Below are positions 1 through 64,000 of a stretch of DNA of 64,000 bases, one piece after another. The stretch lies in IMG/VR virus record IMGVR_UViG_3300028559_000005; one strand, 5' to 3'. The notes beneath the pieces were generated by a model. That model saw only the letters and a program-made list of their open reading frames with translations. It was not told where the DNA came from and did no database searches. Every line of letters starts with the position of its first letter. Positions within the stretch are counted from its first letter, which is position 1. The position numbers and the translations under genes were made by a program. The DNA is from a virus (taxonomy: Duplodnaviria > Heunggongvirae > Uroviricota > Caudoviricetes).

Positions 1-189
1 CGCTCTACTAGAGAGCCAGGGGGAGTAAAAGATATCCATTTTTCATGCCGTCTCACAGTGAATCCCAATTCACGTTTCAATACCCAACTTATAACAATAC
101 CGGCACCGTTATCAGCTAGTATTTTTTGCCAAACATCGTCCCAATGCTGAGTTGAGCAAAAGATAATGAGATTCTTTCTTACAATTATG

Positions 190-510
190 TTAGGTTTCAC
201 GGACATGACTCAAACTAAACCAGGACACTTCTTTGTCAGATGCCACATAGATACGATAGTCACGATATTCAGTCTGATATGCCCAATATGGATTTGATTC
301 TAGAGGAGCATTACGTGCCCTAGATTGCTTGTTCATTGTTACCTGCAACTCAGCTTCCTGTGCCCAGCCGTATGTTTCATTGAACCAACGCCGAGCTTGA
401 TCAAAGTCCAATGCGCCAGTGCCTGACGAATCACTCCTGAACTTAATCATGTAACGATATCTGTTTCGATGATTATGTCGATGATCTAGTTTGGCAATTT
501 CATATCGCAT
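190..510 (-). CDS. hypothetical protein (106 aa)
   Basis: Intact ORF directly downstream of the AAA+ ATPase gene on the same strand. No recognizable motif. Confidence 0.4.
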   Translation of the reverse strand: MRYEIAKLDHRHNHRNRYRYMIKFRSDSSGTGALDFDQARRWFNETYGWAQEAELQVTMNKQSRARNAPLESNPYWAYQTEYRDYRIYVASDKEVSWFSLSHVRET

Positions 511-545
511 GATGAAATATGGGGACCGTAGTCCCCATTCCTGTT

Positions 546-1631
546 TTAGCCTTGGGCTTGTAGCACGTACTTTCCAAACTTGCTGTGGAACTCATCAAAA
601 TGCTTGAGCTTTGTGGGTTTGAACGGCAAGTTGTAAGTGGTCAACGCAATGCGGGAACCCATCACAGTCAACTCAGTTTCAAAATTCCGCATCATGTAGC
701 TGAGGAAGTTATCAGCCATTTCGTGAAACTTCTTTTCATCCATTTTGCTTTCAACCGCAGCCTTGAGTTCGTAGCACATGGAAATAACCAGGCTATACAT
801 GGCGCTGATTTCTTTCACGTTCAAGTCCTTGACTTTGCCATTCAAAATATCAGCTGGATCAGGCATACGGCCCGACACCCTGCGATGAGCCATAAACTTC
901 ACTGCCAAGCCTTCACCAACAGTACCTGCTACCAAGTTGGTAAAGGTGTCGTCGTCGCCATCAGCGTCGTTCAACAGCTCGCTCACAAAGGTCCATGAGC
1001 GCGGAGTAGCAAATGCACGGCTTGAGCTCTTGGCATCAAAATCGTACAGGTCTTGTTTGGCAAAGCTCAAGTAACCAACCACGTCCTTGTGGATGTTGTT
1101 GAGCACTGCCCATTCTTGCCACGAAGCAAAGTCCACTTTCATTTCCTGGTGAATGAAACGATTTGCCAGCGGAGTGGGCATGCGATAAGTCACACCTTTA
1201 TCGCTTTCGCGGTTACCAGCTGCTACCATGACAACATTGTCCGGCAGCTTATATTTGCCAATGCGACGATTCAGAATCAGCTGATATGCAGCGGCCTGCA
1301 CACTGGCAGCGGCACTGTTAAGTTCGTCCAAGAACAGTACCACAATAGGATACTGACTAGCCAGTTCTTCGTCGGGCAGTTCCACAGGAGGTGCCCAATC
1401 CATCTTGCCAATTTCTTTGTTGTAAAAAGGAATACCACGAATGTCAGTGGGTTCCATCTGACCCAACCGCAGGTCAATCATATAACCGTTGAGGTCTCGA
1501 GTAATGCCTTCAACCAGCTCGCTCTTGCCAATGCCTGGGGGACCCCACAGGAACAAAGGACGCTTGACTTTGAATGCTTTGAGCAGGGATTTGTGCGCTT
1601 GGCGCGAAGTAACTGTACGTGATTCTGACAT
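546..1631 (-). CDS. AAA+ ATPase, MoxR/CobS-like
   Basis: Walker A LWGPPGIGKSE, Walker B VVLFLDELN, sensor AAGNRESDKG. The layout is typical of the MoxR/CbbQ/CobS family. An RBS-like GGAAAGGCACAGCCC-ATG sits upstream. Confidence 0.7.
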   Translation of the reverse strand: MSESRTVTSRQAHKSLLKAFKVKRPLFLWGPPGIGKSELVEGITRDLNGYMIDLRLGQMEPTDIRGIPFYNKEIGKMDWAPPVELPDEELASQYPIVVLFLDELNSAAASVQAAAYQLILNRRIGKYKLPDNVVMVAAGNRESDKGVTYRMPTPLANRFIHQEMKVDFASWQEWAVLNNIHKDVVGYLSFAKQDLYDFDAKSSSRAFATPRSWTFVSELLNDADGDDDTFTNLVAGTVGEGLAVKFMAHRRVSGRMPDPADILNGKVKDLNVKEISAMYSLVISMCYELKAAVESKMDEKKFHEMADNFLSYMMRNFETELTVMGSRIALTTYNLPFKPTKLKHFDEFHSKFGKYVLQAQG

Positions 1632-1700
1632 GGGCTGTGCCTTTCTAGGGTTGAAATTTAACTAACTAAGCTTCTATTGTAACAAAACACGATTTTTGTG

Positions 1701-1916
1701 TCAACTGTTAACTGTTGCAAAAGGGCTACAGTCTTCTTGGTCCTGGTTGACAGGATCTTCAGAAGGGTCTGCAACTTCATACACCCAATTGATGGGCACA
1801 TCAAGAAGTCGTGCAATAGTAACGGGCAGGTAGCCCTTGACTAACATATCGTCGATTTCAACGGCAAGACTGCTCATAGCACTCATAACTAACTCCTTTT
1901 TAACTACAATACACAT
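1701..1916 (-). CDS. hypothetical small protein (71 aa)
   Basis: ORF on the same strand between the ATPase and PP-loop genes. Weak support. Confidence 0.3.
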   Translation of the reverse strand: MCIVVKKELVMSAMSSLAVEIDDMLVKGYLPVTIARLLDVPINWVYEVADPSEDPVNQDQEDCSPFATVNS

Positions 1917-1937
1917 ATTATAGCAAAATGGCCATTA

Positions 1938-3080
1938 CTAGTCAACCTCTGTATCTATAGAGCCTAAACAATACATTCCGTCAACAAATCCTGTAAACCC
2001 TATAGGTTGACCATTGATTCTTTGGATGTAGCATTCGTTAATACTTTTTAATACATTTTTTACCCCGTACTCCCAGCTTTTTAAATATTTGAAATCAGAT
2101 GATTTTATATCCCACATCCACGTATCTGCTTCGTCGTAGATACAACTCGAGGCTTTTTTTGTTTGAAAAGCAGATAACTTTGTATAGTCATTGTAAATGA
2201 TATAACGAACCAGAGTGTCCCAGGTTTGTTTGCGTTGTTGTGTAAACGGAATGTTTCGATTGATTAATTTCAATGCATCTGGATTGGCTTGTAGATAGCG
2301 AAAAATTTCTCTAGATTGAGCCAATACTAACTCAGGCATATCAGGAGTCCAATAAAATAATTCACAGGTTCTCTTGAATGAATTTTGTGGATTGGTGTTT
2401 GCCAACTTATCTAAAAAATAGCAAAAAACTTTACCATTGTCATACCAAACCTGCGGCTTATCAATGCCAAAGATGATAGCTGTATTCTTGCCGGCATTTA
2501 TTGCGTCTAGCTCACTTTTTCCAATTGCATTAACTTTAAAATATACACCGGGATTAAGATGGTCTTGGGCATAGAACCAATCGTTGTCTGTTAGCTCTGC
2601 GTTTAAAATTTGATCACTCCAGTCTTGGATTTCAAATTTAGTGTTTGGTAATAGTTCTTTATATTTGTTAATCATTGGTAGGATTGTTAGTTCCCATTCG
2701 TTGATAACATTCGATGGGTGATCGCTAGTGCCTGTATTGTATTTTTTATAAGTTGCTTCGATTGGCCATCTTATAAAAATCTCGTCAATATGAGTATTAC
2801 TATCAATAAATGCTTTTAACACAGTCCAACTATCACTACCCCCACTAAAACTCAGTATTAGGTATTCGTATTTGTTTCTGAGTTGGCGGGCTCGCTGTTG
2901 ATAAAAATAGTCAAGACTGAATGGAACATCGTCTTGCCAATTTAATTTAGAGTATATTTCGTTATGAAAATGCCAAGTTGGTGTAACTCCTAATTGTGTG
3001 GCCCGGACCAAGGCCGAAGCCTTGTGTGTAAAAATTTCAGAGCCAACTTTGTAAAACCCAAATTGATATCGATCAGTCAT
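1938..3080 (-). CDS. PP-loop (adenine nucleotide alpha-hydrolase) superfamily ATP pyrophosphatase
   Basis: SGGxDS PP-loop motif (LILSFSGGSDSWTVL). 380 aa. No QueC-type Cys cluster, so it is not assigned to QueC. Confidence 0.55.
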   Translation of the reverse strand: MTDRYQFGFYKVGSEIFTHKASALVRATQLGVTPTWHFHNEIYSKLNWQDDVPFSLDYFYQQRARQLRNKYEYLILSFSGGSDSWTVLKAFIDSNTHIDEIFIRWPIEATYKKYNTGTSDHPSNVINEWELTILPMINKYKELLPNTKFEIQDWSDQILNAELTDNDWFYAQDHLNPGVYFKVNAIGKSELDAINAGKNTAIIFGIDKPQVWYDNGKVFCYFLDKLANTNPQNSFKRTCELFYWTPDMPELVLAQSREIFRYLQANPDALKLINRNIPFTQQRKQTWDTLVRYIIYNDYTKLSAFQTKKASSCIYDEADTWMWDIKSSDFKYLKSWEYGVKNVLKSINECYIQRINGQPIGFTGFVDGMYCLGSIDTEVD

Positions 3081-3084
3081 ACAA

Positions 3085-4014
3085 TTATTTGTTGCTTATA
3101 CGATTGACAAGAGGCCGAAATCTTATCAAGTCTCTTTTTATCAATGATACCAGTAAAGTTGAGTTTTGATCTGGTAATTGCAATCCTAAATTCAATAATT
3201 TTTCTTTAGTAATAGGGCGGTTTATACTTTTAACAATAAGATCATTGTAAAATTTTATCATATCATCTGGTGCGTTAGCTGGCAGACTAACCCCATACCA
3301 ACTATGTGTAACAATTCCCGGTAGATATTGATCAACAGTAATTTGATTGGCAGTTTTAGTATTAGTTGTTGCTAATACTTTTAGTTTGCCAGACTCAACA
3401 AATCGATTCAGTGGTGAAACTCCTGAGTCAACAACCAAGTCAATTCTACCCTCAACCAAGTCCGGTATTAACGGTACTGTACCGTTGTAAGAAACATGAG
3501 TGATAGGTTGTCTGATTTGATCTTCAATTAGCCTGATTACAAATTCACCACCTGCAAATGGTGATCCCCATGTGTAGTTTCTGCGACCACTGAGAATGTC
3601 ATTGATAACTTGTCTCATATCCCCAGGAACCTTGGTAGGATTGGCATAGATACGGTTTTCTACGGTGCCGATTGTTCTTAGATGACTAAAATCCTCAAGT
3701 ATATCATAAGTTGCACCTGGTTGTTGTAGAAGCTTACTATACAGGTTAGCGGTAGCAGTTAGCATCAGTGTGTATCCGTCTGGGCGAGAGGTAGCAACGC
3801 GATTTGCGGCAATTGCTCCAACAGCACCGGGTTGATTAACTACTATTGTAGAATATCCTTGAAGCGTAAAGCTCTCGGCCATGATTCGTGCTAGGTTGTC
3901 AACGGTACCGCCAACTGGGAATCCAACAACAATAGTAATTTCTTTTTTGGGCTCCCATGCATACAAAGAAGTCATAGAAAGAGTCAAAAAAATACTTAAT
4001 AAAAGTTTTTTCAT
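3085..4014 (-). CDS. TctC/Bug-family periplasmic solute-binding protein with signal peptide
   Basis: N-terminal signal MKKLLLSIFLTLSMTSLYA. Core IVVGFPVGGTVDNLARI...VVNQPGAVGAIAANRVATSRPDGYTLM matches the tripartite tricarboxylate transporter TctC / Bug family. Confidence 0.65.
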   Translation of the reverse strand: MKKLLLSIFLTLSMTSLYAWEPKKEITIVVGFPVGGTVDNLARIMAESFTLQGYSTIVVNQPGAVGAIAANRVATSRPDGYTLMLTATANLYSKLLQQPGATYDILEDFSHLRTIGTVENRIYANPTKVPGDMRQVINDILSGRRNYTWGSPFAGGEFVIRLIEDQIRQPITHVSYNGTVPLIPDLVEGRIDLVVDSGVSPLNRFVESGKLKVLATTNTKTANQITVDQYLPGIVTHSWYGVSLPANAPDDMIKFYNDLIVKSINRPITKEKLLNLGLQLPDQNSTLLVSLIKRDLIRFRPLVNRISNK

Positions 4015-4278
4015 TTTAAATCCTTGGTTATGTAATTTAAATGCTGGTAGAGGAACTCTACTTACGGTAGGCGTTCTGTAGTATAATACTACAGTAAAGA
4101 CATCTCAATGTCAAGCGTCTATTTTAATACCGACGTCGGAAGAACCCGGCGTTGCAATGGTACTTATCCTTTGAATTTTTGTCAAAAAAAAAACCCACCG
4201 AGGCAGGCTTTTGAGTTTCTGTTACAAGGTATGTCTTACCCCGAGCAGTGTTTAGGCTGCAATTTTACTCAGTCGAGA

Positions 4279-4440
4279 TTAATTTTCTGATGATTTTTTT
4301 CTAGGAGCAGCTTGGCGACCAACAAGATCAGCTTGGATCATGCTTCGGCGAATCTCGCCGCGTAGGTGAGGGTCTACAATAACTGCTAATTGACGTTTGA
4401 TGCTTTTGGGCATGCGATAATTTGGGCCTGGTTTAATCAT
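4279..4440 (-). CDS. small basic ORF (about 53 aa), translationally coupled
   Basis: ATG overlaps the stop of the upstream repeat protein (AAATGA). Hand-translated MIKPGPNYRMPKSIKRQLAVIVDPHLRGEIRR... It is below the ORF-track size cutoff. Confidence 0.25.
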   Translation of the reverse strand: MIKPGPNYRMPKSIKRQLAVIVDPHLRGEIRRSMIQADLVGRQAAPRKKSSEN

Positions 4441-6155
4441 TTATTTCCTTTGGGTTGTGCTTTTTCCATCTTTACTAATCTATCAGCTAAATCTATCAAT
4501 TTGTCCTGCACTGGTTTTGGCAATGCATCAAACGTGGCCTGATCGGGCACTGCTTTTTTGTAATTTGCTATTATGCGATCAAACTCAGCTTTATCTTCTG
4601 CGCTCATGGTGTTGGGTGCCATTGCTTTGGTCAGTTGATTCCAGGCTACATAGCCAATTCCTCCAACCATTGCTGCTTTTGTAGCTATGCTAGTGGCCGG
4701 AGCAATTATGTTGTTACCAATTCCTTTATAAATGTCTTGACCAGCTCGTCGAGCCGCTCTCCATGCAATCCGGCCTAGTCCTTCATCTACTATGTCACGA
4801 TCACGTGCCAGTTGTTCACTTAGTGTTTTGTATTCACGACTTTCAAAGTTATTTTTCTTTAATAACTTTTCAAGATCAGCTACAACAGTATTAACAGTTG
4901 GTACCGCTGCTGTTGCAGCTGGTGTAGCTGCCGGTGTAGCTGCTGTTGCAGCTGGTGTAGCTGCCGGTGTAGCTGCCGGTGTAGCTGCTGTTGCAGCTGG
5001 TGTAGCTGCCGGTGTAGCTGCCGGTGTTGCAGCTTGTTGTGTTGCCGTTGGTGTAGAATATCCTGTATCAACGGCTAGTTTTTCTAGATCTGTCAGAACT
5101 TTATGTATACGAGATTGTGTATCGGGCGGTAACGTATTTGCAATTTTAGGATCTTTGATAAAACTCATGACCACAGGAAGATTCTGTTTGACCACCGCTT
5201 GATCAGCATCATTCATGCCTTCTAGATTGTTGGAATCTTTGTATGCATCATACAGCATCTTACCTATATCCCAGACAGTGTATGCTGCACCAGCAGCGCC
5301 TATTAGTGGAGCAAGTGGACCTGATAATGCTGCGGCTCCTGCTGTTCGGGCACCTAATCCAGGCAATTTAGAAAGAATTTGTTGCCCGGCTTTAGATACC
5401 CAGCCGGATGGCTTTAGTTCTACAGCCTTTGCAGGTGCAGTTGGTGCACCGCTGGGTTTGTTGAATCGATCGTATACAGAAGGCTGAGCCGCTGCTGATG
5501 CTGCCGGAGGTTGAGCCGCTACTGCTGTAGGAGGAACATAGCCTCCTTTTTGTATCATTGGTTGCTGAAATCCTGGAGTTTCTTGAGCATCCAGATCTGG
5601 CGGAATTCTCTGTGCAATACGTGCTTGATATTCGTTTGGGGTTAGTTGGCGATCGACTTCGTAAATTCGACTTTCTGAAACTTTGATCTTGCCTTTGTAC
5701 TTGGCAACAATTGATTCAATGGCACTCAGTGCAGCATTCAATTTGCTAGTATCCACAGCAGGGGTAGCAGCTTGTGCAATACTGAGATCAGCATATTTGG
5801 CTGCAATGTTGGGATACTTGGCCATGGCAGCAGTGGTCAACGGGCCTATGTCACCGTCTATGCCATCACGATTTGCACCTGTGGCACCTAATTCAGCACC
5901 AGCAGCTTTGAGCTCTGCTTGCAATTTTTTAATACGACCCACATCGCCGCCACCTGTTGAACCACCTTGTGTCACTGGTGCAGGACGATCCGCTGCACCT
6001 CCGGCTACAAATTGATGTTTCAATGCCTGATGTTGACTTTGTGGTGTGCCACATACCACACAGCGAGGTTCTGAACTCGGTTGTGTAGGGTTAGATAATT
6101 CTGGATCTGCCTCATTCAAGAGATCAAGGTACCGACGAAATTGATTAGTGCTCAT
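4437..6155 (-). CDS. peptidoglycan-binding domain protein with Ala/Thr/Pro tandem-repeat linker
   Basis: PG_binding_1-like segment LQAELKAAGAELGATGANRDGIDGDIGPLTTAAMAKY. Long (ATPAATPAATPAATA)n tract encoded by the 15-bp tandem DNA repeat at 4905-5035. Lys-rich C-terminus. Confidence 0.55.
   Translation of the reverse strand: MSTNQFRRYLDLLNEADPELSNPTQPSSEPRCVVCGTPQSQHQALKHQFVAGGAADRPAPVTQGGSTGGGDVGRIKKLQAELKAAGAELGATGANRDGIDGDIGPLTTAAMAKYPNIAAKYADLSIAQAATPAVDTSKLNAALSAIESIVAKYKGKIKVSESRIYEVDRQLTPNEYQARIAQRIPPDLDAQETPGFQQPMIQKGGYVPPTAVAAQPPAASAAAQPSVYDRFNKPSGAPTAPAKAVELKPSGWVSKAGQQILSKLPGLGARTAGAAALSGPLAPLIGAAGAAYTVWDIGKMLYDAYKDSNNLEGMNDADQAVVKQNLPVVMSFIKDPKIANTLPPDTQSRIHKVLTDLEKLAVDTGYSTPTATQQAATPAATPAATPAATAATPAATPAATPAATAATPAATPAATAAVPTVNTVVADLEKLLKKNNFESREYKTLSEQLARDRDIVDEGLGRIAWRAARRAGQDIYKGIGNNIIAPATSIATKAAMVGGIGYVAWNQLTKAMAPNTMSAEDKAEFDRIIANYKKAVPDQATFDALPKPVQDKLIDLADRLVKMEKAQPKGNK
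4905..5035. repeat. in-frame 15-bp tandem repeat (gctgccggtgtagct / gctgttgcagctggt units)
   Basis: About 8-9 near-identical units are visible. They encode the ATPAATPAA linker of the 572-aa protein. Confidence 0.8.
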
Positions 6156-6191
6156 GCAGATATTTACCTTTTTTCACAAGCACTGTCTACA

Positions 6192-6425
6192 TCAATATTT
6201 CCTGTGATGGCTTTTGCTTGCAATGTCTTGAGGTTTATACAACCAGCTACGATTCACAAAACCTTGTTCAATTTCACGTAGAGCTGTGACTGCATGACTA
6301 GTCACGTTGGTTACTTTGGGCATGTCACCACGTGCCAGTTCTCGTGCTCGACGAGCTGCAATCAGTACCAAATCGTAACGGTTACCAATCATTGCTACTG
6401 CATCTTGACTAGTGAGTCTTGCCAT
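6192..6425 (-). CDS. rpoZ: RNA polymerase omega subunit (RpoZ) homolog
   Basis: MARLTSQDAVAMIGNRYDLVLIAARRARELA...ALREIEQGFVN aligns closely with E. coli RpoZ [31 protein letters not shown]...ALREIEEGLIN. The start is trimmed to the internal ATG preceded by AGGAGA. Confidence 0.6.
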   Translation of the reverse strand: MARLTSQDAVAMIGNRYDLVLIAARRARELARGDMPKVTNVTSHAVTALREIEQGFVNRSWLYKPQDIASKSHHRKY

Positions 6426-6577
6426 ATTTTTCTCCTGGGGGTTGTTGATAGTTACAGTATACAACGAATCACACACGTAGTCAAGTCAGAACTGTTTCAA
6501 TTTGGTGATATCCAATGCGTTCGAAGTATTCTGTTTGTGTGCCTATGCTAGTATATAGTGATTGAGAAATAACAGTC

Positions 6578-6615
6578 AAAAGAAAGCCCGCCGAAGCGGG
6601 CCTCTGTTATTTTTG
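6578..6615. terminator. bidirectional rho-independent terminator
   Basis: GC hairpin gcccgc-cgaa-gcgggc flanked by a T-run on the plus strand (ctctgttattttt) and a T-rich run on the minus strand (tttcttttg). It lies between tRNA-Thr and rpoZ. Confidence 0.55.
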
Positions 6616-6927
6616 GTTACAAGGTATAACTACCTCGTGGAGGTCACGCTGCTAGGCGTTCTTCTCCAAAGTATGCATCGTTTGCATTTAGGTTTTTTGT
6701 GTCTACGACCGGGTTACCCCAATCCTAACGGCTTCTACATTGCCGGACTGTCCAGTCAAATACTGCACCGACTGTCGAATCTAAGACCGGCCCATCATAA
6801 AAACACCGTATGCTCTTATGGTGGACCGGGCGGGGCACCGCCCCCCGCGTCCAGTCAATTGTTCTTTTTCCTTCATACAGTCTTAACTTACAGTATATAT
6901 TTATTTCTACATGCTGTCAAGTGAATT

Positions 6928-7002
6928 TGGTGCTGATAGCAGGATTTGAACCTACGACCTCTTTCATACCAAGAAAGCACACTACCTCTGTGTTATATCA
7001 GC
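6928..7002 (-). tRNA. tRNA-Thr (anticodon GGT)
   Basis: Acceptor GCTGATA/TATCAGC with discriminator A and encoded CCA. Anticodon arm CTTTC-TTGGTAT-GAAAG. T-arm GTAGG-TTCAAAT-CCTGC. Confidence 0.7.
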
Positions 7003-7063
7003 AAATTAATTTAGTGGAAGACCTCTTGCTGCTCTTCCGTTTCCTCTGTTTTTACCTTTCCAT

Positions 7064-7894
7064 GTGTCAGTAAAATATATATACACTATGGCCAAACTAA
7101 CAAACTTTCCCACAGTGAATTATATCACACTATACGAGAACATAGATCGAATGGAGTTTATGAATGCTCAATTGACTAGATATAGTATACGTTACATGCC
7201 ATGTTTGAATCACAGATATACTACATTTCAACATAAAGTTAATATTTTGTGGCCAGAAGTTGTCAAAGAGGATGCTGAAACATTTCAAGGATTCAGCCAT
7301 CCAGGTACGATTATTAGTTATTTGACTGCAATGAAAAATTGGTATGATACAACCAATGAAGAACATGTGATATTTTGTGATGACGACATGAGTTTTGAAT
7401 CTATTGACCATTGGAGTTTTACCTGGCAAGAGTTTGTAGATAACTTGCCCACTGATTGGGAAGCTGTACACTTAGTACGTATTAATAATTGGCATGTTGG
7501 ATTGATTAACAATGCTATCAAATTTGAAATACCATCACTGCAACTACGAAAAAAAGAATGGGACGATTTTGGTGGTGCCGGACTGTTCAAACGTGAATAC
7601 ATTAAAAAAATATTAGATCGACATTGGATAGATGCTTTAAATTATGATTTTAGAATACCCTATAATGACGGCTCCACAATGTTTTATTATGCAACTATTG
7701 AAAATACATTATTCAATGGATTATGTGATACAGTTTACAATATTCCACTATTGTTAGAATATCCTGGATTTCCAACCACAATGAACGTACAAAGAATGTT
7801 ATATTCTCATGACAGGTCCTACGAATACTATTCAACACTATGGAAAATGTACGGTAGAGATTTTCCACTGCGGTATATCATGAATCAAACATGA
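7064..7894 (+). CDS. hypothetical protein (276 aa), possible glycosyltransferase
   Basis: Plus-strand ORF in a minus-strand neighbourhood. Weak resemblance to GT25-type N-terminus (NYITLYENIDRMEFMNAQL). No decisive motif. Confidence 0.35.
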   Translation: MSVKYIYTMAKLTNFPTVNYITLYENIDRMEFMNAQLTRYSIRYMPCLNHRYTTFQHKVNILWPEVVKEDAETFQGFSHPGTIISYLTAMKNWYDTTNEEHVIFCDDDMSFESIDHWSFTWQEFVDNLPTDWEAVHLVRINNWHVGLINNAIKFEIPSLQLRKKEWDDFGGAGLFKREYIKKILDRHWIDALNYDFRIPYNDGSTMFYYATIENTLFNGLCDTVYNIPLLLEYPGFPTTMNVQRMLYSHDRSYEYYSTLWKMYGRDFPLRYIMNQT

Positions 7895-7901
7895 AATTTT
7901 A

Positions 7902-7979
7902 TGGAGCGACTGGCAGGACTCGAACCTGCATGAATCCTTTAGCTTTCTCTTGGTTCGAAGCCAAGCGGCATACAGTCGC
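7902..7979 (-). tRNA. tRNA-like gene, identity uncertain (possible anticodon TCG)
   Basis: Perfect acceptor GCGACTG/CAGTCGC, discriminator T, encoded CCA. T-arm GCAGG-TTCGAGT-CCTGC. The D-arm is abnormal or short. Candidate anticodon arm CTTGG-CTTCGAA-CCAAG. Confidence 0.45.
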
Positions 7980-8075
7980 AATCTATCCGTTGAACGCTCG
8001 GCCCTGAAGAAGAACCCTGCCGTATATAACAACTTCTGGGAGTGGCAGTTACACAGAGGGCAGGGCCGTGTTATC

Positions 8076-8167
8076 TGGCGGAGAGCAGAGGAGTCGAACC
8101 CCATCCCATTTCTGAGAACCTGGTTTTCAAGGCCAGTCGCAGGACCATCCCCGCTGCATTACTCTCC
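8076..8167 (-). tRNA. tRNA-Ser (anticodon TGA), type II
   Basis: 92 nt. Acceptor GGAGAGT/GCTCTCC with encoded CCA. Anticodon loop CTTGAAA. Long variable arm. T-arm GGGGTTCGACTCCTC. Confidence 0.55.
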
Positions 8168-8308
8168 AAATTGGTGGGATTCGTTTTGAGGCCGGTCCCG
8201 ATGAGTAGATCACTACTGCCTATTACGTTGTGTTTGTACCATTGCTTGCTCAAGGATTTACCGCGGTACCTTGTAACTCATACCAATAACGTAATCTATC
8301 TTCTGCTC

Positions 8309-8383
8309 TGGAGCGGACAGCGGGAATCGAACCCGCAATTTAACTTTGGCAAAGTTATGTGTTACCACTAGCACCATGCCCGC
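8309..8383 (-). tRNA. tRNA-Gly (anticodon GCC)
   Basis: Acceptor GCGGGCA/TGTCCGC, discriminator T, encoded CCA. Anticodon arm TAACT-TTGCCAA-AGTTA. T-arm GCGGG-TTCGATT-CCCGC. Confidence 0.65.
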
Positions 8384-8402
8384 TTATGTTGTTATTATAT
8401 AT

Positions 8403-9446
8403 TCAAACCAAATTGATGTCAATCTTCTTCACAGCATTGACTCTTCTCACACTGTGACTGATTCCGCAATATTGTCTACAAGGTCTCATGAGATTTCTTA
8501 TTGGTTCGGCACTGTTCCATAATCGTGTGAGATCACCAGGACTGCTAATCTTGAAACTGGGAAACTGATCAGAAAAACACAAACGGGCAATACCATCCAT
8601 GTTGACCATGATGTTGCGATCAAAACTATTGCATATGGCATCTTCAGTACCGTGTCCGTCCCATCCTGTCACAGCATCTGCATTTTTAAACACACTGCGA
8701 TGATATCGACGTACAGTTTCTATATATTCAGGATCTAGATTCAACTGATATTTTTCTGAACAATGATTCATGATCTCAAACAATGCTTCATGATCGCGGA
8801 TCACATTGTTGTCGTAAAATTTGTCTGGTCTTGGATCGCCATTCTTGTCTAACAATGTGCCAAATGTTGGCTGCAACCAATTCAATTTTAACTTATCTGC
8901 TCCGAGATCATTCAACACAAAGTGGTAAAACTGATCCAGGTCTCGATAGTTCTGTTCGCACATGACCGACATGGCATAGATGGGGGTGTTGCTGTTTAAT
9001 TCTTTTCTTGCCTGCAACAACAACCGAATAGCATTCACTGCCATATCAAATGATCCTGTGACTCCGCGAGTTGAATCATGTACTTCTGGAATGTAACTGT
9101 TTAGCGAAATTGTTATTTCACTAGGACCTTGTGTGATCAATTTCTTGGCAAACGCCAGATCTGTGACCATGGTGCCATTCATCACACTCAAACATTTTAA
9201 TCCTAACTCACGACATTGAGTGGTTATAGGCCAATATCTTTCGGGATTCATCAAGGCTTCGCCGCCACAGATTACCACGGCACCATACGGATTTAAGGAA
9301 CTGAATTCCGTGATGATATCACTGCGTTGTTCTATAGATATGTGTGTGGGTAATACAACTTCTTCTCTGGTCCAATACATGCAGGTCTTGCATTTGAGAT
9401 TGCATTGTAGGTTGATATCTAAGAACAAGAATTTGGGTGGTTGCAT
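8403..9446 (-). CDS. radical SAM domain protein (possible SPASM-type C-terminus)
   Basis: CxxxCxxC cluster CNLKCKTCMYW near the N-terminus. GGE motif VICGGEALMNPERY. Additional C-terminal Cys residues (CNSFDRN...CFSDQ...CRQYC). Confidence 0.65.
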   Translation of the reverse strand: MQPPKFLFLDINLQCNLKCKTCMYWTREEVVLPTHISIEQRSDIITEFSSLNPYGAVVICGGEALMNPERYWPITTQCRELGLKCLSVMNGTMVTDLAFAKKLITQGPSEITISLNSYIPEVHDSTRGVTGSFDMAVNAIRLLLQARKELNSNTPIYAMSVMCEQNYRDLDQFYHFVLNDLGADKLKLNWLQPTFGTLLDKNGDPRPDKFYDNNVIRDHEALFEIMNHCSEKYQLNLDPEYIETVRRYHRSVFKNADAVTGWDGHGTEDAICNSFDRNIMVNMDGIARLCFSDQFPSFKISSPGDLTRLWNSAEPIRNLMRPCRQYCGISHSVRRVNAVKKIDINLV

Positions 9447-10183
9447 TATCTATTTAACACAATATTCTCAGGTCGAACCCCGTGTTCACTGTTGCCGGAC
9501 AACAACCATGCCTTCTCATGTTGGACCTGAATCTGTGGATCTGCCCATACATTATATCCTGCATTTATAGCTCTGTGACAGAACCCTGTATCCTCTGATA
9601 AAAATGCAGTTGTATCATCATCAACTTTGTATTCGACGGGTCGGAAGAATGGGCATTCCATGGATTCAAATACACCTTTTTGCACAGCCATAAAACCCAT
9701 ACCTGTTGCGGCCACTTGGAATCTACTTCCGTTGATTTGTACTAGCTCTCGTGGTAACCACAACAGGTTGGTTTTGCTATCACCATGAATCACAGCCTGT
9801 GCATAAGTTTTATTGTCATGCTGTATATAAAGTCCAGTGACAATCTTGTGTTCGGGGTTGCTGATCAATTGTGCAAGATCAGCAGGTGTCCAGATATTAT
9901 CGTTGTCGATCCAGATGATCCAATCGTAATCTATTGTGCCGTTGAATGGCTGGAAAGTCCTGGGAGGATTGCCAGTGGCACCCAACAACATGTTTCGACA
10001 GTTGTAAATTACCGGCGAATATGCATTTATGGTTATGTATTCTATATTGTTTTTATAAAGCCAACGAATAGTGTCATTCCATGCGGCCATCCAATTTTTA
10101 CTGAATGATTGCCCTGGGAAACAAAAAATCAATTTCATTTTAAATATTAGCTCTATTATATATTTAAATTGATTTAGTACCAA
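9446..10183 (-). CDS. putative glycosyltransferase (GT-A-like)
   Basis: DxD-like WIDNDNIW and EDTGFCHRAINAGYNVW segments. Stop/start is coupled with the upstream radical SAM gene. Assignment is tentative. Confidence 0.35.
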   Translation of the reverse strand: MVLNQFKYIIELIFKMKLIFCFPGQSFSKNWMAAWNDTIRWLYKNNIEYITINAYSPVIYNCRNMLLGATGNPPRTFQPFNGTIDYDWIIWIDNDNIWTPADLAQLISNPEHKIVTGLYIQHDNKTYAQAVIHGDSKTNLLWLPRELVQINGSRFQVAATGMGFMAVQKGVFESMECPFFRPVEYKVDDDTTAFLSEDTGFCHRAINAGYNVWADPQIQVQHEKAWLLSGNSEHGVRPENIVLNR

Positions 10184-10198
10184 CTAATAAATATTCTT

Positions 10199-10501
10199 GT
10201 GCTACGAACAAAACAACATATACCATTAAATCTACGACGCAGGATCATTGAACGCGATGGCGTGTATTGTGTGTACTGTGATGAAGATCTCACAGATGCT
10301 GAGATCCATATGGATCATGTTATACCTGAATCTCGAGGTGGAGCAACCACTTACGACAATCTACAAGTGACTTGTCGTAAGTGTAATCTAGCAAAGGGTG
10401 TGCTGTCCGAAGCTGAATTCTCTAATAGATTGAGAACTCGGGCAATGAACATCCTTTACAGGCTTGGTCCTACAACAGACCTTCCGCAGTCAACACAGTG
10501 A
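10199..10501 (+). CDS. HNH endonuclease
   Basis: CVYCDEDL...HMDHVIPESRGGATTYDNLQVTCRKCNLAKG is a classic HNH motif. Small plus-strand ORF inserted among minus-strand genes. Confidence 0.8.
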   Translation: MLRTKQHIPLNLRRRIIERDGVYCVYCDEDLTDAEIHMDHVIPESRGGATTYDNLQVTCRKCNLAKGVLSEAEFSNRLRTRAMNILYRLGPTTDLPQSTQ

Positions 10502-11054
10502 CCACATCTGCACTGAGTTCGATTTCAGTGCGAACGTTGATTTCCAACAATTCATCTTGCAATTTTTGTTTGGCTTTCTTGCCCATACTCACTGCTGTAC
10601 GGAATCCAGCAATGTCTTCCGCTGTGAAGATAGAAGTATCCACAGTGACATCATGTCCGTAATACAAACTACGAGCGTCTTCCTTGCGATTACGAATTTT
10701 TTCTATCTTACCGGCAACAACCTCCATGCTATCACGTGTACTTTTACCAGCCAATTCGGCAAGATACTGAATCTTTTTGTCCAGCAGGGCCACATCAGCC
10801 AATTTGATATCAACACCCTGGGCACTGTTAGCCTGGCTCACAGCCTTACGGATATCATACAGACTGTTTAGCAGCCCACGATGGCGGTCTTGCTTGATAG
10901 CAAAATCCTGACGATAGTTGGCGATTACATCTTCGGCAACTTGGAATTCGTTGATTTTGACTTCAGTGTCAAATTTAATACTTTTGATTGCATCCTGGAT
11001 AGACAGTTGCAATGCGTTAGCTTTGCGTAGATTGATTTTCATAATTTCTTTCAT
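10470..11054 (-). CDS. hypothetical protein (194 aa)
   Basis: Long coiled-coil-like ORF on the dominant strand. No motif. Confidence 0.4.
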   Translation of the reverse strand: MKEIMKINLRKANALQLSIQDAIKSIKFDTEVKINEFQVAEDVIANYRQDFAIKQDRHRGLLNSLYDIRKAVSQANSAQGVDIKLADVALLDKKIQYLAELAGKSTRDSMEVVAGKIEKIRNRKEDARSLYYGHDVTVDTSIFTAEDIAGFRTAVSMGKKAKQKLQDELLEINVRTEIELSADVVTVLTAEGLL

Positions 11055-11359
11055 TAAACAATAAGGGCGGCAAGACCCAAGTCAAGTCACAGACTAAGCA
11101 AGGTGCAATATGCAACATGCAAAGTACAAACCACAGTGGCCTGCGTATGTCCGGTTATCAAAGTGCAAATGTCTATAATAAGTCCGGTTCACACAAGCAC
11201 GATCCAAGTTTCCTTGGAGGCCAATTTTGTTCAGCTGTTCAGGCTGGTGTTGGCATGAAGCCAACGTTTGTCTGTGCTAATCTACTTGGTTCTTGCCAGT
11301 CAACTCGCGTTGACAAAAACAATTATATACAAAACAGCGATGTAAATCAACTGTTTTGG

Positions 11360-11842
11360 TTAAGCTGCTCGACGATTGCTCAACACCCAATCCATCCTAT
11401 CTGCTGCATAGCTAGCAGCAAAGGCCCGGGGCTTGACCATTGGAATCACATTGCAAGTGCCTTTGATGTAACCAATTGCTTGGTTTACCACCACAGAACT
11501 TTTGTGCATCTGATCTGGATTGATGTCCAAGTGTACTTCCACAAGACGGTCTTCAAGTACATCACTCATCTTTTGGAACAGTTCGGAAACTTTGTATACT
11601 TCGTTCATGAGTCGCATGGCAGGTTTGTCGCTGCGTTGATCCCAGTCACGTTCACGTTGTACTTCACCAAAGATTTTGCAACCATGGCAGCTATCAATGT
11701 GTACAACCACTGCCAGAGCATAGTCTGCGTACCATACGCCATTGACCTTTACTCGTTCGCTGTCGCAACCCAGATAGACCGCAGTTTCTGGACTTTGAGC
11801 AGTGATAAATTCTTTGACCTCGGTCATGTCCATTTTTTTCAT
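11360..11842 (-). CDS. hypothetical protein (160 aa)
   Basis: Minus-strand ORF preferred over the overlapping plus-strand 292-aa shadow ORF. Weak RNase H-like/DUF458-like impression only. Confidence 0.4.
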   Translation of the reverse strand: MKKMDMTEVKEFITAQSPETAVYLGCDSERVKVNGVWYADYALAVVVHIDSCHGCKIFGEVQRERDWDQRSDKPAMRLMNEVYKVSELFQKMSDVLEDRLVEVHLDINPDQMHKSSVVVNQAIGYIKGTCNVIPMVKPRAFAASYAADRMDWVLSNRRAA

Positions 11843-11859
11843 GATTCACTTTCTTTGAT

Positions 11860-11936
11860 TGGCGCACCGTGTACGATTCGAACGTACAACATTTGGTTTT
11901 GGAGACCAACGTTCTGCCAATTGGAACTAACGATGC
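11860..11936 (-). tRNA. tRNA-Trp (anticodon CCA)
   Basis: GCATCGT acceptor. Anticodon loop CTCCAAA. T-loop TTCGAAT. Encoded CCA. Confidence 0.7.
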
Positions 11937-11943
11937 ATATTTT

Positions 11944-12035
11944 TGGTACCAGCGGAGAGACTCGAACTCTCTCAAGAACGCTAATCTGGCGCTAAAAGGC
12001 TTATAAGACCTCTCTGACTACCCAGTCTCGCTGGC
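11944..12035 (-). tRNA. type II (long variable arm) tRNA, apparent anticodon TAT, identity unresolved
   Basis: 92 nt. Acceptor GCCAGCG/CGCTGGT with encoded CCA. 3-bp D stem. Anticodon arm GAGGT-CTTATAA-GCCTT. About 20-nt variable arm. T-arm GAGAG-TTCGAGT-CTCTC. Confidence 0.45.
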
Positions 12036-12041
12036 ATTGTC

Positions 12042-12116
12042 TGGTGCGGCTAGCAGGAATCGAACCCACATTCACGGTGTAGAAGACCGCTGTATTATCC
12101 GTTATACTATAGCCGC
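12042..12116 (-). tRNA. tRNA-Arg (anticodon TCT)
   Basis: Anticodon arm GCGGT-CTTCTAC-ACCGT. T-loop TTCGATT. Encoded CCA. Confidence 0.65.
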
Positions 12117-12178
12117 AAATTTAATGAATGAACGCCAGATAAATTTACTTTGGTATCCTCTGTAAATTTACTTTGATA

Positions 12179-12221
12179 TTGGTACGAGAGACGGGATTCG
12201 AACCCGTACGCTCGAAACAAA
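12179..12221 (-). pseudogene. tRNA 3'-half remnant (T-arm, acceptor 3' strand, CCA) without a 5' half
   Basis: RNA-sense ACGGG-TTCGAAT-CCCGT-CTCTCGT-A-CCA, immediately 3' of tRNA-Leu(TAA). No D or anticodon arm. Confidence 0.45.
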
Positions 12222-12222
12222 A

Positions 12223-12306
12223 TGGTGCGACTGACCGGACTCGAACCGGTACGAGAAACTCGAGGGATTTTAAGTCCCTTGCGGCTACCAATTACGCCAC
12301 AGTCGC
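12223..12306 (-). tRNA. tRNA-Leu (anticodon TAA), type II
   Basis: Anticodon arm AGGGA-CTTAAAA-TCCCT. Variable arm CGAGTTTCTCGTA. T-arm CCGG-TTCGAGT-CCGG. Encoded CCA. Confidence 0.7.
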
Positions 12307-12312
12307 ATTGTT

Positions 12313-12387
12313 TGGTCTCGGTGGCAGAGCTCGAATCTGCCATTCATGGTCCCAAACCACGTGTGTCGCCATCAACACCTCACCGAG
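12313..12387 (-). tRNA. tRNA-Pro (anticodon TGG)
   Basis: Acceptor CTCGGTG/CACCGAG. Anticodon arm CGTGG-TTTGGGA-CCATG. Encoded CCA. Confidence 0.6.
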
Positions 12388-12394
12388 TATTAAC

Positions 12395-12472
12395 TGGAGC
12401 AACGGGAGGGATTTGAACCCCCGGTTTTCAGGATTTGCAATCCCGTGCATTGGACCTCTCTGCCACCGTTGC
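12395..12472 (-). tRNA. tRNA-Cys (anticodon GCA)
   Basis: Anticodon arm CGGGA-TTGCAAA-TCCTG. T-arm GGGGG-TTCAAAT-CCCTC. Encoded CCA. Overlaps the 3' end of the hldD ORF call. Confidence 0.65.
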
Positions 12473-13219
12473 GTTAAACTTGCTCATATCAGCACAGGTG
12501 TACTTTTGATATGAGTCTTTTAAATTGTCGGGCATGGGGATTGTTTCAACAGGTACGTTAAAACTTTTTGCCACATCCATAAAACTCATGGTCTTTCCAG
12601 TACCCAAGTTCCATAGGCCACTAGGTGTATTATACAAGAAATCCAAGTGTGTGTCGACTAGTTTAGACACATGAACAAAGTCTCTTAGATAATATTCACT
12701 GCCTTCGAAAACTTGTATACAGCCGTTTGTTTCAGCTTGGCGTTTAAATTGCATAAACGGACTAGCTTGATTGCCTTTGTGTTCTTCGCCTTCAGGTCCG
12801 TACACATTAAAATAACGGAAACCTTGTACAACACTCCCACTTGGATGATCGCGTACATAACGTTCAAACAAGTATTTGCTCCACGCATAAGGAGTACGTG
12901 GGTCAACCGGAGCGTCTTCTCTAAATGTACTGGTTAACCCGTAAACACTTGCACTGCTTGCGTATTGGAAATTAACGCCATATGTTTTACAAGCATCGTA
13001 TAGTTGTCGACTAAAATCAAAATTTTGTCGCATTACTTTGTCTATGTCTCTTTCGGTAGTGCTGCTGATAGCACCAAGGTGAATCACCCAATCTTGTTCC
13101 ATCACGCTGGGCAAACTGTCTCCCCAGTCGTATGTTGATACACAGTGTCCAGCAGCCTCCAGTGCTGTCAGCACATGACTACCAATAAAACCTTTATAGC
13201 CGGTTAACAGTATGTTCAT
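12428..13219 (-). CDS. hldD: ADP-L-glycero-D-manno-heptose 6-epimerase (HldD/RfaD-like)
   Basis: NILLTGYKGFIGSH Rossmann motif. ASSASVYG, YAWSKYLFE (YxxxK) and GFRYFNVYGP...HKG segments align with E. coli HldD. Confidence 0.7.
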   Translation of the reverse strand: MNILLTGYKGFIGSHVLTALEAAGHCVSTYDWGDSLPSVMEQDWVIHLGAISSTTERDIDKVMRQNFDFSRQLYDACKTYGVNFQYASSASVYGLTSTFREDAPVDPRTPYAWSKYLFERYVRDHPSGSVVQGFRYFNVYGPEGEEHKGNQASPFMQFKRQAETNGCIQVFEGSEYYLRDFVHVSKLVDTHLDFLYNTPSGLWNLGTGKTMSFMDVAKSFNVPVETIPMPDNLKDSYQKYTCADMSKFNATVAERSNARDCKS

Positions 13220-13575
13220 TTTTGATTGTCGCCTTTGCCCACACGATAGTTGTCTTCCACACTGTCTGCTGTGCTGACTTCAATAACTGTGCCTTCTTCG
13301 ATGCATATCAACTGATGAGGCGCTAACGGTTTGTTGCGCCAAGTGTCGCCTGGTTTAAGTGTTGTGGTTGTTTGATCAGCATTTGTAGTGTCAATACTGA
13401 TCACAGTGAACAATCCGTCCAACACATACCATGTTTCGTCTTTGATAGCATGAAAATGCATGCTGAACTTGGCACCTTTGTTAAACTTCATAAGTTTGCC
13501 ACAGTATAGGTCGTTAGTGGCCCAAATTAGTTCGTGGCCCCATCCCTTTGCTACATAACCTTGTAATTGTGTCAT
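13216..13575 (-). CDS. cupin-domain protein (119 aa)
   Basis: Cupin His motif GAKFSMHFHAIKDETWYVLDG. Sits inside the heptose gene block. Possibly a sugar isomerase or epimerase. Confidence 0.45.
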   Translation of the reverse strand: MTQLQGYVAKGWGHELIWATNDLYCGKLMKFNKGAKFSMHFHAIKDETWYVLDGLFTVISIDTTNADQTTTTLKPGDTWRNKPLAPHQLICIEEGTVIEVSTADSVEDNYRVGKGDNQK

Positions 13576-14333
13576 CCTATTTCCTTTAATGTTGGAGCAT
13601 AAACCCCTGAATGCTGCACAGTAACCGCACTCGCCAGGTTGGCAAATTTAATTGCTTTTTCAATGTCTCCAGTGTCAAGGTACTGATAAGTTAACGCTGC
13701 TAGAAAGGTATCACCTGCTCCAGTTACATCTACTACTTCTACACTGTGCGAAGATACATCTATACTATGATGTATTGCACTAGCACCTCGACTGCCTCGT
13801 GTGACGATTAGACCTGAACATTCACTTTTAATTTTGCTATGTTCTAATTCGTTGATCTTGACCCATGCGCCTTGGAATCTCTCAAGGTCAGATTTCTTAG
13901 TATCGATAAAGATAGGAATACTCAATGCAATAAGTTCTTCAATTAGTTCGTAACTAACAGTTCCTTTATTATAATCACTGATTACAATAGCATCGTACAT
14001 GTCGGGGATATCTGTATCAAATGTAATGGGAGTTGACTGAACGTCTCTATCTATACGAACAATCTGTTGTTTACTACGCTCGTCGATAAGTCTAGTTTTA
14101 ACACTTGTTTCACCGTGCAAGTAGTCAACATAGCAACCCAGTGCTTTTAAGTTGTTAGCTACATTACCAGCCATGCCAGCACGTTCTTCTGTACGAGTAG
14201 GAACAAATACAGGAACAGGTGCTTCGGGACTTAACCTATCAATAGTACCATATTGGTACACATCAGTACAGTTATCGCCTATTAGCAATATCTTGAATTG
14301 TTTTTGTTGTTGAGTATTCACCGACTCTATCAT
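13572..14333 (-). CDS. D-glycero-beta-D-manno-heptose-7-phosphate kinase domain (HldE N-terminal / HldA-like, PfkB family)
   Basis: ISPEAPVPV and DVTGAGDT motifs. FKILLIGDNCTDVY N-terminus parallels the HldE kinase domain. Confidence 0.7.
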   Translation of the reverse strand: MIESVNTQQQKQFKILLIGDNCTDVYQYGTIDRLSPEAPVPVFVPTRTEERAGMAGNVANNLKALGCYVDYLHGETSVKTRLIDERSKQQIVRIDRDVQSTPITFDTDIPDMYDAIVISDYNKGTVSYELIEELIALSIPIFIDTKKSDLERFQGAWVKINELEHSKIKSECSGLIVTRGSRGASAIHHSIDVSSHSVEVVDVTGAGDTFLAALTYQYLDTGDIEKAIKFANLASAVTVQHSGVYAPTLKEIG

Positions 14334-14724
14334 AAAATATCACTTGATTAACATGTTCTTGTGCCACTACGCTCTTACCTTGCCAGTCACTGCCTTTGAC
14401 CATGATGTCTGGTTTATATTCTTTCATTATATCTATCAGTTGTTCTTTGCTATCAAAGAAGTAAACAGTGTTAACACATTTTAAACTTTCTAACATATAT
14501 CGTCTATCATCTTGATTATTAATAGGCCGATTTTCACCTTTAAGTTCTTTTACTCTTCGATCTGTATCAATTGCCACTAACAGATGATCGCCGAGACTTT
14601 TTGCGTGTTGTAACATCATTAGATGTCCACGATGCAATATATCAAATGTTCCGTTTACTATTACTTTGGTCATGTTATTTGGTACCTGGTGACGGGATCG
14701 AACCGCCCACACCCGGATTTTCAA
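14272..14724 (-). CDS. D-glycero-beta-D-manno-heptose-1-phosphate adenylyltransferase domain (HldE C-terminal / HldC-like cytidylyltransferase fold)
   Basis: NGTFDILHRGHLMMLQHAKSLGDHLLVAIDTD...GENRPIN matches the HldE domain II (GCFDILHAGH...SRP) pattern. Confidence 0.7.
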   Translation of the reverse strand: MKIRVWAVRSRHQVPNNMTKVIVNGTFDILHRGHLMMLQHAKSLGDHLLVAIDTDRRVKELKGENRPINNQDDRRYMLESLKCVNTVYFFDSKEQLIDIMKEYKPDIMVKGSDWQGKSVVAQEHVNQVIFYDRVGEYSTTKTIQDIANRR

Positions 14725-14755
14725 TCCGGTGCTCTACCTACTGAGCTATCTTGGC
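14680..14755 (-). tRNA. tRNA-Phe (anticodon GAA), acceptor stem poorly paired
   Basis: GCCAAGATAGCTCAGTAGGTAGAGC 5' half is E. coli Phe-like. Anticodon arm CCGGA-TTGAAAA-TCCGG. The 3' strand ACCAGGT-A-CCA mispairs at 3 of 7 positions, so it may be degenerate. Confidence 0.5.
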
Positions 14756-14761
14756 AATATT

Positions 14762-14835
14762 TGGTACCTCGTTGGAGAATCGAACTCCCGTATCCACCGT
14801 GTAAGGATGGCGTTCTACCATTAAACTACCGAGGC
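14762..14835 (-). tRNA. tRNA-Val (anticodon TAC)
   Basis: Anticodon arm CCATC-CTTACAC-GGTGG. T-loop TTCGATT. Encoded CCA. Confidence 0.55.
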
Positions 14836-15342
14836 CTTGTACTCTCTCAAATACGAATTTCTTTTCGTATTCTTTTTATATCTACTTCCTTGTCCGGCAT
14901 TGCCAAATGTTTCTGTTTGTGTATGACAATTAGGACACAATAATCTTAAATTACTCAATTGATTATTATCGCTGTTACCATCTATGTGATCTAATTGTAA
15001 TACAAGCGGCTTGCTATTCCAGGTATTTTCTTGCCCACATTCAACACAACTATCTCCGCATTTTTCTTTAAGATATCGCTTATAGTTTCCACCAAGTCCT
15101 TGTTCAATTTTAGGAATTGAGACAAACTCCCATTGATATTTTCCAGAACATTCAACTGAACAAAACTTATTTTCAGTGCTATTACTGTGCTCAAACTCTG
15201 CATTACAATACCCACACTCATACAGTCTTTGATTTTTTTTCCTACTCATTGAGTAGCGACTAGGTTTATCTTTGTGTGCTATTTGATGAGCATTTCTAGC
15301 ACGATGATTTTCAAATTCTTTCCCACAGTGGCATTTATACAT
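14821..15342 (-). CDS. HNH homing endonuclease
   Basis: Zn-finger-like CHCGKEF...CGYCNAEF plus HNH motif LQLDHIDGNSDNNQLSNLRLLCPNCH. Embedded in the tRNA array. Confidence 0.75.
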   Translation of the reverse strand: MYKCHCGKEFENHRARNAHQIAHKDKPSRYSMSRKKNQRLYECGYCNAEFEHSNSTENKFCSVECSGKYQWEFVSIPKIEQGLGGNYKRYLKEKCGDSCVECGQENTWNSKPLVLQLDHIDGNSDNNQLSNLRLLCPNCHTQTETFGNAGQGSRYKKNTKRNSYLREYKASVV

Positions 15343-15837
15343 AATATTTCCTTGCTCAACTATTTAGCATGATTGAACAAAAATACTCTCTACCCCTGAG
15401 CTAACCAGGCAGGCTATTCTGAAACACACTCATCACACACCGTATTATAAGCGATCAACCTTATAACCTTATAGGCATCAAAATGTGCTTTAGAATAGTG
15501 GAGGACTGAGAATACATCCTTACCGAGTAACACCTCAGACATTATAGTAAACCTTGCGAGTCTACCTTCTTCTGACTTCCACTAAATCCATATTGCTATG
15601 TAATCTAGTCTGTTACCAACATCGCCGTTTAAAGACAGGCATTAGTCTTGACATCGTATGCTATTCTACGCTTTCTATCCCGTTGACCTTTAGAGCCATT
15701 CACAGTCGCTAAACTGTTACGAAACTTCCTGCATAAACAGATTTCACCTTGCGAGTTACGTCTGACTTGATTACCTTGCGGCTCAAGTATTAGATGCTTT
15801 TCACATACGACCGAGTCAGTCTTTGCATTTTAATCGT

Positions 15838-16160
15838 TAGCGGGAGTTGAACCCGCAGTCGACTCCTTAACAGGGAGTTAGCTTACCATTAGCTTATAAC
15901 AACCTACTGCGATGTGCTGACTCAGTTGCTGCATACTCTTTTGGAATACACAATACAACACACCACGTTCCTTTTGTCTTGCGAACTACTCAGACGTTTT
16001 TTGCGACCAATGTCTGCATATTGCTACGCATCCATCAACCACTTAAACTGCATACAAGCCCTTGAGTGCAACCTCTCGGACACGTACACTACCCTTTCTC
16101 ATACCAATTAACTGGACTGGTTTTGTTGTGAGGTCAGCACCACCTGTTACTCTCTAATGA
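15838..16160 (-). ncRNA. candidate tmRNA-like / structured RNA in a 1.1-kb ORF-free gap (boundaries tentative)
   Basis: Minus-sense ...GACUGCGGGUUCAACUCCCGCUAACGAU carries a T-arm identical over 17 nt to E. coli ssrA (GCGGGUUCAACUCCCGC). A possible 5' partner GUCAUUA lies about 320 nt upstream. A possible tag ORF reads ...ALKGLYAV*. The region 15343-16440 has no ORF of 60 aa or more. Confidence 0.3.
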
Positions 16161-16505
16161 CTTGCGTTACCCTTGCAGGCGCTTGAGCCACTAATTCTTT
16201 CCACAACATCCAGCGTCATTGTTACAACCACCGGTCTTATCAGTGATCGGATCCTCACGGACCTGAATCAGGCTTGCTTAAACGAACTATCTCTAGCGGA
16301 GTTATGTAGGCATACCTCCTTTGGCTGTGTCACCACAGTTATTCTTCATAAACCAGCAAGCTAGCTTATAGGACGTTAAACCGCCCTTGAATCTTATTAT
16401 AACACTGACTGCTGAACTAGTCAACAATCAATGTTACCAAATTTTTATATCCACATACACTGTGCAGGAATCAAACCCGCCGACCAAGCCATAGGCCTAG
16501 CAACT

Positions 16506-16589
16506 TGGTGCCCCAGGTCGGACTCGAACCGACACGCCTTTCGGCACTGGCTTCTAAGACCAGCGTGGCTGCCATTACACCACCGGGGC
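16506..16589 (-). tRNA. tRNA-Leu (anticodon TAG), type II
   Basis: GCCCCGGTGGTGTAATGG... Anticodon loop CTTAGAA. Variable arm GTGCCGAAAGGCGTGT. T-arm CGG-TTCGAGT-CCG. Encoded CCA. Confidence 0.7.
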
Positions 16590-16597
16590 AAATTTCT

Positions 16598-16672
16598 TGG
16601 TGGTCATGGTTGGTATCGATCCAACCTCCTCGCCTTATGAGGGCGGTGCGCATCCATCTACGCCACATGACC
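16598..16672 (-). tRNA. tRNA-Met (anticodon CAT), elongator-like
   Basis: Acceptor GGTCATG/CATGACC. Anticodon loop CTCATAA. T-loop ATCGATA-like. Encoded CCA. Confidence 0.6.
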
Positions 16673-16852
16673 AATAAATACTTGTGTGAGACGCTATCAA
16701 AATCTAACACCACAGGGCTTGAATTTCTATCTAAGCCTAAGTGATCGCGGTGTTTGCTACATCATTGTTTACGATGTGTTTAATGCCCAAGCTCAAATGC
16801 GTTATTTTACCAACGTGAATCTAGCTTTGCGTTTTATAAACAATCTTTAATT

Positions 16853-16929
16853 TGGGGTGTCTGATGGGGATCGAACCCACGCATATCGGAATCACAACCC
16901 GAGGCCTTACCACTTGGCGACAAACACCA
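16853..16929 (-). tRNA. tRNA-His (anticodon GTG) with the extra 5' G at position -1
   Basis: G-GTGTTTG acceptor. Anticodon arm TCGGG-TTGTGAT-TCCGA. T-arm GTGGG-TTCGATC-CCCAT. Encoded CCA. Confidence 0.65.
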
Positions 16930-16933
16930 TAAA

Positions 16934-17019
16934 CCATATAGAAACACACTCTGCATTTGAAATGCCGACTCCTTTTGCCAAGGTTGTAAACATCGCATTG
17001 CCAATGTGTTTTTATATGG
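16934..17019. repeat. hairpin element copy 1 (terminal inverted repeat CCATATAGAAACACAC ... GTGTTTTTATATGG)
   Basis: A 14-16-bp terminal stem encloses about 55 nt. A second copy with the same termini but a different interior is 240 bp away. Confidence 0.6.
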
Positions 17020-17172
17020 AGAGTCAAGCCAACTTGCCTTTCGTGCGCCTTACTAAGCAAATTATTGATGAACGTTGGGACCCGAACCCTTGCCTCATCT
17101 AGTCTCGCCGCTTATCTTGTCTTACTGCTACAATCCTTTTCGAAGGGATGTTTTCTTTTCGGATGCGACTTA

Positions 17173-17255
17173 CCATATAGAAACACACTAGTCGGAAACG
17201 ACTTAGAGACCTACTTGCCCACAGTCACGAAGGCTTCTAATATGTTTTTATATGG
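17173..17255. repeat. hairpin element copy 2 (same terminal inverted repeat)
   Basis: ccatatagaaacacac...tgtttttatatgg. Its end overlaps the ATG of plus-strand ORF 17252..17914. Confidence 0.6.
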
Positions 17256-17914
17256 TTAAAAATATTTTTAATCTGATAAATAACTATATGATAATACAAA
17301 ACTTTCTTAAAAGTCAATTCTATAAAAACAAATCACCTAACTTGATTAAGCTAGGATTTAACTATGATAATAGTGCCGAGACTGAATTTTTAAAAATTCA
17401 GTCTATGCTATATACTGAATATCATATTAAATGCGAATCTATGCTAACACTTATGAAACAATTTAGCATACCTAGTTCAAGAACTATGGACATTATTTTT
17501 AGACTGTTTGATATCGAGGCACGATCATTTTCAGAAAGTCAATCAAATGCAATAACAACTAATAGAGTTGTTATGCCAAGTAATACTAGATTCAAACATA
17601 TTTTCCATACTGCTTGGTTTGGAGAAATATTTTGTCTAAGATCATCATACGAAGAAGATTATGCCAAACTCCTCGATCAATCGCAAACAAAATATTTTGT
17701 AGAACACTTACGAATAAAATATTTTAACTCTAATCAGCAACGCTACAGAATAGCAATACCTGATTTTTATCTACCCGAAACTAACACTATCGTAGAAGTT
17801 AAATCTACTTACTGGTTAGACGAAACTGAAATGCGTGATAAGAAAGAAGCATATACCGCACTTGGATATAAATTCATTCTCAATCTAGAACATCGGTTAT
17901 TAGAAAATTGGTAG
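17252..17914 (+). CDS. hypothetical protein (220 aa), possible mobile nuclease
   Basis: Very AT-rich, opposite strand, inside the tRNA array. Weak PD-(D/E)xK-like IVEVKSTYW near the C-terminus. Confidence 0.35.
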   Translation: MVKNIFNLINNYMIIQNFLKSQFYKNKSPNLIKLGFNYDNSAETEFLKIQSMLYTEYHIKCESMLTLMKQFSIPSSRTMDIIFRLFDIEARSFSESQSNAITTNRVVMPSNTRFKHIFHTAWFGEIFCLRSSYEEDYAKLLDQSQTKYFVEHLRIKYFNSNQQRYRIAIPDFYLPETNTIVEVKSTYWLDETEMRDKKEAYTALGYKFILNLEHRLLENW

Positions 17915-17985
17915 GACCACTCGGATTCGAACCGAGAGCTTACACCTTAAAAGGGTGATGTTTTAACCGTTAAACTATGATCCCA
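17910..17985 (-). tRNA. tRNA-Lys (anticodon TTT)
   Basis: GGGATCATAGTTTAACGG... Anticodon arm CACCC-TTTTAAG-GGTG. T-arm CTCGG-TTCGAAT-CCGAG. Encoded CCA. Confidence 0.65.
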
Positions 17986-17988
17986 TAT

Positions 17989-18066
17989 TGGTCCCACACC
18001 ACGGGAATGATCCGTGTTCTTTCGGTTAAGAGCCGAGTGCATCACCTTAATGCTTGTGAGGGTTAG
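17989..18066 (-). tRNA. degenerate tRNA-like element (possible anticodon CTT), likely a pseudo-tRNA
   Basis: Acceptor CCCTCAC/GTGTGGG-A-CCA pairs at 6 of 7 positions. D stem GCAT/ATGC. The T-loop ATCATTC is non-canonical. The anticodon stem is imperfect. Confidence 0.3.
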
Positions 18067-18210
18067 TTGTATTAAATTGATTTAATGTGCCAACCCTAGA
18101 CCAATACGGGATCTAGAGCGACACTAGCGTTTTGCACGTTTCATGTCATTACCTCTTTGTGTTTAAGTTTATATTATACAACCTTTTACAGTAGTTGTCA
18201 ACTGTTTTTT

Positions 18211-18285
18211 TGGTTGCCACGGACAATTTCGAAATGTCGACTTATCGCTTATCAAGCGATTACTCTACCTCTGAGTTACGCGGCA
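18211..18285 (-). tRNA. tRNA-Ile (anticodon GAT)
   Basis: Acceptor TGCCGCG/CGTGGCA. Anticodon arm ATCGC-TTGATAA-GCGAT. Encoded CCA. Confidence 0.65.
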
Positions 18286-18290
18286 ATATT

Positions 18291-18368
18291 TGGCACCACC
18301 TGAGAGATTCGAACTCCCAACCCCTGCGTTCGTAGCACAGTGCTCTGATCCAATTGAGCTAAAGCGGT
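18291..18368 (-). tRNA. tRNA-Arg (anticodon ACG)
   Basis: Strong similarity to E. coli tRNA-Arg(ACG): TAGCTCAATTGGATCAGAGC, anticodon loop CTACGAA, T-arm GGGAG-TTCGAAT-CTCTC. Encoded CCA. Confidence 0.7.
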
Positions 18369-18444
18369 AAAGAAACAGTCCAGAGGCTCTCTAAATCTAA
18401 TAGAGCAAACACTCAGTCAAAGTGAGTGACGCATGGACATGACT

Positions 18445-18523
18445 TGGTTGCGGGGGGAGGATTCGCACCTCCGATCTCCAGCTTATGAGACTGGCGGGGA
18501 CGACTAGACTCCCCTACCCCGCG
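18445..18523 (-). tRNA. initiator tRNA-fMet (anticodon CAT)
   Basis: CGCGGGG...CCCCGCAACCA acceptor with the hallmark C1xA72 mismatch, as in E. coli tRNAfMet. Anticodon loop CTCATAA. Confidence 0.65.
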
Positions 18524-18529
18524 ATAACT

Positions 18530-18603
18530 TGGTGCCCCATGAGAGAATCGAACTCCCGCCAACGGATTACAAAACCGTCATAATGCCATTATACTAATGG
18601 GGC
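18530..18603 (-). tRNA. tRNA-Thr (anticodon TGT)
   Basis: GCCCCATTAGTATAATGG... Anticodon arm ACGGT-TTTGTAA-TCCGT. T-arm GGGAG-TTCGATT-CTCTC. Encoded CCA. Confidence 0.65.
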
Positions 18604-18608
18604 TTGTT

Positions 18609-18687
18609 TGGCTCCGCATCTGGGTGACGATCCCAGCTAACCATGGATTAACAGTCCAGCCCATGCACCACGCTCGGGTTCTGCGGA
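18609..18687 (-). tRNA. tRNA-like, probable tRNA-Asn (anticodon GTT), with atypical D and T loops
   Basis: Acceptor TCCGCAG/ATGCGGA-G-CCA. Anticodon loop CTGTTAA. The T-loop ATCGTCA is non-canonical. Confidence 0.4.
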
Positions 18688-18983
18688 ATAGTATTTTATA
18701 TATCTCTTGAGTGGTGATACAGAAAATTTCAGTCACTGTGCTGACATCAACTATATCTCCATATTGAATTTGTAAGTTGTTCCACCACATTATAGGAACC
18801 ATTCACCCGAATTAACAAGCTCGAGCGGGATTCGGTACGTTACTTGGGATTCATCCAGCATGTCCACCGTTTGGAACTAACTCCCTTTCGAGGGCCGGGG
18901 ATTCGAACCCCTTACCTTTTACTATATTGGTCCTTCGAAGTAACCTTTATAGCGTGACTTCACTTGCTAACACTTACAAAACT

Positions 18984-19059
18984 TGGTACACCCTGTTGGA
19001 ATTGAACCAACTTCCACGGCTCTTCAGGCCGCCGCTATGACCACATCAGCTAAAGGTGC
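18984..19059 (-). tRNA. tRNA with anticodon GAA (second Phe-like copy)
   Basis: Acceptor GCACCTT/AGGGTGT-A-CCA. Anticodon arm GCGGC-CTGAAGA-GCCGT. T-arm GTTGG-TTCAATT-CCAAC. Confidence 0.5.
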
Positions 19060-19066
19060 ATTATAT

Positions 19067-19156
19067 TGGCGGAACGACTGAGACTCGAACTCAGAAGCCC
19101 ACTTTCGTGAGCCGACAGATTAGCAATCTGCTCCGATACCATTACGGGACCGTTCC
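19067..19156 (-). tRNA. tRNA-Ser (anticodon GCT), type II
   Basis: 90 nt. 3-bp D stem. Anticodon arm GCAGA-TTGCTAA-TCTGT. Long variable arm. T-arm TCTGAGTTCGAGTCTCAG. Encoded CCA. Confidence 0.65.
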
Positions 19157-19161
19157 TTAAT

Positions 19162-19238
19162 TGGTCTGCGCTGTAGGATTCGAACCTACGACCCCTTGGT
19201 TCCAGGCCAAGAACTCTACCAGACTGAGCTAAACACAG
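19162..19238 (-). tRNA. tRNA, anticodon ambiguous (TGG or CTG; loop CCTGGAA lacks U33)
   Basis: Acceptor CTGTGTT/AGCGCAG-A-CCA. D arm GCTCAGTCTGGTAGAGT. T-arm GTAGG-TTCGAAT-CCTAC. Confidence 0.45.
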
Positions 19239-19246
19239 ATTAAACT

Positions 19247-19320
19247 TGGAGCGGGATATCAGAATCGAACTGATGACGGAAGATTGGAAATCTACAGTTT
19301 TACCATTAAACTAATCCCGC
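19247..19320 (-). tRNA. tRNA-Gly (anticodon TCC)
   Basis: GCGGGAT...ATCCCGC-T-CCA acceptor. Anticodon loop TTTCCAA. Resembles E. coli tRNA-Gly(UCC). Confidence 0.65.
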
Positions 19321-19327
19321 ATAAACT

Positions 19328-19402
19328 TGGTGGACCGTAAGAGAATCGAACTCTTACCTGAGACGTGCAAAGCCCCTGTGCTACCATTATCACTAACAGC
19401 CC
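19328..19402 (-). tRNA. tRNA-Ala (anticodon TGC)
   Basis: Acceptor GGGCTGT with G3:U70. Anticodon arm GGGGC-TTTGCAC-GTCTC. T-loop TTCGATT. Encoded CCA. Confidence 0.6.
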
Positions 19403-19683
19403 ATTATTGAAACACATTTGAACCTTTCTTCAGTGCTGTGGACACTATCTCCCATTCCAAGAGGGCGTTAGGTATGTGCTTCAATAATGGTGCTGGTTAC
19501 TTTCTCCAGCGTACACTAACGGGGTACAGTCTTATTCATCCGGACGCCAGGCAGGAACAACCCTTGCCATAACCGTTTGCGACTAACGGACCTAAGGTGG
19601 TTTTGGCGGTCTTAGGGGGTAACGATCCCCACTCTTACGGCGTGACAAGCCGTCGTGCGTCCATGAACACTTTAAGACCAAAT

Positions 19684-19768
19684 TGGTGGAGAATACTGGG
19701 ATCGAACCAGTCATGACCTAAGTCGGAGGATTTACAGTCCCCTGCCACACCATTGCGGCGGATTCTCC
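19684..19768 (-). tRNA. tRNA-Tyr (anticodon GTA), type II
   Basis: Acceptor GGAGAAT/ATTCTCC. Anticodon arm GGGGA-CTGTAAA-TCCTC. Long variable arm. T-arm ACTGG-TTCGATC-CCAGT. Encoded CCA. Confidence 0.65.
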
Positions 19769-19850
19769 ATGTACTAATGACAGGACGCGGCTCCGTAGGC
19801 CCTTCGTTTAAGAGTACGCATGGACTCGACTGCGACTCTCCTATAAAACT

Positions 19851-19925
19851 TGGTAGAGCATAGCGGAATCGAACCGCTCTTAGTGGACTGAAAACCCACT
19901 GTCCTAACCGATAGACGAATGCTCC
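19851..19925 (-). tRNA. tRNA-Glu (anticodon TTC)
   Basis: Acceptor GGAGCAT/ATGCTCT. Anticodon arm GTGGG-TTTTCAG-TCCAC. T-arm GAGCGGTTCGATTCCGCT. Encoded CCA. Confidence 0.6.
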
Positions 19926-20257
19926 ACTATATGAAAACAAACAAGGAACCATTGTGCATCTTCGTCTACCCTATGCAACGTCTACATAGGGCCTGCACGG
20001 TCATCACTGCCTACATTCTCCGCCGCTACTCCGAACTCCCCGGCACTAAATCCGGATCAACGTCCTGCTTCATGAACTCTGACTATTGAGCGTGGGCGGC
20101 CCCACGTTGCTCGCACAAAGTTCCTAACGGTGTAGGTAACCTTATTTGTTTACATATAGTGCCCGGGTCTGACCCGAGTACACTATACAAAAAATTAACT
20201 TTTTAAGGAACATACAAAGTAGTCTCTATCAACTGTCTTTGTTTCTAACTAGTCTCT

Positions 20258-20286
20258 AGTATAACACCTAGTGCGATACTGGTCAA
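20258..20286 (-). promoter_or_regulatory. sigma70-type promoter, copy 1 of a tandem pair, firing into the tRNA array
   Basis: Minus strand reads TTGACC-(17 nt)-TATACT. It sits within the 48-bp direct repeat 20248-20295. Confidence 0.5.
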
Positions 20287-20352
20287 CTTGTTTTGCAAAA
20301 CCCTACAACTTGGAAGGACTTTGCAACTCTTGTTGCTTTCTGACTAGTCTCT

Positions 20353-20381
20353 AGTATAACACCTAGTGCGATACTGGTCAA
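20353..20381 (-). promoter_or_regulatory. sigma70-type promoter, copy 2 of the tandem pair
   Basis: Identical TTGACC-N17-TATACT inside the second copy of the direct repeat (20343-20390). Confidence 0.5.
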
Positions 20382-20426
20382 CTTGTTTTGTAATGCCCTT
20401 TCAATATAAAGGGTCTTTGTTGTTTG

Positions 20427-20466
20427 GCAGACGTGCCAGGGCTCGAACCTAGAACGAATAATGGCA
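20427..20466 (-). pseudogene. tRNA 3'-half remnant (T-arm, acceptor 3' strand, CCA)
   Basis: RNA-sense CTAGG-TTCGAGC-CCTGG-CACGTCT-G-CCA directly 3' of tRNA-Gln. No 5' half. Confidence 0.4.
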
Positions 20467-20534
20467 GAGGGTAATGGAATCGAACCATTAATAGCGGAAT
20501 CAAAATCCGCTGTTATACCATTTAACTAACCCCC
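20462..20534 (-). tRNA. tRNA-Gln (anticodon TTG)
   Basis: Acceptor GGGGGTT/ACCCTCT-G-CCA. Anticodon arm GCGGA-TTTTGAT-TCCGC. T-arm AATGG-TTCGATT-CCATT. Confidence 0.6.
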
Positions 20535-20558
20535 AACAGAACAATTATCAAAATGCCA

Positions 20559-21323
20559 TCAGAGCATTTTTTTTCTTGGATGAAATACCACTGGCTCGAA
20601 ATCAAATACGCCAGGGCAAAATTCACATTGATCAATGTGTTGATGTCTTGTATTAACAAAGTCCACTAACTGTTGCTCAGTACAGTCAGCATTTAATGGT
20701 TGATACTGTGACAACAACTGTTCTTGCCTTGAATCCATGATTACTGATTGTTGTGTACGAAATTCTGGCAACACTGCCATCACAGGACACTTATACAGTT
20801 GTCCTTTGAATATAGTGTGACTATGCCGCATGGTACAGGCATTAAATGCAGTTATTGGATCACTGTTATGCACAGCAAATACATCACCTTGCGGGATTAT
20901 TGCAGCCGGGGTAAATTCTGTATTGTCAATGAGGTTACCCCATTGTCGTTCCAATGCAGGACGCATCTCTGGTCGATGTAAACTTACACCCCATCCCACA
21001 CGGTATTTACTATAAGAGACAAGACTTTTTGCTACCTTTGTGTTGGTACCATTACTCTGTATCATGATTGTGGTTTCTGGCCACAATCTACGAAGATTTA
21101 CTATCCAAGTTTCTAGTTCAGGATGCAAGCTGGGCTCACCACCAATGATAGTAATCATTGGTGCATTAATCCTCTGACTCCAGGCAGTTACAGCATCAGC
21201 TGAATCTTCCCAATAGTAGTGACCACGAAAATCGTGATCATTGAATCTATTACAGTTAGTACAGGCTAAATTGCATTGATTAGTGATGTAAAACTCTATC
21301 ACCGAGTTTAAGAATACGGGCAT
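20559..21323 (-). CDS. radical SAM domain protein (254 aa)
   Basis: CNLACTNC CxxxCxxC cluster at the N-terminus. IIGGEPSLHPE GGE motif. C-terminal Cys pairs (CEFCPG). Confidence 0.6.
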   Translation of the reverse strand: MPVFLNSVIEFYITNQCNLACTNCNRFNDHDFRGHYYWEDSADAVTAWSQRINAPMITIIGGEPSLHPELETWIVNLRRLWPETTIMIQSNGTNTKVAKSLVSYSKYRVGWGVSLHRPEMRPALERQWGNLIDNTEFTPAAIIPQGDVFAVHNSDPITAFNACTMRHSHTIFKGQLYKCPVMAVLPEFRTQQSVIMDSRQEQLLSQYQPLNADCTEQQLVDFVNTRHQHIDQCEFCPGVFDFEPVVFHPRKKML

Positions 21324-21549
21324 TGATTATTTACGCATTCTCAATAGGAATGCGTATATTAAAACAAACTGTCATCACCACCATACTTCTCCGTTTTACA
21401 GGAGACATGTCTGTCCAGTTTGCTTTAATATGACGAATTTTTTTATCTACAAGAAGATAAGCCATCCTCGCCACCGCCCGTTTGCCCCGTGTTTAAAGTG
21501 CAGGGCCCAGTCCTCGTTACTGGTATACTTCACACTATTTTTACTACTC

Positions 21550-21587
21550 TACAAAACAAAAAACCCCAGGGTGTTTAGTCCTGGGGT
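21550..21587 (-). terminator. rho-independent terminator (minus strand)
   Basis: Perfect 8-bp stem ACCCCAGG/CCTGGGGT with a 9-nt loop, followed on the minus strand by TTTTTTGTTTTGT. Confidence 0.6.
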
Positions 21588-21830
21588 CCTTGGATGTTGA
21601 GTATGCTATTTTGTTATACTCGGTCTCCTTGGACCCAGGCCCCACGATCATAATTCATCTCAATCGCAAACCACAAGGCGGGGCAGGTGCCCTGACTTGG
21701 TGTCAGTGATTTGAGTGTTAAATGATGTATCGAGTGTGTCATAGCATGTATTTTATATGTTTATTTATACCTTGTCAACCTTTAAGATTACTTTTTTTAG
21801 CGTTTTTTGGCAAAAAAGTTACGAATATTT

Positions 21831-22037
21831 TTATTTTGACTCTGCTGCTTCTAACGCATCAGCAGCTTCTTCCAGCAGATCAGCAATGCGGTCAGGCGCA
21901 CCTTCCGCGACACTTTTACGTGAACTGATCTGCCGACGAATCTCAGCTCGCTTGCGCAGACGAAAAATCAAACTTTGTTCACTCACAGGCAAATGGCTTT
22001 CATCTTTCATGCTGCCTCCAGATAGTTGCGTACCCAC
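21831..22037 (-). CDS. hypothetical small protein (68 aa)
   Basis: ORF only. Overlaps the downstream ligase-like gene by 31 nt. Confidence 0.3.
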   Translation of the reverse strand: MGTQLSGGSMKDESHLPVSEQSLIFRLRKRAEIRRQISSRKSVAEGAPDRIADLLEEAADALEAAESK

Positions 22038-22909
22038 GTCAGTCGTTCTTGTTCAGTCTTTGCAGTATATGCTTCTATATCTGCTTGGATGGCAGCAAGC
22101 AAAGGATAATATTCTTCTTCAATTTGCTGCTTGAAATCCTCACGCATCAACTTGTCAGTGTTGGGATTACGAGCAACCCACTTCGAAGTCAAGTAGTAAG
22201 GACTCTTGATTTTGGCACTCACGCCATCTTGGGTATAGAATACATAACCTTCGTGACGACATTCTTTAGTCATCTGTTTGAGTTCCCCTAGACTAACTCT
22301 ATATACTTCGGGAACATAGCAGTTGAATACAGTTCCCATTATTTTGAGAACTTCAGGGCTGTGTCCAATACGACTACACCATTTGTTGTCACGAAGACCT
22401 AGTACATACATACCAGCCTTTTCAGGACAGATGTGCGGATCGTCAGGATGAACACACTCAAACATTACAGTTAGTCCTTGCATGTCGGCACTGGCAAACG
22501 CCAACTGCCAATCAGCCCATGACATGTGAGTTAGCATCATTTCCTTGGCCAGGCCAACAAATGGGCTGTCGGTACTACCGGTAGTAGAAACTAATACATC
22601 ACCGTTAACCCACGTACAAGCAACCATAAAGCCGTTAACTTTACGGTATGCGATTACTTCAGTGTTATCTGACAGCACAGGTGATTCTTTTTCAATACCA
22701 TAGTTGTAGATCTTTGTAAATGGATATGTAACTAGGTTAAAATCCTTGTCTACAATAGATCCACGACATTCGGCAATATATTTGTTCCACAGGTTCTTAT
22801 AAAATACAGTTTTTTTGTATTTCAAAACAAAGATACCGTCACCAGCTGGTTTCATCGAAACCAACTTAGGATTGTCGGCTACATATTGCTTCAATTCATC
22901 TTTAAACAT
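22007..22909 (-). CDS. putative RNA ligase / nucleotidyltransferase-superfamily protein
   Basis: Candidate KxNG motif I (AYRKVNGFMV) and later acidic/His segments. Sits within the RNA-repair neighbourhood. Assignment is tentative. Confidence 0.35.
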   Translation of the reverse strand: MFKDELKQYVADNPKLVSMKPAGDGIFVLKYKKTVFYKNLWNKYIAECRGSIVDKDFNLVTYPFTKIYNYGIEKESPVLSDNTEVIAYRKVNGFMVACTWVNGDVLVSTTGSTDSPFVGLAKEMMLTHMSWADWQLAFASADMQGLTVMFECVHPDDPHICPEKAGMYVLGLRDNKWCSRIGHSPEVLKIMGTVFNCYVPEVYRVSLGELKQMTKECRHEGYVFYTQDGVSAKIKSPYYLTSKWVARNPNTDKLMREDFKQQIEEEYYPLLAAIQADIEAYTAKTEQERLTWVRNYLEAA

Positions 22910-22910
22910 T

Positions 22911-23114
22911 TTATCTACCTACAGTAATCATTCGAACCCGTAATGCGTTCAGATTAGTTTGGATATCAGTCAACTCAGTCAATGCTTTGGTGTAATGACC
23001 ATTGGGGTGTTTGTCGTGTCCTAGTTTGCGATCCACACCCATGGCCATCTTTGTCGCGGCAATAGCTGTGTCAACTGCTTCAATACGTGCTTCAAGTTTT
23101 TCTAAATCTGTCAT
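22911..23114 (-). CDS. hypothetical small protein (67 aa)
   Basis: Preceded by the conserved GGAGTTGAAGAATG initiation motif. Confidence 0.4.
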   Translation of the reverse strand: MTDLEKLEARIEAVDTAIAATKMAMGVDRKLGHDKHPNGHYTKALTELTDIQTNLNALRVRMITVGR

Positions 23115-23144
23115 TCTTCAACTCCAAAATGTTTTCTGATCGTA

Positions 23145-23447
23145 TTAAAGTTTATCATAATAATCTCTAATAGCACTTAGGCCAGTCTTGGCTGGTCCGC
23201 CTTTTTTAGTCTCACTAAGTGATAATGCACTTAATACATCTTCCTCACTGAGGTTGTACTTTTTCATGATCTCCTGAGATTCAGTTCGTGCTTGAAAAAT
23301 CAAAATCTCTCGTGCCTGCGCTTTTTCAATTTGAACAGTCAGGGCCGCTGCCTTTTCTGTAGAAGCCTTGATGTTTGCCTTAAGGACTTCAAGAGCAGTG
23401 TTCATCTCTCTTAAAGATGGTATGGAATTCATGTTAGTATTGTTCAT
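23145..23447 (-). CDS. hypothetical small protein (100 aa)
   Basis: Preceded by the conserved initiation motif. Coiled-coil-like. Confidence 0.4.
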   Translation of the reverse strand: MNNTNMNSIPSLREMNTALEVLKANIKASTEKAAALTVQIEKAQAREILIFQARTESQEIMKKYNLSEEDVLSALSLSETKKGGPAKTGLSAIRDYYDKL

Positions 23448-23479
23448 TCTTCAACTCCGAAATCTAATTCATTTTGTTC

Positions 23480-23639
23480 ATTAGCCTTGGAATCCAGTGA
23501 CTTGTTCAAATAGTTCCAGAAAGTCTAGGTCACTGAGTGTGGCAATCTCGTCCGGGCTGATGCTAAACTCTGTGGCCAGAGTGGTGTCATCTACGGAGAA
23601 CAGGATACGCTCAGTCATCATTTCACGCAGTGTCATTCT
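23480..23639 (-). CDS. hypothetical small acidic protein (about 52 aa)
   Basis: Hand-translated MTLREMMTERILFSVDDTT...GFQG. Starts at the ATGA junction with the upstream paralog. Below the ORF-track cutoff. Confidence 0.3.
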
Positions 23640-23854
23640 TCAACTCCAAAATGTTGTTTTAACGCATTAACATATTGACCATGTATCTCACCATCATCAA
23701 TATTCCAATATACTCGGGCACATTCCCGCACAATCAACTCGGCGAACTTTTCCAAATCTCTCTCACTAAAATACACAGCAGACGGCATATTCCAATCGCC
23801 ATGCTCCCAATGTGCTCCAGCCTTGACAGCAAGTTTACCAATTCGTTCGTTCAT
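23633..23854 (-). CDS. small paralog family member P1 (MNERIGKLA...KFAELIVRECA...HFGVEE)
   Basis: Shares N-terminal, central and C-terminal signatures with seven other ORFs in this window. Confidence 0.55.
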   Translation of the reverse strand: MNERIGKLAVKAGAHWEHGDWNMPSAVYFSERDLEKFAELIVRECARVYWNIDDGEIHGQYVNALKQHFGVEE

Positions 23855-23855
23855 A

Positions 23856-24362
23856 CTATGCTCCTACAATGCTGCGGGCTTGCGCCATCAATGTGGCATC
23901 ACCGCGGGTTAATACTTCTAACAACATACGCTTTTCTTCCAAATACACTTTTGCGAATGCAGGGTCGTGTGCCATGATGCTGCGGCTGTTGGCAATTAAG
24001 TCGGCCAACTTCACTGTAGCTGCCGCTGCAGGTGCCATTGCAGTATGTTCACGGTCGATGGCTTTGCGAACAGCCCTGTTGCCTTGTTCTGGAGTACTGA
24101 CATCAGTCAACCACCCAACTAACTCAGCAACTTCGTTGCCAAACTCTGCTTGGATATCCACAATGGTCACACCAGTATCTTCCACGGTGTCGTGCAACCA
24201 AGCAGCAGCCAACATCTCATCAGTATGAGGCACAGTGGCAACAATACTGGCAACTTCAGCAGGATGCACAATGTAAGATTCAAATGTGTACTTTCGTACT
24301 TGTTTAACCGCAGCATGAGCAGCGGTAGCAAATACTCGGGCTCGCTCTACTATGGTCATCAC
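23856..24362 (-). CDS. HD-domain phosphohydrolase, RelA/SpoT-type (p)ppGpp hydrolase-like
   Basis: HD motif [14 protein letters not shown] matches the SpoT/Mesh1 hydrolase signature (LHDxxEDT). 168 aa single-domain protein. Confidence 0.55.
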
Positions 24363-24388
24363 GTGCTCCTTTGTTGGTCTATGTGTGT

Positions 24389-24417
24389 ATTATAACAAAA
24401 CGAGCAATACCGGTCAA
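24389..24417 (-). promoter_or_regulatory. sigma70 consensus promoter (TTGACC-N17-TATAAT) for the HD hydrolase gene
   Basis: Minus strand: TTGACCGGTATTGCTCGTTTTGTTATAATA, followed by AAAGGAG and ATG. Confidence 0.6.
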
Positions 24418-24427
24418 CCAAAATTAT

Positions 24428-24976
24428 TCACACATGATGACCTTTGATTGCGCCCTTTAGACCAATTCGAATAGCTTCGTCCATAGAGATAGCAATCATA
24501 CCAGTTGCGTCCATGCCCACATCCACACAACGATATCGTTCCATTCCGCTGATGCCACCGTGCAGGTGTCCATGCAAGTGAACCGCACCGCGATGCATTT
24601 GATCCCATTCTGCAATAGGATAATGAAACATCACAACTTTGGTTTCGTTGAACTGCACATCCAGATACTTGTGGATTTCTGTGAAACAGTTGCGAAACGC
24701 AGAATCTTGTAAAGTCTTGCGGTCGTGGTTGCCTTCGACCAAGATCTTATATCCATTGCACCTCTGCATGTATTCTGCTGCTTTTTGAGCAGGCAAGAAT
24801 GCCACATCGCCTAGAATGTATACAGTGTCTTCAGGAGCAATCAAGTCGTTCCATTCTTTAACCATTTGCTCGTTCATATAGTTTACGTCATTGCGAAACC
24901 TTGCACGTGACTGGGGACAAAAACTCATGATATTTTTATGCCCGAAATGGAGATCACTGGTTATCCAATTTTTCAT
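24428..24976 (-). CDS. calcineurin-like metallophosphoesterase
   Basis: SDLHFGH and VEGNHD metallophosphatase motifs. The start is taken at the internal MKNW (ATGA overlap with the upstream ORF). The ORF track extends it to 25081. Confidence 0.6.
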   Translation of the reverse strand: MKNWITSDLHFGHKNIMSFCPQSRARFRNDVNYMNEQMVKEWNDLIAPEDTVYILGDVAFLPAQKAAEYMQRCNGYKILVEGNHDRKTLQDSAFRNCFTEIHKYLDVQFNETKVVMFHYPIAEWDQMHRGAVHLHGHLHGGISGMERYRCVDVGMDATGMIAISMDEAIRIGLKGAIKGHHV

Positions 24977-24977
24977 A

Positions 24978-25229
24978 TTATTTCCTTTTGACCTGGCCGA
25001 TACGACTGGATTTGTTCCAGGTGTAATCCACACCGTCGGGGGTCTTGCCGTTGACCACAGCGTCCACACCCGGCTTGCCAACTTGATTTAAATCTTCCGC
25101 TACCATGGTAACAAAGACCATGCCCAACTTGCGAAATTCTTCGGTATAACGAAGTGCTTCAGTCAAAGTGTCAGCATTGTGTGCGTGACTCCAATCTGTC
25201 ACCGGATCTGTGTAGTAGATTTTAAACAT
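24978..25229 (-). CDS. hypothetical protein (83 aa)
   Basis: ORF downstream of a promoter-like element at 25236-25265. Confidence 0.4.
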   Translation of the reverse strand: MFKIYYTDPVTDWSHAHNADTLTEALRYTEEFRKLGMVFVTMVAEDLNQVGKPGVDAVVNGKTPDGVDYTWNKSSRIGQVKRK

Positions 25230-25235
25230 AGTGCT

Positions 25236-25265
25236 ATTATATAGTACGGATGATATTCAGGTCAA
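25236..25265 (-). promoter_or_regulatory. sigma70-like promoter (TTGACC-N18-TATAAT)
   Basis: Minus strand: TTGACCTGAATATCATCCGTACTATATAAT. Confidence 0.45.
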
Positions 25266-25274
25266 TAGGAGTTG

Positions 25275-25658
25275 TTATATAAATCCATCATCGGGATAGG
25301 GTTGTACCGTCCACCCTATGGCAAACAAGTCTTGACGGATCTCATCAGTAACAAAACTCTCACCCACATAAGAATCATTATTGCTGTTCCGGTTGCTGGG
25401 TGCTATCGTGCCCGAGCAGTACCAATCCATGTAGTCGCCTTGATTGCGTATATCGGCAATGATTCCACCAGCAGATCTCCAGGTACACGACCAGTAGAGA
25501 TCAGCAATTCTGGGCCATACATCGTTTTTTTGGAATAAATTATTGCATATGGCTGCATAGAGATTTTGAGCGTAAGTGTCGCTGTCAATTATTTTTTGTG
25601 CCATCCATTTGCTGGCCACAATGTCTTGTTCAAGATCATTGACAGGATCGTCTTTCAT
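25275..25658 (-). CDS. hypothetical protein (127 aa)
   Basis: ORF only. Confidence 0.4.
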   Translation of the reverse strand: MKDDPVNDLEQDIVASKWMAQKIIDSDTYAQNLYAAICNNLFQKNDVWPRIADLYWSCTWRSAGGIIADIRNQGDYMDWYCSGTIAPSNRNSNNDSYVGESFVTDEIRQDLFAIGWTVQPYPDDGFI

Positions 25659-25858
25659 TGCAAAGTACGTGGCGGGTTAAGAAGATCGGATTGCAAGTGT
25701 TCTGGGAGATCTGCAAAATCAACTTTTCTGCTTTGCGCAGCAATTTCTTCAGAAGTCATGGATTCAAACGTTTCTTCAATTTCTGCTTTCAAAGCATCCA
25801 GTTCTTCTTGGGTGCCATCAAAATTATCAAATGCTCCAGGTGCAAATTGTACTTTCAT
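25655..25858 (-). CDS. hypothetical acidic small protein (67 aa)
   Basis: ORF only. Stop/start coupled with the downstream ORF. Confidence 0.35.
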   Translation of the reverse strand: MKVQFAPGAFDNFDGTQEELDALKAEIEETFESMTSEEIAAQSRKVDFADLPEHLQSDLLNPPRTLQ

Positions 25859-25892
25859 AGTGTGTCCTTGAAAAAAATGGTAGGATGTTTTG

Positions 25893-25965
25893 TTGGACCC
25901 TCCGGACTCGAACCGGAACCTTACAAATTATGAGTTTGCGGCACTAACCATTATGCTAGAGTCCA
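25893..25965 (-). tRNA. tRNA with anticodon CAT (third CAT species; possibly Ile2 or elongator Met), CCA not encoded
   Basis: Acceptor TGGACTC/GGGTCCA-A. Anticodon arm GCAAA-CTCATAA-TTTGT. T-arm TCCGG-TTCGAGT-CCGGA. Confidence 0.5.
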
Positions 25966-26050
25966 ACAAAACACCCTTTCCTAAGTGTTTATTATAGTTG
26001 ATATTTATTTAACCGTCAAGTGCTTTTTACCACTAGCCAGGATATTATTC

Positions 26051-27022
26051 TTATTTTGTTGTAAAATTGGGAAGCAAAAATTCTTGTACTCTTGGTAACG
26101 TAAACAGTATGGGAGGCAGTTGATCCACTGGAAATCGTTTCAAAATTGATTCTGGTTCCCAGGACAAACTCTCACCTTCTTCAAATTTGAATCCTTGACT
26201 TCTATGCCGTTGATGCCCTTGATTTGGTGCATGTGCATATGATCGGCTTTTGATTTGATTTCTAGCATCGCCGCCCATCCAACTAAAATGCCATCCAAAG
26301 TTATCAAATATTTCTCCTCCTATTGTGGGAGTAATTATCTGTGCCGGAACATGATACTTGCATCTAATGCGATGCGGAGTTGTTTGGCTTACTATGGATT
26401 TTTTACAAATACTCATGGCTGTACGCCAAACAAATGGCCACCCTGCACGAGCATATGGTCGTAAGTCAGCTCTACCATACAGATTGATCAATGGCAACTT
26501 CACAACCGTATCAGGATTATTACGGGCCACATTCAATGCAAATTCAATATGGTTGGGATTGATAATTTCATCAATATCGCTCATCAAAAACCAATCGGTA
26601 TCATCAAATTTGTAAAGTACCTTCTGCAATGCATTACGTTGAATGCGTTCTCGTGCCACCGCTTGTATAGATATAATATCTGCACGATCCTCGGGAAACT
26701 GTGCATCAAAGTCATGTTGTTCCAACTGCAAATCAACGTCATCGGCTATACGAACTTCAATCACAGTGATTTTTTCTACAGGGAGCCCCAACTCAGCAAT
26801 CAAGTTTTTTAACTCAAATTGCCTAGGCAACCCGCTGAAAGTTTTATTGGCTTCTGAGATCACAAAATGATCCACGTGATCTTTCAATAGGTTGATCCTT
26901 AATTCTAACAACTCACGTTCGTTGAAGTAGGGGAAATAATCAATAAGTCGATCTGCCACGATTACCTTTCTTGTTGTTTTAAGATCCACATAGTCAAGTC
27001 CGGTCCACCAATCAACACACAT
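26051..27022 (-). CDS. glycosyltransferase, GT17-like (beta-1,4-GlcNAc-transferase family fold)
   Basis: LIDYFPYFNERELLELRINLLKDHVDHFVISEANKTFSG matches the Glyco_transf_17 N-terminal signature (CFLFNNExDLLExRL...VDxFVIVES). Confidence 0.55.
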   Translation of the reverse strand: MCVDWWTGLDYVDLKTTRKVIVADRLIDYFPYFNERELLELRINLLKDHVDHFVISEANKTFSGLPRQFELKNLIAELGLPVEKITVIEVRIADDVDLQLEQHDFDAQFPEDRADIISIQAVARERIQRNALQKVLYKFDDTDWFLMSDIDEIINPNHIEFALNVARNNPDTVVKLPLINLYGRADLRPYARAGWPFVWRTAMSICKKSIVSQTTPHRIRCKYHVPAQIITPTIGGEIFDNFGWHFSWMGGDARNQIKSRSYAHAPNQGHQRHRSQGFKFEEGESLSWEPESILKRFPVDQLPPILFTLPRVQEFLLPNFTTK

Positions 27023-27267
27023 TGATTAGTGTACTTGAGGTAGCCTGATTCCCTACGATACCCTGTTGTCATTAGTGGGATCACACGCACCTGTTTGGGT
27101 GTGATCTTGACCACTTTGCCCACCATCAAAGAATTCTGATGCGTGAATGCAACTGCATCCCCTTCAACCACGTCACGACCCAAAAGATCGTTATGTAATT
27201 CAACTTCAACTTGCATTCCAAACTTCCTTGAACCCTTCTTCTTCAGTTGGATCTTCCCAACTTGCAA
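26962..27267 (-). CDS. hypothetical protein (101 aa)
   Basis: ORF only. Confidence 0.35.
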   Translation of the reverse strand: MQVGKIQLKKKGSRKFGMQVEVELHNDLLGRDVVEGDAVAFTHQNSLMVGKVVKITPKQVRVIPLMTTGYRRESGYLKYTNQCVLIGGPDLTMWILKQQER

Positions 27268-27667
27268 TCATACTGGCAACAACATGATCCGGAATGTCTT
27301 TTCCAGGTCGGCTCATCAATCGACGCATAAGTTCTGTATGTTCCGGTGTCTTAAACACCACAGCAATATGCTCGTAGTCGGGCAACATGTTGAATTTCTT
27401 CTTGCGGCTTTTGACTGTAGTGCTGGTTTGATCCCAAATGATATCATGCCCGTGCTCTCGAGCATGAACAACCGCTTTGACCATTAGATCTACCGCTGTG
27501 GGCATATAGTCAACAAACACTTCAGAATAAGTTTTACCTTGTTCCTTGGCGTATGCTTCTACAAAATTATCTGTGCTAACCACAGTTAGGCCCAATGCCC
27601 AATCTTGGCTCTTAATCCAGGTGCTTTTGCCCGAACCTGGCACTCCCACTAATACGTAAACTTTTGG
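27206..27667 (-). CDS. P-loop polynucleotide kinase-like protein (T4 Pnk kinase-domain-like)
   Basis: VLVGVPGSGKSTWIK is nearly identical to the T4 Pnk Walker A (GCPGSGKSTWAR). No phosphatase domain. The start is trimmed to the internal MPKVYVL. Confidence 0.6.
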   Translation of the reverse strand, partial: PKVYVLVGVPGSGKSTWIKSQDWALGLTVVSTDNFVEAYAKEQGKTYSEVFVDYMPTAVDLMVKAVVHAREHGHDIIWDQTSTTVKSRKKKFNMLPDYEHIAVVFKTPEHTELMRRLMSRPGKDIPDHVVASMIASWEDPTEEEGFKEVWNAS

Positions 27668-28170
27668 CATTATTTTCCTACAACTTGATATTGGCTCAGT
27701 GGGTAGCGTTTTTGTAACCATTCCACTAGACCTGGCTCCCAGGGCAATTTAATTGATCCGTTACGATTGATAATGTATTTCATTTCTCAGGTACTTCATT
27801 TAAGATATCTTCGCACATCTTCAATCCGCGTTCCCATCGAGCCATCATTTCACGGAAGGCGGCAATGTTAGCACGATTGTGGAACAAGTCTCCACTCCAA
27901 ACAGCAGCATCAATCTCGTCCATTGCACCATCTTCAAGACGTTTGTAGTGATCAATCATTGTTCATGTCCTAGTGTTGCTGGACTGTGATCCAGTCGATT
28001 CTGATTTGTATCTGTATAAAAGAACGCATCAGAATCAGTTATTGTAACACACAAATCACTATGGGTCAAATCATAGTCCACAAAGTCCGTGCCATTGTAC
28101 ACACGAAAATAATAGTTACCATCAAAGGAACAAATCAAATGTCCTTCTACACCGTTAGCCGACTTTGGTT

Positions 28171-28425
28171 TCATAGTGCAACTCCGAAATGTTTTACAAT
28201 CTCTATCACACAATCCCTGCGAAACACATCCTCAATTTGATCTCTATAATCTTTATATCCAGGAGAAAGGTTTTCTACAATACCAACACATTCCGCCACC
28301 ATCAACTCGGCGAACTTTCGTGCCTTGACAACACTTTCGTGATCGGGTGTTCTAGCACCCGAAGGCAGAGTGTCCCATTGAATAAGATCGGCCTGTTTAG
28401 CAAGTTCAAAAATTCGTTCGTTCAT
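28171..28425 (-). CDS. small paralog family member P2
   Basis: MNERIFELAK...ARKFAELMVAECVG...KHFGVAL. A divergent copy located 5 kb from the main cluster. Confidence 0.45.
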   Translation of the reverse strand: MNERIFELAKQADLIQWDTLPSGARTPDHESVVKARKFAELMVAECVGIVENLSPGYKDYRDQIEDVFRRDCVIEIVKHFGVAL

Positions 28426-28429
28426 TATA

Positions 28430-28660
28430 TTACCCACTTGTTTTGATTACTTCTAGTATTGTGATTTCGAGTACCCTGTGATTCCGTAAACTCATAAATG
28501 TCACAAACTTGGCTTCGACATCACTTTGACTGTATTGTTTATGATATGGCATTGTTGCAACATCCTCATACGGTTCTTCATTTTCATCCAACGCAATGAA
28601 ACTTAACTTTACTATACCATGCTCGGGTTCTTTGAATATGTCAATTAGCTTATTAAACAT
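28430..28660 (-). CDS. hypothetical small protein (76 aa)
   Basis: ORF only. Confidence 0.3.
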   Translation of the reverse strand: MFNKLIDIFKEPEHGIVKLSFIALDENEEPYEDVATMPYHKQYSQSDVEAKFVTFMSLRNHRVLEITILEVIKTSG

Positions 28661-28695
28661 TTATCTACCTACTGCAATTATTCAAATTTGTTTGT

Positions 28696-29055
28696 TCATT
28701 CTTTGTGCCAATTACCTTGCAAACAATGCAAGAACTCATGTCCAGCTGTACGCATATCCACCTTCTCGGGCAAGATCATCACGCAACGGTCCTTTTGATA
28801 CCATGTGCATGCCAGTGCTCCGTTAGGGAATCCATTGAAGCCGAACTTGCGACTTTGAGCATCACACACGGCTTGTATCTCGGAAGCCTTGGCATACCGT
28901 ATCTCCACTTGTGTGTTGTTGGTGAGATTCTGTTTCATATCAAACAACCGCCAGGGGGAGTTGTCAAACTCCCATGATCCATGGTTGTCGTTTTGGTCCT
29001 GGCCGCAGCCTGCAACCATAGTCAATAACACACATACAAAAAGACTTTTCAACAT
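28696..29055 (-). CDS. small lipoprotein with HExxH metallopeptidase-like motif
   Basis: Lipobox LLTMVAGC after an N-terminal signal. HEFLHC motif near the C-terminus. 119 aa. Confidence 0.45.
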   Translation of the reverse strand: MLKSLFVCVLLTMVAGCGQDQNDNHGSWEFDNSPWRLFDMKQNLTNNTQVEIRYAKASEIQAVCDAQSRKFGFNGFPNGALACTWYQKDRCVMILPEKVDMRTAGHEFLHCLQGNWHKE

Positions 29056-29058
29056 AAA

Positions 29059-30087
29059 TTATTTCTCGCCCAACAGGTACTTGTTAGAAATAGCTTTGAA
29101 AGACATCCCGCCACAAACTTCCTTGAACACAATACCTTCACGCTGTACTGTAGAATTCAATATTGACATGTCCTCTGCCCATTGCAGAATTTCTTCTACA
29201 GAGCCAACACCAAGGTCTTTATCGACAGAGATAAAGGGAACATGCAGTAGACCCAATGATTTAACCATGGCACGACGGAATGCTGGATCAACATAAGCAC
29301 CACTATGAATATTGTACACATCAAACACACGAAACTCTGGTTGAGACAGCTTGTAGATGTTGTTTTGAATTCCAGGACCAATCAACTCACCTTGAATTGC
29401 AACGTTGTCGTAATTGTTGTTACGCAGCTTTTCTTCAATTTGCTCTCTGCGAGCAACTTGCCAGAATGTGTTATCAGCAGTTTCTTTCAAGTCCAAGTTA
29501 CGTGAGCAAACACCAAATTCTCCATCAATCAGGTACACAGTCATTGAAGAGCCTTCTAGCTTTTCGGTAATCTCAAATTGAGTACCAGCTTGTGCAGCCG
29601 CAAGGATTTCTTCAACAAGATTTTGCGCACGTTCCTGATCAGTCTTGGGAATCAACGATGGGAAGTTACCTTTAGCCAGGCCAGCCAGCTGAGCATTCAT
29701 TGGGCGTTCCCACTTGACAATACCAAGTGTTTCAGACACGTCATCACCTTCCACAAAAGAATTAGTTTGTGGAATAGCAAAGTCAAGATTCAGCAGCAAG
29801 CCTTGTGACAGTTGTCCACGTAGTTTTACAGTGCGTAGACGTTCTCCGCGGATGCCTTCAAACTCGCGAGGCTCTTTGCCTTTGGATAGGAATGGTGCAA
29901 GCTCTGTAGGGATCCATGAGTCAATTTCGCAATAGACCGCACGATCGCCAACTGAGAATTCACCTTTCTTGACCACCACCTTCCACCCGCCAATGGTAGC
30001 GCATTCAATAGCATCTGCACCCTCGATAGGGGTTAGTGCATCAATCTGACGAATAGTTGCCATTTTACGCATTTTATTTCCTTCCAA
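29059..30087 (-). CDS. putative RNA ligase (Rnl1-like nucleotidyltransferase)
   Basis: ITEKLEGSSMTVYLIDGEF resembles the T4 Rnl1 motif I (TKEDGSL). 342 aa. Assignment is tentative. Confidence 0.4.
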   Translation of the reverse strand: MEGNKMRKMATIRQIDALTPIEGADAIECATIGGWKVVVKKGEFSVGDRAVYCEIDSWIPTELAPFLSKGKEPREFEGIRGERLRTVKLRGQLSQGLLLNLDFAIPQTNSFVEGDDVSETLGIVKWERPMNAQLAGLAKGNFPSLIPKTDQERAQNLVEEILAAAQAGTQFEITEKLEGSSMTVYLIDGEFGVCSRNLDLKETADNTFWQVARREQIEEKLRNNNYDNVAIQGELIGPGIQNNIYKLSQPEFRVFDVYNIHSGAYVDPAFRRAMVKSLGLLHVPFISVDKDLGVGSVEEILQWAEDMSILNSTVQREGIVFKEVCGGMSFKAISNKYLLGEK

Positions 30088-30280
30088 TCTTTGAAACTAC
30101 ATTGGCCTTGCTTGATTGCAGTTGATACAGGAACCTACGGTATGTGCGCAGTGCTGCAATACTCATTGGATCTTGTTTGCCTTCAAGCTCGGAAATCTTT
30201 GCTTCCAACTCTTGCTCTTTTGCACGGTGGCGCTCGATATCTGCATTAAGTCCTTTTGCTTTGTTCCAAAAGTATTTCAT
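30074..30280 (-). CDS. hypothetical small protein (68 aa)
   Basis: ATG preceded by AGGAGAA and the promoter at 30304-30332. Confidence 0.4.
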   Translation of the reverse strand: MKYFWNKAKGLNADIERHRAKEQELEAKISELEGKQDPMSIAALRTYRRFLYQLQSSKANVVSKIGRK

Positions 30281-30303
30281 ACTGTTCTCCTGTCTATGGG
30301 TGT

Positions 30304-30332
30304 ATTATACGACCAAAACAATAACCGGTCAA
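30304..30332 (-). promoter_or_regulatory. sigma70 consensus promoter (TTGACC-N17-TATAAT)
   Basis: Minus strand: TTGACCGGTTATTGTTTTGGTCGTATAAT. Confidence 0.6.
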
Positions 30333-30344
30333 CCAGTAGGGGTT

Positions 30345-30842
30345 TCAGCTACCTGTACTCAGCACCAGTGTGCGAGGATCTTCTGCATCTGTTGTAAAGT
30401 CTTCAATGAACATATGATGGGCATCACCACTGTCACGGATACAGGTGTTGGCTGCAATCCACAAAGCTGACCAAGTCAGGCCATTGATGCCACAGCTCAC
30501 AGGATTCTTGCCCCAGTGATTCTTGTAGACCACACGATCAGCACCCTCGTAGGGGTGGCGATCAGAGAGATTATCCACCTCATACACACTCCATTCACTA
30601 TTGTCCATGCCTAGTTGCCGACCTACGTCACTGTAATGATTGGACTTGCGATCCATAGAGTCATTGTCCTCTTGGTAGGCACGATCAAGGCCTCGACGAA
30701 TTTCGCTGGCACCGTGAGCCAATCGTTTGTACAGTTCGGGATTGATCACTTGTTCAAGACGCTGAACGGCACTTTCAAGTTCACAAAGGCCGTTGTGAAT
30801 AGTCTTAAATTCTTCAGCGGTAAGAGTAGGATTACAATACAT
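30345..30842 (-). CDS. hypothetical protein (165 aa)
   Basis: ORF only. Confidence 0.4.
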   Translation of the reverse strand: MYCNPTLTAEEFKTIHNGLCELESAVQRLEQVINPELYKRLAHGASEIRRGLDRAYQEDNDSMDRKSNHYSDVGRQLGMDNSEWSVYEVDNLSDRHPYEGADRVVYKNHWGKNPVSCGINGLTWSALWIAANTCIRDSGDAHHMFIEDFTTDAEDPRTLVLSTGS

Positions 30843-30863
30843 TTTGGCTCCTGGATTATAAAA

Positions 30864-31118
30864 TTAATTGTAGTCTGTATCAAGCTCAAATTGACCATCG
30901 TACCAGGAATCTTCCGCTGTGAGCACACGGTTGATCTCTGTGACACTGACCAGGACTGTGTCGCGAACAGCACCGTAGACTTTGAAAGGCTTGTCTACCT
31001 TGACGGTGTACTGAACATCACCGCCGTACTTGACACGGCTTTCAGTGACCAAGCCACTGTAGGGGAACAGGCCCATGTACAGTCCATTGATTCGATCACC
31101 AGTTAGATCCCATTTCAT
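30864..31118 (-). CDS. hypothetical protein (84 aa)
   Basis: ORF downstream of the PeSL-like promoter at 31145-31173. Confidence 0.4.
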   Translation of the reverse strand: MKWDLTGDRINGLYMGLFPYSGLVTESRVKYGGDVQYTVKVDKPFKVYGAVRDTVLVSVTEINRVLTAEDSWYDGQFELDTDYN

Positions 31119-31144
31119 TGCCTGCTCCTTGTTGCGATGTATGT

Positions 31145-31199
31145 ATTATAACAGCATTTGGATAACCCGTCAACCTGACGGGTTATTTTTGTTTTTTCT
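31145..31199. promoter_or_regulatory. PeSL-like cassette: sigma70 promoter (minus, TTGACG-N17-TATAAT) overlapping a hairpin that is a plus-strand terminator
   Basis: Inverted repeat ataacccgtca-acc-tgacgggttat followed by tttttgtttttt on the plus strand. Minus strand: TTGACGGGTTATCCAAATGCTGTTATAAT. Confidence 0.55.
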
Positions 31200-31568
31200 T
31201 ATTTTTCACGTAAAAGTCCGACTCTTCTTTGGGATTATTCCTGGTTTTTTATTATCTATATCAAGTTAACTACCAGTAATAATATTGTTATTAATAATAC
31301 ATGATAATCTATCATTTTCTAATCCATGCAATATACCCGCCATTGGTATCGCTCCAGGGACAGTGTTGCTCCCACAGTGCCAGAGCCTCAGCTTTATCGG
31401 TGTGAGTTTTCATAAGATTATCAATCGTGGGTCTAGTGAGATATCCCTGATAACCCCAGTTGTGTGTGTTCAATGCAGTTTCGAGTTCATTCATATTTTC
31501 TCACTTCTAGTTTATATTATAACACAAAAGAAAAGGGCCTCATGGCCCTTTTACTTCTTTTTATCTAA

Positions 31569-32363
31569 TCACTTCATCATCAATGCGTTGAAGTTCGAAG
31601 GAACAACAATAGTCTGTACCTTACCAGCCTTGATACCTTCAGAGATATTCAACATAGCCTGGGCTTGCATGAATGCGATAGAGCTACCTGAGTTGTTTGC
31701 AAGTGCTGCCATTCTGCGAGATTCAGCCTCAGCAGTCTTAACTTCAACTTCTTTTTGCTTCAATTCATTCTTTGAACGAACCAATGCATTAGCAGATTCA
31801 ACTACAGTATCACTTGGCAACACATTACGAATCATAACCTGGTTGATAGTAATTGAACCATCAAGTTTTTCCTCAGCAAGATTTCGCTGAATTTCATCCT
31901 TGATGTAGTTTTCCATCTCAGTACGATTGTCTGCCATATCCAATGCCTCATACTTTCGTGCGGCTTTGTAGATAGCATTACGAGCATTTTGCACGATGTA
32001 GTTATACATCACATAAGTATCGCCCTTAAACTCAGCGTGGAAGCTTTTGTTCTTAGTTGAATACAATTCGGACACTTGACTTGAATTGATGTTATAGACA
32101 ACTACCGCATCAAGGTCTTTCATGGTCGAGTTGTCTTTAGCAACAGGAGTCATATTCTCCAAGACCACGTTAACATCCTTCACGGGGAAAGTCAACACAT
32201 CACCGATGAAGGTTTGATTGAATGAGCCGGGCATCAGTTCACCGGGTTTGACTTGTTTGTCAAAGCCGACACGAACACCGACCTCACCAGTCTCGATACG
32301 AGTACATGCAGAGGTCAATGCAACTGCGGCGATAAGAAAACCAACTTTGAAAAAACGATTCAT
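31569..32363 (-). CDS. SPFH/band-7 (prohibitin/HflC-like) domain lipoprotein
   Basis: Signal plus lipobox ALTSAC. Long Ala/Glu/Lys-rich helix AEAESRRMAALANN...AFMQAQAMLNISEGIKAGKVQTIVVP is typical of the SPFH C-terminus. Confidence 0.45.
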   Translation of the reverse strand: MNRFFKVGFLIAAVALTSACTRIETGEVGVRVGFDKQVKPGELMPGSFNQTFIGDVLTFPVKDVNVVLENMTPVAKDNSTMKDLDAVVVYNINSSQVSELYSTKNKSFHAEFKGDTYVMYNYIVQNARNAIYKAARKYEALDMADNRTEMENYIKDEIQRNLAEEKLDGSITINQVMIRNVLPSDTVVESANALVRSKNELKQKEVEVKTAEAESRRMAALANNSGSSIAFMQAQAMLNISEGIKAGKVQTIVVPSNFNALMMK

Positions 32364-33165
32364 TTTAAATAACTCCATAAAGAAAAAGATTAGCACACAC
32401 GAGAAAACCAAGTACAAAATACAAAGGTCTCAGAAGAAAGTCAGGGAACATAATAGTCCTTAAAAGACAACAACGATTGAAATTAACACTGCAATCGTCA
32501 ACAGTGAACACAGTATACTATAACCTAGAATTTTTGTCAAGGCCAGCGCCTCTTTTCCATTCAAAGTTCTTAGTGCATGGATGCCCATAAAGAACCCTGC
32601 GAACAACAATCCAAAAATTAACAACATCTTAATCATAACTTCTTAATCCTTTCAATCAGTTCATTTGCTTCCTTGAAGTCAGTCACATCGACCGTTTCTT
32701 CAACTGTCCGTACAACCCATTCAGTGTAAGGTTGAGACCATCGTACTTTATATGAAATATTCATATTATTTCCTAAGTATATCAAGCATTTCCTGCTTGT
32801 GTTGGTTGATGTATCCTTGCGCTACTTTAATCATGAATTCAGCATGTTCTAAACTTGATGGGAGAACGACCTTTTCACCACGCTCTAGTTCTTGTAGCAA
32901 AAGTCTACATTCATAGTCAGTATAGGGAATCATTTAACACCATAACGCTTTCTGATTTGTTCTAGTTTTTGTTCATACTCAATGTCAATCTCTTTGTTTC
33001 GTTTATGAAAACGATAAAAAACGACCATCATAGGAATGTACACTAAAACAAATACTAAGATACCTGCAGTCCAATTCATTTAAACTCCCGTAGCCATCAA
33101 CCGGCCCAGTAAAGCAAGACAGCCCAGCATAGTCAGCGCCATAACAAATACAAGCAAAAATTCTG

Positions 33166-33399
33166 TCATTCTTCAACTCCGAAATGTTCCTTGATAGTAT
33201 CTTCTACGCCGCCCCAAGGAAGTGTATCATTATACTGTTTCTTAGTAACCAAGAGACATTCTCGCACAATCAACTCGGCGAACTTTTCTTTGTCAAAAAA
33301 TTCTACTTGTTCTGTATAACCTTTGCCCCTATAACCCTCATGCTTTACCTCAATAGTTCTAACAGCCTCTTTAGCCAGTTCTCTAATTCGTTCGTTCAT
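33166..33399 (-). CDS. small paralog family member P3
   Basis: MNERIRELAK...EKFAELIVRECLL...EHFGVEE. Confidence 0.55.
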   Translation of the reverse strand: MNERIRELAKEAVRTIEVKHEGYRGKGYTEQVEFFDKEKFAELIVRECLLVTKKQYNDTLPWGGVEDTIKEHFGVEE

Positions 33400-33486
33400 G
33401 TTAGTTCCATAAATAGAGTCGTATAATTTCACCAAGTACCAAAATGATACAAATAGTGAATGCTTCCTTTATCCCGGCCTTTGTCA

Positions 33487-33750
33487 TTATTCAACTCCGA
33501 AATGTTTTTCTAATCGTATGTACATATGTGTCGCAATGACCTCTTTGGAATGATATTTATAGAATTCGGCATCTTTATCCATTTCTCGTCCCAACAAAAT
33601 TAGGGGTCGGGCACATTCCCGAACAATCAACTCGGCGAACTTACCACGAACGATGCTGTGGTAGATGTCATTGTATCGATCGTTGGCAGGCACCTTGCTG
33701 TCAGCATAGGCAATGGCCTCTAGTTCAAGTTCTCTAATTTGTGCGTTCAT
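33487..33750 (-). CDS. small paralog family member P4
   Basis: MNAQIRELE...GKFAELIVRECAR...KHFGVE. Confidence 0.55.
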   Translation of the reverse strand: MNAQIRELELEAIAYADSKVPANDRYNDIYHSIVRGKFAELIVRECARPLILLGREMDKDAEFYKYHSKEVIATHMYIRLEKHFGVE

Positions 33751-33856
33751 TTTTGTTGCAATAAAAAAGCAGTTAAATCAGGGCCTTCAACTTTTACAAG
33801 TTGGTCGCCGGCTATGTTACAGAGTGCAGTCTTTGCGTCTTGAAAGAAATGCCGGT

Positions 33857-34084
33857 TCATTCTTCAACTCCGAAATGTTGGTTGATCTCGTCAATACATT
33901 GTGTGCCACCATTCAACCAAGTGTCTACACTTTCTGGAACAGGATCACTGATAACTTGTTCGCAACATCCAATACATTCCCGAACAATCAACTCGGCGAA
34001 CTTTTCCTTACTAAAGATTAACTCGCCATCATGCTCGATAAGACTCTGTGCGGCAAACCGTTCTAACATTGGTATCTTGTTCAT
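33857..34084 (-). CDS. small paralog family member P5
   Basis: ...EKFAELIVRECIGC...QHFGVEE. Confidence 0.5.
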   Translation of the reverse strand: MNKIPMLERFAAQSLIEHDGELIFSKEKFAELIVRECIGCCEQVISDPVPESVDTWLNGGTQCIDEINQHFGVEE

Positions 34085-34154
34085 TGTTCAGCCCAGCCCT
34101 GCTCACCACCCTGTTCATCGTAGTCCTGGGGTTTGAAGAACGGAGTAGATCCCA

Positions 34155-34433
34155 TCATTCTTCAACTCCGAAATGTTCTCGAATCTCGTCAACAGCATCT
34201 TCCTTCAAACGATATGCGGCAAACAATGCCCCACTTGCGTTATGTGCTTGTCCTCGGGGCGGGTTTCGGGCAAACTCGTGCCAACTTTCGCCCATTTCAA
34301 CCAACTTGGAGCAACATTCCTTCACAATCAACTCGGCGAACTTTTGATAAGAAAAATCATCATAATAAACCCAATGTGCTGTTTCAATCTTGGCACCTGC
34401 TTGAATGGCAAGTTCATCAATTCGATTGTTCAT
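34155..34433 (-). CDS. small paralog family member P6
   Basis: MNNRIDELA...QKFAELIVKECCS...EHFGVEE. Confidence 0.55.
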   Translation of the reverse strand: MNNRIDELAIQAGAKIETAHWVYYDDFSYQKFAELIVKECCSKLVEMGESWHEFARNPPRGQAHNASGALFAAYRLKEDAVDEIREHFGVEE

Positions 34434-34698
34434 TTGTCTAATCCTCGAACAAATAGACTGCCCACCATTGCCAGCAAGAATAACAATCCAAGACCGATAG
34501 CATAAACTATTAAAAATTCAATCATTCTTCAACTCCGAAATGTTGTTTAATCTTCTAATTCAACATAGTAATAATCGTCGCCTTGAGTGCGGTTCAAGGT
34601 ATCGGCATAATCTTCTGCGTTTTTTCTTGATTCAAAAGACTGAACATATTCTGAGTATGTTTCATTATTTGAATCTACCGTATGTTTTACAATGTATT

Positions 34699-34947
34699 TC
34701 ATTGTTCAACTCCGAAAAAGGTCTTGTGTAATGCTTCAAGATAATCGTCTGTGCCCATGTGTAGATTACCGTTGTCAATCTTGCTGTAGATGCCAGCACA
34801 TTCCCGCACAATCAACTCGGCGAACTTGTCCATGAAGTTTACCTGAGTTTCCCAAGAGTTATTCTGCCCACTTGGATATGCGGCTGAGGCAGTAGCAGCC
34901 TTTTCCCAAAGTTCTTTAATTTTATCGTGCATCTGGATCTTTCTCAT
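34699..34947 (-). CDS. small paralog family member P7
   Basis: ...DKFAELIVRECAGI...TFFGVEQ. Confidence 0.5.
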   Translation of the reverse strand: MRKIQMHDKIKELWEKAATASAAYPSGQNNSWETQVNFMDKFAELIVRECAGIYSKIDNGNLHMGTDDYLEALHKTFFGVEQ

Positions 34948-35122
34948 AACAAGTTAAACATACTGCATCATATCTCGGACCCATACAATGATAAATTGCA
35001 CCATTGCAATACTTGCAAAGAATAAATGCGTGAGTAACAATATAGCCTTCTCCGGGAGCATACATGGGATAGAATCCTTCTTCTCGTTCTGTATAACCGA
35101 TTAGTTTTCGTTCTTCGTTCAT
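34922..35122 (-). CDS. hypothetical Cys-rich small protein (66 aa)
   Basis: CKYCNG...CMGPRYDAVCLTC suggests a Zn-binding fold. Confidence 0.35.
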   Translation of the reverse strand: MNEERKLIGYTEREEGFYPMYAPGEGYIVTHAFILCKYCNGAIYHCMGPRYDAVCLTCYEKDPDAR

Positions 35123-35309
35123 TCTTCAACTCCTAACCAAATCAATACATCTGCCTGTCCAGTGAATACCATCCAAGCGGCGGTAATTCTTTTTCGTAGG
35201 TTTATTCCTGGCCAACTCATAGGTCTTGCCTGAGTCCATAATCCATTCTTTCCAGCGGATTGAACTTCCCAGCATTTGATTTGGTCCGCAGAATATACCA
35301 TAGGTGTTC

Positions 35310-35528
35310 TCATTCTTCAACTCCGAAATGTTGTTTAATCTTGCTACCGATATTATAATCGGTCCCTTCGTTTAGTTCCATATGCTCACACGCAATATTA
35401 GCACATTCCCTAACAATCAACTCTGCGAACTTTTTACGGAAAATAAATTCCCATTCATCTAAGTCAGTTGTTTCTCGACTAGCATATTGACTAGCCTGGT
35501 CTTCAAGTTCTCGAATTCGTTCGTTCAT
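35310..35528 (-). CDS. small paralog family member P8
   Basis: MNERIRELEDQA...KKFAELIVRECAN...QHFGVEE. Confidence 0.55.
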   Translation of the reverse strand: MNERIRELEDQASQYASRETTDLDEWEFIFRKKFAELIVRECANIACEHMELNEGTDYNIGSKIKQHFGVEE

Positions 35529-35969
35529 TTGTATTCCTTCACCAAGCGATCCATTTCGCGGTCAAACCCAACAATGGCCCAGGCCTTGGCCTTGAGGCTC
35601 TTACGAAGAGCACGTTCACGTTCTGCTTCACCGTCTGCTGTACGGGCAAAGTCTGCCCAGGCATCACTGGCTCTGAAATCACCATCGACCCAACCCAGAG
35701 CAATGGAGTACATTGATAGCAGTTTCATTTCTGGTTTCATTCTTGTTCCTTAAATTAACGAACGGACAAACGCTTGAACACTGCCATGATCTCAGGCTTG
35801 TTCATCAGCTTGTCGAATGCTTCCTGTGGGTTGTAGAACTCACCAGTCTTACGGTCCTGAACCATAGGTGCGTTGAGCTTGTGAATGTTATCGCTAACAT
35901 ACTGGTCAGTCCACTCTTTGAACGATTTAGTGTCTTTGCTCATTGTGTGCTCCTGTTCAACATGTATGT

Positions 35970-35998
35970 ATTATAACGCCGAATCAAAGACCTGTCAA
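35970..35998 (-). promoter_or_regulatory. sigma70 consensus promoter (TTGACA-N17-TATAAT)
   Basis: Minus strand: TTGACAGGTCTTTGATTCGGCGTTATAAT, then CAGGAGCACACA-ATG of ORF 35755..35943. Confidence 0.6.
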
Positions 35999-36225
35999 CC
36001 TCTAGGGTTATTCAGCTTGTTCAGTGCTTCGAGGTGCTCAGCCTTGCTCAGTTCCAACTCATAGATCATGTGGATCAAGTAGAGCATCATGATCACTGCG
36101 GCTCCGATGCCAATGTAGGGCAAGGGCACGAAGATCAATAAGGTGCTGGTTAGGGTACCAGCCAGTACAGCCACACCGAATACCTTGGCCATGTTGCGAA
36201 TTGCGGTTTGTTTGGGAGTCATCAT
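35995..36225 (-). CDS. small membrane protein (76 aa)
   Basis: Two hydrophobic segments (AVLAGTLTSTLLIFVPLPYIGIGAAVIMMLYLI). Confidence 0.4.
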   Translation of the reverse strand: MMTPKQTAIRNMAKVFGVAVLAGTLTSTLLIFVPLPYIGIGAAVIMMLYLIHMIYELELSKAEHLEALNKLNNPRG

Positions 36226-36264
36226 ATTTCCTTTGTGTCTATGTATGTATTATAGCAAAACGGT

Positions 36265-36609
36265 TTAACCGTTTTGCTTGACCCGCACATCAGTATTCAG
36301 TGCAGGCATGTACTGAGCAATCAGCTGTCGTTCCAACTTATGTGCAACTTCTTTGCCACGCACAATGTCAACTATGGTTGACACTATGCTATCAGTACCG
36401 GCATTACGAATTGCTTCGTACAAAGCCCAGCTCTTGTCTTCAGTGCGGCTGCGATAGATGTGCTTGTTTACACGGCTACGCAGGCTCATCAACACAGTAC
36501 GCTGAGTCTTGGCAGTGATACCAATGTAAGTCTCGAACCCGATATGCAAAGCATATACAATATGAGTGCGATCAACACGCTTTTTACGAGTGGCTTTTTT
36601 TGCTTCCAT
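36265..36609 (-). CDS. possible GIY-YIG-like nuclease (114 aa)
   Basis: [17 protein letters not shown]...R...KHIY loosely fits GIYxI...YIGxT...R. Weak. Confidence 0.35.
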
Positions 36610-36615
36610 ACATGT

Positions 36616-36644
36616 ATTATAGCCGATTTGACGATTTTGGTCAA
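36616..36644 (-). promoter_or_regulatory. sigma70 consensus promoter (TTGACC-N17-TATAAT)
   Basis: Minus strand: TTGACCAAAATCGTCAAATCGGCTATAAT, then ATG of ORF 36265..36609. Confidence 0.6.
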
Positions 36645-37633
36645 CCGTTTTGCCGGGTAAAAAAGCCTACTTTTTTGTGGCGTTTTTACAACAAATTTAG
36701 TGTGAGTTTCTCACAACATATAATATTATCAATTATTATTGAGTATAATTCTCGAGAAACTGATTTAAATCCCCATAAAGATTAGCTAAAAATGCTTCTT
36801 TTGATCCGTAGAATTTAATGCTGGGATTTTTTCTATCTATATTAAGATAATATGGATCTTGTAATCGTTGATCCAATTGTACTAATAGTTTGGGACGTAT
36901 TTGTTCAGGTCGAATATCAAAATTATAATGCTCGATATTCATTCGTTGCATTGCAATATAACCATGAGCACTGAGACGCATACCTGCACCTTGACGAGAA
37001 TTTCGCCACCATGTTTGCATGGCCCAATCTAATCCTGGACGCTGAGATTCAGGAAACTGCCTGATCAGTGCTTCAGTAATGGCTTGTTTATTTCGCATTG
37101 GGGTATATTTTATCCCCTTGTTTGAGCAATACTACAGAAAACTTATCAGTGCGAAACTGAATGTTTAGTTTTCTAGCCAAATTGATTGCATGTCCTTTAT
37201 TTGAAAAAGATACTTTTTTATACTTGGGACCTGGATACTGAGTGAGTAAATTTGAAGTCTTGAGATTGATTGGTCGATTATCAAAGAACACTGCCCAGAT
37301 ACCTTCGCTGGCCAATACCTGTTCAGTTTTATAGGTCTGCTTGTTGGTGTTCTCTATTAACACTGATGGTTTGGGGCGGCTCATCCATTATACTCCTACA
37401 TTTATTTATGCAAAAATGTAGGAGTATTTAGAAGTCTTTCCCGCCCAGTTCCACAGTAATAACTTGTTCTTTTTGTGCAGTCAACAGCTGAGTTTGCAGT
37501 TCTGTTATGGCCAACAACATCTTGGTTATGTCAGCATGCAAGTCCTTGGCATCTCGAATTGGCATCATGAATTCACGTTGTCCACGTGCTTCATGTGCCT
37601 TTACTGAATCAATGAATCGATTAATGTGTATAC

Positions 37634-38173
37634 TCATTTTTTAATACCATAAAAATATAAATCTTGAAGTTCCCAATTTACTGTTCTAAAATTCCATTCA
37701 TTGAAATGAAGATTAAAATCAATCTTGCTGGTAAAATCTTCGGCAGTTAAATTTTTGTAGTATTCCCATCCGATACTGGTAGTTAACGAGTGCGTGGGCG
37801 ATGTTCTTGATGTACCGTGTTCTTCACGGCCAGTAGTGGCACAAGTGAATATCACTATCCCATTATGTTTGCACATTCTTATCATGTTGATGAATGTTTC
37901 TAACCAATAAGGATTGTGCTCAAAACATTCTGCAGAAATTACCACATCAAAATGATTTGATGGACCATCAAACTCCTGCCCGCCTACAACTATATCTACT
38001 CCGTTACCAGGAGCAACATCTAATCCAATGTGCTGCGATGTATTTTGAATTATAGATCGAATTGACCCATTTACATCATAGCTTCCTACTTCTAAAAGTT
38101 TTGGAAATTTAAAGAAATCAGGAAATCGATCTCTAATTTCCTCAACGAATTTTTGTTGTAATGAATGCGACAT
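37634..38173 (-). CDS. class I SAM-dependent methyltransferase-like
   Basis: GLDVAPGNG glycine-rich motif I. FDVVISAECFEH resembles the methyltransferase type 11 motif. Confidence 0.45.
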   Translation of the reverse strand: MSHSLQQKFVEEIRDRFPDFFKFPKLLEVGSYDVNGSIRSIIQNTSQHIGLDVAPGNGVDIVVGGQEFDGPSNHFDVVISAECFEHNPYWLETFINMIRMCKHNGIVIFTCATTGREEHGTSRTSPTHSLTTSIGWEYYKNLTAEDFTSKIDFNLHFNEWNFRTVNWELQDLYFYGIKK

Positions 38174-38178
38174 AATTA

Positions 38179-38565
38179 TCAGGAGAACTTGTTAAAAGCA
38201 CCCTTCTTTTTCAAGAATGGTTTCAAGTTTGGTGGTTCCCATCCTTGTGGTTTGAGTACTTTACCATCTTCACGCTTGCGCACCTTGCCTGTTCCTTTAT
38301 CGATCTTGGCAAAGTTAGTAGCCATAACTTCTTTCCAAGCACCTTCGGCATCCCAACCTGCGCTGTGTATAGCACCAATTGTAACAACTAGGATATCAAT
38401 AAGTGCATCTAGCGTTTCGATATCGTCGTCTGCATCTTTGAGCTCTTGGTATTCCTCATCGATTAGATCCATATACATATCGAACTGTGCTTGATCGCCT
38501 GTGACATTTTGGTCACAGGCTTTCATAAATTTTTCTTGGTCACGGAAGAGGTTTGACATTGGCTT
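38179..38565 (-). CDS. MazG-like nucleotide pyrophosphohydrolase domain protein
   Basis: LIDEEYQELKDAD...DALIDILVVTIGAIHSAG fits the all-alpha NTP-PPase EExxE/D motifs. The start is trimmed to the internal MSNLF. Confidence 0.5.
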   Translation of the reverse strand, partial: KPMSNLFRDQEKFMKACDQNVTGDQAQFDMYMDLIDEEYQELKDADDDIETLDALIDILVVTIGAIHSAGWDAEGAWKEVMATNFAKIDKGTGKVRKREDGKVLKPQGWEPPNLKPFLKKKGAFNKFS

Positions 38566-38998
38566 CTTCTTTGGTATAAAATGGACCTTGATACGGATAA
38601 CGTTCCAAGGTAATGAGTTTAGGGCTTTGTACAATGCACCAAGTTCGGCGTTGTTTGACCTGATACCAGCCAGCTGCAAACCACGAACGTGACTTGCGAT
38701 TCTTGGTATACAATGGCAATTTATGTTGCACATCCCAGATGGGATTGTACACTCGAGATCCAGACGGATATCCTTGTACTTGATAGCTAGCAGGTTCCTG
38801 GTTAGGTTTGTTTCCTACTGCTGGAAATTCAATATCGACCTGTTTGCGGATCATTGCAATGGTCTTAAATGGCATGACCTTGTCATTAATACGCACTGCA
38901 AAGCCATCTCCTGTGGCTTCAATATTACCAATTTTTTTATTATCCTGTGTAAGGATGTAAAACTGATCCTTGATCACGGGTTTAGCTATGATGCTCAT
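38540..38998 (-). CDS. hypothetical protein (152 aa)
   Basis: ORF only. Confidence 0.4.
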   Translation of the reverse strand: MSIIAKPVIKDQFYILTQDNKKIGNIEATGDGFAVRINDKVMPFKTIAMIRKQVDIEFPAVGNKPNQEPASYQVQGYPSGSRVYNPIWDVQHKLPLYTKNRKSRSWFAAGWYQVKQRRTWCIVQSPKLITLERYPYQGPFYTKEEANVKPLP

Positions 38999-39992
38999 CT
39001 AGTGTTCCTTTATATGTTTCGTTGAGCCAACGAGCATATTGCTCTGCTGACTCGGATATCTTGTTGAGGTCGTATTTGCCACAGAACTTCATAAATCTCA
39101 CACCAACTTGACCAATGTCTTTGTGGCTGATCTGTTCACGTATTGCACCGTCCACTTTGGCTTTGATATCTTCTGGCTGTGCAGTTAAATCAATCAACAC
39201 ACGATTGCGTTCGTAGTCGTCCTTTACACGATGCTCCTCACCGTTGTGATCAGACCATCTTTGTAACATGAGATTATTCCACGAATAGCCTTTACTGTTA
39301 CGATCTTCAAATGCTTCTTGCAAGCCAACTTTGTTTTTGGTGCCTTTGGTTCGCACACCAGGATATGCACTAAAGACGTTGTCTGAGGTGTCGCCGCGCA
39401 TACATTTTTCAAACAGCAACCATTCGGGATCAGGAATAGTTTTGTCTGTCTTGGTCTTTTTATCTTGCACACGTCGGCCCTTGGCATCAAATATACCAGT
39501 GATTGTGTGAAGCTCGTCAGTGATGCCATTATATTGGCTAACGTTGGGTGCCAGCAATTGTATAAAATCAGTGTCTGATGAAATGATATAGTGCTCGTCT
39601 TGCGGGTGCAAAGCTATCCAGCGAGCAATAACGTCGTCGGCTTCGGCTTCTGGATGTCGGATAACGCTACAATTAGTACCGTCAGCCAAATATTTAGTGA
39701 GACTATCGTAAGTCTCCCAAAACAATTTATCCTCTTCTTGTTCTGTGTCGGACAATGCGGCACGAGCCACAGCACGATTCTTCTTGTAAGGCGCATAAAA
39801 GTCCTTGCGCCATGAGCGACCTTCTAAACAGAACACCACGTGGTCTGCTTGAAATTGTTTGTGTACTTTGTTTACACTGCTCATCACAATATGTAAAGCA
39901 TATCCTACTTTTTCCCATGCATCGGCAGCACGGAAAACAGAGTGTCGAGCACGAAAAAAAGTGTTAGCTGTATCAATCAAAAGATATCGCAT
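38982..39992 (-). CDS. 5'-3' exonuclease / flap endonuclease (T4 RNase H-like)
   Basis: N-terminal YLLIDTANTFFRARH matches the FEN/5'-nuclease LLIDGxxLxxRA motif. Later acidic clusters (SSDTDFIQLL, GDTSDNV). Confidence 0.65.
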   Translation of the reverse strand: MRYLLIDTANTFFRARHSVFRAADAWEKVGYALHIVMSSVNKVHKQFQADHVVFCLEGRSWRKDFYAPYKKNRAVARAALSDTEQEEDKLFWETYDSLTKYLADGTNCSVIRHPEAEADDVIARWIALHPQDEHYIISSDTDFIQLLAPNVSQYNGITDELHTITGIFDAKGRRVQDKKTKTDKTIPDPEWLLFEKCMRGDTSDNVFSAYPGVRTKGTKNKVGLQEAFEDRNSKGYSWNNLMLQRWSDHNGEEHRVKDDYERNRVLIDLTAQPEDIKAKVDGAIREQISHKDIGQVGVRFMKFCGKYDLNKISESAEQYARWLNETYKGTLDEHHS

Positions 39993-40689
39993 TGGGATCC
40001 AATATATTGTTTTCTATACAGTATTGTAACACAAATTCAGCCCAAAAGCAATGAGCGTCTTTACCAAAATGCCAAGAGCCGGCGCTGACAGGTTCAAATT
40101 GATCACGCAGAATCTCATTGTAAGTGAATTCTGAATACGGTGCTATGTATGAATCTTTCCAATCCAGCTGGCGGGTAACACGGTCAAACGAATTGTTGCC
40201 GTTGAAAAACACATGTGGTATCTTCATAGCATCCAGTTCCTGATGCAGTTGCCAAATCTCTTGATGCCAGTATTGTTGACGCTGATTCCAATCCACATTA
40301 ACTACAAAATGTCGATACTGATCTTGCAACTGTTCAGGAACCCAATCTAGTCCTGAGCTACCTACTTGCAAGTATTTGCCATTATGCATCCACTCTTCTC
40401 GTTCCCACGTGCTCCACTGTATGATTGCCACAGCTGATTCCCAAGGATGCAAACTTTGCATCCAAGCTCGCGTGGTGCGTAGAATTCTGTAGTTAGAAGC
40501 AGCAGATTCAGCATCACAAATTAGTTCAACACCTAACTTGTTGGCCAATTGTTGCCCCCAGCTTACAGCTAAGTTAGCAGGATGTGGTCGGCGTCCTAGT
40601 TCAGGATAGCCGTCGTCCTCAGCAAATGCAGCAGGTGACACTGCTTCGGCACCTGCTGTATGGCTGTCACCGTTCACGTATAGTTTCAC
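39973..40689 (-). CDS. SGNH/GDSL-like hydrolase
   Basis: MKLYVNGDSHTAG is the block I GDSxT motif. Confidence 0.5.
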   Translation of the reverse strand: MKLYVNGDSHTAGAEAVSPAAFAEDDGYPELGRRPHPANLAVSWGQQLANKLGVELICDAESAASNYRILRTTRAWMQSLHPWESAVAIIQWSTWEREEWMHNGKYLQVGSSGLDWVPEQLQDQYRHFVVNVDWNQRQQYWHQEIWQLHQELDAMKIPHVFFNGNNSFDRVTRQLDWKDSYIAPYSEFTYNEILRDQFEPVSAGSWHFGKDAHCFWAEFVLQYCIENNILDPNAISFD

Positions 40690-41117
40690 GATACTTCAGT
40701 TCGACCGTTGCCAACATCGGTGCTGCGTACCCACATACCACTCTTGGCCATGGCTTCTTCTTGTTCCCAAGTTTCCATTACCACATGTCGACACACATTT
40801 TGAAACCATCGATCCACTATTTCAGCATCGGTATCATCCTTCTTGATCATGTATCCAGCTTTGACCAGCCGCGCTACAAAAATCTCATTCCAGTCCAGTT
40901 CAAATGCACCTTGATGCAAGTTGTCTAGATCCACATCCATGCTGAGAATGTTCACATAGGGCAAGTTATTCTCAGTGGCCTGTTGCTTGGCTGTTTTGGA
41001 TTCTTCCTTAGCAGGGCCTGTTCGAGCTCGAGCCTTAGGCGGAGTCACTGCAGGCCCAGGCGGCTTGGGTTCTGCAACGGTGTTGGGTTTCTTTCGAAAC
41101 ATATCAAAAAATGCCAT
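40686..41117 (-). CDS. hypothetical protein (143 aa)
   Basis: ORF only. Basic N-terminus. Confidence 0.35.
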   Translation of the reverse strand: MAFFDMFRKKPNTVAEPKPPGPAVTPPKARARTGPAKEESKTAKQQATENNLPYVNILSMDVDLDNLHQGAFELDWNEIFVARLVKAGYMIKKDDTDAEIVDRWFQNVCRHVVMETWEQEEAMAKSGMWVRSTDVGNGRTEVS

Positions 41118-41118
41118 A

Positions 41119-41586
41119 TTATTCCTCTTTTACTTCTACCCAGGTATAATCGCCCAGCCACTTGACTTGGGTAATATATTCGTAATTTTTAGGAGCACTG
41201 CTGCTCCAGTCATTGGGGCCTAATTTAGCCAAGATGGTTTTGTTTTTGTTAGTATCAAACGCCAACCAGTAGGTCTGACCGTGATAAGTCTGGAACTGAT
41301 ATTCGGCAGCATGAACTGCATCTGTTATTTCTAATCGACGTTTAATTTCTTGTGCTTGTGATTCTAACACTCGAACCAGATCCATGATGCGATTGTATTC
41401 TTGTTGAGAATGCATTCTGGCAACATTGAGCATGATGTCCTTTTGTTTTTCAACAGGCACAAGATCAAACTTAGGACCCAGGGTGGACGTGGCGTACGGC
41501 GTTACATTTCTGTTGAGGAAATGTATCAGCGAACCAGTTGATTCACTATCAAAACTGCTGACACCATTGGCTGAATTCTTGGTCAT
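41119..41586 (-). CDS. hypothetical protein (155 aa)
   Basis: ORF only. Confidence 0.35.
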   Translation of the reverse strand: MTKNSANGVSSFDSESTGSLIHFLNRNVTPYATSTLGPKFDLVPVEKQKDIMLNVARMHSQQEYNRIMDLVRVLESQAQEIKRRLEITDAVHAAEYQFQTYHGQTYWLAFDTNKNKTILAKLGPNDWSSSAPKNYEYITQVKWLGDYTWVEVKEE

Positions 41587-41846
41587 TTTGATATATGTCC
41601 ACTTTTTCTATTATCGTTTTATTTGCCACAACAAATATTCAAATTTGCTTATGTAGTATACATCATCAATTGGGTCGCCGGGTCCTGAGATAATTCTAGA
41701 TCCTTTGTAACACCAAGTAAGCCATAGTCGATCTCTAGAAAAGTAACAATTTCTTGGCCATAAACAAAAATTCAAACGCCAGTTGCGTATTTGATTTAGG
41801 CCCCATTCTTGATATTGAAACTCTTGACTCACCGGGTGATCAAGCA

Positions 41847-42707
41847 TTAAGTACCCCACTCGTTCTTGAACAATGGTACTTGCAATCGGTCACTGTAACG
41901 TAAACCTGCGTTCATGGCCATAATAGCCACAGCCTTGTTATTCAATGAGTAAACACTTTCTACACCGCCCACTGGCATCAAGTACACATGTCCTTTGAAT
42001 CCTGCAGAACGGAATGCAGCAATAGCACACTCAGCATCAGCAAAGTCTTGTTCGGTAGCAATAACAAATTTCAAATATGTTGTACCAACAGATTCATACT
42101 CACACACAATTTCTGGGCAGATAGCATCTTCCCACTTCTCACCACTACAAGGAAGTTTAGCACTAACTGAGAATGTGATCTCACGAGATGTAAATGGAGG
42201 ATTTGTACCCCACTGTTTTAGAAACTCTTTAAACTCCGGAGAGAGCTTTTGAGTACCATTTGTTTCAAAAGTAATTTCTTTCAGCTTCAACATCTTTTCG
42301 TGATTCAACAAGTCTGGATAAGCACGTTGCCAACCTAGCAATGGCTCACCACCGGTGATAACAAGATGCTCATCCTTCCATTCCCCGTGCGGAATGATTT
42401 CCACAATACGATCTACAATGGCTTCGCTGGTTAGCATGGGACTCAACTCTTTAAAGTCTGGATGCCAACTAGCATAACTGTCACATCCTGTGCTAACCAG
42501 CGGAAGTTCATTATACTCTTTAAATGGATGCATGGCATGCATGACTGCAATTTCTTCTGTTTCCTTGCTTAGTTTGCCTCGTGGCATACCAAATCCTGCA
42601 CATTTGAAGTTGCATCCAAACACACGCAAGAACACACTGGGCACCCCCATATAACGCCCCTCACCTTGGATACTATAAAACAGTTCAGCTACTTTAAGTT
42701 TACTCAT
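41847..42707 (-). CDS. queE: 7-carboxy-7-deazaguanine synthase (QueE-like radical SAM)
   Basis: ELFYSIQGEGRYMGVPSVFLRVFGCNFKCAGF matches the QueE N-terminus (IQGEG...G.P..F.R..GCN..C). Confidence 0.7.
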   Translation of the reverse strand: MSKLKVAELFYSIQGEGRYMGVPSVFLRVFGCNFKCAGFGMPRGKLSKETEEIAVMHAMHPFKEYNELPLVSTGCDSYASWHPDFKELSPMLTSEAIVDRIVEIIPHGEWKDEHLVITGGEPLLGWQRAYPDLLNHEKMLKLKEITFETNGTQKLSPEFKEFLKQWGTNPPFTSREITFSVSAKLPCSGEKWEDAICPEIVCEYESVGTTYLKFVIATEQDFADAECAIAAFRSAGFKGHVYLMPVGGVESVYSLNNKAVAIMAMNAGLRYSDRLQVPLFKNEWGT

Positions 42708-43489
42708 ATTTTTTGTGCTTTAATTAACAAATGCCAACCCAGGTATTCTTTAACTGTTGCTCGCATCTCTTCTGACATCGCAGCAAACCAGGGCTCTAAT
42801 TCATACTCGCCGTTGCGGTACTTAGGTACATTATACATGAAACAATGATCTTGCCTAATTCTCAGCACTCGAAATTTTTCCTCCAACAGGTCATAAATTT
42901 CTTCCTTGCTGTAGGCTTTGGCATACGGACAATCTGATTGTGCTTCGAATTGATCCAGGCCTTTTTGGATCATTGCATACTTCCAGGAGTTCTTTGCGTA
43001 TACCAACATACGAAATTCCCCATTGGGCACCAGAGCATTATGGATATTATTCAAACATGCAGTCATGTCTGGATAGTGATGCAATACTCCGCAACTGTAT
43101 ACTAGATCAAATTTGCCCAAACAGTCCACTGCTGCACTGTCTGCGCCATCCATCACATGAAATTTGCCATTGAGTCCAAATAGATCAAATCGTTGTCGAC
43201 TCATGGCTACAGATTCTGCTGAAAGATCAATGCCCACATAGTCAGCACCATGACGTGCAAACTCCACAGCATCAGATCCAATACCGGATCCTATCTCTAA
43301 TACACGTTTGCCACGCCACAGATGAAAACTAGCAAAATCACGCAGGTGAGGTTCTACAAAGAATCTACGTTCGGTAACTTCGTTCCAATATTGTTCTGTG
43401 CCTGGCTCGCTAAGGCTGTGTTTGACATTACAAGGTTGTGTATTCCAGTAATGTTTAATTTTGTCTATAAGGTCAGTTGTCAAGGTCAA
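42704..43489 (-). CDS. class I SAM-dependent methyltransferase
   Basis: Motif I VLEIGSGIGSDAVEFARHGADYVGIDLS. Acidic motif II. Confidence 0.6.
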   Translation of the reverse strand: MTLTTDLIDKIKHYWNTQPCNVKHSLSEPGTEQYWNEVTERRFFVEPHLRDFASFHLWRGKRVLEIGSGIGSDAVEFARHGADYVGIDLSAESVAMSRQRFDLFGLNGKFHVMDGADSAAVDCLGKFDLVYSCGVLHHYPDMTACLNNIHNALVPNGEFRMLVYAKNSWKYAMIQKGLDQFEAQSDCPYAKAYSKEEIYDLLEEKFRVLRIRQDHCFMYNVPKYRNGEYELEPWFAAMSEEMRATVKEYLGWHLLIKAQKI

Positions 43490-44315
43490 TACTACTCCAT
43501 GATTTCATTAGACCTTTGGGATCTAATTTCAACATCTTATGCCAGATGTCAATTTTGTTTTCTATGCCCAATTTAAAATGTTCAAGATCGTACCCTAACG
43601 GTATTAGATAGTTGGCAATTTTCATAGCCTCTTGCATACGGCGGGTGCGCCATGACACATGATTAAAATCTCTAGGGTGATTAGGATTGCCCTCTAGCAT
43701 GGGGCGATTCCTAAACACATCATCGCCATTCTTACCTGTGAGGTCAAAACGTTCATGCTCAATCATTACAGGTATAGTAATTACAATATCCAACATCCAG
43801 CCAATCTGACTGGTCCACGCATCATTGATCTGATGAGGTGATATGTTACCTGTAATTTCTACCCACTTGCGTGGCAAGATTGGAAAGATGGCATATGGAT
43901 GTTCATGATTGGTTTCAGCTCGCAACAACGCAAAACGATCATTATACTCACGAATAACATCGTCCCACCCAGTAGTGGTCATTACAGCATCATCGTTCCA
44001 GAAAAACAGCCATGAACCGGTGCTGTGATTGGCCAACTCATTGAGGTATTCATTGAGACGAAGGTAACCCAATCGTTTGAATTGCATAGCACTATAGGTT
44101 ACACCTTTGGAATCAAGATATGGTGCAATCACATCAATGAAATATTCTATAGTATCTGTATCATCATCATCAAATGCTATCAATACTTCGATACGTTCAG
44201 GACTAGTAGCAGTATCAATCAATGTGTGCAAACATTGATCCATTGGAATTGGCCTTGCACGTACCGGTAACAGTACACTGATATCAATATTGGGGTTTTG
44301 TACGGGTAAACTCAT
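43473..44315 (-). CDS. GT-A-like putative glycosyltransferase, paralog A
   Basis: ISVLLPVRARP, FDDDDTD and GSWLFFWNDDAVMTTTGWDD...HPYAIFPILPRKWVEITGNISPH. Paralogous to 46234..47061. Confidence 0.35.
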   Translation of the reverse strand: MSLPVQNPNIDISVLLPVRARPIPMDQCLHTLIDTATSPERIEVLIAFDDDDTDTIEYFIDVIAPYLDSKGVTYSAMQFKRLGYLRLNEYLNELANHSTGSWLFFWNDDAVMTTTGWDDVIREYNDRFALLRAETNHEHPYAIFPILPRKWVEITGNISPHQINDAWTSQIGWMLDIVITIPVMIEHERFDLTGKNGDDVFRNRPMLEGNPNHPRDFNHVSWRTRRMQEAMKIANYLIPLGYDLEHFKLGIENKIDIWHKMLKLDPKGLMKSWSSIDLDN

Positions 44316-46237
44316 TGTGTTATACGTGTGATATTAGTTTTTCCAAAGTTGCGTTTTCTACCAAAATACATATTTTCCAGGAAACGGTCTTCACTCATGT
44401 TAGGATCTTCAACAGTATCAAATTGATAAACTGTGGGGGTTTTCAATGCAGCATTGTCTTGGATGTAACCAAGAAAGTCATAATCAAATGATTGTGTGAC
44501 TGGCAAGTTTCCTAAGTCTCTGTAGTCAATTACATAATTTCTTTGGAACTGTAACAGTTGATTTTTCACTTGCAAATCAATATTATAATGACTCTGCAAG
44601 AATTTGTCAAGTGAATCAAACACATAGTTGATCATTTGGTCTTTGACCATGTACAGTGTGGTTCTGTGCATAAGGTTCCACCCAAACACTTCAATGTTGC
44701 CGATACGGGGATGATCAATGCGCCCTTTGGTCATCCAGTTTTCAAAGTAACTACGAGTTTCTAAAAACTGCAAGCGGAACCAAGAATCTTTCTGTACCCA
44801 TGCATATAAATCTTCGTAGAACTTGCTGTAGTCAATATCTTGTTGTTTAGCTAGATATCTAGCTATGTACGTGCTGAGTCCGTTGATATGGAATGTTTGA
44901 ATAAAACTACTCCATACCAGTGTATCCAACATAGTATCTCGCGGTATGGTCTTGGTACTTACAACTACATCAATGCTTTCGTTAAGATCTACATCGCCGT
45001 AACTACCACTCATGTAGTCGTATACTGGTACAGACTCCAGTTTATACAAACGTTTTTGCAAAAGATTCATTTCAGCATTTTCCAGCAGCTGACATTGTAG
45101 GATGTTAATGCCGCCATGATTGCCTGCTCGAAAGATTTTCCAAAAAGCTTCTTTCCAAGATTCTACTGTTTCTCCAGGCAACCCCAAGATCAATTCCGTA
45201 TATACTGGAATATTATTTTTGTCGCACAAGGCAAAGATCTCATCAATTTTGTGTTGATCAAGATTACGACGTTTTATATTCTCTAGCACATCGTTGTCCA
45301 TGCTTTGCACACTCACGGTAAGACCTTGACCAAAGTTGGGTGATTCGTCAATCAGTTTCTTAACAATATCTACAACTTCGTTCTTTTGATTCTTGGCCCA
45401 GGTCATGGAAAAACTTTCCAGTTTGCCCCAACGCTTTTGTACTTGGATCAGTTTGTCTACAATCATGTTGTCACGTTCCACAAACATACCAAAGTTAGCA
45501 TCGGTAATGGTAACAAATCCACAATGTTCTCCAATCCAGTCTAACTCGTCGTAAACACGTTGCAGTTCAAACTTCTTGACCTTGTTGTATGTTAGACTAC
45601 CCCAATCGCAAAATGTACATTGGTAAGGACAACCACGATTGGTTTCTAATGTGGCATTCCAAATCACTTTGGGATTTTCAGTCATAATACGATCAAAAAT
45701 GCCTGTGAGATACGGACTTGGCACCTCGTCTAGATCATTGATACGTTTGGGATCTCCGGTGTTGATCAATCCTGTAGAACTGTTGATTAATAGTCCTGGA
45801 ATATGAGTGTAGTCAGATCCATGATCTTCGAGAATATTTCTAAAAGTCATTTCTCCTTCCATCTTGATCACTAGATCCATGAATGGTTCTTTTTCAAACA
45901 ACTCGGGATCTTCAATAGCTGGTTCAGGTCCACCAAACACAATCAAGCAGTTGGGATTGAGTGTTTTTACAAGTCGAGCTAGTTTATAATTGTATCGATG
46001 ATTCCACACATAGGTTGAGAATGCTACCACATCACTGGTGCTTAGTTTCAACGCCAGTGCTTCAATGGGTGCTCTACGCCATACCAAGTGATCAATTTCC
46101 CATGCTGCGTTGACTTTTTCTGAAGCAAGTGCATAACTCAGTATAACTCCTGCAGAATAAGGTAGGTAGTACGCATTAAATTCTTTAGGACCTTGTTGGA
46201 AGTTGGGCTGAACAAAGCTGATTTTCTTTTTTGTCAT
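44312..46237 (-). CDS. B12-binding-domain radical SAM enzyme (641 aa)
   Basis: Radical SAM cluster TNRGCPYQCTFCDWGS. Long N-terminal region consistent with a cobalamin-binding domain. Flanked by GT-A-like paralogs. Confidence 0.55.
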   Translation of the reverse strand: MTKKKISFVQPNFQQGPKEFNAYYLPYSAGVILSYALASEKVNAAWEIDHLVWRRAPIEALALKLSTSDVVAFSTYVWNHRYNYKLARLVKTLNPNCLIVFGGPEPAIEDPELFEKEPFMDLVIKMEGEMTFRNILEDHGSDYTHIPGLLINSSTGLINTGDPKRINDLDEVPSPYLTGIFDRIMTENPKVIWNATLETNRGCPYQCTFCDWGSLTYNKVKKFELQRVYDELDWIGEHCGFVTITDANFGMFVERDNMIVDKLIQVQKRWGKLESFSMTWAKNQKNEVVDIVKKLIDESPNFGQGLTVSVQSMDNDVLENIKRRNLDQHKIDEIFALCDKNNIPVYTELILGLPGETVESWKEAFWKIFRAGNHGGINILQCQLLENAEMNLLQKRLYKLESVPVYDYMSGSYGDVDLNESIDVVVSTKTIPRDTMLDTLVWSSFIQTFHINGLSTYIARYLAKQQDIDYSKFYEDLYAWVQKDSWFRLQFLETRSYFENWMTKGRIDHPRIGNIEVFGWNLMHRTTLYMVKDQMINYVFDSLDKFLQSHYNIDLQVKNQLLQFQRNYVIDYRDLGNLPVTQSFDYDFLGYIQDNAALKTPTVYQFDTVEDPNMSEDRFLENMYFGRKRNFGKTNITRITQ

Positions 46238-47061
46238 TCAGTATTTACTTGTTTAACAGTGGCGTCAACTTGATTGTTGGTATCGTTGGCCCGCATCTTG
46301 ATCCAAGGATCTTGTCGCCCTTCCCACGCATCAACAAAAAATGTTAGATCAAGTCCTTGATCCTGCATCCACGTGGCTAACTTGGCAACATCATCAGTAC
46401 GTATTTTGACCATGTCGGGGTGATTTAGGTCTCCAGGTTGGCTGGGATCACCTTCCATAATACGACGTTGCTGATAAGTTGCGTCATTGTTTATACCAGT
46501 GATGTCATATCGATTGTGATCACAATGTACATCAATACGTTCAAAAATATCCAGGTAATACGCCAGCTGACTTACATATGCATCATTGCTGCTGTGTTGA
46601 CTGATATGCCCTAGTATTTCAAACCATTGCCGTGGCAAAATAGGAAAGATGCTGTACGGATGATCGTTGTGCGTATACACACTCAGCAGTCGGAACTCAC
46701 CTGTGCGCTCGCGTATACGTACATCCCATGCTGCGGTTTTCATCACAGCATCGTCGTTCCAGAAAAACAGCCAGGACCCTTGACTGTGTTCAGCTAGGCC
46801 ATTTACATAACGGTGCAAGTTATTGTAGCCTTGTGGATCAAACACCAAAATCTTGTGTTTGATATTGTTTTGTTCAATCCAGGGACAGACGTTGTGTAGT
46901 ATGTTTTCCATACCCACCACGTCATCATTATCTACGCCAAACAATATTTCAATTGAGTCAAAATCCTCAGCCAGTGTATAGAGACTTTGTATGCTACTCA
47001 TTAACGCTTGTGCCCGACCACGAGTGGGCAGCAAGATACTGATATCAATTTTGTTGTTCAT
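46234..47061 (-). CDS. GT-A-like putative glycosyltransferase, paralog B
   Basis: ISILLPTRGRAQ, GVDNDD and GSWLFFWNDDAVMKTAAWD...HPYSIFPILPRQWFEILGHISQH. Confidence 0.35.
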   Translation of the reverse strand: MNNKIDISILLPTRGRAQALMSSIQSLYTLAEDFDSIEILFGVDNDDVVGMENILHNVCPWIEQNNIKHKILVFDPQGYNNLHRYVNGLAEHSQGSWLFFWNDDAVMKTAAWDVRIRERTGEFRLLSVYTHNDHPYSIFPILPRQWFEILGHISQHSSNDAYVSQLAYYLDIFERIDVHCDHNRYDITGINNDATYQQRRIMEGDPSQPGDLNHPDMVKIRTDDVAKLATWMQDQGLDLTFFVDAWEGRQDPWIKMRANDTNNQVDATVKQVNTE

Positions 47062-47221
47062 TTTAATTTACCAGTGATGTATAACACCTGCCACAATAAA
47101 GCAGTTGGTCACAATATAACATAATATAATGCAAGTTCTAATGCAGGCAACACAATTTGCTTCTGCATCTGTGTTGCCTGATTTCTCGCCCAGGGCCTTG
47201 GCCCAAAGACGCCACATTTTA

Positions 47222-47698
47222 TTAAAACTCGTTGTCTTCACGATGACCTTGACGGCCAGCCATGTTTGAATCAGTCTCACGCACTTCTACCTTGCAACAC
47301 CAAACTCGTGCAGCTTCTTCACTACCGCAGTTGGGCAAGAAGATTGTGTTAACGTATTCGTACAAGAAGTCAGCAATACCTTCGCACCCGGTCTTTTCTA
47401 CTTCTGTGATCTTGGCCAGTTTGAGTCTGCCCAATTCCAGCAAGTGTTCACGCATGGGATCATCTTGTGCAACCAGCAAAGTGTGATCAAACCAATCTTC
47501 TAGATTTGCCTTGAGTGGTTTTAGGCCGCCAAAGTCTGTACACCAGTTACGTGCATCCAGGGTATCACATTCAAATTCAAAGTGAAAGCTCATTGCGTAA
47601 CCGTGTATGAGATTGCAGTGACTCTGAGCACGCCACTGGCGATACGCTACAGGTCCAATTTGCTTGTAAGTTTTTGTTGAAAAGTATTTTTTTGCCAT
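47222..47698 (-). CDS. queD: 6-carboxy-5,6,7,8-tetrahydropterin synthase (QueD-like)
   Basis: CNLIHGY (CxxxHGH-type) catalytic motif. Size of about 158 aa is typical of QueD/PTPS. Confidence 0.65.
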   Translation of the reverse strand: MAKKYFSTKTYKQIGPVAYRQWRAQSHCNLIHGYAMSFHFEFECDTLDARNWCTDFGGLKPLKANLEDWFDHTLLVAQDDPMREHLLELGRLKLAKITEVEKTGCEGIADFLYEYVNTIFLPNCGSEEAARVWCCKVEVRETDSNMAGRQGHREDNEF

Positions 47699-47776
47699 GA
47701 TTTTCTCCTATGTTGATTATAGCATAGGCAGCAGAGTTTGTAAAGCGGGAATGACGCCCAAGACCGCTATGAATAT

Positions 47777-48181
47777 TTATACTGGTAGTTGGTAGCCTGT
47801 GGCCTTATAGTCGGCTTGCCCAAATATAACTCCACGTACTCCGCCAATAGGATTAGCAGTGTCGTTCACTCGACGTGGAATCAAATGCACATGTGGATAC
47901 ATTACCGTTTGTCCAGCAGCGGGTCCCATATTGATACCAATGTTGAATCCGTCACATTTGCCATCGGCTACCATGTGACGGCCATATCGCATAGCTGATT
48001 CCATACAGTCAATGATCACCGCATCAGTGTTGTAGTTAGGCACAAACAGCAAATGACCACGGGTCACTGGATAACGATCTTCAAACACAGTGACGTGAAA
48101 ATCACTTAACTCTTGTACTTTTAGATCCCACGGTGCTACACCGGCAGCATGGGCTTGATCTAATGTTTCGTAATTGATCAT
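47777..48181 (-). CDS. HIT-family hydrolase
   Basis: Histidine triad YPHVHLIP (HxHxHxx) near the C-terminus. Confidence 0.55.
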   Translation of the reverse strand: MINYETLDQAHAAGVAPWDLKVQELSDFHVTVFEDRYPVTRGHLLFVPNYNTDAVIIDCMESAMRYGRHMVADGKCDGFNIGINMGPAAGQTVMYPHVHLIPRRVNDTANPIGGVRGVIFGQADYKATGYQLPV

Positions 48182-48205
48182 CTTGGTGCAAATTCCTGTT
48201 GTAGT

Positions 48206-48952
48206 TTGATACCACTATTTTTACAGCAACCAGTTTTAAGTTTTATCATAAATAAATTATACAGCAATTTTATAGGAAAGTCAATGTTTTTAGATAACAG
48301 ATACACCAAAGTTTATTACCAAATTATTAATAGAGCATTAACAAGGCCATACAAAAAAGTAAAAAATGATGGGTATCAAAAACATCATATTGTTCCAAAA
48401 TGTATTGGCGGCACCAATTCCACTGATAATCTTGTAATACTTAGTTATAAAGAACATAGAGTGTGCCATTGTTTATTAATCAAAATCCAACTTACAACAT
48501 CAGCAGAAATCAAAATGCGACACGCCTATGGATTTTTTAATAAGAGTAGCAGATATAATGGCCCGCGATATAAAAGAGGAAAAGACAATGTATTCTCTAC
48601 TCCAGAAATTATCGAACAAGTCCGCTGGCGTATGATTAATAATAATCCTATGAAGGACCCACTTTCTCAACAAAAAAGAGTCGATACCTGGCGAGCAAAT
48701 AGAGCCGCGCAAAATTGCATTCCTCGGAGAATACTTAAGGATAAGTTTATCACACCATTGGGTATATTCAAAACTAAAAAAGAAATACAGAAAGTTCTAA
48801 ACATACCCGAATGGACATTAAATACTATCTACAACGATTTAGATGCCCTTCCTACTCCTGACGGAAGGGGTAGTAAAAAGATCACTCATCTAAATATTGA
48901 CATAAGCAAGACCTGGAGAGACAATGGATTTGACTTACTTGCCGTTTCTTGA
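48206..48952 (+). CDS. HNH homing endonuclease
   Basis: QKHHIVPKCIGGTNSTDNLVILSYKEHRVCH HNH core. Plus-strand, AT-rich insertion between HIT and FolE. Confidence 0.7.
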   Translation: MIPLFLQQPVLSFIINKLYSNFIGKSMFLDNRYTKVYYQIINRALTRPYKKVKNDGYQKHHIVPKCIGGTNSTDNLVILSYKEHRVCHCLLIKIQLTTSAEIKMRHAYGFFNKSSRYNGPRYKRGKDNVFSTPEIIEQVRWRMINNNPMKDPLSQQKRVDTWRANRAAQNCIPRRILKDKFITPLGIFKTKKEIQKVLNIPEWTLNTIYNDLDALPTPDGRGSKKITHLNIDISKTWRDNGFDLLAVS

Positions 48953-49723
48953 CTGAAGTAGGATATTATCAAAGAATTCTTTCTTAGTACCCATGTCAGT
49001 GTTAAATGCACCTTTAAGCACTGTTGTCTGTGTTAAACTACTATGTGCCATTATGCCCCTATTGGTACAACACCCATGTTCCGCTTCAAGGTAGACCCCA
49101 ACATTCTCACTACCAGTGGCCTTCATGATTTCTCTTGCAATGTCGTTACAGAGTTCTTCTTGCAAAGTACCTCGACGGGCACACCACTGTGCAATACGAG
49201 TATACTTACTGAGACCAATCAGTTTCTCTGCCGCAATAATGCCAATATAAGCAACCCCAGTAACGGGTTGGTGATGATGACTACACATACTACGAAGTTC
49301 ACTGCGAACCACGAGCATGCCTTCATAACGGTCTGCTGAATCATTTGGGAACGCTGTTGCGTCTGGTGCTGGTTCATATCGCCCTTCCATTATCTCGTTA
49401 AAGTACATCTTGGCCAAACGTCTTGCTGTGCCTTTGCTATTGGGATCATTCTCACGATCGATTAGCAAAGTATCTAATACTTGTTCAAATGCTTGTGTTG
49501 CTTCGTTGATCAAATGTTCTTTATCACTATCATGTAGATAGTCACTGATGTTGTCGCCTGCCCAAAATCTCTTACCATCTGCTCGCATACGCTCGCGAAT
49601 TGCTGTGCTTAGATACTTGCCTTGATCTACGTCTTGTTTTTTAACATACAAGTTTTTCCCCTCCAACGAAACAAATTCTTCTGATTGTGGGTGTATGATT
49701 GGGTCTGGTTTAAATTTTAACAT
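48935..49723 (-). CDS. folE: GTP cyclohydrolase I (FolE)
   Basis: GTARRLAKMYFNEI and SMCSHHHQPVTGVAYIGI match the FolE signatures (GTPxRxAKMY, SMCEHH). Confidence 0.75.
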   Translation of the reverse strand: MLKFKPDPIIHPQSEEFVSLEGKNLYVKKQDVDQGKYLSTAIRERMRADGKRFWAGDNISDYLHDSDKEHLINEATQAFEQVLDTLLIDRENDPNSKGTARRLAKMYFNEIMEGRYEPAPDATAFPNDSADRYEGMLVVRSELRSMCSHHHQPVTGVAYIGIIAAEKLIGLSKYTRIAQWCARRGTLQEELCNDIAREIMKATGSENVGVYLEAEHGCCTNRGIMAHSSLTQTTVLKGAFNTDMGTKKEFFDNILLQSRNGK

Positions 49724-49724
49724 G

Positions 49725-50321
49725 TTATTCCTTAATGGTTATGTTTCGCAAATCTGGATACTGTACAAACTTGGGTTCTTGAGGTGCAGACTTGTACTGC
49801 TCCAACAACTCTAACCCACGTTCAGCATCTTCTATTGCAGGCCTGTAGTGATATCCCAACTGGAATGTTTTCTGTGTGTTCCAGGGTGAGATATTTAGGT
49901 CGCGACCATCATATCGTTGTTTTATCATCACTTCATAGGCTTGCTTGTTATCTAACAGTATAGCACCACCATGCCCTATTTGTAAAGGCTTGTCATGCCC
50001 AAAACTCAAACACTGCATCTGCCCTGTACGATACATGCCGGGTTCTAATCTTCTAGCACTGTCCCAAACTCTGGTATACACAAAATTGTATTCCCCAGAC
50101 CATGTTTGTTCACGCTCATCCAAGTACACATAGTCGATGCCCAACTTGTGCATGGTCATAGGAACACTCAAGTAAGTGTAAGGAGTCATCTTGAGACCCT
50201 TTACTCGCTCATACCTCAAGCACATCTCTATAGCATGTGTACAGCAATCGGTCATGATTGCAGCAGGAGCACCAGTGAACTCGGCCAGTGCCTGTTCAAA
50301 CTCAAGAATTTTTTTGAACAT
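49725..50321 (-). CDS. DegT/DnrJ/EryC1-like PLP-dependent aminotransferase (short form)
   Basis: SFGHDKPLQIGHGGAIL resembles the DegT PLP-lysine motif (SFHxxKxxxxGEGG). At 198 aa it may be truncated. Confidence 0.4.
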   Translation of the reverse strand: MFKKILEFEQALAEFTGAPAAIMTDCCTHAIEMCLRYERVKGLKMTPYTYLSVPMTMHKLGIDYVYLDEREQTWSGEYNFVYTRVWDSARRLEPGMYRTGQMQCLSFGHDKPLQIGHGGAILLDNKQAYEVMIKQRYDGRDLNISPWNTQKTFQLGYHYRPAIEDAERGLELLEQYKSAPQEPKFVQYPDLRNITIKE

Positions 50322-51255
50322 ACCAAGCCCATGCGTGTTGAATCATATCATCTAGTGTGTATTGACGCCAGTTCGGCATCAATTTATTAAACTTTGTTGC
50401 ACTGGCAGTGAGCACAGCAGGATCACCGGTCCGTCGGGGCTCTAGCAATACAGATACAGAACCTGCAATTGCAGCAGCATGGGTTAAGATCTCTTTCACA
50501 CTGGTACCAGTATTTGATCCTAGATTGTAAACACCTGATAGCACAGCAGTATCCAACGCACACACATGAGCATGAGCAATGTCTTCCACATGCACATAGT
50601 CACGTACACAAGTTCCGTCGGGTGTTTCGTAATCATCACCATACAAGGAAAACTGTTTGTTATCACGAGTGGCTTCTAAGATTCTAGCAATCACATGAGA
50701 GGCCCCGGGTGCCTGTCCATGTCGCCCCTGACGATCTGCACCACATGCATTGAAGTAACGGAACGCTACATAGTCAAGATTGTATGCTCGATGATAGCTG
50801 GCTAACACTTGTTCAATCATGCGTTTGCTTTCGCCATATGGGCTTATTGGCTCACATGGATCAACTTCTGAACATGAATCTAGTATCGGCTCGCCATACA
50901 CAGATGCACTTGAACTAAAAATAACTCTAGTTTTAGGCAGGGCATGAACCACAAGATCCAGCATATATATGGTCTTGATCACATTGTTGTGGTAGTAGTC
51001 TGAAGGATATTTAACGCTGGGTCCTACCAAACTGGTACCAGCACAATGAATGATGGCGCCGGGTTGTACCTGTATCAATTTTATTTTGGCTTGATCGCTA
51101 TCAAAGTCCGCCTGTACAAACTGATCGAACACATCTTTTAAACGTGCAGCACACGGTCTACGGTCAATGCCAATCACTCTGTGTCCAGCATCACACAAAG
51201 CCAATGCCACTTGTCCACCAATATATCCTGAAGCTCCAGTTACTACCACATCCAT
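50302..51255 (-). CDS. NAD-dependent sugar epimerase/dehydratase (GalE-like SDR)
   Basis: VVVTGASGYIGG Rossmann motif. YGESKRMIEQVL (YxxxK). The start is trimmed to the internal MDVVV. Confidence 0.6.
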   Translation of the reverse strand: MDVVVTGASGYIGGQVALALCDAGHRVIGIDRRPCAARLKDVFDQFVQADFDSDQAKIKLIQVQPGAIIHCAGTSLVGPSVKYPSDYYHNNVIKTIYMLDLVVHALPKTRVIFSSSASVYGEPILDSCSEVDPCEPISPYGESKRMIEQVLASYHRAYNLDYVAFRYFNACGADRQGRHGQAPGASHVIARILEATRDNKQFSLYGDDYETPDGTCVRDYVHVEDIAHAHVCALDTAVLSGVYNLGSNTGTSVKEILTHAAAIAGSVSVLLEPRRTGDPAVLTASATKFNKLMPNWRQYTLDDMIQHAWAWYVQKNS

Positions 51256-51256
51256 T

Positions 51257-52471
51257 TTAGAATTTTCCTTCTCGGGTATGTTTCCTATAATCCACACCCA
51301 TACGCAACATATCCTCGCCATTGCCTTGCATGATATCTAACACACGATCAATTGTGCCGTCGTTGCGATTGCTAATTTGTCCCATGCGTGGATGTTGCCA
51401 AGTTAGTAGTATTTCTAACTTGTTTAGGGCATCTTCTATTGACCAAGGAACATAAAGTCTGGAATGGTCATTAGAAAAAGTTTCAGGGAAAGACCTATAA
51501 GCAGGGTATAGAACATTACACCCAAGAGCATCTGCTTCACTGACTGTGTTGGAAACCCAATCTTGAAGGGCGCAATTAAACACAACACGACTATCATTAA
51601 CGATATTATAGTAATCATTCTTTTCCAAATCTTCGTAGATCACCAGTTTGCCTGCTGCTTGTAGATCACGGGTACGTTGCATGTAGCTTTCGCTATTTGA
51701 TTTCAACTTGCCGCCACTGCAAACTGCAAACTCCACAGCTATTTTAGGATGATGTTTGTACCATGATTCAATCAGATCCATGTAGAAATCAGGTTGCTTT
51801 TCTTGATCCCACCGTGCTGAGAATACCACACGCGATTTACGCTCTCTCCAGGGTTTAATACCAGGAACACGTGATTGTACTTCTGCTTTGCCAAATGCCA
51901 GGCCAGAGATATTGTAGATTGGAGCTTTCCAACCTGCAATCTTCATATGCATTACCATTTCCTCATTGGTGGCCAATACACCATCCACAAATGAATCCAC
52001 CATGCGTTCATAGTGACCCATAAAATCGCCCATGCCCCATACATGTACAAAATCATCAGGATCAATTGACTGAGCAAGACAGCGAACAAAGATCTTTGGG
52101 CGCAATGACTCCGGAATTTGTTTAAGGATGTAAGGTAAAGATTCAATGCCTGGTTGAAACATGTCTTCGAAGTAGATAATGTCTTCGTTGGAACATTCTC
52201 CTGCTTTCATCATCCGTATTAGATTCATCAGCTGGCTCATACCAAAGTATGTGCGGCCATGTGCATCTAGAACTTGTCCAGTTACAATAGCTTGATCATT
52301 GCTGAGTGTTTCGCCGGGTACTACTACATAGTCAATACCACGGCGATCAAACACCGCAGTGTTCCAATCTTGCAATTGTAGCGTGTAACGTGCTTTATAG
52401 GGCTCTAGGCCCATGTAAAACAACTTTCTCATGCACGGTATCCAGCCAGTCGACGAGTGTCTTCGTCCCAC
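51257..52471 (-). CDS. putative glycosyltransferase (GT-B / group 1-like)
   Basis: C-terminal ...VIYEDLEKNDYYNIVNDSRVVFNCALQDWVSNTVSEADALGCNVLYP is GT4-like. Tentative. Confidence 0.35.
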   Translation of the reverse strand: MGRRHSSTGWIPCMRKLFYMGLEPYKARYTLQLQDWNTAVFDRRGIDYVVVPGETLSNDQAIVTGQVLDAHGRTYFGMSQLMNLIRMMKAGECSNEDIIYFEDMFQPGIESLPYILKQIPESLRPKIFVRCLAQSIDPDDFVHVWGMGDFMGHYERMVDSFVDGVLATNEEMVMHMKIAGWKAPIYNISGLAFGKAEVQSRVPGIKPWRERKSRVVFSARWDQEKQPDFYMDLIESWYKHHPKIAVEFAVCSGGKLKSNSESYMQRTRDLQAAGKLVIYEDLEKNDYYNIVNDSRVVFNCALQDWVSNTVSEADALGCNVLYPAYRSFPETFSNDHSRLYVPWSIEDALNKLEILLTWQHPRMGQISNRNDGTIDRVLDIMQGNGEDMLRMGVDYRKHTREGKF

Positions 52472-52938
52472 ATGTTCTTGGCCGGCTTGCCCTGGCTGTG
52501 TTTGTTGAATTGTTGGAATGCATAACTGCGGAAGTTATACAGATCCGACTCGTTGAATTTGTATCCGTAATCGACACAGAACTCACGATATTGGTCCAGA
52601 TCCTCCCAAGTTTGTTCAGTGCGGGGGTTGTGTTTGATGATGACTTTGGCCATGGTGTTTCCTTATTTGTTATCTTCAATATAAACTAACGTGTTGTTGG
52701 GCATACCAAGAAAGGTGCCACAACTAACAACTTCTCCTTGCTCATCAATCTGAACGTCTCGACGCCCAATATTGATACTCAATACTTTGGTGCCGTCATC
52801 GTCTATGATTTCGGCCAATACTCCATCTTTTGCCAAATAAGGTTCACCAAAATTTTCATTGATGACCCCACATAATTTTTCTAAAGAGAGACTCATTTTG
52901 TTTCCTATGCTAAATAAATGATGATAGAGAGATAAGTT

Positions 52939-53523
52939 ATGCCTAAGTTAACCAACCCTACCACTAATGATACTTGTTTTTTGTGCGGATGTCAAGCACA
53001 TTGGATAAGTTTCAATTCTAAACAGATGCGATGTGTTGAGAAGATTACTCGATGTATTGGCTTTGTCAAAAAAGCTGAGGCAGCCCGGCAACAAAATATG
53101 TCTAAAGAGTTGCGCAGGAATCATATGAAGCAAATGAGCATTAGTGGTAATAAGCGACTTGCTGAACTTCACACTGATGAGCAATGGCGCCGCAGCAAGG
53201 GCAATAATATTTCTAAGGCTAAATCCACTATTTCTGTTGAACAACAGTCTGATTGGGGTATTTACGAAAGCATAGTTGATCGTATTACACGAGAAAGTTG
53301 GTTGTATCATAATGATAAAATCAATCCTGAAAACTTACCAAGAGGCCATGAGTATGAGTTGGATCACAAGTATAGTAAACATCAAGGTTTTTTAAATAAT
53401 GTTCCGCCAGAAGTAATAGGGCATTACTTAAACTTGCAAATGCTTCCGCGGCACTCTAATCGTAAAAAATACAACAAGTGTTCTATATCCATTGATGAAC
53501 TGTACGAGAGCATCAATATTTAA
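52939..53523 (+). CDS. HNH-like endonuclease (194 aa)
   Basis: N-terminal Cys cluster CFLCGC...RC...RC. HEYELDHKYSKHQGF HNH-like core. Plus-strand insertion. Confidence 0.45.
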   Translation: MPKLTNPTTNDTCFLCGCQAHWISFNSKQMRCVEKITRCIGFVKKAEAARQQNMSKELRRNHMKQMSISGNKRLAELHTDEQWRRSKGNNISKAKSTISVEQQSDWGIYESIVDRITRESWLYHNDKINPENLPRGHEYELDHKYSKHQGFLNNVPPEVIGHYLNLQMLPRHSNRKKYNKCSISIDELYESINI

Positions 53524-53965
53524 TTGACTGTGCCGAGTAAGTTAGTTTAAATTTTATTAAACAACCATTCTCGCCATCTTCACTAACTTCAATCCATATT
53601 TCTTTGTCTGGATATTTTGCAGCGATTTGATCGTAAAGATCCTCGGCCATCATTTCACAACTTTTGTAGTCAAGTTGCAAGGTTCCGTCTTGATATAGAT
53701 TCTCAAGCCAGCGTTTGAATTGAATGAACTCTATGGCCCTATCTGAATGTTCGACATCAATCCACACCCTGAAATGAAAGATGTGACGGTGAGCAGTAGC
53801 AAGAAACGATACATCATATTCATCTCCAGTGGCCAATGCAGGATCTGTGGCAGCAGCTGGATATTTATGGATGCCTTCTTTGCGGAATGTGACCCAGATC
53901 TTGCGATCTGCACGAGAGCGAACTCGCTCTCGTTGTTCTAGCAATGCTTGTTCGCGTTCGTTCAT
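53513..53965 (-). CDS. hypothetical protein
   Basis: ORF. Probable start at the internal MNEREQALL. Confidence 0.35.
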   Translation of the reverse strand: MNEREQALLEQRERVRSRADRKIWVTFRKEGIHKYPAAATDPALATGDEYDVSFLATAHRHIFHFRVWIDVEHSDRAIEFIQFKRWLENLYQDGTLQLDYKSCEMMAEDLYDQIAAKYPDKEIWIEVSEDGENGCLIKFKLTYSAQSIKY

Positions 53966-53969
53966 AACA

Positions 53970-54527
53970 TTATTCCAAAGTAAAAAGTTTGTGGAAAGTA
54001 GATTGAGACATAGCCTCAAGTTTCTTCATAGCACCATCTGTAAATCTAAACTGATATGATCTAGGACCGTTGGCCTGTCTCTCAAAAAACCCATAGTAGC
54101 CTCCTAGGATATAATCACTTTGATCACCTTGGATGATTTTCTGTCTAGCTGCTTCGTAACACTTTTCAATTTTTTCTTGTATGTGTAGTATTGAAAAATT
54201 ATACACTTCTGCTGAGACTATGACTTGATCTTTGGTCTTGACTCGATATTGTCGCTGTAATTTGCCATAGATCACAGATTCTCTGTACGGAGTCAATTTA
54301 ATATCCTCGGGAGTCATCCTACCAACTGTGTGTGCTGAAACAGCATCAAGATCTCTTGATTTGACTTCTGTTTCGATCTCCGGTATATCTGGCCCGGGCG
54401 CATTAGACATAGGATAGCCTTGCTCGCCAAGTTCCTTTTCAATATATCGACCAGCGGCGCCACCAAAATTTGATGGGACCAATTTACCAACCATGTTTGC
54501 TTTGAGTCTAACAACTTTAGCTTTCAT
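53970..54527 (-). CDS. hypothetical protein (185 aa)
   Basis: ORF only. Confidence 0.35.
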   Translation of the reverse strand: MKAKVVRLKANMVGKLVPSNFGGAAGRYIEKELGEQGYPMSNAPGPDIPEIETEVKSRDLDAVSAHTVGRMTPEDIKLTPYRESVIYGKLQRQYRVKTKDQVIVSAEVYNFSILHIQEKIEKCYEAARQKIIQGDQSDYILGGYYGFFERQANGPRSYQFRFTDGAMKKLEAMSQSTFHKLFTLE

Positions 54528-55030
54528 AATGTTTCGTCCTTGGTATATTTAGACCAGTCAGTAAAGTGGTCTCGATTTTGTAGTTCATGTATGCTATGAC
54601 ACCAAACACCAGGATTGGTAGCAGCAAAGTCCTTGTCGTCTATTTTGAGTGTGGCATTATAGCCTAACAGTTTGATATATGGTAGTTTGACTGAGATCAT
54701 TGGAATAAAATTATGATCTTCAGTTAGGCTAGATTCCAATAATCCTTCCACACACTTGACATCAATATCAAGTGTACACAGGTACCCTTTTTGCAAAAAG
54801 TATAGAATCATATTTTCCCACTGCGACCACTTTACGTAGTCGTTGGTATCAATATTTGGAAAACTTTGATTGGCACCAAAATAGATATGCTCACATCCTT
54901 GTATATTGGCGGCAATATCATCTGCTGATTGTACCCCAACTACAAATAATGTCTTTTTACCAAATGCAGGTGTGTGTTCTACTTCAGTTCCATAAAAGAA
55001 CTTGATGTTCTCGTGGCCTTCTCGATTCAT
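54524..55030 (-). CDS. hypothetical protein (168 aa)
   Basis: ORF only. Adjacent to the transglycosylase-like gene. Confidence 0.35.
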   Translation of the reverse strand: MNREGHENIKFFYGTEVEHTPAFGKKTLFVVGVQSADDIAANIQGCEHIYFGANQSFPNIDTNDYVKWSQWENMILYFLQKGYLCTLDIDVKCVEGLLESSLTEDHNFIPMISVKLPYIKLLGYNATLKIDDKDFAATNPGVWCHSIHELQNRDHFTDWSKYTKDETL

Positions 55031-56571
55031 ACTTGATCCTGTTCGAGTTGTTGTAATGCTTCAAAGTTTAACAGATCTTCGGGCTCAGAGTCAACCTCTA
55101 CCACATCAAATAATGCCGAAAACTGTGTATTGGCATTCTTGGTCTTTTTGCCCTTGAATCCTCGAGTACCAATAATATCCATCCAGTATCGGTCATACTT
55201 TTCAATAATAGCTTCAGACTCTGCACGATTGGATGTTGCAAATATAGCCTCTACAATATCTGCAAAGTGAGTGTGATCACCATTCTCATGCCACATCATG
55301 TAAGGCCACGACCCTGAATCAAATGTTCTATTGGCACGTTGCACCGCTTCCAAATGCATCCAAACATTGTGCCCCATCAGCAATGCATATGAGAATGAAT
55401 CCCAAGATGTCTTGCCTTCTTTGCCAATCTTGTTCAAGTCGCCAGGCTTGTAGATGCACACATCCTTCATAGTCAGCAATCGACTGAGCGGGCTTTCATC
55501 AAAGTGATCCACCAATCCGTCGGCTACCACAGCCGACCCATAAGGTCTAGTGTCTGTGCTGTATTTCTTGTCATCGGCAATGGGACTCATTCTATAGCAC
55601 CATTTTTCGTTGTGTGCCAAATCTATATGATGATATACTTGCCCATTAGCAGTGGCCAGGAATGGACTTGCACAATCAAACGAAATAGTAAAATCAGGGT
55701 TAACATACTTTCTAACAGCACGTTGAATCACAGTAAGCAATACTGCCCATTCTAGTTTTGATGTACCCAAAAAGTGCATCCAATCATGCTTGCCCTGTTG
55801 TAGCAAGTTATCATGTCGCAATGCCACTAGGCGTTTAAGCACCAAATGTACGTCGCACATGTTCTGACCACCCATACTCCATCCATCAAAATGTGTGGTA
55901 GGGTACTTGACAGGGTCACAAAAGTCTTTCATTTCCTGATACCATTGTTCAGCACTGGTGTGATTGTCACCTTGCAACACGTTTAAGAACTTGGCACCAC
56001 CATTTTCTTTGCCCTTGCGATGAGCCATGAAATATTCATTGTTGAACTTAGTAGCATCTACTGCCTCTTGTAGTGTGGTAATCTGACAGGCTTTGCTTGC
56101 TTTCTTGTCGTGGATCACCCAAGTAGGAATATCCAAGATCATGCCGTAGTCACTCACACTGTCCAACCATGCAAGCACTGCTGAACGTTTTTTCTGTGCT
56201 TTGGCACAACCTGAGTTGGCCTTCCAATCGCCTTCCCACAGTCCTTTGGCAATTTGGAATCCGCCTGAGTCACCAAGTATAAAGCTACCTGGTTCTCTAT
56301 TGCGAACCATATCCTCAGACCAGTCTTGTTTGTTGAGATCCAAGTTGGCATGTCCACCTGAATACAAACTCCACCGATACGGAAACAATGCTTTTTGACT
56401 GTTAAGCCAATTCATCATCTCCATATCAGTAAGTCCGGCAGGCATACGTCCAGGATCTACATATGGTTCGTTACGTTGTTTGCCCACGAACGTAGCATAA
56501 AATCCCGAGATGGCTGGAAGGAACACAGCATAGTCGTTCTGCTTGGCTGTGAGATTGTCTTGATTGATCAC
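55027..56571 (-). CDS. dpdA: tRNA-guanine-transglycosylase-superfamily protein (DpdA-like DNA 7-deazaguanine transglycosylase)
   Basis: ILGDSGGFQIAKG carries the TGT-family DSGGFQ catalytic motif. 514 aa. It co-occurs with FolE, QueD and QueE in this window. Confidence 0.6.
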   Translation of the reverse strand: MINQDNLTAKQNDYAVFLPAISGFYATFVGKQRNEPYVDPGRMPAGLTDMEMMNWLNSQKALFPYRWSLYSGGHANLDLNKQDWSEDMVRNREPGSFILGDSGGFQIAKGLWEGDWKANSGCAKAQKKRSAVLAWLDSVSDYGMILDIPTWVIHDKKASKACQITTLQEAVDATKFNNEYFMAHRKGKENGGAKFLNVLQGDNHTSAEQWYQEMKDFCDPVKYPTTHFDGWSMGGQNMCDVHLVLKRLVALRHDNLLQQGKHDWMHFLGTSKLEWAVLLTVIQRAVRKYVNPDFTISFDCASPFLATANGQVYHHIDLAHNEKWCYRMSPIADDKKYSTDTRPYGSAVVADGLVDHFDESPLSRLLTMKDVCIYKPGDLNKIGKEGKTSWDSFSYALLMGHNVWMHLEAVQRANRTFDSGSWPYMMWHENGDHTHFADIVEAIFATSNRAESEAIIEKYDRYWMDIIGTRGFKGKKTKNANTQFSALFDVVEVDSEPEDLLNFEALQQLEQDQV

Positions 56572-57290
56572 TTGGTTTGTGCAGGTAAAATGTAATTGTA
56601 AACAGCCATACCGGAGTCCACAGTGATCTGCATACAGCCATCATCACTGATCTTCATGGTCTTGTCACCTACCAAGCACAGTATACTGATCACTTGCGAA
56701 ATAGGCCATGACCAGGTGCGTTTGAGACTGCCAGTTACATCATGTTGAAACACAAAGTTACCGCTGTGTGTAGAATGATCTCCAAAGAAAAACTTTAGAT
56801 GCTTGTCTTCAACTTTGACTTGAAAGTTAGTTTCTTCTGAGTTGGCCTGCCACTGCATTTTCAAACGCTGAATAGCTGCCACTGTGGGTTCAAATGTGAT
56901 ATGCCAGTTTACACCTTTGAATTTCAAAGTCTTGAGTTTGTCATTCACAACTTCACTGGCCATGAACCTGTAGTTGTTGCGAAAGTCTCCTGCTTTGTTT
57001 TCGAAGTTGATGCCATCTGGTTCGCCAGTGCTTCTACGTGTGATAGTCAACTTGGCATCTTCACGATATTCTTGCAAGTTAATCAAAGTCTTGAGTTTGC
57101 CAAGATTAGGCATACCAAACGTGCCGATAAAATCAGCAACAGGGTTGGCAAACTGTGCTTCCACAATAACTGAATTGTCAGCGGCCAGTCCGTTTACTGC
57201 TGTGGCTGCATCTGTGCCGGTGACTTTGATCAAGTCGATACAGCCAAGATCAAATGTGTGTTGCACTAGGTCTAAGAGATTGTCTTTCAT
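56568..57290 (-). CDS. hypothetical protein (240 aa), possible sliding-clamp-like
   Basis: Size and N-terminal pattern are loosely reminiscent of T4 gp45. No firm motif. Confidence 0.25.
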   Translation of the reverse strand: MKDNLLDLVQHTFDLGCIDLIKVTGTDAATAVNGLAADNSVIVEAQFANPVADFIGTFGMPNLGKLKTLINLQEYREDAKLTITRRSTGEPDGINFENKAGDFRNNYRFMASEVVNDKLKTLKFKGVNWHITFEPTVAAIQRLKMQWQANSEETNFQVKVEDKHLKFFFGDHSTHSGNFVFQHDVTGSLKRTWSWPISQVISILCLVGDKTMKISDDGCMQITVDSGMAVYNYILPAQTK

Positions 57291-58480
57291 TTTTGGGTCC
57301 TTTTAAATAATTTTCTCAATTGGTCTTCTGAAAAGTTTTGCTGTTCCAGAAATGCTTCTATAGTTCTTCGAACTTTTTTGATATTGTACATGCGTTTGGT
57401 AGTGGCATTTGAAATATCCACACCCAACATTTCAGCCAGTTTAATCAATTGGTCTAAGTCTAAACTATTATAGAGTTGTTTGATAGGAATGTCAACTACT
57501 TCTGGTGGAATTTCTTTTATCGTCACTGGGTCAGGTAGTACTGGCACAGATTTTCTATAAATCCCAGCCAAACATTGTCCACCTCGAATGCTAGTCAACT
57601 GCCCAGGCTTTTTTAATTCTACCCAGGTGCTTGCACTATTAATAATCTCTTTACGAACAATTTCATATCCTACTTCAACTGCATGTTCATATATTAATCT
57701 TGCTGGTGTGTAGCAGCAAAAATGATTTTCAGTCAATTCTACTCCACCTTGCCGATCACAATCATTGAAGTTGAAAAAGAACGTACCACCACCACGCAGT
57801 AATCTAAATACTTCCAACAGATATTTTTTTATAACTTCCAAGGGGCGGAAATTAAAATAGTCAAAGCTGTAAACAAATCCAAACTGCTGTTGCGGTAATG
57901 CTTCAAATATAGGTTGGTTATTGAATTCATCAATCACATAACATCGTAATCTACGTTGATATTCGGGAGGAAATTGACTAGTAACAGGAGCCATCAGGTC
58001 TTTATGAGTATCTATAAAATACATGGGATCCAGTGCTACTAAATCCTCCACCCAGGGACTGTGCGAAGGCCTTATTACTAATCCAGGATATTTCCAATCA
58101 GTGTAGGTTTGCAATCTACCACGCAACTGCAATTTCTTAGCAGGATCTATAGGTCGAATTCTTTGCAGAATGTATTCAACAGTTTCATGTTGCATAGACT
58201 GATACAGTTTGGTACTGTGGTCAAAATATACAGATTCATTATGTTTGATTAGGTCCTGAACATGTTGGCGTATGTTATGCAAAGTTTGATCATACTGCTG
58301 TAAGTACAGTTTGACTTGATCCTGAGTTGCGAGTAATCGATCTGTCAACTGTGGAAATTGTATCTGACTGTTTTGTATTACATAACTGATACCAGCCAAT
58401 TCTGCGTTGACACTCACAGCTGATTCTACACCAAGTGTATCTAAATGATTTAGGTATCCAACTAAGTCACTAAGTATCAT
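57287..58480 (-). CDS. hypothetical protein (397 aa)
   Basis: ORF only. Coupled to the DNA polymerase gene. Confidence 0.4.
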   Translation of the reverse strand: MILSDLVGYLNHLDTLGVESAVSVNAELAGISYVIQNSQIQFPQLTDRLLATQDQVKLYLQQYDQTLHNIRQHVQDLIKHNESVYFDHSTKLYQSMQHETVEYILQRIRPIDPAKKLQLRGRLQTYTDWKYPGLVIRPSHSPWVEDLVALDPMYFIDTHKDLMAPVTSQFPPEYQRRLRCYVIDEFNNQPIFEALPQQQFGFVYSFDYFNFRPLEVIKKYLLEVFRLLRGGGTFFFNFNDCDRQGGVELTENHFCCYTPARLIYEHAVEVGYEIVRKEIINSASTWVELKKPGQLTSIRGGQCLAGIYRKSVPVLPDPVTIKEIPPEVVDIPIKQLYNSLDLDQLIKLAEMLGVDISNATTKRMYNIKKVRRTIEAFLEQQNFSEDQLRKLFKRTQK

Positions 58481-61143
58481 TCAAATGAAAATAAGCTAGT
58501 AAATGTATTTGCTGTGTTGGTACTTGATTGCAAGTTCCACGACAACACACCCAAAAGATTGTCAATTTTTTGATCCACCACAGTGGCTTCCATGTTGGCA
58601 TCGTCAAACGGCAGTTCTTTAAACCATGTTGGCAAATGATGTTCGTCTGTGGGATATCCAATACTGGTCCACCCTAGCGCATTGCTTTTGAGCTTGCACA
58701 CAATGGTCTTCATACCATCCACAATTTGCATCGAGTAATTGTCCGAGTTCATGCGTCGCAATGTATTCCAGTTCAATGCAGCTCGCACATGCCCAGGCAT
58801 GTTGGACTTGCCGTTCTTCTCTTCTAAATTGCCATATTTGGTCAAGTTATTCACACGCTTGGGTGAGCCTTTTTCCCAACCTGGGCGTTCAATAAATTTG
58901 TATTTGAATTCTCTAATACATTCTACAATTTCTTCTCTCTGTGTTCCTGTTAGGACCTTATTTAGAAGATCGCTAAGGAACTCTTGAATAACCACTGGAG
59001 TATCACTGCGCTTCAAATCCAGGCCCATGGCCTTTACCTTGCCTGGTTTGCCATTCACATCCACACGTTTGTTTTCTTTGTCAATGTACAGCACAGCATA
59101 CCGCTTCTTGGTAATAAACAAGCCAGTACGTGCCACAATTTCTCGACCACCACGAATCACAGATCCCATATCTCGTGGACAATGAAATGCCTGTTCCATG
59201 AATCCAGGAAACGAATCATTTACTTGATCAGCTATGGAGTTATACAATGCAATACAAGTTTCGGCAGACCACTCCATTCTGCCATCTTCGACTTCAGCTT
59301 GAACCATGGGCCATGCTGAGAAGTAACAAGAGTCAGTGTCACCATAGATAATGCTTTTGCCACTGTGATCATATTCGCCAGTGATGCATTCATTCACATA
59401 TGCATCCATGTGTTTGGCAATACTGCGACCCACAAGGGTAGTTGATTGTCCAATACGTTTATCAAAAAATCTACAACCTGGATTCAAGATAGCACCATAC
59501 AAGCTGTTTAGATTAATCTTCTTGACCAATTGACGTTTATCCCAGTATTCAAACTGCACATCGTCTTTGCCTTCAAACTCTCGTGCTTTCTTCTGCATGT
59601 CTTTACGTTCGGCATACCAGCGTTTGAGCAAGCCTGGAATCACACCTTCTTTTTCATAGGTGAATATAGTGCCATTGGCACTGAGAATCCACGGTTGATT
59701 AGAATCAAACAGCATTTTCCAAATCTCAGCAGCTGAGTGAACAGTTTCCTCACCATCTTGCCAGTCTATTGTGATCTCTGTACCACGTTGCTGTTCCATC
59801 ACGGCTGTGTATTCCAAGCTGGCAAACAATCCTTCCCATGCAGCAGCAAAGCTATCTCCACCAGCTATTTTGTCTTGGATCAACCGATCAGTCATTGTGG
59901 GTCTGAGTTGACCAACAATGGTTTCTGGGCCCATGTTAAGGGCCCGAATAGCACTGGGATAGAGCGAGTTGATGTCGATGCTACCAATCCAGTCGTGGAT
60001 TCCTTTTTTGGGATAAGCAACATAGGCACCTGCGGCTTGCGTGTCTTCATCTGTGAATCTTTCTTTACGGTTAGGAACTACCATACCACGTTCGTGAGCT
60101 TCAATAATAATAGCTTGCTCAGTCACGGCCACTGCACCCATTGTGGTTTGCAACAGCACGGTATTTTCATGTGCTAGTGTATTGGCCAAGCTGAGAAATT
60201 TAAGTTTCTTATCCAGCTTGCCAATTAGCATTGTGTCTTGACGGTTGTAATCAATAAAGATTTTGAAGTTCTGGTTGTATAGTTGATCCAGTGTGCCTTC
60301 GAATGCAGTCTTGCGACCAATTTCTTCGTATTCGCCAATGGCGTCTAACGCATAGCTATGACGTTCTTCATAAGTGTATTTGCGGTACAATTGCATATAG
60401 TCCATATGCACTCGTCCTACCAAATCATAAGTTTGATTCTCTGCACCAAAGCGTTCAAACACACGTGGTTTGGGAAACTGGTTCCACAAACACATGCGTC
60501 TGGTATCATCTTTGCTGAGCACTCTGGTGATTCGATTCACTGTGTACGGAATGTCATAGCCTTCTGAATTCCATCCAGTGAGAATGTCTGCATCTTCAAT
60601 CAAGTCTAGGAATGTGTTCAGCATGTCTGCTTCTTTTTCAAACATAAAGCAGTTGTCAAATTCAGCAGCAATTTCTCTAGCTGTGTCCATGCTCATGTGG
60701 CGTGGCGGCACTGCCAGCGTCACAATCTGATCCAGCCAATCCATGTATACAGATATGGCTGTGATTGGATTAAACGGATCAGTCACCGGTGAGAAACCAC
60801 GATTTGGATCAAAGTCTACTTCGATGTCATAGAATGCTGTGTGCAGTTGAGGGCCGTCTTTGCCTTTGTAGTTGTCTTCTAAACAACGAAAGATAGGATT
60901 GATATCACTTTCGTAGAGTTTCTTACTGGAGTGCATACGCACTTCTTTTCGAAACTCTTTGTTGTTGCGTGAGGAAAATCTACTTACCGGTGTGTCGTAT
61001 ATGCTACGAAACTTGCCTTTAGGGTCGTCATAGTAAAGCACATAGTTGACCGGATACTCTTGGTATACCCGCTGACCATTTCGGCGTTCTACCACGTGAA
61101 TTCGATCGTGTGCTCGGTCATATAACGCATCAACATATGACAT
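58477..61143 (-). CDS. DNA polymerase, family B (T4 gp43-like)
   Basis: Exo motif FYDIEVDF. Motif A DINSLYPSAI. Motif C IIYGDTDSCYF. 888 aa. gp43-like N-terminus. Confidence 0.85.
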   Translation of the reverse strand: MSYVDALYDRAHDRIHVVERRNGQRVYQEYPVNYVLYYDDPKGKFRSIYDTPVSRFSSRNNKEFRKEVRMHSSKKLYESDINPIFRCLEDNYKGKDGPQLHTAFYDIEVDFDPNRGFSPVTDPFNPITAISVYMDWLDQIVTLAVPPRHMSMDTAREIAAEFDNCFMFEKEADMLNTFLDLIEDADILTGWNSEGYDIPYTVNRITRVLSKDDTRRMCLWNQFPKPRVFERFGAENQTYDLVGRVHMDYMQLYRKYTYEERHSYALDAIGEYEEIGRKTAFEGTLDQLYNQNFKIFIDYNRQDTMLIGKLDKKLKFLSLANTLAHENTVLLQTTMGAVAVTEQAIIIEAHERGMVVPNRKERFTDEDTQAAGAYVAYPKKGIHDWIGSIDINSLYPSAIRALNMGPETIVGQLRPTMTDRLIQDKIAGGDSFAAAWEGLFASLEYTAVMEQQRGTEITIDWQDGEETVHSAAEIWKMLFDSNQPWILSANGTIFTYEKEGVIPGLLKRWYAERKDMQKKAREFEGKDDVQFEYWDKRQLVKKINLNSLYGAILNPGCRFFDKRIGQSTTLVGRSIAKHMDAYVNECITGEYDHSGKSIIYGDTDSCYFSAWPMVQAEVEDGRMEWSAETCIALYNSIADQVNDSFPGFMEQAFHCPRDMGSVIRGGREIVARTGLFITKKRYAVLYIDKENKRVDVNGKPGKVKAMGLDLKRSDTPVVIQEFLSDLLNKVLTGTQREEIVECIREFKYKFIERPGWEKGSPKRVNNLTKYGNLEEKNGKSNMPGHVRAALNWNTLRRMNSDNYSMQIVDGMKTIVCKLKSNALGWTSIGYPTDEHHLPTWFKELPFDDANMEATVVDQKIDNLLGVLSWNLQSSTNTANTFTSLFSFE

Positions 61144-61203
61144 GAAAATTTTCCTTTTTAAGTATCAGCTTATTACTCGCTGGGTTCGAGGCGTCAAAGT
61201 AAC

Positions 61204-61779
61204 TCATTGATCTCCAATATTATTAATAACTTTATTGTACAATACTTGATCATCGTCGAGCATAAAAAATAGCCCAGTTGACATGTAGTGATGTTTTTCG
61301 CAAATTTTTCTAATACGATCTAATATATTTTTTTTATCTGGCGGGCTAATGTTCATATTTGGTATTTGATCTTCTGTTATTACAATTCCATGTTTACGCA
61401 AAAAAGAACATGTTATTGTGTTACTTTGAATAGTTGGATGATCCAATGGCAACCATTTTATTTTTTTAATATTATCACCAAACATTAGAGTCAGCGGATA
61501 CGAATGATGATCAAAATATCCCGACGACAAGAATTTTTCAAATCTTGGATCGTTGATGACTGACGTCAACTGATTTTGATATAAAAATTGTGTTGTCCCA
61601 CGTAGGTGTCTTTCATAAGGATTGGATATGTGAGCAAATACAGTATCGTTTGACCAGTCAATATCCTCTGATAAGAAGGTGGGCCAATTCAGTGTGTTGC
61701 CAAACAGCACTTCATAAGAAGTTGCGGCATTCTTATAAATTGGTATATAGACCAGGTGCTTAAAACGATATGCTCTCAT
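61204..61779 (-). CDS. hypothetical protein (191 aa)
   Basis: ORF only. Confidence 0.4.
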   Translation of the reverse strand: MRAYRFKHLVYIPIYKNAATSYEVLFGNTLNWPTFLSEDIDWSNDTVFAHISNPYERHLRGTTQFLYQNQLTSVINDPRFEKFLSSGYFDHHSYPLTLMFGDNIKKIKWLPLDHPTIQSNTITCSFLRKHGIVITEDQIPNMNISPPDKKNILDRIRKICEKHHYMSTGLFFMLDDDQVLYNKVINNIGDQ

Positions 61780-61834
61780 TATTTTCCATTTGTGGCTGGT
61801 TAACCATGATTCATGTTCTTAAAGTGAACGACTC

Positions 61835-62143
61835 TCAATTGCCTTGTATCAGCAATTTTATCAGCCCTGCGCTGTCAATAATACTTAGTATCAAATAATT
61901 ACCTAGGATGCCAAAGCTACCACGAGTGTATGAACACCAGGCCATGATCAAACAACCCGTGATAAATGCCATATACAAAGGGATAAATGGCAAGTTAGGC
62001 ACAGTGATAGCATAGGTTAGACTACAACCCAGCGATATCACCCACCCTAGCATTTCCAAACAAAAACGCAGTGGGTGGGCATTGAAATCAGATTGAATGT
62101 AGTGGACTATATTGCTGCGCCACTCTTGAAATCTAGTGGTCAA
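61835..62143 (-). CDS. small membrane protein (102 aa)
   Basis: Three hydrophobic segments. Confidence 0.4.
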   Translation of the reverse strand: MTTRFQEWRSNIVHYIQSDFNAHPLRFCLEMLGWVISLGCSLTYAITVPNLPFIPLYMAFITGCLIMAWCSYTRGSFGILGNYLILSIIDSAGLIKLLIQGN

Positions 62144-62403
62144 AGTGTTTTGCCTACAGTTTCCAGAATAGTTTCCAGCAATTCGTGATCTTGTTTGGCT
62201 TTACCAAACTCGGCTTTGTGTGCTAGCTTGATAGCTTTTTTCAGCACACCGGGTTTGATTTCTAATTCTTCGGCAATGGCCTTGATGGTATCATTGAGTC
62301 CGCCAGTGAGTGTTTCAATCTCTTGTGTGACCTGCATACCTTCCGTGATGATCTGAATCAGTTTGATCTTTTGGTCGCCGTTGAATGTTTTTTGATTGTT
62401 CAT
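62140..62403 (-). CDS. hypothetical protein (87 aa)
   Basis: ORF only. Confidence 0.35.
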   Translation of the reverse strand: MNNQKTFNGDQKIKLIQIITEGMQVTQEIETLTGGLNDTIKAIAEELEIKPGVLKKAIKLAHKAEFGKAKQDHELLETILETVGKTL

Positions 62404-62468
62404 AGAGTTCTCCAGTAAAAATACATTATAGCAACTGTGTTGACTATATGCAAGTAGTTTTGGTTAAC

Positions 62469-63917
62469 TCAACGGCTGTTTAGCATCTGTGCCATCAGTG
62501 CTCGACGTTTCACACGACTTTCACTTACGGTCTTTGGTCCAGTGTCCGTTTTTTTAGGTTCAGGAGTAGACTTAGGAATTGAGCTAGGAGTTCTACGCAA
62601 ACTGGCATCACTTTTAGCACGTTGTTTGTCCCAGGCCATGCTCAATCGTTGTGCAGCACTCATACGTGCCTCCGCTACACTTTCGTTCTTGCCTGATAGT
62701 CCTGCACGAGCTTCGGCTTTTGTCATTTTATATTGTGCTTGAAATTCAGCATCAGTTAGCTCTCGTAAATCCGTTATTAATTCTTTAACACGGCCTTCTG
62801 AAATACCTTTTTTCTTGGCTTCTTCTACATCATACTTGGGCATGGGTCTTTGACCAGCTCGACCTTTGACTCCACGCTTCTCTGTGCTTGGTGGTTTTGT
62901 TGGTGGAACGATATCACCTTGGTATCTAACCTTAGTTGGTTCTGGCTTCTTTAGTCTGTCGGCTCTGGGCATTACTACAATAGGAGCACCTTCCGCCACA
63001 CCTTGCTCACCAACTAAATGTTTGGCGTCTTTGCCCCATTTCTTCCACATCCGTTTACCCCAGGTACTTTGATGGGGACTTGGTTTAACATCGTTGCCTA
63101 AACTTTTAGCAAAAGCATACATCATGGCAGCAACGCCTCGGCTCATATAATCGTCATCCACTTCGGTCCATTCACTTTCCAACCATTGATTACCTTTTTC
63201 ATCAGATTTCACAACGAAGTGTGCCCAACCAATTACATTTTGACGATCATGTGCTGTTATAGATAATCCTATATCATTCAGATTACCATGTCCAAGAATT
63301 CTACCCCTAAATGGACGGGCTTTGAACTCAAAGTCATCCATGCGGACTTTCTCAGTTGGTTCGTTCGAAATGTGTTTGTCGAAAATATCTGGGTGTACTA
63401 CTTCTTTTATAGCCTTCTTCATATATTTCTTACGCAATTCTGAGCCTTCCACCACACCTTGCTCTTTCATATACTTCTTACGTAATTTTAAGTCTGATGG
63501 CGTTGCTTTTCTGATTAAATTCAAATATTTGTTTACTGGAATTTCTTTTATCTCAATGGGTTTGATTCCTTCTACTCCAGGAATAGAATGAAACTCTCTG
63601 CTATTGCCACCTTGAACAAACTGTGGTTTTTCATCTGGACCATTGAATGGTAATTTATGTAGATACACATATTCACCTTTTCTAATCTTGCCACTGAACA
63701 AAACCATTTGTGGATCATTGGGGAACATACCTGTGTCTGACCCAGCAGTAGTTAGACCCATTGCTATAGCAACTTTAGGGTCGGAGGTAGCATAGATAGC
63801 ATTTTGATTACTACCAGCCGCACCACCTGTATCTACCGATTGTCTTGGCTCTAGCATAGGAATCTTTTGTCTTGACCCATGCCAAAGATAGGTATTAATA
63901 ACTTTGCCTTCCGCCAC
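62469..63917 (-). CDS. hypothetical protein (482 aa), Lys-rich C-terminus
   Basis: Long ORF. No motif recognised. Confidence 0.45.
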   Translation of the reverse strand: MAEGKVINTYLWHGSRQKIPMLEPRQSVDTGGAAGSNQNAIYATSDPKVAIAMGLTTAGSDTGMFPNDPQMVLFSGKIRKGEYVYLHKLPFNGPDEKPQFVQGGNSREFHSIPGVEGIKPIEIKEIPVNKYLNLIRKATPSDLKLRKKYMKEQGVVEGSELRKKYMKKAIKEVVHPDIFDKHISNEPTEKVRMDDFEFKARPFRGRILGHGNLNDIGLSITAHDRQNVIGWAHFVVKSDEKGNQWLESEWTEVDDDYMSRGVAAMMYAFAKSLGNDVKPSPHQSTWGKRMWKKWGKDAKHLVGEQGVAEGAPIVVMPRADRLKKPEPTKVRYQGDIVPPTKPPSTEKRGVKGRAGQRPMPKYDVEEAKKKGISEGRVKELITDLRELTDAEFQAQYKMTKAEARAGLSGKNESVAEARMSAAQRLSMAWDKQRAKSDASLRRTPSSIPKSTPEPKKTDTGPKTVSESRVKRRALMAQMLNSR

Positions 63918-64000
63918 ACCTTCGTTAAACTCACCATCATCGCCCCATGGTTCTCCATAGATTTTTCCCCAGTCTTGGTTAAGTGGTAAATCATTTTCTA

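Follow-up and report, generated by a model that had tools for sequence, protein, structure and literature searches.

A four-gene cassette among tRNA genes

The DNA analysed here is a single stretch of 64 kb (the window). At 12428-14673 it carries four intact, co-directional genes on the minus strand, which encode, in this order, a nucleotidyltransferase (NT), a kinase, a cupin and an epimerase. The features of the locus are as follows:

12395-12472, minus strand: tRNA-Cys(GCA) (ARAGORN; Rfam, 59.7 bits)
12428-13219, minus strand: compact HldD-like 6-epimerase (SDR), 263 aa (TIGR02197)
13216-13575, minus strand: single-domain cupin, 119 aa (Cupin_2, 5e-8)
13572-14333, minus strand: compact HldA-like kinase (PfkB), 253 aa (TIGR02198)
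14272-14333, minus strand: out-of-frame overlap of the NT and kinase genes, 62 nt (ORF coordinates and sequence)
14272-14673, minus strand: HldC-like NT, 133 aa (TIGR02199, PF01467)
14683-14755, minus strand: extra, Phe-like tRNA gene with anticodon loop GAA (Rfam RF00005, 48.5 bits, E 1.3e-8, full model)
14762-14835, minus strand: tRNA-Val(TAC), the upstream flank of the cassette (ARAGORN; Rfam tRNA, 50.1 bits)

All four reading frames described in the first-pass annotation are found, with the NT frame listed there as 14272-14724. The TTG at 14724 was rejected as a start codon; it lies inside the Phe-like tRNA gene (Rfam, 48.5 bits). The true start is the ATG at 14673, which gives a protein of 133 aa, the length seen in relatives. 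This tRNA gene, which is not called by ARAGORN and whose megablast match is a phage tRNA-Phe, ends 10 nt ahead of the NT start codon. At the other end of the cassette the epimerase frame runs into tRNA-Cys: its last 45 nt (14 codons and the stop) are the first 45 nt of the tRNA gene. This overlap is kept in the two closest relatives (loci L015 and L018), as is the position of tRNA-Val(TAC), and gene order and both tRNA flanks are identical in the two.

The 62-nt overlap of the NT and kinase genes, also claimed earlier, is real, and the kinase/cupin and cupin/epimerase pairs overlap by 4 nt each. Because of these three overlaps the genes are probably translationally coupled, and they are probably transcribed together with the tRNA array around them. 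Compared with L015 (kinase identity 90%), dN/dS for the three enzyme genes is 0.08-0.18 (0.08 for the epimerase, 0.12 for the kinase, 0.18 for the NT). With these values and the conserved out-of-frame overlap, the cassette genes are under purifying selection and are neither pseudogenes nor recent host cargo. The window as a whole is phage DNA, containing a T4-type PolB (41-49% identity to PolB from the jumbo phages Phosso, Atu_ph07, and GAP32), 30 tRNAs, RNA ligases, and HNH endonucleases. Its source is a jumbo phage, a relative of the Atu_ph07/GAP32 group.

Enzyme families and their spread in viruses

The best family match of the NT is TIGR02199 (rfaE_dom_II; E 9.4e-36, model positions 12-143 of 144), with 122.8 bits, which is below the curated membership cut-off of 181.5; the glycerol-3-P cytidylyltransferase model gives 82.2 bits, and PF01467 (cytidylyltransferase fold) is matched as well. 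The motifs NGTFDILHRGH (HxGH), NRPINN (RPxN), and YSTTKTI (C-terminal STT) align with domain II of E. coli HldE.

For the kinase, TIGR02198 (rfaE_dom_I) is the top of 23 PfkB families, scoring 158.3 bits in three stretches (E 2.4e-46) against a curated equivalog cut-off of 345, which it does not reach; ribokinase, second among the stand-alone families, gives 55.8 bits. Aligned to E. coli HldE, the kinase keeps the GDxxxDxY...RLSPEAPVPV lid, SDYNKG, and DVTGAGDT with the catalytic Asp, and these family motifs vary little or not at all among 24 divergent viral homologues. The motifs quoted in the first-pass annotation (YAWSK, GFRYFNVYGP, DVTGAGDT, GTFDILHRGH) are present except for the kinase lid, which reads LSPEAPVPV and not ISPEAPVPV. 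The sequence matches HldA of PDB 4E84 at 6e-21. With an AF2 model (pLDDT 82), each of the first seven Foldseek matches in the PDB is to HldA of B. cenocepacia (E 5.6e-19 to 2.2e-17, TMq 0.72-0.80), and the next family follows at 6e-14, about five orders of magnitude worse. The structure search thus agrees with the sequence grouping, HldA being the nearest fold. The kinase and NT do not group with ribokinase or families unrelated to RfaE, since RfaE domains I and II are best by sequence. The kinase belongs to the heptose-7-P 1-kinase family, and we infer that it phosphorylates C1.

The epimerase is best matched by TIGR02197 (heptose_epim; 2e-60, model positions 65-296 only) with 204.6 bits, under the curated cut-off of 274.6, while the GalE model gives 79.7 bits. 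Its nearest solved structure by sequence is AGME (PDB 1EQ2, 7e-44). GxxGxxG (G6, G9, G12), Y140, K144, K178, R209, Y272, and Q273 (E. coli numbering) are invariant between E. coli HldD and six viral forms. We take Lys178 to be the AGME-specific second base and Tyr140-x3-Lys144 to be the SDR pair.

All three enzymes score below the NCBIfam equivalog cut-offs because they are shortened viral versions. Two stretches of E. coli HldE, ~28 aa at ~70-97 and ~19 aa at ~209-229, have no counterpart in the kinase, which thereby loses one beta-alpha unit and one helix; both deletions are common to all viral forms and leave the PfkB core (~310 residues when complete) incomplete. In the epimerase the insertion that follows beta2 and binds the NADP 2'-phosphate (about 27 aa) and the C-terminal helix (about 20 aa) are both missing. 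Since these parts have been lost, substrate or cofactor specificity may differ from that of the bacterial enzymes. Nevertheless, the core of the first reading, a phage-borne module of ADP-heptose type with separate and overlapping kinase and adenylyltransferase genes, holds, HldA, HldC, and HldD being the families that match best.

The NT gene precedes the kinase gene, opposite to the order of the domains in HldE. The idea that the split genes are a broken HldE was therefore rejected. Segments encoded in both frames of the 62-nt overlap align with HldE. Of 69 viral loci, 66 have such an overlap, 44-68 nt long and in every case 2 mod 3, and it persists across 35-87% sequence divergence. The reversed order and this persistent overlap indicate that the cassette is an old viral lineage and not recent host cargo. 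It is present in at least 581 IMG/VR contigs, and this conservation, together with the purifying selection, removes the earlier concern that the genes might be host-derived cargo or pseudogenes. Kinase relatives of ~250 aa form 362 clusters. The best 150 among 1.84 billion representatives are all stand-alone proteins of ~200-285 aa, not of HldE or HldA length, and every genomic context examined is viral.

Linkage was counted in 55 IMG/VR viral loci in which the kinase is flanked by 3 kb or more in both directions. Of these, 54 also contain the NT, 52 (95%) contain the cupin, 45 the epimerase, and 22 a HAD phosphatase, and none contains a SIS GmhA; all four genes of the window cassette occur together in 43. 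Where a phosphatase is linked (it is absent in 33 of the 55), it is one of three kinds: GmhB-like (NF006506, 131 bits), mini-HAD, or NT5C-like. The GmhB-like enzyme found in some cassettes has the heptose-1,7-bisphosphate phosphatase model as its best match, and five-gene sets such as cupin-GmhB-NT-kinase-epimerase exist (L027, L028, L038, L045). Cassettes often adjoin tail-fibre or baseplate genes. Some also lie near genes for 2OG oxygenases and carbamoyl-, sulfo-, and methyltransferases; one relative (L003) has a tandem double cupin, and a second SDR is found in some others.

The cupin and the isomerase step

A SIS-type GmhA is missing wherever it was sought with the cassette: a Pfam scan of 54 window ORFs finds no SIS domain, tblastn with E. 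coli GmhA finds no match in the 64-kb window or any fetched locus, and none of 80 viral loci has the enzyme. In the phage database the cupin occurs in 35 records and the kinase in 31, all 31 of which have both; SIS GmhA occurs in 13 records, none of them among these 31.

The cupin has a modelled cupin fold (pLDDT 82) and a metal site, His40/His42/Glu47/His87, that is invariant in 34 sequences. Its other motifs are an N-terminal KGWGHE and a C-terminal STxDSVEDNYR, for the latter of which no counterpart was identified. Nearly all homologues (32 of 34) match the type II PMI model (PF01050) over almost its full length, with E up to 0.01 and 1.5e-5 at best, and this is the sole function-specific cupin family so matched. 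The window cupin itself, aligned over profile positions 11-107 of 116, reaches 18.1 bits (E 3.3e-3), less than the Pfam gathering cut-off of 23.6, and its identity to solved isomerase cupins is 14-21%. Both the window protein and type II PMI (e.g., the minimal archaeal PMI, PDB 7ZVY) consist of one small cupin whose metal site is His/His/Glu/His, and both carry (K/R)xWGxE/Y at the N-terminus. PMI catalyzes a ketose-to-manno-aldose isomerization of the same kind as GmhA. Its reaction, ketose-6-P to manno-aldose-6-P, is chemically equivalent to that of GmhA, although it acts on a C6 sugar phosphate whereas the substrate proposed for the window cupin is C7.

We infer that the cupin is a sedoheptulose-7-P isomerase, a non-homologous replacement for GmhA. 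Since its fold differs from SIS, it is at most an analogue of GmhA and not a member of that family. Linkage supports this role, as 52 of the 55 viral kinase loci contain the cupin and none contains a SIS GmhA. The first-pass annotation had let the cupin stand in for either GmhA or GmhB; the context strongly favours the former and goes against the latter, the phosphatase being a separate HAD gene where present.

A fairly unlikely alternative is that an NDP-heptose is made but the cupin acts after activation, as an epimerase or isomerase on a keto intermediate of the SDR (like CapF/WbuC or the C3/C5 epimerases of Campylobacter Cj1430 type), so that the product is a modified heptose stereoisomer and the host GmhA isomerizes. 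A weak match to the NCBIfam WbuC family (1.4e-4) is consistent with such a role, as are the tandem cupins or second SDR of some relatives, and the tailoring enzymes near some cassettes suggest elaborated sugars. However, the cupin occurs with kinase and NT and with no SDR within 3 kb in nine loci, while an SDR without the cupin is found in only two; this argues that the cupin acts upstream of the SDR product. In marine contigs L006-L010, too, a fused kinase-NT is accompanied by the cupin with no SDR in the vicinity. The SDR also retains the two-base pair of AGME, Tyr140/Lys178, and needs no helper. In addition, the hosts of cyanophages have LPS without heptose (PMC4515613), and with SIS GmhA absent from cassette-bearing phage records this alternative leaves the isomerase step without an enzyme.

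Proposed pathway and its relation to known systems

The reading we prefer, to which we assign a probability of roughly 0.6, is that the four genes encode a miniaturized nucleotide-heptose pathway of viral type, in which the cupin supplies the isomerase step and the phosphatase comes from the host or an unlinked gene. The cupin, working like type II PMI as a metal-dependent aldose-ketose isomerase, would convert sedoheptulose-7-P to D-glycero-D-manno-heptose-7-P, filling the slot of the SIS-fold GmhA of bacteria. The 253-aa HldA-like kinase would then phosphorylate C1. As no HAD phosphatase (GmhB-like, mini-HAD, or NT5C-like) is encoded in the 64-kb window, or in L015 and L018, removal of the 7-phosphate would be left to the host GmhB or an unlinked phage gene. 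The HldC-like NT may use ATP or CTP and, with ATP, would form ADP-D,D-heptose, which the HldD-like SDR would epimerize at C6''. The product is most likely ADP-L-glycero-beta-D-manno-heptose.

It is improbable that the cassette activates another sugar, a hexose or other ketose-derived phosphate, through a shortened kinase and a shortened epimerase, both of shifted specificity, with heptose being no more than the closest annotated relative. Such a change is suggested by scores below the equivalog cut-offs, by the loss of ~47 residues from each of these two enzymes relative to those of E. coli, by the 82 bits of the NT against glycerol-3-P cytidylyltransferase, and by the cupin's nearest specific family, which works on hexose-6-phosphates. 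Against it, the HldA-specific RxSPEAPVPV lid and SDYxKG and the AGME-specific Lys178 motif are kept, the structural match to HldA has an E-value some five orders of magnitude better than the next, and a heptose-1,7-bisphosphate phosphatase-like enzyme lies inside some cassettes.

In the nucleotide-heptose pathway, the product would feed phage-directed glycosylation, with virion or tail-fibre protein a better candidate acceptor than the host envelope, and the latter better than phage DNA. The first-pass annotation counted many glycosyltransferase-like genes in the window, which is overstated; two weak candidates are found, at 9446-10183 (PHROG GT, 1.2e-5) and 43473-44315 (GT2, 1.9e-4, below cut-off), and no heptosyltransferase, 5hmC-forming enzyme, or DNA glycosyltransferase was identified there. 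We give little credence to the view that these are host-derived LPS-core genes that merely boost host ADP-heptose for LPS remodelling or maintenance (e.g., superinfection exclusion), with no virus-specific chemistry and the cupin as a passenger: cyanophage papers do call the genes host-acquired, heptose-related LPS genes (PMC7378029, PMC9602691), the window has no phage heptosyltransferase, and the absent phosphatase implies reliance on host GmhB, but the closest kinase relatives are compact and in viral contexts, the reversed gene order and overlap have survived wide divergence, 95% of loci have a linked cupin, heptose is absent from cyanobacterial LPS (PMC4515613), and cassettes often lie beside tail-fibre or baseplate genes.

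A bolder form of the preferred reading, which we hold tentatively and at slightly less than even odds, is that the 119-aa cupin is an unrecognized sedoheptulose-7-P isomerase substituting for SIS GmhA in a self-sufficient miniaturized ADP-heptose pathway widespread among aquatic phages, which serves virus-specific heptosylation (of tail-fibre or virion proteins or DNA) and not host LPS. Cyanophages, whose hosts' LPS is free of heptose, must supply the isomerase step themselves. If the bolder form is true, the pathway would run even in hosts making no heptose, such as marine cyanobacteria.

The viral cassette is known but unstudied, and is itself a variant of the bacterial ADP-L-glycero-beta-D-manno-heptose pathway of the Gram-negative LPS core (GmhA, HldE or HldA plus HldC, GmhB, HldD). 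Three of the five steps use the same families with their catalytic motifs kept (GAGD Asp and RxSPEAPVPV lid, HxGH, Tyr140/Lys144/Lys178), and GmhB-like phosphatases in related viral cassettes imply the same step logic. Split HldA and HldC are also found in some bacteria, e.g., Burkholderia (HldA structure 4E84). The viral enzymes differ in being 15-20% shorter and under the curated cut-offs. The NT gene comes before the kinase gene, against the domain order of HldE, and the two share a conserved out-of-frame overlap of 44-68 nt; a 119-aa cupin is linked in place of a SIS-fold GmhA; the phosphatase is absent in the window, and relatives draw on three HAD groups; and the carriers are viruses, including some whose hosts' LPS has no heptose.

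The cassette has already been annotated, and left uncharacterized, in T4-like cyanophages (P-SSM2, S-CAM1/3, S-SSM7; PMC7378029), and the window copy is a new member. The cyanomyovirus 'heptose/LPS' cluster (P-SSM2 gp309-313; S-CAM1, S-CAM3, S-SSM7, S-SM2, P-TIM68, S-T4, and others) is orthologous to the window set, with identities of 44% for the NT (P-SSM2 gp309), 40-47% for the kinase, 32-42% for the cupin, and 38-43% for the epimerase. It has the same NT/kinase overlap (41 nt in P-SSM2) and compact protein lengths, the architecture being matched in P-SSM2 and S-CAM3. Cyanophage sets carry an additional mini-HAD phosphatase, whereas the window has none, and their epimerase is on the opposite strand, adjoining 2OG oxygenase, carbamoyltransferase, and tail-fibre genes, whereas the window set is one co-directional block between tRNA genes. 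The RefSeq names 'phosphoheptose isomerase' for the cyanophage mini-HAD and 'cysteine dioxygenase' for the cupin both appear to be wrong.

The UDP-arabinofuranose route of phage DNA arabinosylation (RB69 gp51-55, DLP3 gp81-83, HY126 AfhE/AfhF; PMC13326640) has the same four-step logic as the window cassette. There, a ketose phosphate of the pentose phosphate pathway is isomerized, phosphorylated at C1, relieved of its distal phosphate by a small 1XPJ-like HAD, and nucleotidylated (PMC13326640); the cyanophage mini-HAD likewise matches structure 1XPJ. The route differs in its sugar, in its enzymes (SIS arabinose-5-P isomerase, APH-like kinase, GlmU-type uridylyltransferase), and in having a demonstrated DNA acceptor and a dedicated glycosyltransferase, no counterpart of which turned up in the window. 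The route demonstrates that phages make sugar nucleotides by entire pathways of their own. In the metagenomic phage cluster 'contig 53' (bioRxiv 10.1101/2023.12.21.572611) one or two heptoses are put on 5-hydroxymethylcytosine. Like the window cassette, it encodes a cytidylyltransferase-fold enzyme and a kinase, and also a phosphatase, to give activated heptose. The cluster sets a precedent for the modification of phage DNA with heptose. It differs in relying on a bifunctional HAD/APH enzyme together with a GT-B resembling T4 beta-GT, and has no PfkB kinase, cupin, or HldD-like epimerase.

Gene block and tRNA flanks

The block consists of four minus-strand open reading frames (ORFs), all of which the first-pass annotation had placed correctly except for the 5' end of the nucleotidyltransferase (NT). 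These genes and an additional neighbouring tRNA gene are as follows:

12428-13219, minus strand: epimerase, 263 aa (TIGR02197 heptose_epim, 2e-60)
13216-13575, minus strand: cupin, 119 aa (Cupin_2, 5e-8)
13572-14333, minus strand: PfkB kinase, 253 aa (TIGR02198 rfaE_dom_I, 2.4e-46)
14272-14673, minus strand: cytidylyltransferase-fold NT, 133 aa (TIGR02199 rfaE_dom_II, 9.4e-36)
14683-14755, minus strand: additional tRNA gene (Rfam, 48.5 bits over the full model; not called by ARAGORN)

HMM assignment, as that annotation had proposed, gave each enzyme the matching ADP-heptose step as its best family. Because four adjacent genes match successive steps of one pathway at such E-values, chance is ruled out.

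The NT had been started at a TTG at 14724, which falls within the tRNA gene at 14683-14755. The true start is the ATG at 14673, since the resulting 133 aa equals the NT length in relatives, and the tRNA gene explains the spurious N-terminal extension. The anticodon loop of this tRNA carries GAA (Phe-like), and its acceptor stem is poorly paired by eye. With the 29 tRNA genes called by ARAGORN, it brings the number in the window to 30.

The 62-nt overlap reported between NT and kinase is real (14272-14333). The kinase/cupin and cupin/epimerase junctions overlap by 4 nt each. The epimerase ORF shares its last 14 codons and its stop, 45 nt in all, with the 5' half of a same-strand tRNA-Cys gene (12395-12472). 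RNase P cleavage at the 5' end of this tRNA would strip the epimerase mRNA of its stop codon, so that tRNA maturation and epimerase translation may compete. Shortening of the epimerase by a recent tRNA insertion is rejected, as both the length (263 or 264 aa) and the 45-nt overlap are kept in the two nearest relatives, L015 (11865-11909) and L018 (11862-11906). Other viral epimerases have 255-272 aa.

A promoter and terminator scan of the module gave nothing above shuffled sequences. This, together with the tRNA flanks, suggests that the cassette is transcribed as part of the tRNA array. Among the window, L015, and L018, the tRNA-Val to tRNA-Cys frame of the cassette is constant although the content of the array varies. 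HNH and other homing-type endonuclease genes lie among the surrounding tRNA genes (14821-15342, minus; 10199-10501, plus; 17252-17914, plus) and may be the reason for this variation. ARAGORN assigns an unusually long tRNA gene of 92 nt (11944-12035, minus) to Ile(TAT) and puts its anticodon at positions 31-33; in Rfam it has a weak tRNA-Sec-like match (30 bits, below threshold). It is conserved in L015 (1535-1626) and L018 (12791-12882), and is perhaps a tRNA with a long variable arm, with an intron, or of another identity. Also near the cassette is a 160-aa phrog_11311 protein (11360-11842, minus). Its counterpart in L011, a viral locus of an otherwise different lineage, is 71% identical (3607-4074) and is called RNaseH_like/PF04308 by Pfam. 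An apparent RNA-repair block (22007-30087, minus) adjoins the array. It includes an Rnl1-type RNA ligase (22007-22909), an HD-domain protein (23856-24362), a metallophosphoesterase (24428-25081; no Pfam match, 66% identical to its homologue in viral locus L024), an AAA_33 kinase (27206-27721), and a second RNA ligase (29059-30087).

Divergent enzymes and the carrier phage

All three enzymes fall below the curated NCBIfam cut-offs (epimerase, 204.6 bits against 274.6; kinase, 158.3 against 345; NT, 122.8 against 181.5). They are divergent, shortened versions and not plain orthologues. The closest solved sequence to the kinase is HldA of B. cenocepacia (4E84, 6e-21). In a Foldseek search with its AlphaFold model (pLDDT 82), the top seven matches are HldA chains (5.6e-19 to 2.2e-17), and ribokinase-type enzymes follow from 6e-14. 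Aligned with E. coli HldE, the kinase retains GDxxxDxY, RLSPEAPVPV, SDYNKG, and DVTGAGDT and lacks ~28 residues after the first helix and a ~19-residue helix. Every viral form examined shares these deletions, among them the 375-aa kinase-NT fusion of marine contigs. In the same alignment the NT retains HxGH (FDILHRGH), RPIN, and the C-terminal STT.

The closest solved protein to the epimerase is E. coli AGME (1EQ2, 7e-44). G6/G9/G12, Tyr140, Lys144, Lys178, Arg209, and Tyr272 are invariant between E. coli HldD and six viral forms. Tyr140 and Lys178 are the two catalytic bases of AGME, Lys178 being specific to it. The epimerase lacks ~20 C-terminal residues and ~27 residues after beta2, a segment that contacts the NADP 2'-phosphate in the E. 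coli enzyme, so its cofactor preference may differ from that of E. coli.

The separate NT and kinase genes are not a frameshifted HldE fusion. The order of NT then kinase reverses the HldE domain order, the termini encoded in either frame of the overlap are conserved and can be aligned with HldE, and 66 of 69 loci keep the overlap. A fused kinase-NT does occur in marine contigs (L006-L010), where it has the HldE order.

The window is phage DNA. Its T4-type DNA polymerase shares 41-49% identity with the polymerases of Phosso, Atu_ph07, Serratia BF, and GAP32, all jumbo phages. Besides HNH endonucleases and two RNA ligases, the window carries several genes of radical-SAM and sugar-modifying type. 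Metagenomic relatives form more than 100 clusters with kinases 75-99% identical, on contigs of up to 357 kb, some from JGI/IMG samples. The closest relatives are L018 (kinase 94% identical) and L015 (90%, a 203-kb contig), and both have the gene order of the window: tRNA-Val, NT, kinase (62-nt overlap), cupin, and epimerase (263 or 264 aa). Values of dN/dS against L015 are low (NT, 0.18; kinase, 0.12; cupin, 0.09; epimerase, 0.08), indicating that the genes are functional. The first-pass annotation had raised the alternative of frameshifted, recently acquired host cargo. This is refuted by the intact ORFs, by dN/dS of 0.08-0.18, by the equal gene lengths in relatives, and by a megablast of the window against the phage collection, which gave no nucleotide-level match except tRNAs. 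The window copy is one more instance of the cassette, in an uncultured freshwater jumbo-phage lineage and in an unusual setting between tRNA genes.

A second biosynthetic cluster in the window (41847-52471, minus) combines 7-deazaguanine-type and sugar-modifying genes. It contains radical SAM, SAM methyltransferase, weak GT2, and B12-binding radical SAM genes, QueD/PTPS (47222-47698), a HIT-family protein (47777-48181), GTP cyclohydrolase I (48935-49723), a 198-aa DegT-like fragment covering only the N-terminal part of the family (49725-50321), and an SDR epimerase/dehydratase (50302-51321). An unusual auxiliary gene (3085-4014, minus) encodes a TctC/Bug-family periplasmic solute receptor (PF03401, 7e-20). 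Since this family is much expanded in Burkholderiales, the gene may hint at the host.

Conservation of the viral cassette and the role of the cupin

A search of 1.84 billion representatives with the kinase found 362 clusters (50% identity) with E-values no higher than 1e-30. Each of the best 150 stands alone, with a length of ~200-285 aa. These compact kinases form a large clade that differs in length from HldA (~310 aa) and HldE (~475 aa). At least 581 IMG/VR viral contigs carry a relative. Neighbourhoods were examined in the best 80 of these (50-87% identity) by classifying ORFs with seed proteins, and partners were scored within 3 kb in the 55 loci that had at least 3 kb on either side of the kinase. 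NT is present in 54 of the 55 loci, the cupin in 52, an HldD-like SDR in 45, and a HAD phosphatase in 22, while SIS-type GmhA is found in none. Partner genes are contiguous and on the same strand as the kinase. Some sets are complete with five genes, such as cupin-GmhB-NT-kinase-epimerase (L027, L028, L038, and L045) and NT-kinase-cupin-miniHAD-epimerase (L026, L035, L053, and L088). In the 66 loci with the overlap, the stretch from the kinase ATG to the NT stop is 44-68 nt long, always 2 mod 3. This long out-of-frame overlap is old and conserved, and it fits translational coupling of the two activities joined in HldE.

The cupin is a single domain in which His40, His42, Glu47, and His87, the N-terminal KGWGxE, and the C-terminal STxDSVEDNYR are invariant among 34 homologues (71-97% identity). 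With its predicted model (pLDDT 82), fold searches are not discriminating: BFVD gave generic viral cupins, among them a giant-virus M6P isomerase. A profile search of PDB sequences gave generic bicupins only. The type II phosphomannose isomerase (PMI) cupin family PF01050 is matched by 32 of the 34 homologues (best E-value 1.5e-5, near-full profile). It is the only function-specific family matched by nearly all of them, the window cupin itself being sub-threshold.

The strongest evidence on the function of the cupin is its gene context. After NT, it is the most constant partner of the kinase. It occurs without SDR in nine loci, against only two with SDR and no cupin, and in marine contigs lacking an SDR in the vicinity it comes after the fused kinase-NT. 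The cupin and a phosphatase bring the cassette to five genes, equal to the five canonical steps, and a SIS isomerase is never present. Heptose is absent from cyanobacterial LPS (PMC4515613), so cyanophages cannot rely on a host heptose pathway. The reactions of PMI and GmhA are alike in kind, each being a ketose to manno-aldose isomerisation. From this chemistry and context, we infer that the cupin carries out the sedoheptulose-7-P isomerase step in the viruses, replacing GmhA without being orthologous to it. No paper describing a cupin-type sedoheptulose-7-P isomerase was found. The surprising element, suggested by the context, is that a self-contained viral pathway would have such an analogue as its heptose isomerase. 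If this is true, phages have a stripped-down route of their own from a central metabolite, sedoheptulose-7-P, to activated heptose, in part with another enzyme fold than that of the bacterial route, and with an analogous enzyme for the first committed heptose step, itself an antibiotic-adjuvant target. The cassette is abundant, by the counts given above, and its small size makes it directly testable.

In L003, from a related jumbo-phage lineage with a 78% identical kinase, two paralogous cupins lie in tandem (6891-7277 and 7290-7661). By tblastn, they share 41% and 58% identity with the cupin of the window; a global alignment gives 61% for the second. The L003 epimerase is a different, longer HldD-like protein (291 aa, only 33% identical to that of the window). 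Parts of the cassette have been shuffled among lineages.

Cyanophage counterparts, the phosphatase step, and use of the sugar

When 50,697 phage records were searched by tblastn, the kinase was found in 31 and the cupin in 35, with 31 shared. Every carrier (P-SSM2, P-SSM5, S-CAM1, S-CAM3, S-SSM7, S-SM2, S-T4, P-TIM68, Sf-CH5/8, and Sf-FS3) is a T4-like cyanophage or a marine single-cell viral contig, and the cassette proteins are 32-47% identical to those of the window. In P-SSM2 the order is NT gp309, kinase gp310 (41-nt overlap), gp311, and cupin gp312, with epimerase gp313 on the opposite strand. Close by are genes for a carbamoyltransferase, a 2OG oxygenase, and a tail fibre, and S-CAM3 is similar. 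The two small genes are located as follows:

P-SSM2 (L001), 5728-6072: gp311, mini-HAD
P-SSM2 (L001), 6053-6409: gp312, cupin
L002 (cyanophage), 5749-6069: mini-HAD
L002 (cyanophage), 6050-6406: cupin

RefSeq names P-SSM2 gp311 and S-CAM3 gp150 'phosphoheptose isomerase' (GmhA-type). We reject this name, as both are mini-HAD phosphatases, with the motifs DIDGT, TAR, GKP, and IDD, matches to PDB 9IQW (1e-10) and 1XPJ (5e-6), and the capsule biosynthesis phosphatase TIGR01689 as best NCBIfam model (1e-8). The cyanophage cupin also looks misnamed ('cysteine dioxygenase' in RefSeq, 'putative nucleotidyltransferase' in GenBank). If the reading of the cassette is true, long-standing misnomers of both proteins in cyanophage reference genomes would be corrected.

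Phosphatases linked to the cassette are of three kinds: GmhB-like (best NCBIfam NF006506, the heptose-1,7-bisphosphate phosphatase model, 131 bits), the ~105-aa mini-HAD also found in cyanophages, and an NT5C-like HAD (PF06941, 3e-10). The search for GmhA and GmhB proposed in the first-pass annotation was run within the 64-kb window by Pfam analysis of 54 ORFs and all-frame tblastn, and neither these nor a phosphatase of the three kinds was found. Because the window is a fraction of a much larger genome, the phosphatase may be encoded elsewhere in it or supplied by host GmhB.

As the acceptor of the sugar, a virion protein is the leading, if tentative, candidate. The gene right after the epimerase is baseplate/tail-fibre connector-like (phrog_677) in cyanophages and seven IMG/VR loci, and 2OG/prolyl-hydroxylase-like oxygenases, rotamase, and carbamoyl-, sulfo-, and methyltransferases are among the neighbours of cassettes. 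TPR proteins with a weak GT9-like motif occur in nine loci. Since there is a single weak PF01075 match (6.5e-3) and no support from PDB or NCBIfam, a putative heptosyltransferase is only a lead.

The host envelope, the traditional reading, is a less likely candidate. In the literature, the cassette genes of cyanophages count as 'heptose-related lipopolysaccharide synthesis' genes taken from the host (PMC7378029; also PMC9602691). As the LPS of their hosts has no heptose, the question of the purpose of these marine 'LPS genes' would, if the reading of the cassette is true, be reopened.

DNA is less likely still, on a par with some other acceptor. In marine contigs L006-L010 (~3900-12300), the fused kinase-NT, the cupin, and a second stand-alone NT share a block with PolB, a MazG-like PRA-PH, a thymidylate-synthase homologue, dCMP deaminase, an inositol-1-P-synthase-like protein, and a 5-hmdU DNA kinase; there the sugar may be linked to thymidine hypermodification. 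A 313-aa protein upstream of the fusion in L006 gave no PDB match. It is reported that another phage gene set makes heptosylated 5hmC (bioRxiv 10.1101/2023.12.21.572611). None of the partner genes of the virion or DNA leads adjoins the window cassette, which lies among tRNA and HNH endonuclease genes, a gene for a radical-SAM protein, and a weak GT-like ORF (9446-10183). No GT9-like, carbamoyl-, or sulfotransferase homologue was found in the window.

A phage-borne heptose module as such is not new, and no functional study of phage ADP-heptose was found in the literature. What is new is that this jumbo-phage lineage has one, and the roles proposed for the two small proteins. Compared with the bacterial pathway, the viral one works alike, but it misses all three curated family thresholds, two of the window enzymes lack segments, the halves of HldE are reversed and overlapping, and a cupin takes the position of GmhA. 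The phage UDP-arabinose route follows the same isomerase-kinase-phosphatase-NT logic, and 1XPJ-like HADs are its distal-phosphate phosphatases (PMC13326640). The window cassette is a clear member of the cyanophage cluster, with the same four proteins and the same overlap, but it has no linked phosphatase and a different genomic setting. The viral cassette is annotated but uncharacterised, and the window copy is a new member of it.

Follow-up and report, generated by a model that had tools for sequence, protein, structure and literature searches.

The 1.1-kb ORF-poor gap inside the tRNA array of this phage is almost certainly a full gene for the giant structured RNA GOLLD, located on the minus strand with its 5' end at about 16388 and its 3' end at 15503, with a promoter, two domains and a tRNA-Asn(GUU) in the linker J13/15 (Table 1; positions are those of the window, i.e., the whole 64,000-nt stretch of viral DNA that was analyzed). 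In the cmscan search, the Rfam GOLLD model (RF02032) matched the minus strand at 15503-15966 over its entire length (model positions 1-416 of 416) and scored 200.8 bits (gathering score, 150), the E-value being 5.4e-56 when 10 kb were searched and 3.4e-55 for the entire window; few non-canonical pairs are found in the alignment to the model. Conservation among IMG/VR homologues delimits the gene as a whole, with an onset at approximately 16397-16388 and an end at 15503. The copy found here adds an ordinary member to a family already known, first described in lake metagenomes and Lactobacillales; both the location of GOLLD in phage tRNA arrays and the occurrence of a tRNA in J13/15 had been described previously. 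GOLLD RNAs occur in phages and prophages near tRNA islands, assemble as a 14-mer cage that encloses the linker, and sometimes carry tRNAs in this linker (PMC12286853). The RNA of the window resembles the RF02032 family in the full-length model match, the two-domain layout, the terminal GUA(A/U)UCUCA hairpin, the variable J13/15 and the location in a phage tRNA array. An earlier note on this DNA had proposed a large structured non-coding RNA within a tRNA array; this part of the proposal is borne out, the RNA being GOLLD, while the suggested likeness to tmRNA or to an intron remnant is not. The covariance-model scans and the ARAGORN search that the note had put forward were decisive, as they revealed GOLLD and excluded tmRNA. 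According to ARAGORN, the gap does lie in a minus-strand tRNA array, with 29 same-strand tRNAs around GOLLD. The absence of ORFs of 60 aa or more holds for ATG starts and fails under table 11, which gives two plus-strand ORFs in the gap, 15914-16111 (65 aa, GTG start) and 16173-16364 (63 aa, TTG start).

Table 1. Features of the GOLLD locus and its flanks (window coordinates).
Feature	Position	Strand	Remarks
Sigma-70-type promoter of GOLLD gene	16396..16424	-	TTGACT, 17 nt, TATAAT, TG extended -10
GOLLD RNA gene	15503..16388	-	~886 nt including the 72-nt tRNA; 5' domain ~422 nt + 3' domain 464 nt
GOLLD 5' domain (family-variable cap domain)	15967..16388	-	422 nt; outside the Rfam model; covariation
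GOLLD 3' domain (universally conserved part)	15503..15966	-	RF02032, cmscan; terminal hairpin GGAUGUAUUCUCAGUCC
tRNA-Asn(GUU) in GOLLD linker J13/15	15832..15903	-	ARAGORN (15831-15904); Rfam tRNA, 62.4 bits, full model
Conserved long-stem hairpin, ~85 nt	15414..15498	-	4 nt past the GOLLD 3' end; repeat family in tRNA arrays
tRNA 5' stump, ~21-23 nt	15390..15410	-	Alignment with sibling contig L113:3522-3601, where an intact tRNA-Val(tac) is present
HNH gene upstream leader	15343..15389	-	Outside the RNA gene; absent from L113

Relatives of the locus were retrieved from IMG/VR by a single 16-base core motif, which yielded 118 loci, all on viral contigs; more than 100 of the IMG/VR contigs carry full-length homologues of the gene at 70-99% identity. 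Among GenBank phages, megablast with 15300-16500 gave no match, and a distant blastn search gave only the Sinorhizobium phage Phosso and a 77-nt match at the level of a tRNA. The DNA polymerase encoded in the window is 46-49% identical to those of the jumbo phages Phosso and Atu_ph07. The GOLLD of Phosso, scoring 186.6 bits and having a tRNA at the same place, is not annotated and occupies a 1-kb blank in the GenBank record.

For the 5' domain, RNAalifold was applied to the 5' columns of an alignment of 45 sequences (A1). The predicted structure consists of 112 pairs in 23 helices, and 98.8% of the alignment cells are paired, compared with 35-43% when the partners are slid; 69 pairs are changed on both sides (14-25 in the slid controls), and the covariation score reaches 0.481 (0.05-0.08 in the slid controls), none of the observed values being attained in any of 500 shuffles. 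For the whole RNA, 228 pairs were predicted from the 45 sequences, 133 of them with compensatory changes. One pairing in the fold of the full alignment, between columns 41-49 and 816-825, displays one-sided changes only and was discarded as an artefact; when the 5' columns are folded by themselves, columns 41-49 close into a local UUCG/CUUG hairpin that shows compensatory changes. In size, the two domains (422 + 464 nt) are to be compared with 420 + 413 nt in the env-38 GOLLD, whose 5' domain comprises residues 1-420 and whose 3' domain comprises residues 421-833 (PMC12286853). At the level of nucleotide sequence, in contrast, nhmmer found no similarity between the 5' and 3' halves of our clade and a text copy of env-38 that comprises 816 of its 833 nt (17 nt are lacking), not even for the certainly homologous 3' domain, so that this negative result has no bearing on the 5' domain.

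In the 3' domain, a long-range helix (columns 629-637 with 779-787), which encloses the central multi-helix region, has undergone changes on both sides in the 45 sequences, and so have the hairpins inside it. The 3'-terminal hairpin GGAUGUAUUCUCAGUCC (15519-15503) has a stem that covaries across the same sequences and a loop, GUA(A/U)UCUCA (L27), that is invariant save for one A/U position. Neither the J13/15 segment GCAAAGACUG nor the loop CUCGCAAGG varies among the 45 sequences. Two hairpin loops always contain a self-complementary dinucleotide, which is GC in 35 sequences and UA in the other 10, including that of the window, where a loop CUAAA corresponds to CGCAA in relatives; the change from GC to UA may be a single event inherited by the 10 sequences. 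Judged against the published contact list, the contacts of the cage appear to be preserved at the motif level, the mapping to env-38 being made by motif context only, since the numbering of the 816-nt text copy drifts by 4-17 nt. By homology with the solved GOLLD structures, i.e., the env-38 14-mer (PDB 9MEE) and the Streptococcus agalactiae 12-mer (PDB 9L0R), the RNA encoded here would fold into a 5' cap domain and a 3' ring domain, and 10-14 copies would assemble with no protein involved, giving a closed cage of dihedral symmetry that kissing loops and A-minor contacts hold together. On the same grounds the linker would face the lumen of the cage, and therefore one tRNA per chain would point into it.

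Upstream of the gene, a consensus scan revealed a putative promoter with 11 of 12 consensus matches plus the TG. The arrangement TTGAC(A/T)-17-TA(C/T)AAT recurs in many relatives (L047, L091, L115, L026, L107, L055, L074, L021, L034, L054, L096) with the same spacing to AAGGG, where the conservation of GOLLD sets in, and in other relatives its place is occupied by the 3' end of a tRNA. Transcription presumably starts near 16388, with the 3' end of the RNA at 15503; a terminator scan of the minus strand found no intrinsic terminator.

The tRNA-Asn lies in a part of the GOLLD model (positions ~64-130) that is variable and unpaired, and fills the linker almost exactly, with 0-4 spare nucleotides, unlike the linker of env-38, which is a 42-nt disordered loop. 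Its score is the fourth highest among the tRNAs in a scan of 11-21 kb, and the 5' strand of its acceptor, GUUGUUA at 15903-15897, lies at a normal distance from the T-arm. A tRNA at the linker position was detected by ARAGORN in 36 of 47 relatives, and by Rfam in Phosso. The embedded elements missed by ARAGORN (11 of 47), as far as they were inspected in A1, retain a 7-nt anticodon loop; the D and T loops are degenerate in about a quarter of the embedded elements. Most of the embedded anticodons are of the NUU type, i.e., Asn or Lys (48 of 56), and the anticodon found in the relatives changes among Asn, Lys, Arg and Ile, the cloverleaf being retained. The 3'-CCA is not encoded: in the window, the discriminator U of the tRNA-Asn is followed by AAAAUGC, while CCA follows 23 of the 25 tRNAs called by Rfam in the window. 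In the window and the related loci taken together, no encoded 3'-CCA was found in any of the 56 unique embedded tRNAs, as against 1134 of the 1152 free-standing ones (98%). This contrast suggests that the captive tRNA matures differently from its neighbours or never matures.

We suppose that the linker tRNA is held as a captive module and is not an ordinary tRNA gene, because its CCA is never encoded, the isoacceptor is often redundant (a free tRNA-Asn is also present in 19 of the 50 loci with an embedded Asn) and the anticodon loop outlasts the decayed D and T loops. Such a tRNA might be stored, or occluded, in the cage and freed only by a separate route, namely an RNase Z-type cut with subsequent CCA addition, or might never be freed. 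The high-scoring canonical cloverleaf speaks against this reading. A related situation has been described for GOLLD in horizontally acquired tRNA arrays of Mycolicibacterium, where a tRNA-Phe resides in J13/15 of GOLLD and an idea of "inhibited storage" was proposed (PMC12990946), and for Mycobacterium, where the expression of the pseudo-tRNA inside GOLLD was not detectable (PMC6582537). Our locus shares with them the linker position of the tRNA, the flanking tRNA genes and the HNH gene of the array (PMC12990946, PMC6582537), and differs from them in belonging to an uncultivated jumbo phage and in having, instead of tRNA-Phe or a pseudo-tRNA, an Asn(GUU) with a canonical score, replaced by Lys, Arg or Ile in the relatives.

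CCA-less phage tRNAs can mature with the help of RNase BN/Z and the CCA-adding enzyme, as they do in T4. It is a possibility to be taken seriously, though one that we incline against, that the embedded tRNA-Asn is a working tRNA, which would be excised by RNase P and an RNase Z-type enzyme, receive its CCA and decode AAY codons. GOLLD would in that case act as a carrier, or precursor, whose halves may stay joined by tertiary contacts after the excision. The canonical cloverleaf, recognized by two tools, is in agreement with this possibility, and so are the anticodon switches among the relatives, as expected of a decoding tRNA. Being, moreover, the sole tRNA-Asn in the window, it completes an array that covers all 20 amino acids, which argues for its release and use. 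However, the CCA found in nearly all of the neighbours is lacking in all of the embedded tRNAs; bacterial RNase P uses the RCCA end; the embedded tRNAs do not complement the free-standing isoacceptors; and the D and T loops of about a quarter of the embedded elements are degenerate. To this should be added the failure to detect the embedded pseudo-tRNA in Mycobacterium (PMC6582537) and the position of the linker, which faces the interior of a closed cage (PMC12286853).

The reading of the linker tRNA as a captive module has an extreme form, which we regard as rather unlikely: in this clade of large, lake-type phages the tRNA would be permanently tethered and never aminoacylated, each particle would display 10-14 copies of it within the cage as a bait or sponge, and the hairpin downstream of the gene would be a processing or insulating element, hitherto undescribed, of the tRNA arrays of phages. 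This form is permitted by the same three features, i.e., the consistent absence of CCA from the embedded tRNAs, their redundancy in the presence of free isoacceptors, and the survival of anticodon loops where D and T loops decay. If it is true, a tethered tRNA would suit as a bait for proteins binding the anticodon loop, such as host anticodon nucleases and tRNA-modifying or tRNA-processing enzymes.

As for the nature of the gap as a whole, the readings that dispense with GOLLD fare poorly. It is very improbable that the gap is junk, i.e., decayed tRNA genes and ORFs around one surviving tRNA-Asn with no conserved structure. Such a description suits the last ~110 nt of the gap, which are made up of the tRNA stump at 15390-15410 and of a part of the HNH cassette at 15343-15389; it is at odds with the conservation of the other ~890 nt over their full length in over 100 phage contigs, with their massive compensatory covariation and with a significant match to a covariance model. 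For 15503-16388, the degenerate remains that the earlier note had named as a refutation of its proposal are ruled out by these same three lines of evidence.

The proposal of a phage tmRNA in the gap, be it one-piece or permuted, can hardly be entertained any longer. It combined a T-arm at 15832-15859 with a distant 5' strand at ~16155-16161 and a tag ORF ending in ALKGLYAV, and its starting observations are for the most part accurate. The minus-strand element GACUGCGGGUUCAACUCCCGCUAACGAU at 15832-15859 does resemble ssrA, its 17-nt identity with the T-arm of the E. coli gene (GCGGGUUCAACUCCCGC) is genuine, and the E. coli 3' end cited for comparison is correct, as it is present in the annotated ssrA of 5422 of 5426 complete E. 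coli genomes. The GUCAUUA proposed as the 5' strand does exist and can pair with UAACGAU at 6 of 7 positions; its place is the reverse complement of plus-strand 16155-16161, not 16152-16158 as previously given, and the real acceptor strand is that of the tRNA-Asn. The overall size would be tmRNA-like as well. However, the T-arm is part of one continuous 72-nt cloverleaf that has a D arm, a GUU anticodon arm and an adjacent acceptor strand and lacks CCA, i.e., of the tRNA-Asn, and the T-loop core GGGTTCAANTCCC is generic, with a second copy in the tRNA-Cys at 12408-12420. The frame ALKGLYAV-UAA is also real (GCA CUC AAG GGC UUG UAU GCA GUU UAA, ~16033-16059 of the minus strand) and is not acceptable as a tag: it lies among covarying helices of the 5' domain, in helix 20 (columns 336-375), and several relatives have sense codons where its stop would be (..GCAAUGUUAAUGG..). 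Neither ARAGORN nor the Rfam tmRNA models (15300-16520, E up to 10) revealed a tmRNA in the gap. The only matches to the tmRNA families are located at 6581-6934 and, as a 17-nt fragment of 13.6 bits, at 12191-12207; the former is the genuine permuted tmRNA of the phage, 9 kb away from the gap, with the tag ANDAYFGEERLAA. The likeness of the gap to tmRNA comes down to a generic tRNA-type T-arm, and what distinguishes it is the lack of a tmRNA model match, of CCA, of a conserved tag ORF and of the pseudoknot set.

Hardly any probability can be given to another known large RNA (a remnant of a group I or group II intron, RNase P RNA or ROOL), with which the size, the scarcity of ORFs and, in the case of ROOL, the tRNA-array context (PMC12286853) would agree, as none of them matched the gap in a search of 4227 Rfam families at permissive thresholds and GOLLD explains the entire conserved stretch. 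With this, the group I intron remnant suggested in the earlier note is discarded. ROOL is comparable to GOLLD as a large ornate RNA of phages and prophages, found near tRNA islands and forming a cage that is made of RNA alone and has a disordered linker inside (PMC12286853), and is unrelated to it in sequence and fold; no ROOL match was found in the window. A FuFi-1 match at 16400-16574 (22-23.5 bits against a gathering score of 59.6) and weak Rfam matches to SNORA47, Plastid-ycf2, CRISPR-DR60 and L31-Firmicutes, all far below their gathering scores, were taken as chance.

The identification of the gap as a GOLLD gene is, in the main, a matter of correct annotation, as any Rfam scan would flag GOLLD in this 1.1-kb "empty" region, and the GenBank records of phages, such as that of Phosso, leave GOLLD genes unannotated. 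The function of GOLLD is a long-standing question, for which the clade described here supplies a deep comparative set of more than 100 full-length homologues. The contrast in encoded CCA makes the release and charging of the caged tRNA sharply testable, and Phosso, being a cultured phage, offers a tractable system for the genetics of GOLLD.

In our clade, unlike in the solved GOLLDs, the 3' end of the RNA is followed by a conserved hairpin, which was found in 73 of 80 distinct GOLLD 3' flanks, starting 3-6 nt after GOLLD. It consists of a 7-bp stem, a mismatch and a 10-bp stem (-27.1 kcal/mol, z = -3.25); there is covariation in its outer stem, as well as conservation of an A.C mismatch and of a U.G pair. 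The window contains three copies of this hairpin and the 119 loci contain 244, the expectation for a shuffled window being 0.35, and the repeats are located 0-9 nt upstream of tRNAs. The hairpin matched no Rfam family, and our literature search gave nothing specific on a hairpin repeat of tRNA arrays. Its probable role is to mark where processing separates GOLLD from the tRNA that follows. A MITE-like DNA palindrome was considered as well and is disfavoured by the 195 G.T against 24 A.C mismatches on the tRNA-sense strand, much of the G.T excess coming from the one conserved U.G pair. RNAs C and D of phage T4 (species 1 and 2) are stable non-tRNA RNAs of ~120-140 nt, which are co-located and co-processed with the phage tRNAs. 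They may serve as a conceptual analogue for the hairpin repeats; GOLLD itself is about six times larger than they are.

Beyond the hairpin, the collinearity of the window with the sibling contig L113 breaks at 15390 and resumes at 14714. To judge by this alignment, the tRNA-Val that is intact in L113 is split here by an inserted HNH endonuclease cassette, whose minus-strand ORF (14821-15342) matches the Pfam family HNH (PF01844) with 27.4 bits against a cut-off of 21.4.

The ORF-poor gap at 15343-16440 is a GOLLD RNA, with all the defining features of this large structured phage RNA that can be tested in silico. When 11-21 kb were scanned with the full set of 4227 Rfam families (cmscan), one non-tRNA match stood out: GOLLD (RF02032) on the minus strand, 15503-15966, spanning model positions 1-416 of 416 and scoring 200.8 bits (gathering score 150; E = 5.4e-56). 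The match recurred in further scans and bears out one alternative of the earlier note, another large structured non-coding RNA within the tRNA array. The array consists of 29 tRNAs on the minus strand between 6.9 and 26 kb (ARAGORN) and encloses 15343-16505. In the covariance-model alignment a tRNA-Asn lies precisely within the part of the GOLLD model that is long, variable and unpaired. GOLLD RNAs with a linker tRNA in phage tRNA arrays have already been described, and the copy in the window is a further member, from an uncultivated jumbo phage.

A tmRNA in the gap, as favoured by the earlier note, is rejected: its defining features were tested and not found there. With hits admitted up to E = 10, covariance models for tmRNA, RNase P, introns and ROOL all found nothing there, and ARAGORN called no tmRNA; both kinds of check had been proposed in that note. 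The 17-nt identity to the 3' end of E. coli ssrA is real and the ssrA sequence was quoted accurately; it reflects no more than a G+C stem bearing the T-loop consensus that both RNAs share. The supposed tmRNA T-arm belongs to the tRNA-Asn(gtt), whose own acceptor 5' strand, GUUGUUA, lies upstream at the usual tRNA spacing rather than about 320 nt away. The putative tag frame ALKGLYAV* falls inside a covarying helix of the 5' domain, and its stop is not conserved among relatives. The statement that ORFs of 60 aa or more are missing nearly holds, the exceptions being two plus-strand ORFs of 65 aa (GTG start) and 63 aa (TTG start).

Coordinates of features in the window
Feature	Position	Strand	Remarks
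Permuted two-piece tmRNA	6581-6934	-	tmRNA_permuted 94.1 bits (gathering 47); beta_tmRNA 91.7 bits (gathering 84)
tRNA-like gene	7905-7979	-	Rfam 41.4 bits, no ARAGORN call; CCA encoded
Chimeric pseudo-tRNA left by cassette	14683-14755	-	GAA anticodon, three acceptor-stem mismatches; Rfam only
Cassette's own tRNA-Val(tac)	14762-14835	-	
HNH endonuclease ORF in cassette	14821-15342	-	Pfam HNH 27.4 bits
tRNA 5' stump	15410-15390	-	first ~21-23 nt; next after hairpin; intact counterpart in sibling contig L113
Hairpin, ~85 nt	15414-15498	-	4 nt past GOLLD 3' end; 7-bp stem, mismatch, 10-bp stem
tRNA-Asn(gtt) in GOLLD linker	15831-15904 (ARAGORN); 15832-15903 (Rfam)	-	62.4 bits, full model
Sigma-70 promoter (predicted)	16424-16396	-	TTGACT, 17 nt, TGtTATAAT; near-consensus
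Second hairpin copy	16934-17019	-	same family
Third hairpin copy	17173-17255	-	same family
DNA polymerase, 888 aa	58477-61143	-	best GenBank phage matches 46-49% identical

The Rfam model is limited to the 3' half of GOLLD, the conserved one. A search of IMG/VR with a 16-base core motif, common to the window and Sinorhizobium phage Phosso, retrieved at least 118 loci, more than 100 of which contain homologues of the entire stretch 16397-15503 at 70-99% identity; conservation starts at about 16397-16388 (local blastn). In an alignment of 45 distinct full-length copies (A1), RNAalifold predicted 228 pairs, of which 133 show compensatory changes; folding of the 5' part alone gave 112 pairs in 23 helices. 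There, 98.8% of cells are paired, against 35-43% in controls with slid pairing partners, and both partners have changed in 69 of the 112 pairs, compared with 14-25 in these controls; none of 500 shuffles attained any observed value. Such dense pairing and covariation indicate that the RNA from 15967 to about 16388 is a domain of about 422 nt rich in structure, a size that agrees with the 420-nt 5' domain of the solved env-38 GOLLD.

GOLLD is known from phages and prophages, near tRNA islands, with expression rising during lysis, and it forms cages without protein, 14-mers in env-38 and 10-12-mers in the S. agalactiae RNA; their caps are built from the 5' domains and their ring from the 3' domains, with the unresolved linker directed into the lumen (PMC12286853; PMC12990946). 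By homology, the GOLLD of the window would adopt the same architecture. Compared at the level of motifs, the segments responsible for the inter-chain contacts of the published structures do not vary within the clade. A self-complementary dinucleotide is present in two hairpin loops of every sequence, GC in 35 of them and UA in 10, including the window; the 3'-domain loop at A1 columns 742-756 (about 15654-15668 in the window, minus strand) accordingly reads CGCAA (35 homologues) or CUAAA (the 10). The double change retains self-complementarity, as expected if the loops of two chains meet in a symmetric contact, and may be a single inherited event.

The predicted promoter is kept in many relatives at equal spacing to the first conserved GOLLD bases. 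From these positions we infer that transcription would start near 16388 and yield an RNA of about 886 nt; an intrinsic terminator for GOLLD was looked for and not found. In other relatives (L097, L067, L020, L025, L057, L004) the first GOLLD base follows the end of a tRNA at a distance of about 15 nt, an arrangement implying that these copies would be co-transcribed with the tRNA and released nucleolytically. The GOLLD 5' end thus appears to have two alternative routes, its own conserved sigma-70 promoter, as in the window, or an upstream tRNA.

As to the embedded tRNA, a linker tRNA is known from a Mycolicibacterium GOLLD (tRNA-Phe in the internal linker J13/15), and "inhibited storage" has been proposed (PMC12990946); expression of a pseudo-tRNA in another mycobacterial GOLLD was not detectable (PMC6582537). 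We favour the view that the embedded tRNAs are captive or matured differently, because of three results. The first is the 3'-CCA, encoded by 23 of 25 tRNAs of the window and lacking in the embedded tRNA-Asn; over the window and at least 118 related loci the 56 unique embedded tRNAs all lack it, and 1134 of the 1152 free-standing tRNAs have it. Secondly, the embedded copy is often redundant, a free tRNA-Asn being present in 19 of the 50 loci with an embedded Asn. Thirdly, degeneration of the D and T loops affects about one embedded element in four: 11 of 47 are no longer called by ARAGORN, and in several of these the alignment reveals shortened D loops, altered T loops and a retained 7-nt anticodon loop. 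The same results speak against an ordinary tRNA-Asn that is excised from GOLLD, an explanation which we nevertheless retain as a less likely alternative, since the tRNA of the window is a canonical cloverleaf and the only Asn tRNA there, completing the set for 20 amino acids.

The embedded anticodons are Asn GTT (29), Lys TTT (13), Lys CTT (5), Arg TCT (4), and Ile, Gln, Thr, His and ATT (one each), so that 48 of 56 are of the NUU type. Identity switches among close relatives (A1 columns 532-605; L026, L107, L020, L076, L014, L054 and others), in some cases by one anticodon substitution in an otherwise near-identical tRNA (L076 CCTGTTAAG, L107 CCTTTTAAG). The CCA contrast and the repeated hairpin described below, both side results, go beyond the published work that we found.

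The hairpin following GOLLD is kept in 73 of 80 distinct GOLLD 3' flanks of relatives, beginning 3-6 nt past GOLLD. Its outer 7-bp stem covaries, the A.C mismatch is conserved, and the inner stem AAACACAUU/AGUGUGUUU, in which a U.G pair is conserved, encloses a variable interior of 40-90 nt. The loci fetched (L001-L119) contain 244 copies, with a chance expectation of 0.35 per shuffled window; in 41% of the copies a tRNA follows downstream at 0-9 nt, and the wobble pairs are on the tRNA-sense strand. The hairpin has no Rfam match, and our literature search found no published description of it.

In the sibling contig (93-99% identical and collinear) the tRNA broken in the window is whole, a tRNA-Val(tac) at L113:3524-3599. 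In the window it is interrupted by a 676-bp cassette, a mobile element that seems to supply a substitute for the gene it disrupts.

The DNA polymerase is closest to those of Sinorhizobium phage Phosso (469 kb) and Agrobacterium phage Atu_ph07 (490 kb), and related IMG/VR contigs reach 250-364 kb among the matches listed. The weak polymerase identity, the jumbo relatives and the long contigs together point to an uncultivated jumbo phage. Phosso, which is cultured, has a GOLLD of its own (L001:4041-4509, PV764938.1 ~33533-34001, 186.6 bits) in a 1-kb stretch without annotated feature; its linker tRNA (Rfam 54.1 bits, anticodon loop CUUCUAA) lacks CCA and is not called by ARAGORN. A genuine tmRNA of the window, matched by Rfam and overlooked by ARAGORN, is the permuted one, whose acceptor piece ends in ..GGUCCACCA and whose tag frame GCA AAC GAU GCA UAC UUU GGA GAA GAA CGC CUA GCA GCG UGA encodes ANDAYFGEERLAA; its permuted form gives a hint that the host may be an alpha- or beta-proteobacterium. 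In the nearby tRNA-like gene the region from the acceptor stem to the anticodon arm is unusually long.

Follow-up and report, generated by a model that had tools for sequence, protein, structure and literature searches.

A candidate RNA end-healing and sealing cassette next to a large tRNA array in a Caudoviricetes phage genome

Introduction

Do genes for RNA-processing enzymes that lie next to a large tRNA array in a phage genome form one repair system, or do they act separately? The question is raised by a stretch of 64,000 nucleotides (the window) of IMG/VR record IMGVR_UViG_3300028559_000005, which belongs to an uncultured giant phage (Caudoviricetes). A first-pass annotation had placed two ligase candidates, a kinase, a metallophosphoesterase and an HD-domain protein at 22007-30087 and read them as a split healing-and-sealing system. 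All five are minus-strand ORFs with boundaries exact or off by a few codons, and family searches confirmed the enzyme class named for each. The features are:

22007..22909, minus strand: Rnl1-type ATP-dependent RNA ligase, short form (300 aa; Pfam PF09511, phrog_562)
23856..24359, minus strand: RelA/SpoT-type HD hydrolase, small alarmone hydrolase (SAH)-like (167 aa; Pfam HD_4, TIGR00691)
24428..24976, minus strand: calcineurin-superfamily metallophosphoesterase (MPE), aq_1665 / phrog_547 type (182 aa)
25892..25965, minus strand: tRNA-Met (CAT) gene (ARAGORN; Rfam tRNA 59 bits)
27206..27670, minus strand: stand-alone Pnk-clade P-loop kinase (154 aa; Pfam AAA_33)
29059..30072, minus strand: Rnl5-family (DraRnl/NgrRnl-type) RNA ligase with N-terminal OB domain (337 aa; TIGR02306)
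6928..20535, minus strand: tRNA gene array, 28 tRNAs (ARAGORN)

The HD ORF, first listed as 23856-24362, is entered here as 23856-24359. The kinase ORF spans 27206-27721, and about 100 near-identical database proteins begin at the equivalent of 27670, which is probably the true start and would give 154 aa. For Rnl5, the ORF covers 29059-30087 in the window and public gene calls start at 30072 (337 aa). The gene order is kinase, MPE, HD and Rnl1-like ligase, with Rnl5 upstream. Placement beside a large tRNA repertoire was likewise correct: besides the 28 genes of the array, one further tRNA gene (tRNA-Met) lies inside the cluster, between kinase and MPE, and a GOLLD RNA and a tmRNA are found near the array.

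Two RNA ligases and a Pnk-clade kinase

Both ligase candidates proved to be true RNA ligases whose catalytic lysine aligns properly. ORF 22007-22909, which contains AYRKVNGF, matched Pfam RNA_lig_T4_1 (PF09511) with 43.2 bits (cut-off 28.3; 5.4e-11) and phrog_562 at 4e-49, was the sole match when the window was searched with T4 RnlA by tblastn, and as a 10-homologue profile matched T4 Rnl1 (2c5u) at 6.5e-16. In the profile alignment, K90 falls on the lysine of the T4 Rnl1 KEDG motif I, E151 on FEF, E220-G221 on EG and K233/K235 on KIK, which we take to be K99, E159, E227-G228 and K240/K242 of the T4 enzyme. These catalytic residues are invariant among distant homologues. The protein consists of the nucleotidyltransferase domain and a conserved C-terminal tail of about 55 aa, and scored 28.7 bits against an RnlA equivalog cut-off of 242. 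This short form is missing the C-terminal domain of T4 Rnl1, which confers tRNA specificity, and its absence counts against a repair cassette. The Rnl1-type ligase is the cassette's predicted sealing enzyme.

Homologues of this ligase are routinely annotated as 'RNA ligase and tail fiber protein attachment catalyst', and the protein might thus serve mainly in non-enzymatic tail-fibre attachment, as T4 gp63 does, next to unrelated neighbours. We consider this very improbable, as the invariant ligase residues argue for selection on catalysis, the gene lies among early-type auxiliary genes and tRNAs rather than structural genes, and its translation is coupled to that of a phosphoesterase.

The second ligase, containing KLEGS, scored 197 bits against TIGR02306 (cut-off 151), carries the Pfam RNA_ligase and PHA02142 OB domains, and matched the Naegleria RNA ligase 5cot over its full length at 2.7e-90, with KLEGS at the position of KLDGS. 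The family was found in 346 phage records. Its gene adjoins the Rnl1-like gene in Variovorax phage V45v66; among related loci it was near the Rnl1-like gene in only one of 80, so that its proposed membership in a single toolkit did not hold. Rnl5 is predicted to be a second, independent nick-sealing RNA ligase outside the conserved cassette. The DraRnl/NgrRnl-type family is reported to act on nicked duplexes in which RNA provides the 3'-OH strand.

The kinase (Pfam AAA_33, 1.9e-19) carries GVPGSGKSTW, a Walker A motif described beforehand as near-identical to that of T4 Pnk; indeed, nine of its ten residues are the same. Top NCBIfam matches were bacterial Pnkp (3.7e-8), PSTK and PNK-3'Pase, and a profile search of the PDB returned Pnkp1 (6e-9), PSTK (3e-7), the CthPnkp kinase (5e-7) and T4 Pnk (1e-5), with shikimate kinase at 4e-3. 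The kinase thereby clusters with Pnkp1, PSTK, the CthPnkp kinase, T4 Pnk and mammalian PNKP, and apart from the adenylate and dNMP kinases. Alignment with T4 Pnk showed a shared P-loop, D34 at the position of D35, and R117/R121 at those of R122/R126. Counting against a repair cassette, T4 Pnk R38, which contacts the polynucleotide substrate, is replaced by V37. There is no fused phosphatase domain. We regard the protein as a candidate RNA 5'-OH kinase. Because the ligase lysines align and the kinase falls among those for polynucleotides and tRNA, neither objection that the first-pass annotation had raised against its own reading (ligases lacking the motif lysine, a kinase of the adenylate/dNMP type) applies.

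Candidate 3'-end-processing enzymes

No HAD-type Pnk phosphatase was detectable in the window, and another 3' healing activity would therefore be needed. The calcineurin-like MPE noted at 24428-24976 for its DxH...GNHD motifs is present with intact metal ligands: DxH, GD, GNHD, H and GHxH are invariant in a 16-sequence alignment, as are the metal-ligand residues D8, H10, D57, N83-H84, H118, H137 and H139. It matched phrog_547 at 2e-51 and, in the PDB, its only solved relative, aq_1665 (1xm7; 2e-9 with the single sequence, 1e-21 with the profile). The same PDB search gave no match to Pnkp or lambda phosphatases. The suggestion of a 3' phosphatase "as in bacterial Pnkp" consequently fails as far as specific kinship to the Pnkp phosphatase module is concerned; the MPE is a candidate 2',3'-cyclic phosphodiesterase or 3'-phosphatase.

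In NCBIfam its sole match was ligase-associated PdeM, which was weak (2.4e-4). Together with the annotation of homologues in Staphylococcus phage PM34 as 'DNA ligase-associated', the position of the cassette beside tRNA, GOLLD and tmRNA genes, and a co-resident Rnl5 whose family is reported to seal nicks with an RNA 3'-OH strand, this match suggests that the genes could serve the phage's own needs and not counter-defence. They would then mature or repair the phage's abundant tRNA, tmRNA or GOLLD RNA, or clean and seal RNA-containing nicks in replication intermediates, and the MPE would be an end nuclease of the PdeM-like, ligase-associated kind. We hold this to be distinctly unlikely: the PdeM score of 20.6 bits is far under the cut-off of 150, and we know of no bacterial-type tRNA maturation step that needs a kinase and a ligase, which counts against such a role. 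In T4, moreover, Rnl1- and Pnk-type enzymes reverse host tRNA cleavage (T4 record annotation).

The HD-domain assignment was upheld by Pfam HD_4 (57.8 bits, cut-off 27.2; 1.4e-15). The protein matched TIGR00691 spoT_relA at 2.5e-21 in the hydrolase portion only, and Rel hydrolase domains (4e-15) and Mesh1 (1e-10) in the PDB. H33, H57-D58, E61-D62 and D121...N125 line up with Rel; the Rel 'ADRLHN' segment reads 'ADLIAN', and its Arg is replaced by L or I in six cassette-linked homologues and in P0132, one of the relatives. By these matches the HD protein is a RelA/SpoT-type hydrolase (SAH) and, within the cassette, the candidate 3'-(pyro)phosphohydrolase. SAH enzymes are documented to hydrolyse (p)ppGpp/(p)ppApp and to take the 3'-pyrophosphate off tRNA CCA ends; tRNA that has been pyrophosphorylated can be restored by them, and toxSAS toxins are neutralised by SAHs of phages (bioRxiv 10.1101/2021.04.30.441581; PMC7229694). 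As to its earlier listing as a repair enzyme, the HD class thus stood and classic end-healing did not, since the family's activities are alarmone and tRNA-3'-pyrophosphate hydrolysis.

Linkage of the four genes in related and unrelated phages

Linkage was scored in 69 related loci from environmental phages, each with 3 kb or more of sequence upstream of the Rnl1-like gene. Within 3 kb of that gene, MPE was found in 66 of 69 loci, the kinase in 46 and HD in 44. The linked genes were all co-directional and occurred in 12 arrangements, of which kinase-MPE-HD-Rnl1-like, also the order of the window, was the commonest (23 loci). Wherever MPE directly preceded the Rnl1-like gene, the two overlapped or were at most 1 nt apart (17/17 loci); gaps of at most 30 nt separated MPE from HD in 19 of 43 loci and HD from the Rnl1-like gene in 18 of 45. 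In P0132, MPE and HD_4 are fused, and the stop codon of the fusion overlaps the Rnl1-like start by 4 nt. In the 737-position profile phrog_8238, the N-terminal end matches the kinase and the C-terminal end the Rnl1-like ligase, which implies a kinase-ligase fusion. Of 25 related loci with complete flanks, 18 had tRNA genes no more than 5 kb from the cassette; in the window the array lies directly downstream in the transcription direction and is probably the cassette's substrate pool.

Parts of the cassette were also seen in unrelated cultured phages, namely Vibrio phage F88 (MPE-Rnl1-AAA_33, then HD), Salmonella phage PVP-SE1 and E. coli phage phiWec191 (MPE, Rnl1, AAA_33), Ralstonia phage RSP15 (tRNA array, AAA_33-Rnl1, MPE), Acidovorax phage ACP17 and Variovorax phage V45v66 (Rnl1, HD-MPE), and Pakpunavirus SPA05. 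Because the four genes recur together in relatives and in these phages, their co-location goes beyond chance. The window appears to hold a loosened copy of a conserved four-gene cassette, in its commonest order and spread by insertions.

Several findings count against the cassette and favour co-expressed early auxiliary genes that act separately, with only the two ligases touching RNA. The HD protein would then be a plain alarmone hydrolase that dampens either the stringent response or toxicity from (p)ppApp/toxSAS; the MPE would cut another phosphoester, e.g. cyclic-nucleotide immune signals, and the kinase would act on a small molecule or protein. Gaps between the window genes range from 0.07 to 2.2 kb and contain several predicted, separate promoters, and a strong sigma-70-like match (11/12 in the promoter scan) lies at 26019-25991 ahead of tRNA-Met. 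An 81%-identical kinase in another relative lies more than 10 kb from any ligase, MPE or HD. Members of the MPE family are much more widespread than the ligase, e.g. in Staphylococcus, Listeria and Bacillus phages, with 16017 matches at E<=1e-3 among 50%-identity cluster representatives, mostly stand-alone; at the one such locus examined, in phage PM34, no ligase was annotated within 6 kb. HD homologues stand alone in small temperate and phiKZ-like phages, consistent with a free-standing alarmone-hydrolase role, and SAHs of phages suffice by themselves to neutralise toxSAS toxins (PMC7229694). Iyer et al. (PMC7824862) take the SpoT-type HD proteins of phages to target alarmones, and calcineurin-like T5 A1 orthologues to be counter-signal phosphodiesterases. 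We nonetheless judge separate action unlikely: the linkage survives 12 or more permutations of the gene order, in which stop codons overlap start codons, the MPE-HD fusion adjoins the ligase, kinase and Rnl1 are fused in phrog_8238, the association recurs in lineages that share no flanking genes, and every one of the kinase's nearest characterised relatives acts on polynucleotides or tRNA.

Proposed function and comparison with known systems

We therefore favour, with some confidence, a phage RNA end-healing and sealing set with a separate Rnl5 ligase upstream. Most likely, the cassette would mend RNA, probably tRNA, that is cut or blocked by host defences, with anticodon nucleases as a presumed target. 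The aq_1665-type MPE, alone or with the RelA/SpoT-type HD hydrolase, would turn the 3' end into a 3'-OH, the Pnk-clade kinase would phosphorylate the 5'-OH, and the Rnl1-type ligase would be adenylated at K90 and then seal the break. Defence enzymes of the toxSAS group (CapRel type) add a 3'-pyrophosphate to tRNA CCA ends; additionally or instead, HD may strip this group off or act as a (p)ppGpp/(p)ppApp hydrolase. Because the four-gene linkage is conserved and Rnl5 lies outside it, split healing and sealing as first proposed stands in part, on genomic grounds: a conserved, often translationally coupled kinase/MPE/HD/Rnl1-like cassette remains, and the Pnkp-type phosphatase and the inclusion of Rnl5 do not.

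T4 Pnk (pseT) and Rnl1 (rnlA), which reverse PrrC anticodon-nuclease damage, share with the window the combination of kinase and Rnl1-type ligase. The kinase is T4-like in its P-loop, general-base Asp and RxxxR lid, and the ligase in motifs I, III, IV and V; rnlA and pseT are co-directional and 1.4 kb apart, a loose clustering as in the window. Unlike in T4, the kinase is not fused to a HAD (DxDxT) phosphatase domain, the 3' healing candidates being a separate MPE and HD, and the ligase is without the Rnl1 C-terminal domain and far under the RnlA equivalog cut-off. Clostridium thermocellum Pnkp/Hen1 and Capnocytophaga Pnkp1-Rnl-Hen1 follow the same logic of Pnk-clade kinase, binuclear metallophosphoesterase and ATP-dependent ligase, and Pnkp1 and the CthPnkp kinase domain are the best solved relatives of the window kinase. 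In contrast to bacterial Pnkp, the components are separate proteins and not one polypeptide, the ligase is Rnl1-type and not a Pnkp ligase module, and no Hen1 methyltransferase was noticed. Rnl5 resembles NgrRnl in its N-terminal OB domain and in its motif I, KLxGS; showing no notable difference from the Naegleria gruberi and Deinococcus radiodurans RNA ligases, it is a typical phage representative of their family.

Comparative genomics has already documented jumbo-phage repair sets made up of kinase, phosphoesterase and RNA ligase. According to the part of Iyer et al. 2021 (Viruses 13:63, PMC7824862) used here, jumbo-phage RNA ligases co-occur with kinases and, in a small number of phages, with calcineurin-like or HD-like phosphoesterases; SpoT-type HD proteins are treated there as alarmone-targeting, and that part does not describe the four-gene operon, the MPE-HD fusion or the spread in smaller phages. 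Like the SAHs Mesh1, ATfaRel, phage PaSpo and PbcSpo, the window HD protein is single-domain with HDxxED and Mn-site residues intact. In the papers searched we found no description of an SAH-type gene within an RNA ligase/kinase/MPE cassette; unlike known SAHs, the cassette HD is embedded in such a set and once fused within it. The predicted system is of a known kind, with unusual parts.

A conserved cassette around an Rnl1-like ligase gene

Four genes of the window recur together in related phages and make up the cassette considered here:

27206-27670 (-), kinase related to polynucleotide kinases
24428-24976 (-), metallophosphoesterase (MPE) of the aq_1665/phrog_547 type
23856-24359 (-), predicted RelA/SpoT-type HD hydrolase
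22007-22909 (-), Rnl1-like RNA ligase

Linkage was mapped in 80 viral-contig loci whose Rnl1-like proteins are 64-98% identical to that of the window, with the other families placed onto them, and counted in the 69 loci whose sequence extends 3 kb or more upstream of the ligase. Within 3 kb of the Rnl1-like gene lay the MPE in 66/69, the kinase in 46/69 and the HD gene in 44/69 loci, making the MPE the gene tied most tightly to the ligase. The cassette genes were co-directional in all loci and occurred in 12 different arrangements, the commonest of which was kinase-MPE-HD-Rnl1-like (23 loci, often as a compact 2.5-kb block). Exactly this order is found in the window, where the cassette is spread by DUF7205, GT17-like glycosyltransferase and tRNA-Met genes and eight small ORFs. 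The GT17-like gene (26051-27022) and the DUF7205 gene (26962-27216), both on the minus strand, separate the kinase from the rest, and neither occurs in the relatives' compact cassettes. In all 17 loci in which the MPE comes directly before the ligase, the two genes overlap or abut; gaps of at most 30 nt were seen from MPE to HD in 19/43 and from HD to ligase in 18/45 loci.

Fusions join the same partners. A 356-aa protein of one relative (P0132), retrieved with the MPE from 1.8 billion cluster representatives, consists of an MPE fused with an HD_4 domain, and there is a 4-nt overlap between its gene and an Rnl1-like gene whose product is 45% identical to the window's. Likewise, the N-terminal part of phrog_8238 matches the kinase and the C-terminal part the Rnl1-like ligase, implying a kinase-ligase fusion family. 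Cassette parts are also found in many cultured phages, including those of Escherichia, Salmonella, Pseudomonas, Vibrio, Ralstonia and Acidovorax, in neighbourhoods that otherwise differ, and the cassette is abundant in environmental jumbo phages. Of the 25 related loci that were fully flanked, 18 had tRNA genes no more than 5 kb from the cassette.

Cluster parts in cultured phages
Vibrio F88: MPE, Rnl1, AAA_33, then HD protein
Salmonella PVP-SE1 and E. coli phiWec191: MPE, Rnl1, AAA_33
Ralstonia RSP15: tRNA array, AAA_33 abutting Rnl1, MPE
Acidovorax ACP17 and Variovorax V45v66: Rnl1, then an adjoining HD-MPE pair
Pakpunavirus SPA05: MPE, Rnl1 and, upstream, a weak HD-like match
Otagoviruses REC1 and VCM: Rnl1 and HD roughly 1 kb apart

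The main rival explanation is that these are early auxiliary genes acting independently, namely an alarmone hydrolase, an unrelated phosphoesterase and a small-molecule kinase. It gains from the stand-alone occurrences of the families: an MPE search of the 1.8 billion cluster representatives returned mostly stand-alone proteins of about 180 aa, members of both the MPE and the HD family are found without the cassette, and another relative has a kinase with 81% identity to the window's in a neighbourhood lacking the cassette, so linkage is not obligatory. Against independent action stand an adjacency that persists despite shuffling, the overlapping genes and the fusions, and the grouping is a real, conserved module. 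The observation made in the first-pass annotation is confirmed, and the linkage in relatives covers its kinase, MPE, HD and Rnl1-like genes but not its second ligase, which was rejected as a cassette member as it lies near the Rnl1-like gene in only 1/80 related loci.

That second ligase is encoded by ORF 29059-30072 (-), which unambiguously falls, by its profile and motif matches, into the Rnl5 family (DraRnl/NgrRnl). It scores 197.3 bits against TIGR02306 (cut-off 151.15), matches both PF21189 and PF09414 with an N-terminal OB and a nucleotidyltransferase domain containing the KxxG lysine, and aligns over its full length with the Naegleria nick-sealing RNA ligase 5cot (2.7e-90), KLEGS opposite KLDGS, in agreement with its initial description as a ligase candidate with KLEGS as motif I. 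Directly downstream, a 119-aa ORF (28696-29055, -) carries a lipoprotein-type signal (MLKSLFVCVLLTMVAGC) and a metalloprotease-like HEFLH (HExxH) motif, and had no match in Pfam, PHROG or NCBIfam; the pair is retained in other contigs of the same phage.

A phosphatase-less kinase and a short Rnl1-type ligase

The kinase, a member of the AAA_33 family that most likely starts at 27670 and is 154 aa long, has bacterial Pnkp, PSTK and PNK-3'Pase as its best NCBIfam relatives. Its profile retrieved from the PDB Pnkp1 (6e-9), PSTK (3e-7), the CthPnkp kinase (5e-7), T4 Pnk (1e-5) and mammalian PNKP (5e-5), with shikimate kinase orders of magnitude weaker (4e-3) and adenylate and dNMP kinases absent from the matches. 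NCBIfam ranks the families alike. By these comparisons it is evidently closer to polynucleotide/tRNA kinases than to nucleotide kinases, and the clustering with dNMP or adenylate kinases that would have spoken against a Pnk-like enzyme was not seen. Its Walker A motif, noted initially as almost identical to that of T4 Pnk, does agree with the sequence from the T4 record at 9/10 positions. Invariant in the clade are G9-T17 (P-loop, GxxGxGKS/T), D34, D80/T82 (Dx(x)T motif) and R117/R121 (RxxxR lid); D34 aligns with the general base D35 of T4 Pnk and R117/R121 with R122/R126, and the same motif set aligns with the Pnkp1 and CthPnkp kinase domains. Arg38 of T4 Pnk, which contacts the polynucleotide substrate, aligns with V37, and the segment contains no clade-invariant Arg. 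The protein comprises the kinase domain only, with no HAD_PNKP (DxDxT) phosphatase domain fused to it, and the T4 and Yut2 HAD domains used as queries against the window returned nothing credible. An AlphaFold2 model of the kinase was unusable (mean pLDDT 53; 20-sequence alignment, 75-88% identity). In a related contig (JGI Ga0620987_03249, loci L008/L009), a direct duplication of approximately 6.2 kb contains a kinase homologue, a GGACT-like gene, a MoxR-type AAA ATPase and a DUF2201 gene, and may be either an assembly artefact or a real tandem repeat.

The 300-aa product of ORF 22007-22909, previously a ligase candidate on the strength of KVNG, matches PF09511 (RNA_lig_T4_1; 43.2 bits, cut-off 28.3) and phrog_562 (4e-49), and reaches 28.7 bits against the equivalog TIGR02308, far under its cut-off of 242. 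At the domain level it thus classifies as an Rnl1 family member and not as an RnlA equivalog. A phmmer search of the PDB with the single sequence gave no match; T4 Rnl1 was reached (6.5e-16) only with a profile built from ten homologues. In the resulting alignment, K90 (KVNG) corresponds to the motif I lysine of KEDG, E151 to the motif III glutamate of FEF, E220-G221 to motif IV EG and K233/K235 to motif V KIK, residues K99, E159, E227-G228 and K240/K242 of T4 Rnl1; the KVNG protein is accordingly Rnl1-type. All are invariant in the 10 homologues, at identities down to 32%. Since similarity ends at T4 residue 252, the helical domain that closes T4 Rnl1 at its C-terminus (roughly residues 255-374) and confers tRNA specificity is absent, and a short, different, conserved tail of about 55 residues follows motif V instead.

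The MPE and HD proteins as candidate 3'-end enzymes

The MPE retains D8, H10, D57, N83-H84-D85, H118 and H137/H139 as invariant residues (DxH, GD, GNH[DE], H, GHxH) and so carries every calcineurin-superfamily metal ligand, a feature of the superfamily level only. Searched against all PDB sequences (E<=10), its profile found aq_1665 (1e-21) and GpdQ (6e-4); no Pnkp or lambda phosphatase was among the matches even at E=10, and the TIGR04075 (Pnkp) match is confined to the kinase protein. A Pnkp-like phosphatase was hence rejected at the family level, leaving the calcineurin-type assignment of the first-pass annotation in place and removing its likeness to Pnkp. A comparison with the ligase-associated metallophosphoesterase PdeM (TIGR04123) gave 20.6 bits, under the cut-off of 150. 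The sole solved relative is the uncharacterised Aquifex protein aq_1665, on which we found no functional information in the literature. In Stenotrophomonas phage Yut2, the MPE and a kinase-HAD Pnk are both present, a counter-example to the mutually exclusive distribution of the two that would favour the MPE as 3' phosphatase.

The HD-domain assignment was borne out and narrowed to the RelA/SpoT hydrolase type: the protein matches PF13328 (HD_4) with 57.8 bits against a threshold of 27.2, and H33, H57-D58, E61-D62, D121 and N125 align with Rel hydrolase domains, leaving the His...HD...ED...D...N set intact. With 167 aa, a single domain and no synthetase domain, it is classed by family as a small alarmone hydrolase (SAH). 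The ADRLHN segment of Rel is changed to AD[LI]IxN in the cassette-linked homologues inspected. Besides hydrolysing alarmones, SAHs can rescue the aminoacylation of tRNA pyrophosphorylated at its CCA end by toxSAS (bioRxiv 10.1101/2021.04.30.441581), and all tested toxSAS toxins were neutralised by phage SAHs, with those of PVP-SE1 and SSU5 acting in vivo (PMC7229694). The 'nucleotide pyrophosphohydrolase' near the PVP-SE1 cassette was considered as the experimentally tested SAH and rejected, being MazG-like (PRA-PH) and not HD_4.

Genomic setting

All genes from 20 to 32 kb of the window lie on the minus strand. Its family-B DNA polymerase is 46-49% identical to PolB of Atu_ph07 and Phosso, phages of about 0.5 Mb, and metagenomic contigs of up to 256 kb encode proteins identical to the window's. 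Megablast with the 8-kb region as query matched none of 50,697 phage records, and distant blastn matches were limited to short pieces of the Rnl5 gene and a tRNA. The source is an uncultured jumbo phage without a close cultured relative. The very large tRNA repertoire described beside the cassette is present, together with further RNA genes:

6928-20535 (-), 28 tRNA genes (ARAGORN)
25892-25965 (-), one tRNA gene (ARAGORN)
15503-15966 (-), full-length GOLLD RNA within the tRNA array (Rfam RF02032, 200.8 bits, gathering score 150), with an embedded tRNA-Asn (15831-15904)
6581-6934 (-), phage tmRNA (Rfam beta_tmRNA 91.7 bits, permuted tmRNA 94.1 bits), unreported by ARAGORN
7905-7979 (-) and 14683-14755 (-), tRNA-like genes matched by Rfam and missed by ARAGORN
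11944-12035 (-), ARAGORN tRNA-Ile(TAT), unusually long (92 nt), for which the Rfam gathering list contains no tRNA hit

The window also has several genes of the radical-SAM, methyltransferase and sugar-modifying kinds. On the minus strand, three ORFs (20559-21323, 8403-9446 and 44312-46237) encode radical-SAM enzymes, one of which, at 641 aa, is B12-binding; a fourth ORF (41847-42707, -) has a radical-SAM match below threshold only. These ORFs lie amid genes for methyltransferases, GTP cyclohydrolase I, MazG-like proteins and sugar-modifying enzymes, a setting that points to pathways modifying nucleotides, DNA or RNA. The phage also encodes a TctC-like periplasmic binding protein (tripartite tricarboxylate transporter receptor; 3085-4014, -). 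A near-consensus sigma-70-like promoter (TTGACx-17/18-TATAAT, 11/12 matches) is repeated upstream of several genes in the region, among them tRNA-Met, the HD gene and the orf83-MPE pair. All promoter-like sites together number 29, only slightly above the shuffled expectation of 23.4 +/- 4.5. The near-consensus copies lie at:

30883-30855 (-)
30332-30304 (-)
26019-25991 (-)
25265-25236 (-)
24417-24389 (-)
21778-21750 (-)

A putative RNA end-healing and sealing module

Repairing tRNA that the host has cleaved is a textbook phage counter-defence, and an RNA end-healing and sealing module is the best-supported reading of the cassette, RNA (tRNA) end repair being its most likely role. The 5'-phosphate would come from the kinase and the 3'-OH from the MPE, alone or together with the HD enzyme, and the Rnl1-type ligase would seal. 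What goes beyond family membership, motif integrity and gene linkage, including the substrate, we infer, and the kinase has no Arg38 equivalent. The split healing-and-sealing system first proposed is partly supported, as a conserved module, with its MPE, HD and Rnl5 components corrected. The window has no detectable HAD-type Pnk phosphatase, so another 3' phosphoesterase would be required if kinase and ligase repair 2',3'-cyclic-phosphate/5'-OH breaks.

The fusion of HD to MPE beside a ligase suggests that HD acts on RNA 3' ends in the cassette context, and activities on ribose 3'-pyrophosphates are documented for its family (bioRxiv 10.1101/2021.04.30.441581; PMC7229694). HD might target RNA 3' ends instead of, or besides, free alarmones and, with the aq_1665-type MPE as its partner (the two are fused in one relative), would make up a two-enzyme unit for healing 3' ends. 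Such a dual-purpose tRNA repair kit would reverse anticodon-loop cleavage by cyclic phosphate removal, 5' phosphorylation and Rnl1 sealing, and would also reverse pyrophosphorylation of the CCA end by toxSAS/CapRel; taken jointly, we consider these proposals possible but rather unlikely. If true, they would give a function to the phrog_547 MPE and the cassette-linked SAH, very widespread uncharacterised phage families.

More generally, if the activities of the module hold, one of the commonest unannotated phage phosphoesterase families gains a function, small alarmone hydrolases are tied to RNA end repair, and the cassette indicates tRNA-targeting defences (anticodon nucleases, toxSAS) that these phages can withstand; if they fail, the region is a mere set of ordinary auxiliary genes.

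Comparison with known systems

Comparative genomics has already described jumbo-phage ATP-grasp RNA ligases as accompanied by polynucleotide kinases, phosphoesterases and many tRNAs, the phosphoesterases being calcineurin-like or HD-like in a few phages (PMC7824862). A 2025 paper on a Pakpunavirus genome (PMC12846349) records, for a single phage, a kinase without a 3'-phosphatase domain along with two RNA ligases, an SAH and 17 tRNAs. In the open-access literature, we found no paper linking an SAH-type HD or an aq_1665-type MPE to an RNA-ligase operon, and no description of an MPE-HD fusion.

To our knowledge, the biochemistry of phage tRNA repair is almost only that of T4 Pnk and Rnl1. The cassette is a different build, composed of a phosphatase-less kinase, a separate MPE, a RelA/SpoT-type HD hydrolase and a short Rnl1. 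In T4, rnlA and pseT (134002-137464) are co-directional and just 1.4 kb apart, with only alc and pseT.1-3 between them, so the classical repair pair is loosely clustered too. The module would resemble T4 Pnk plus Rnl1 and bacterial Pnkp in function, yet belongs to neither: its kinase lacks the HAD domain of T4 Pnk, its MPE is not of the Pnkp type, and its ligase lacks the C-terminal domain of T4 RnlA and scores far under the RnlA equivalog cut-off.
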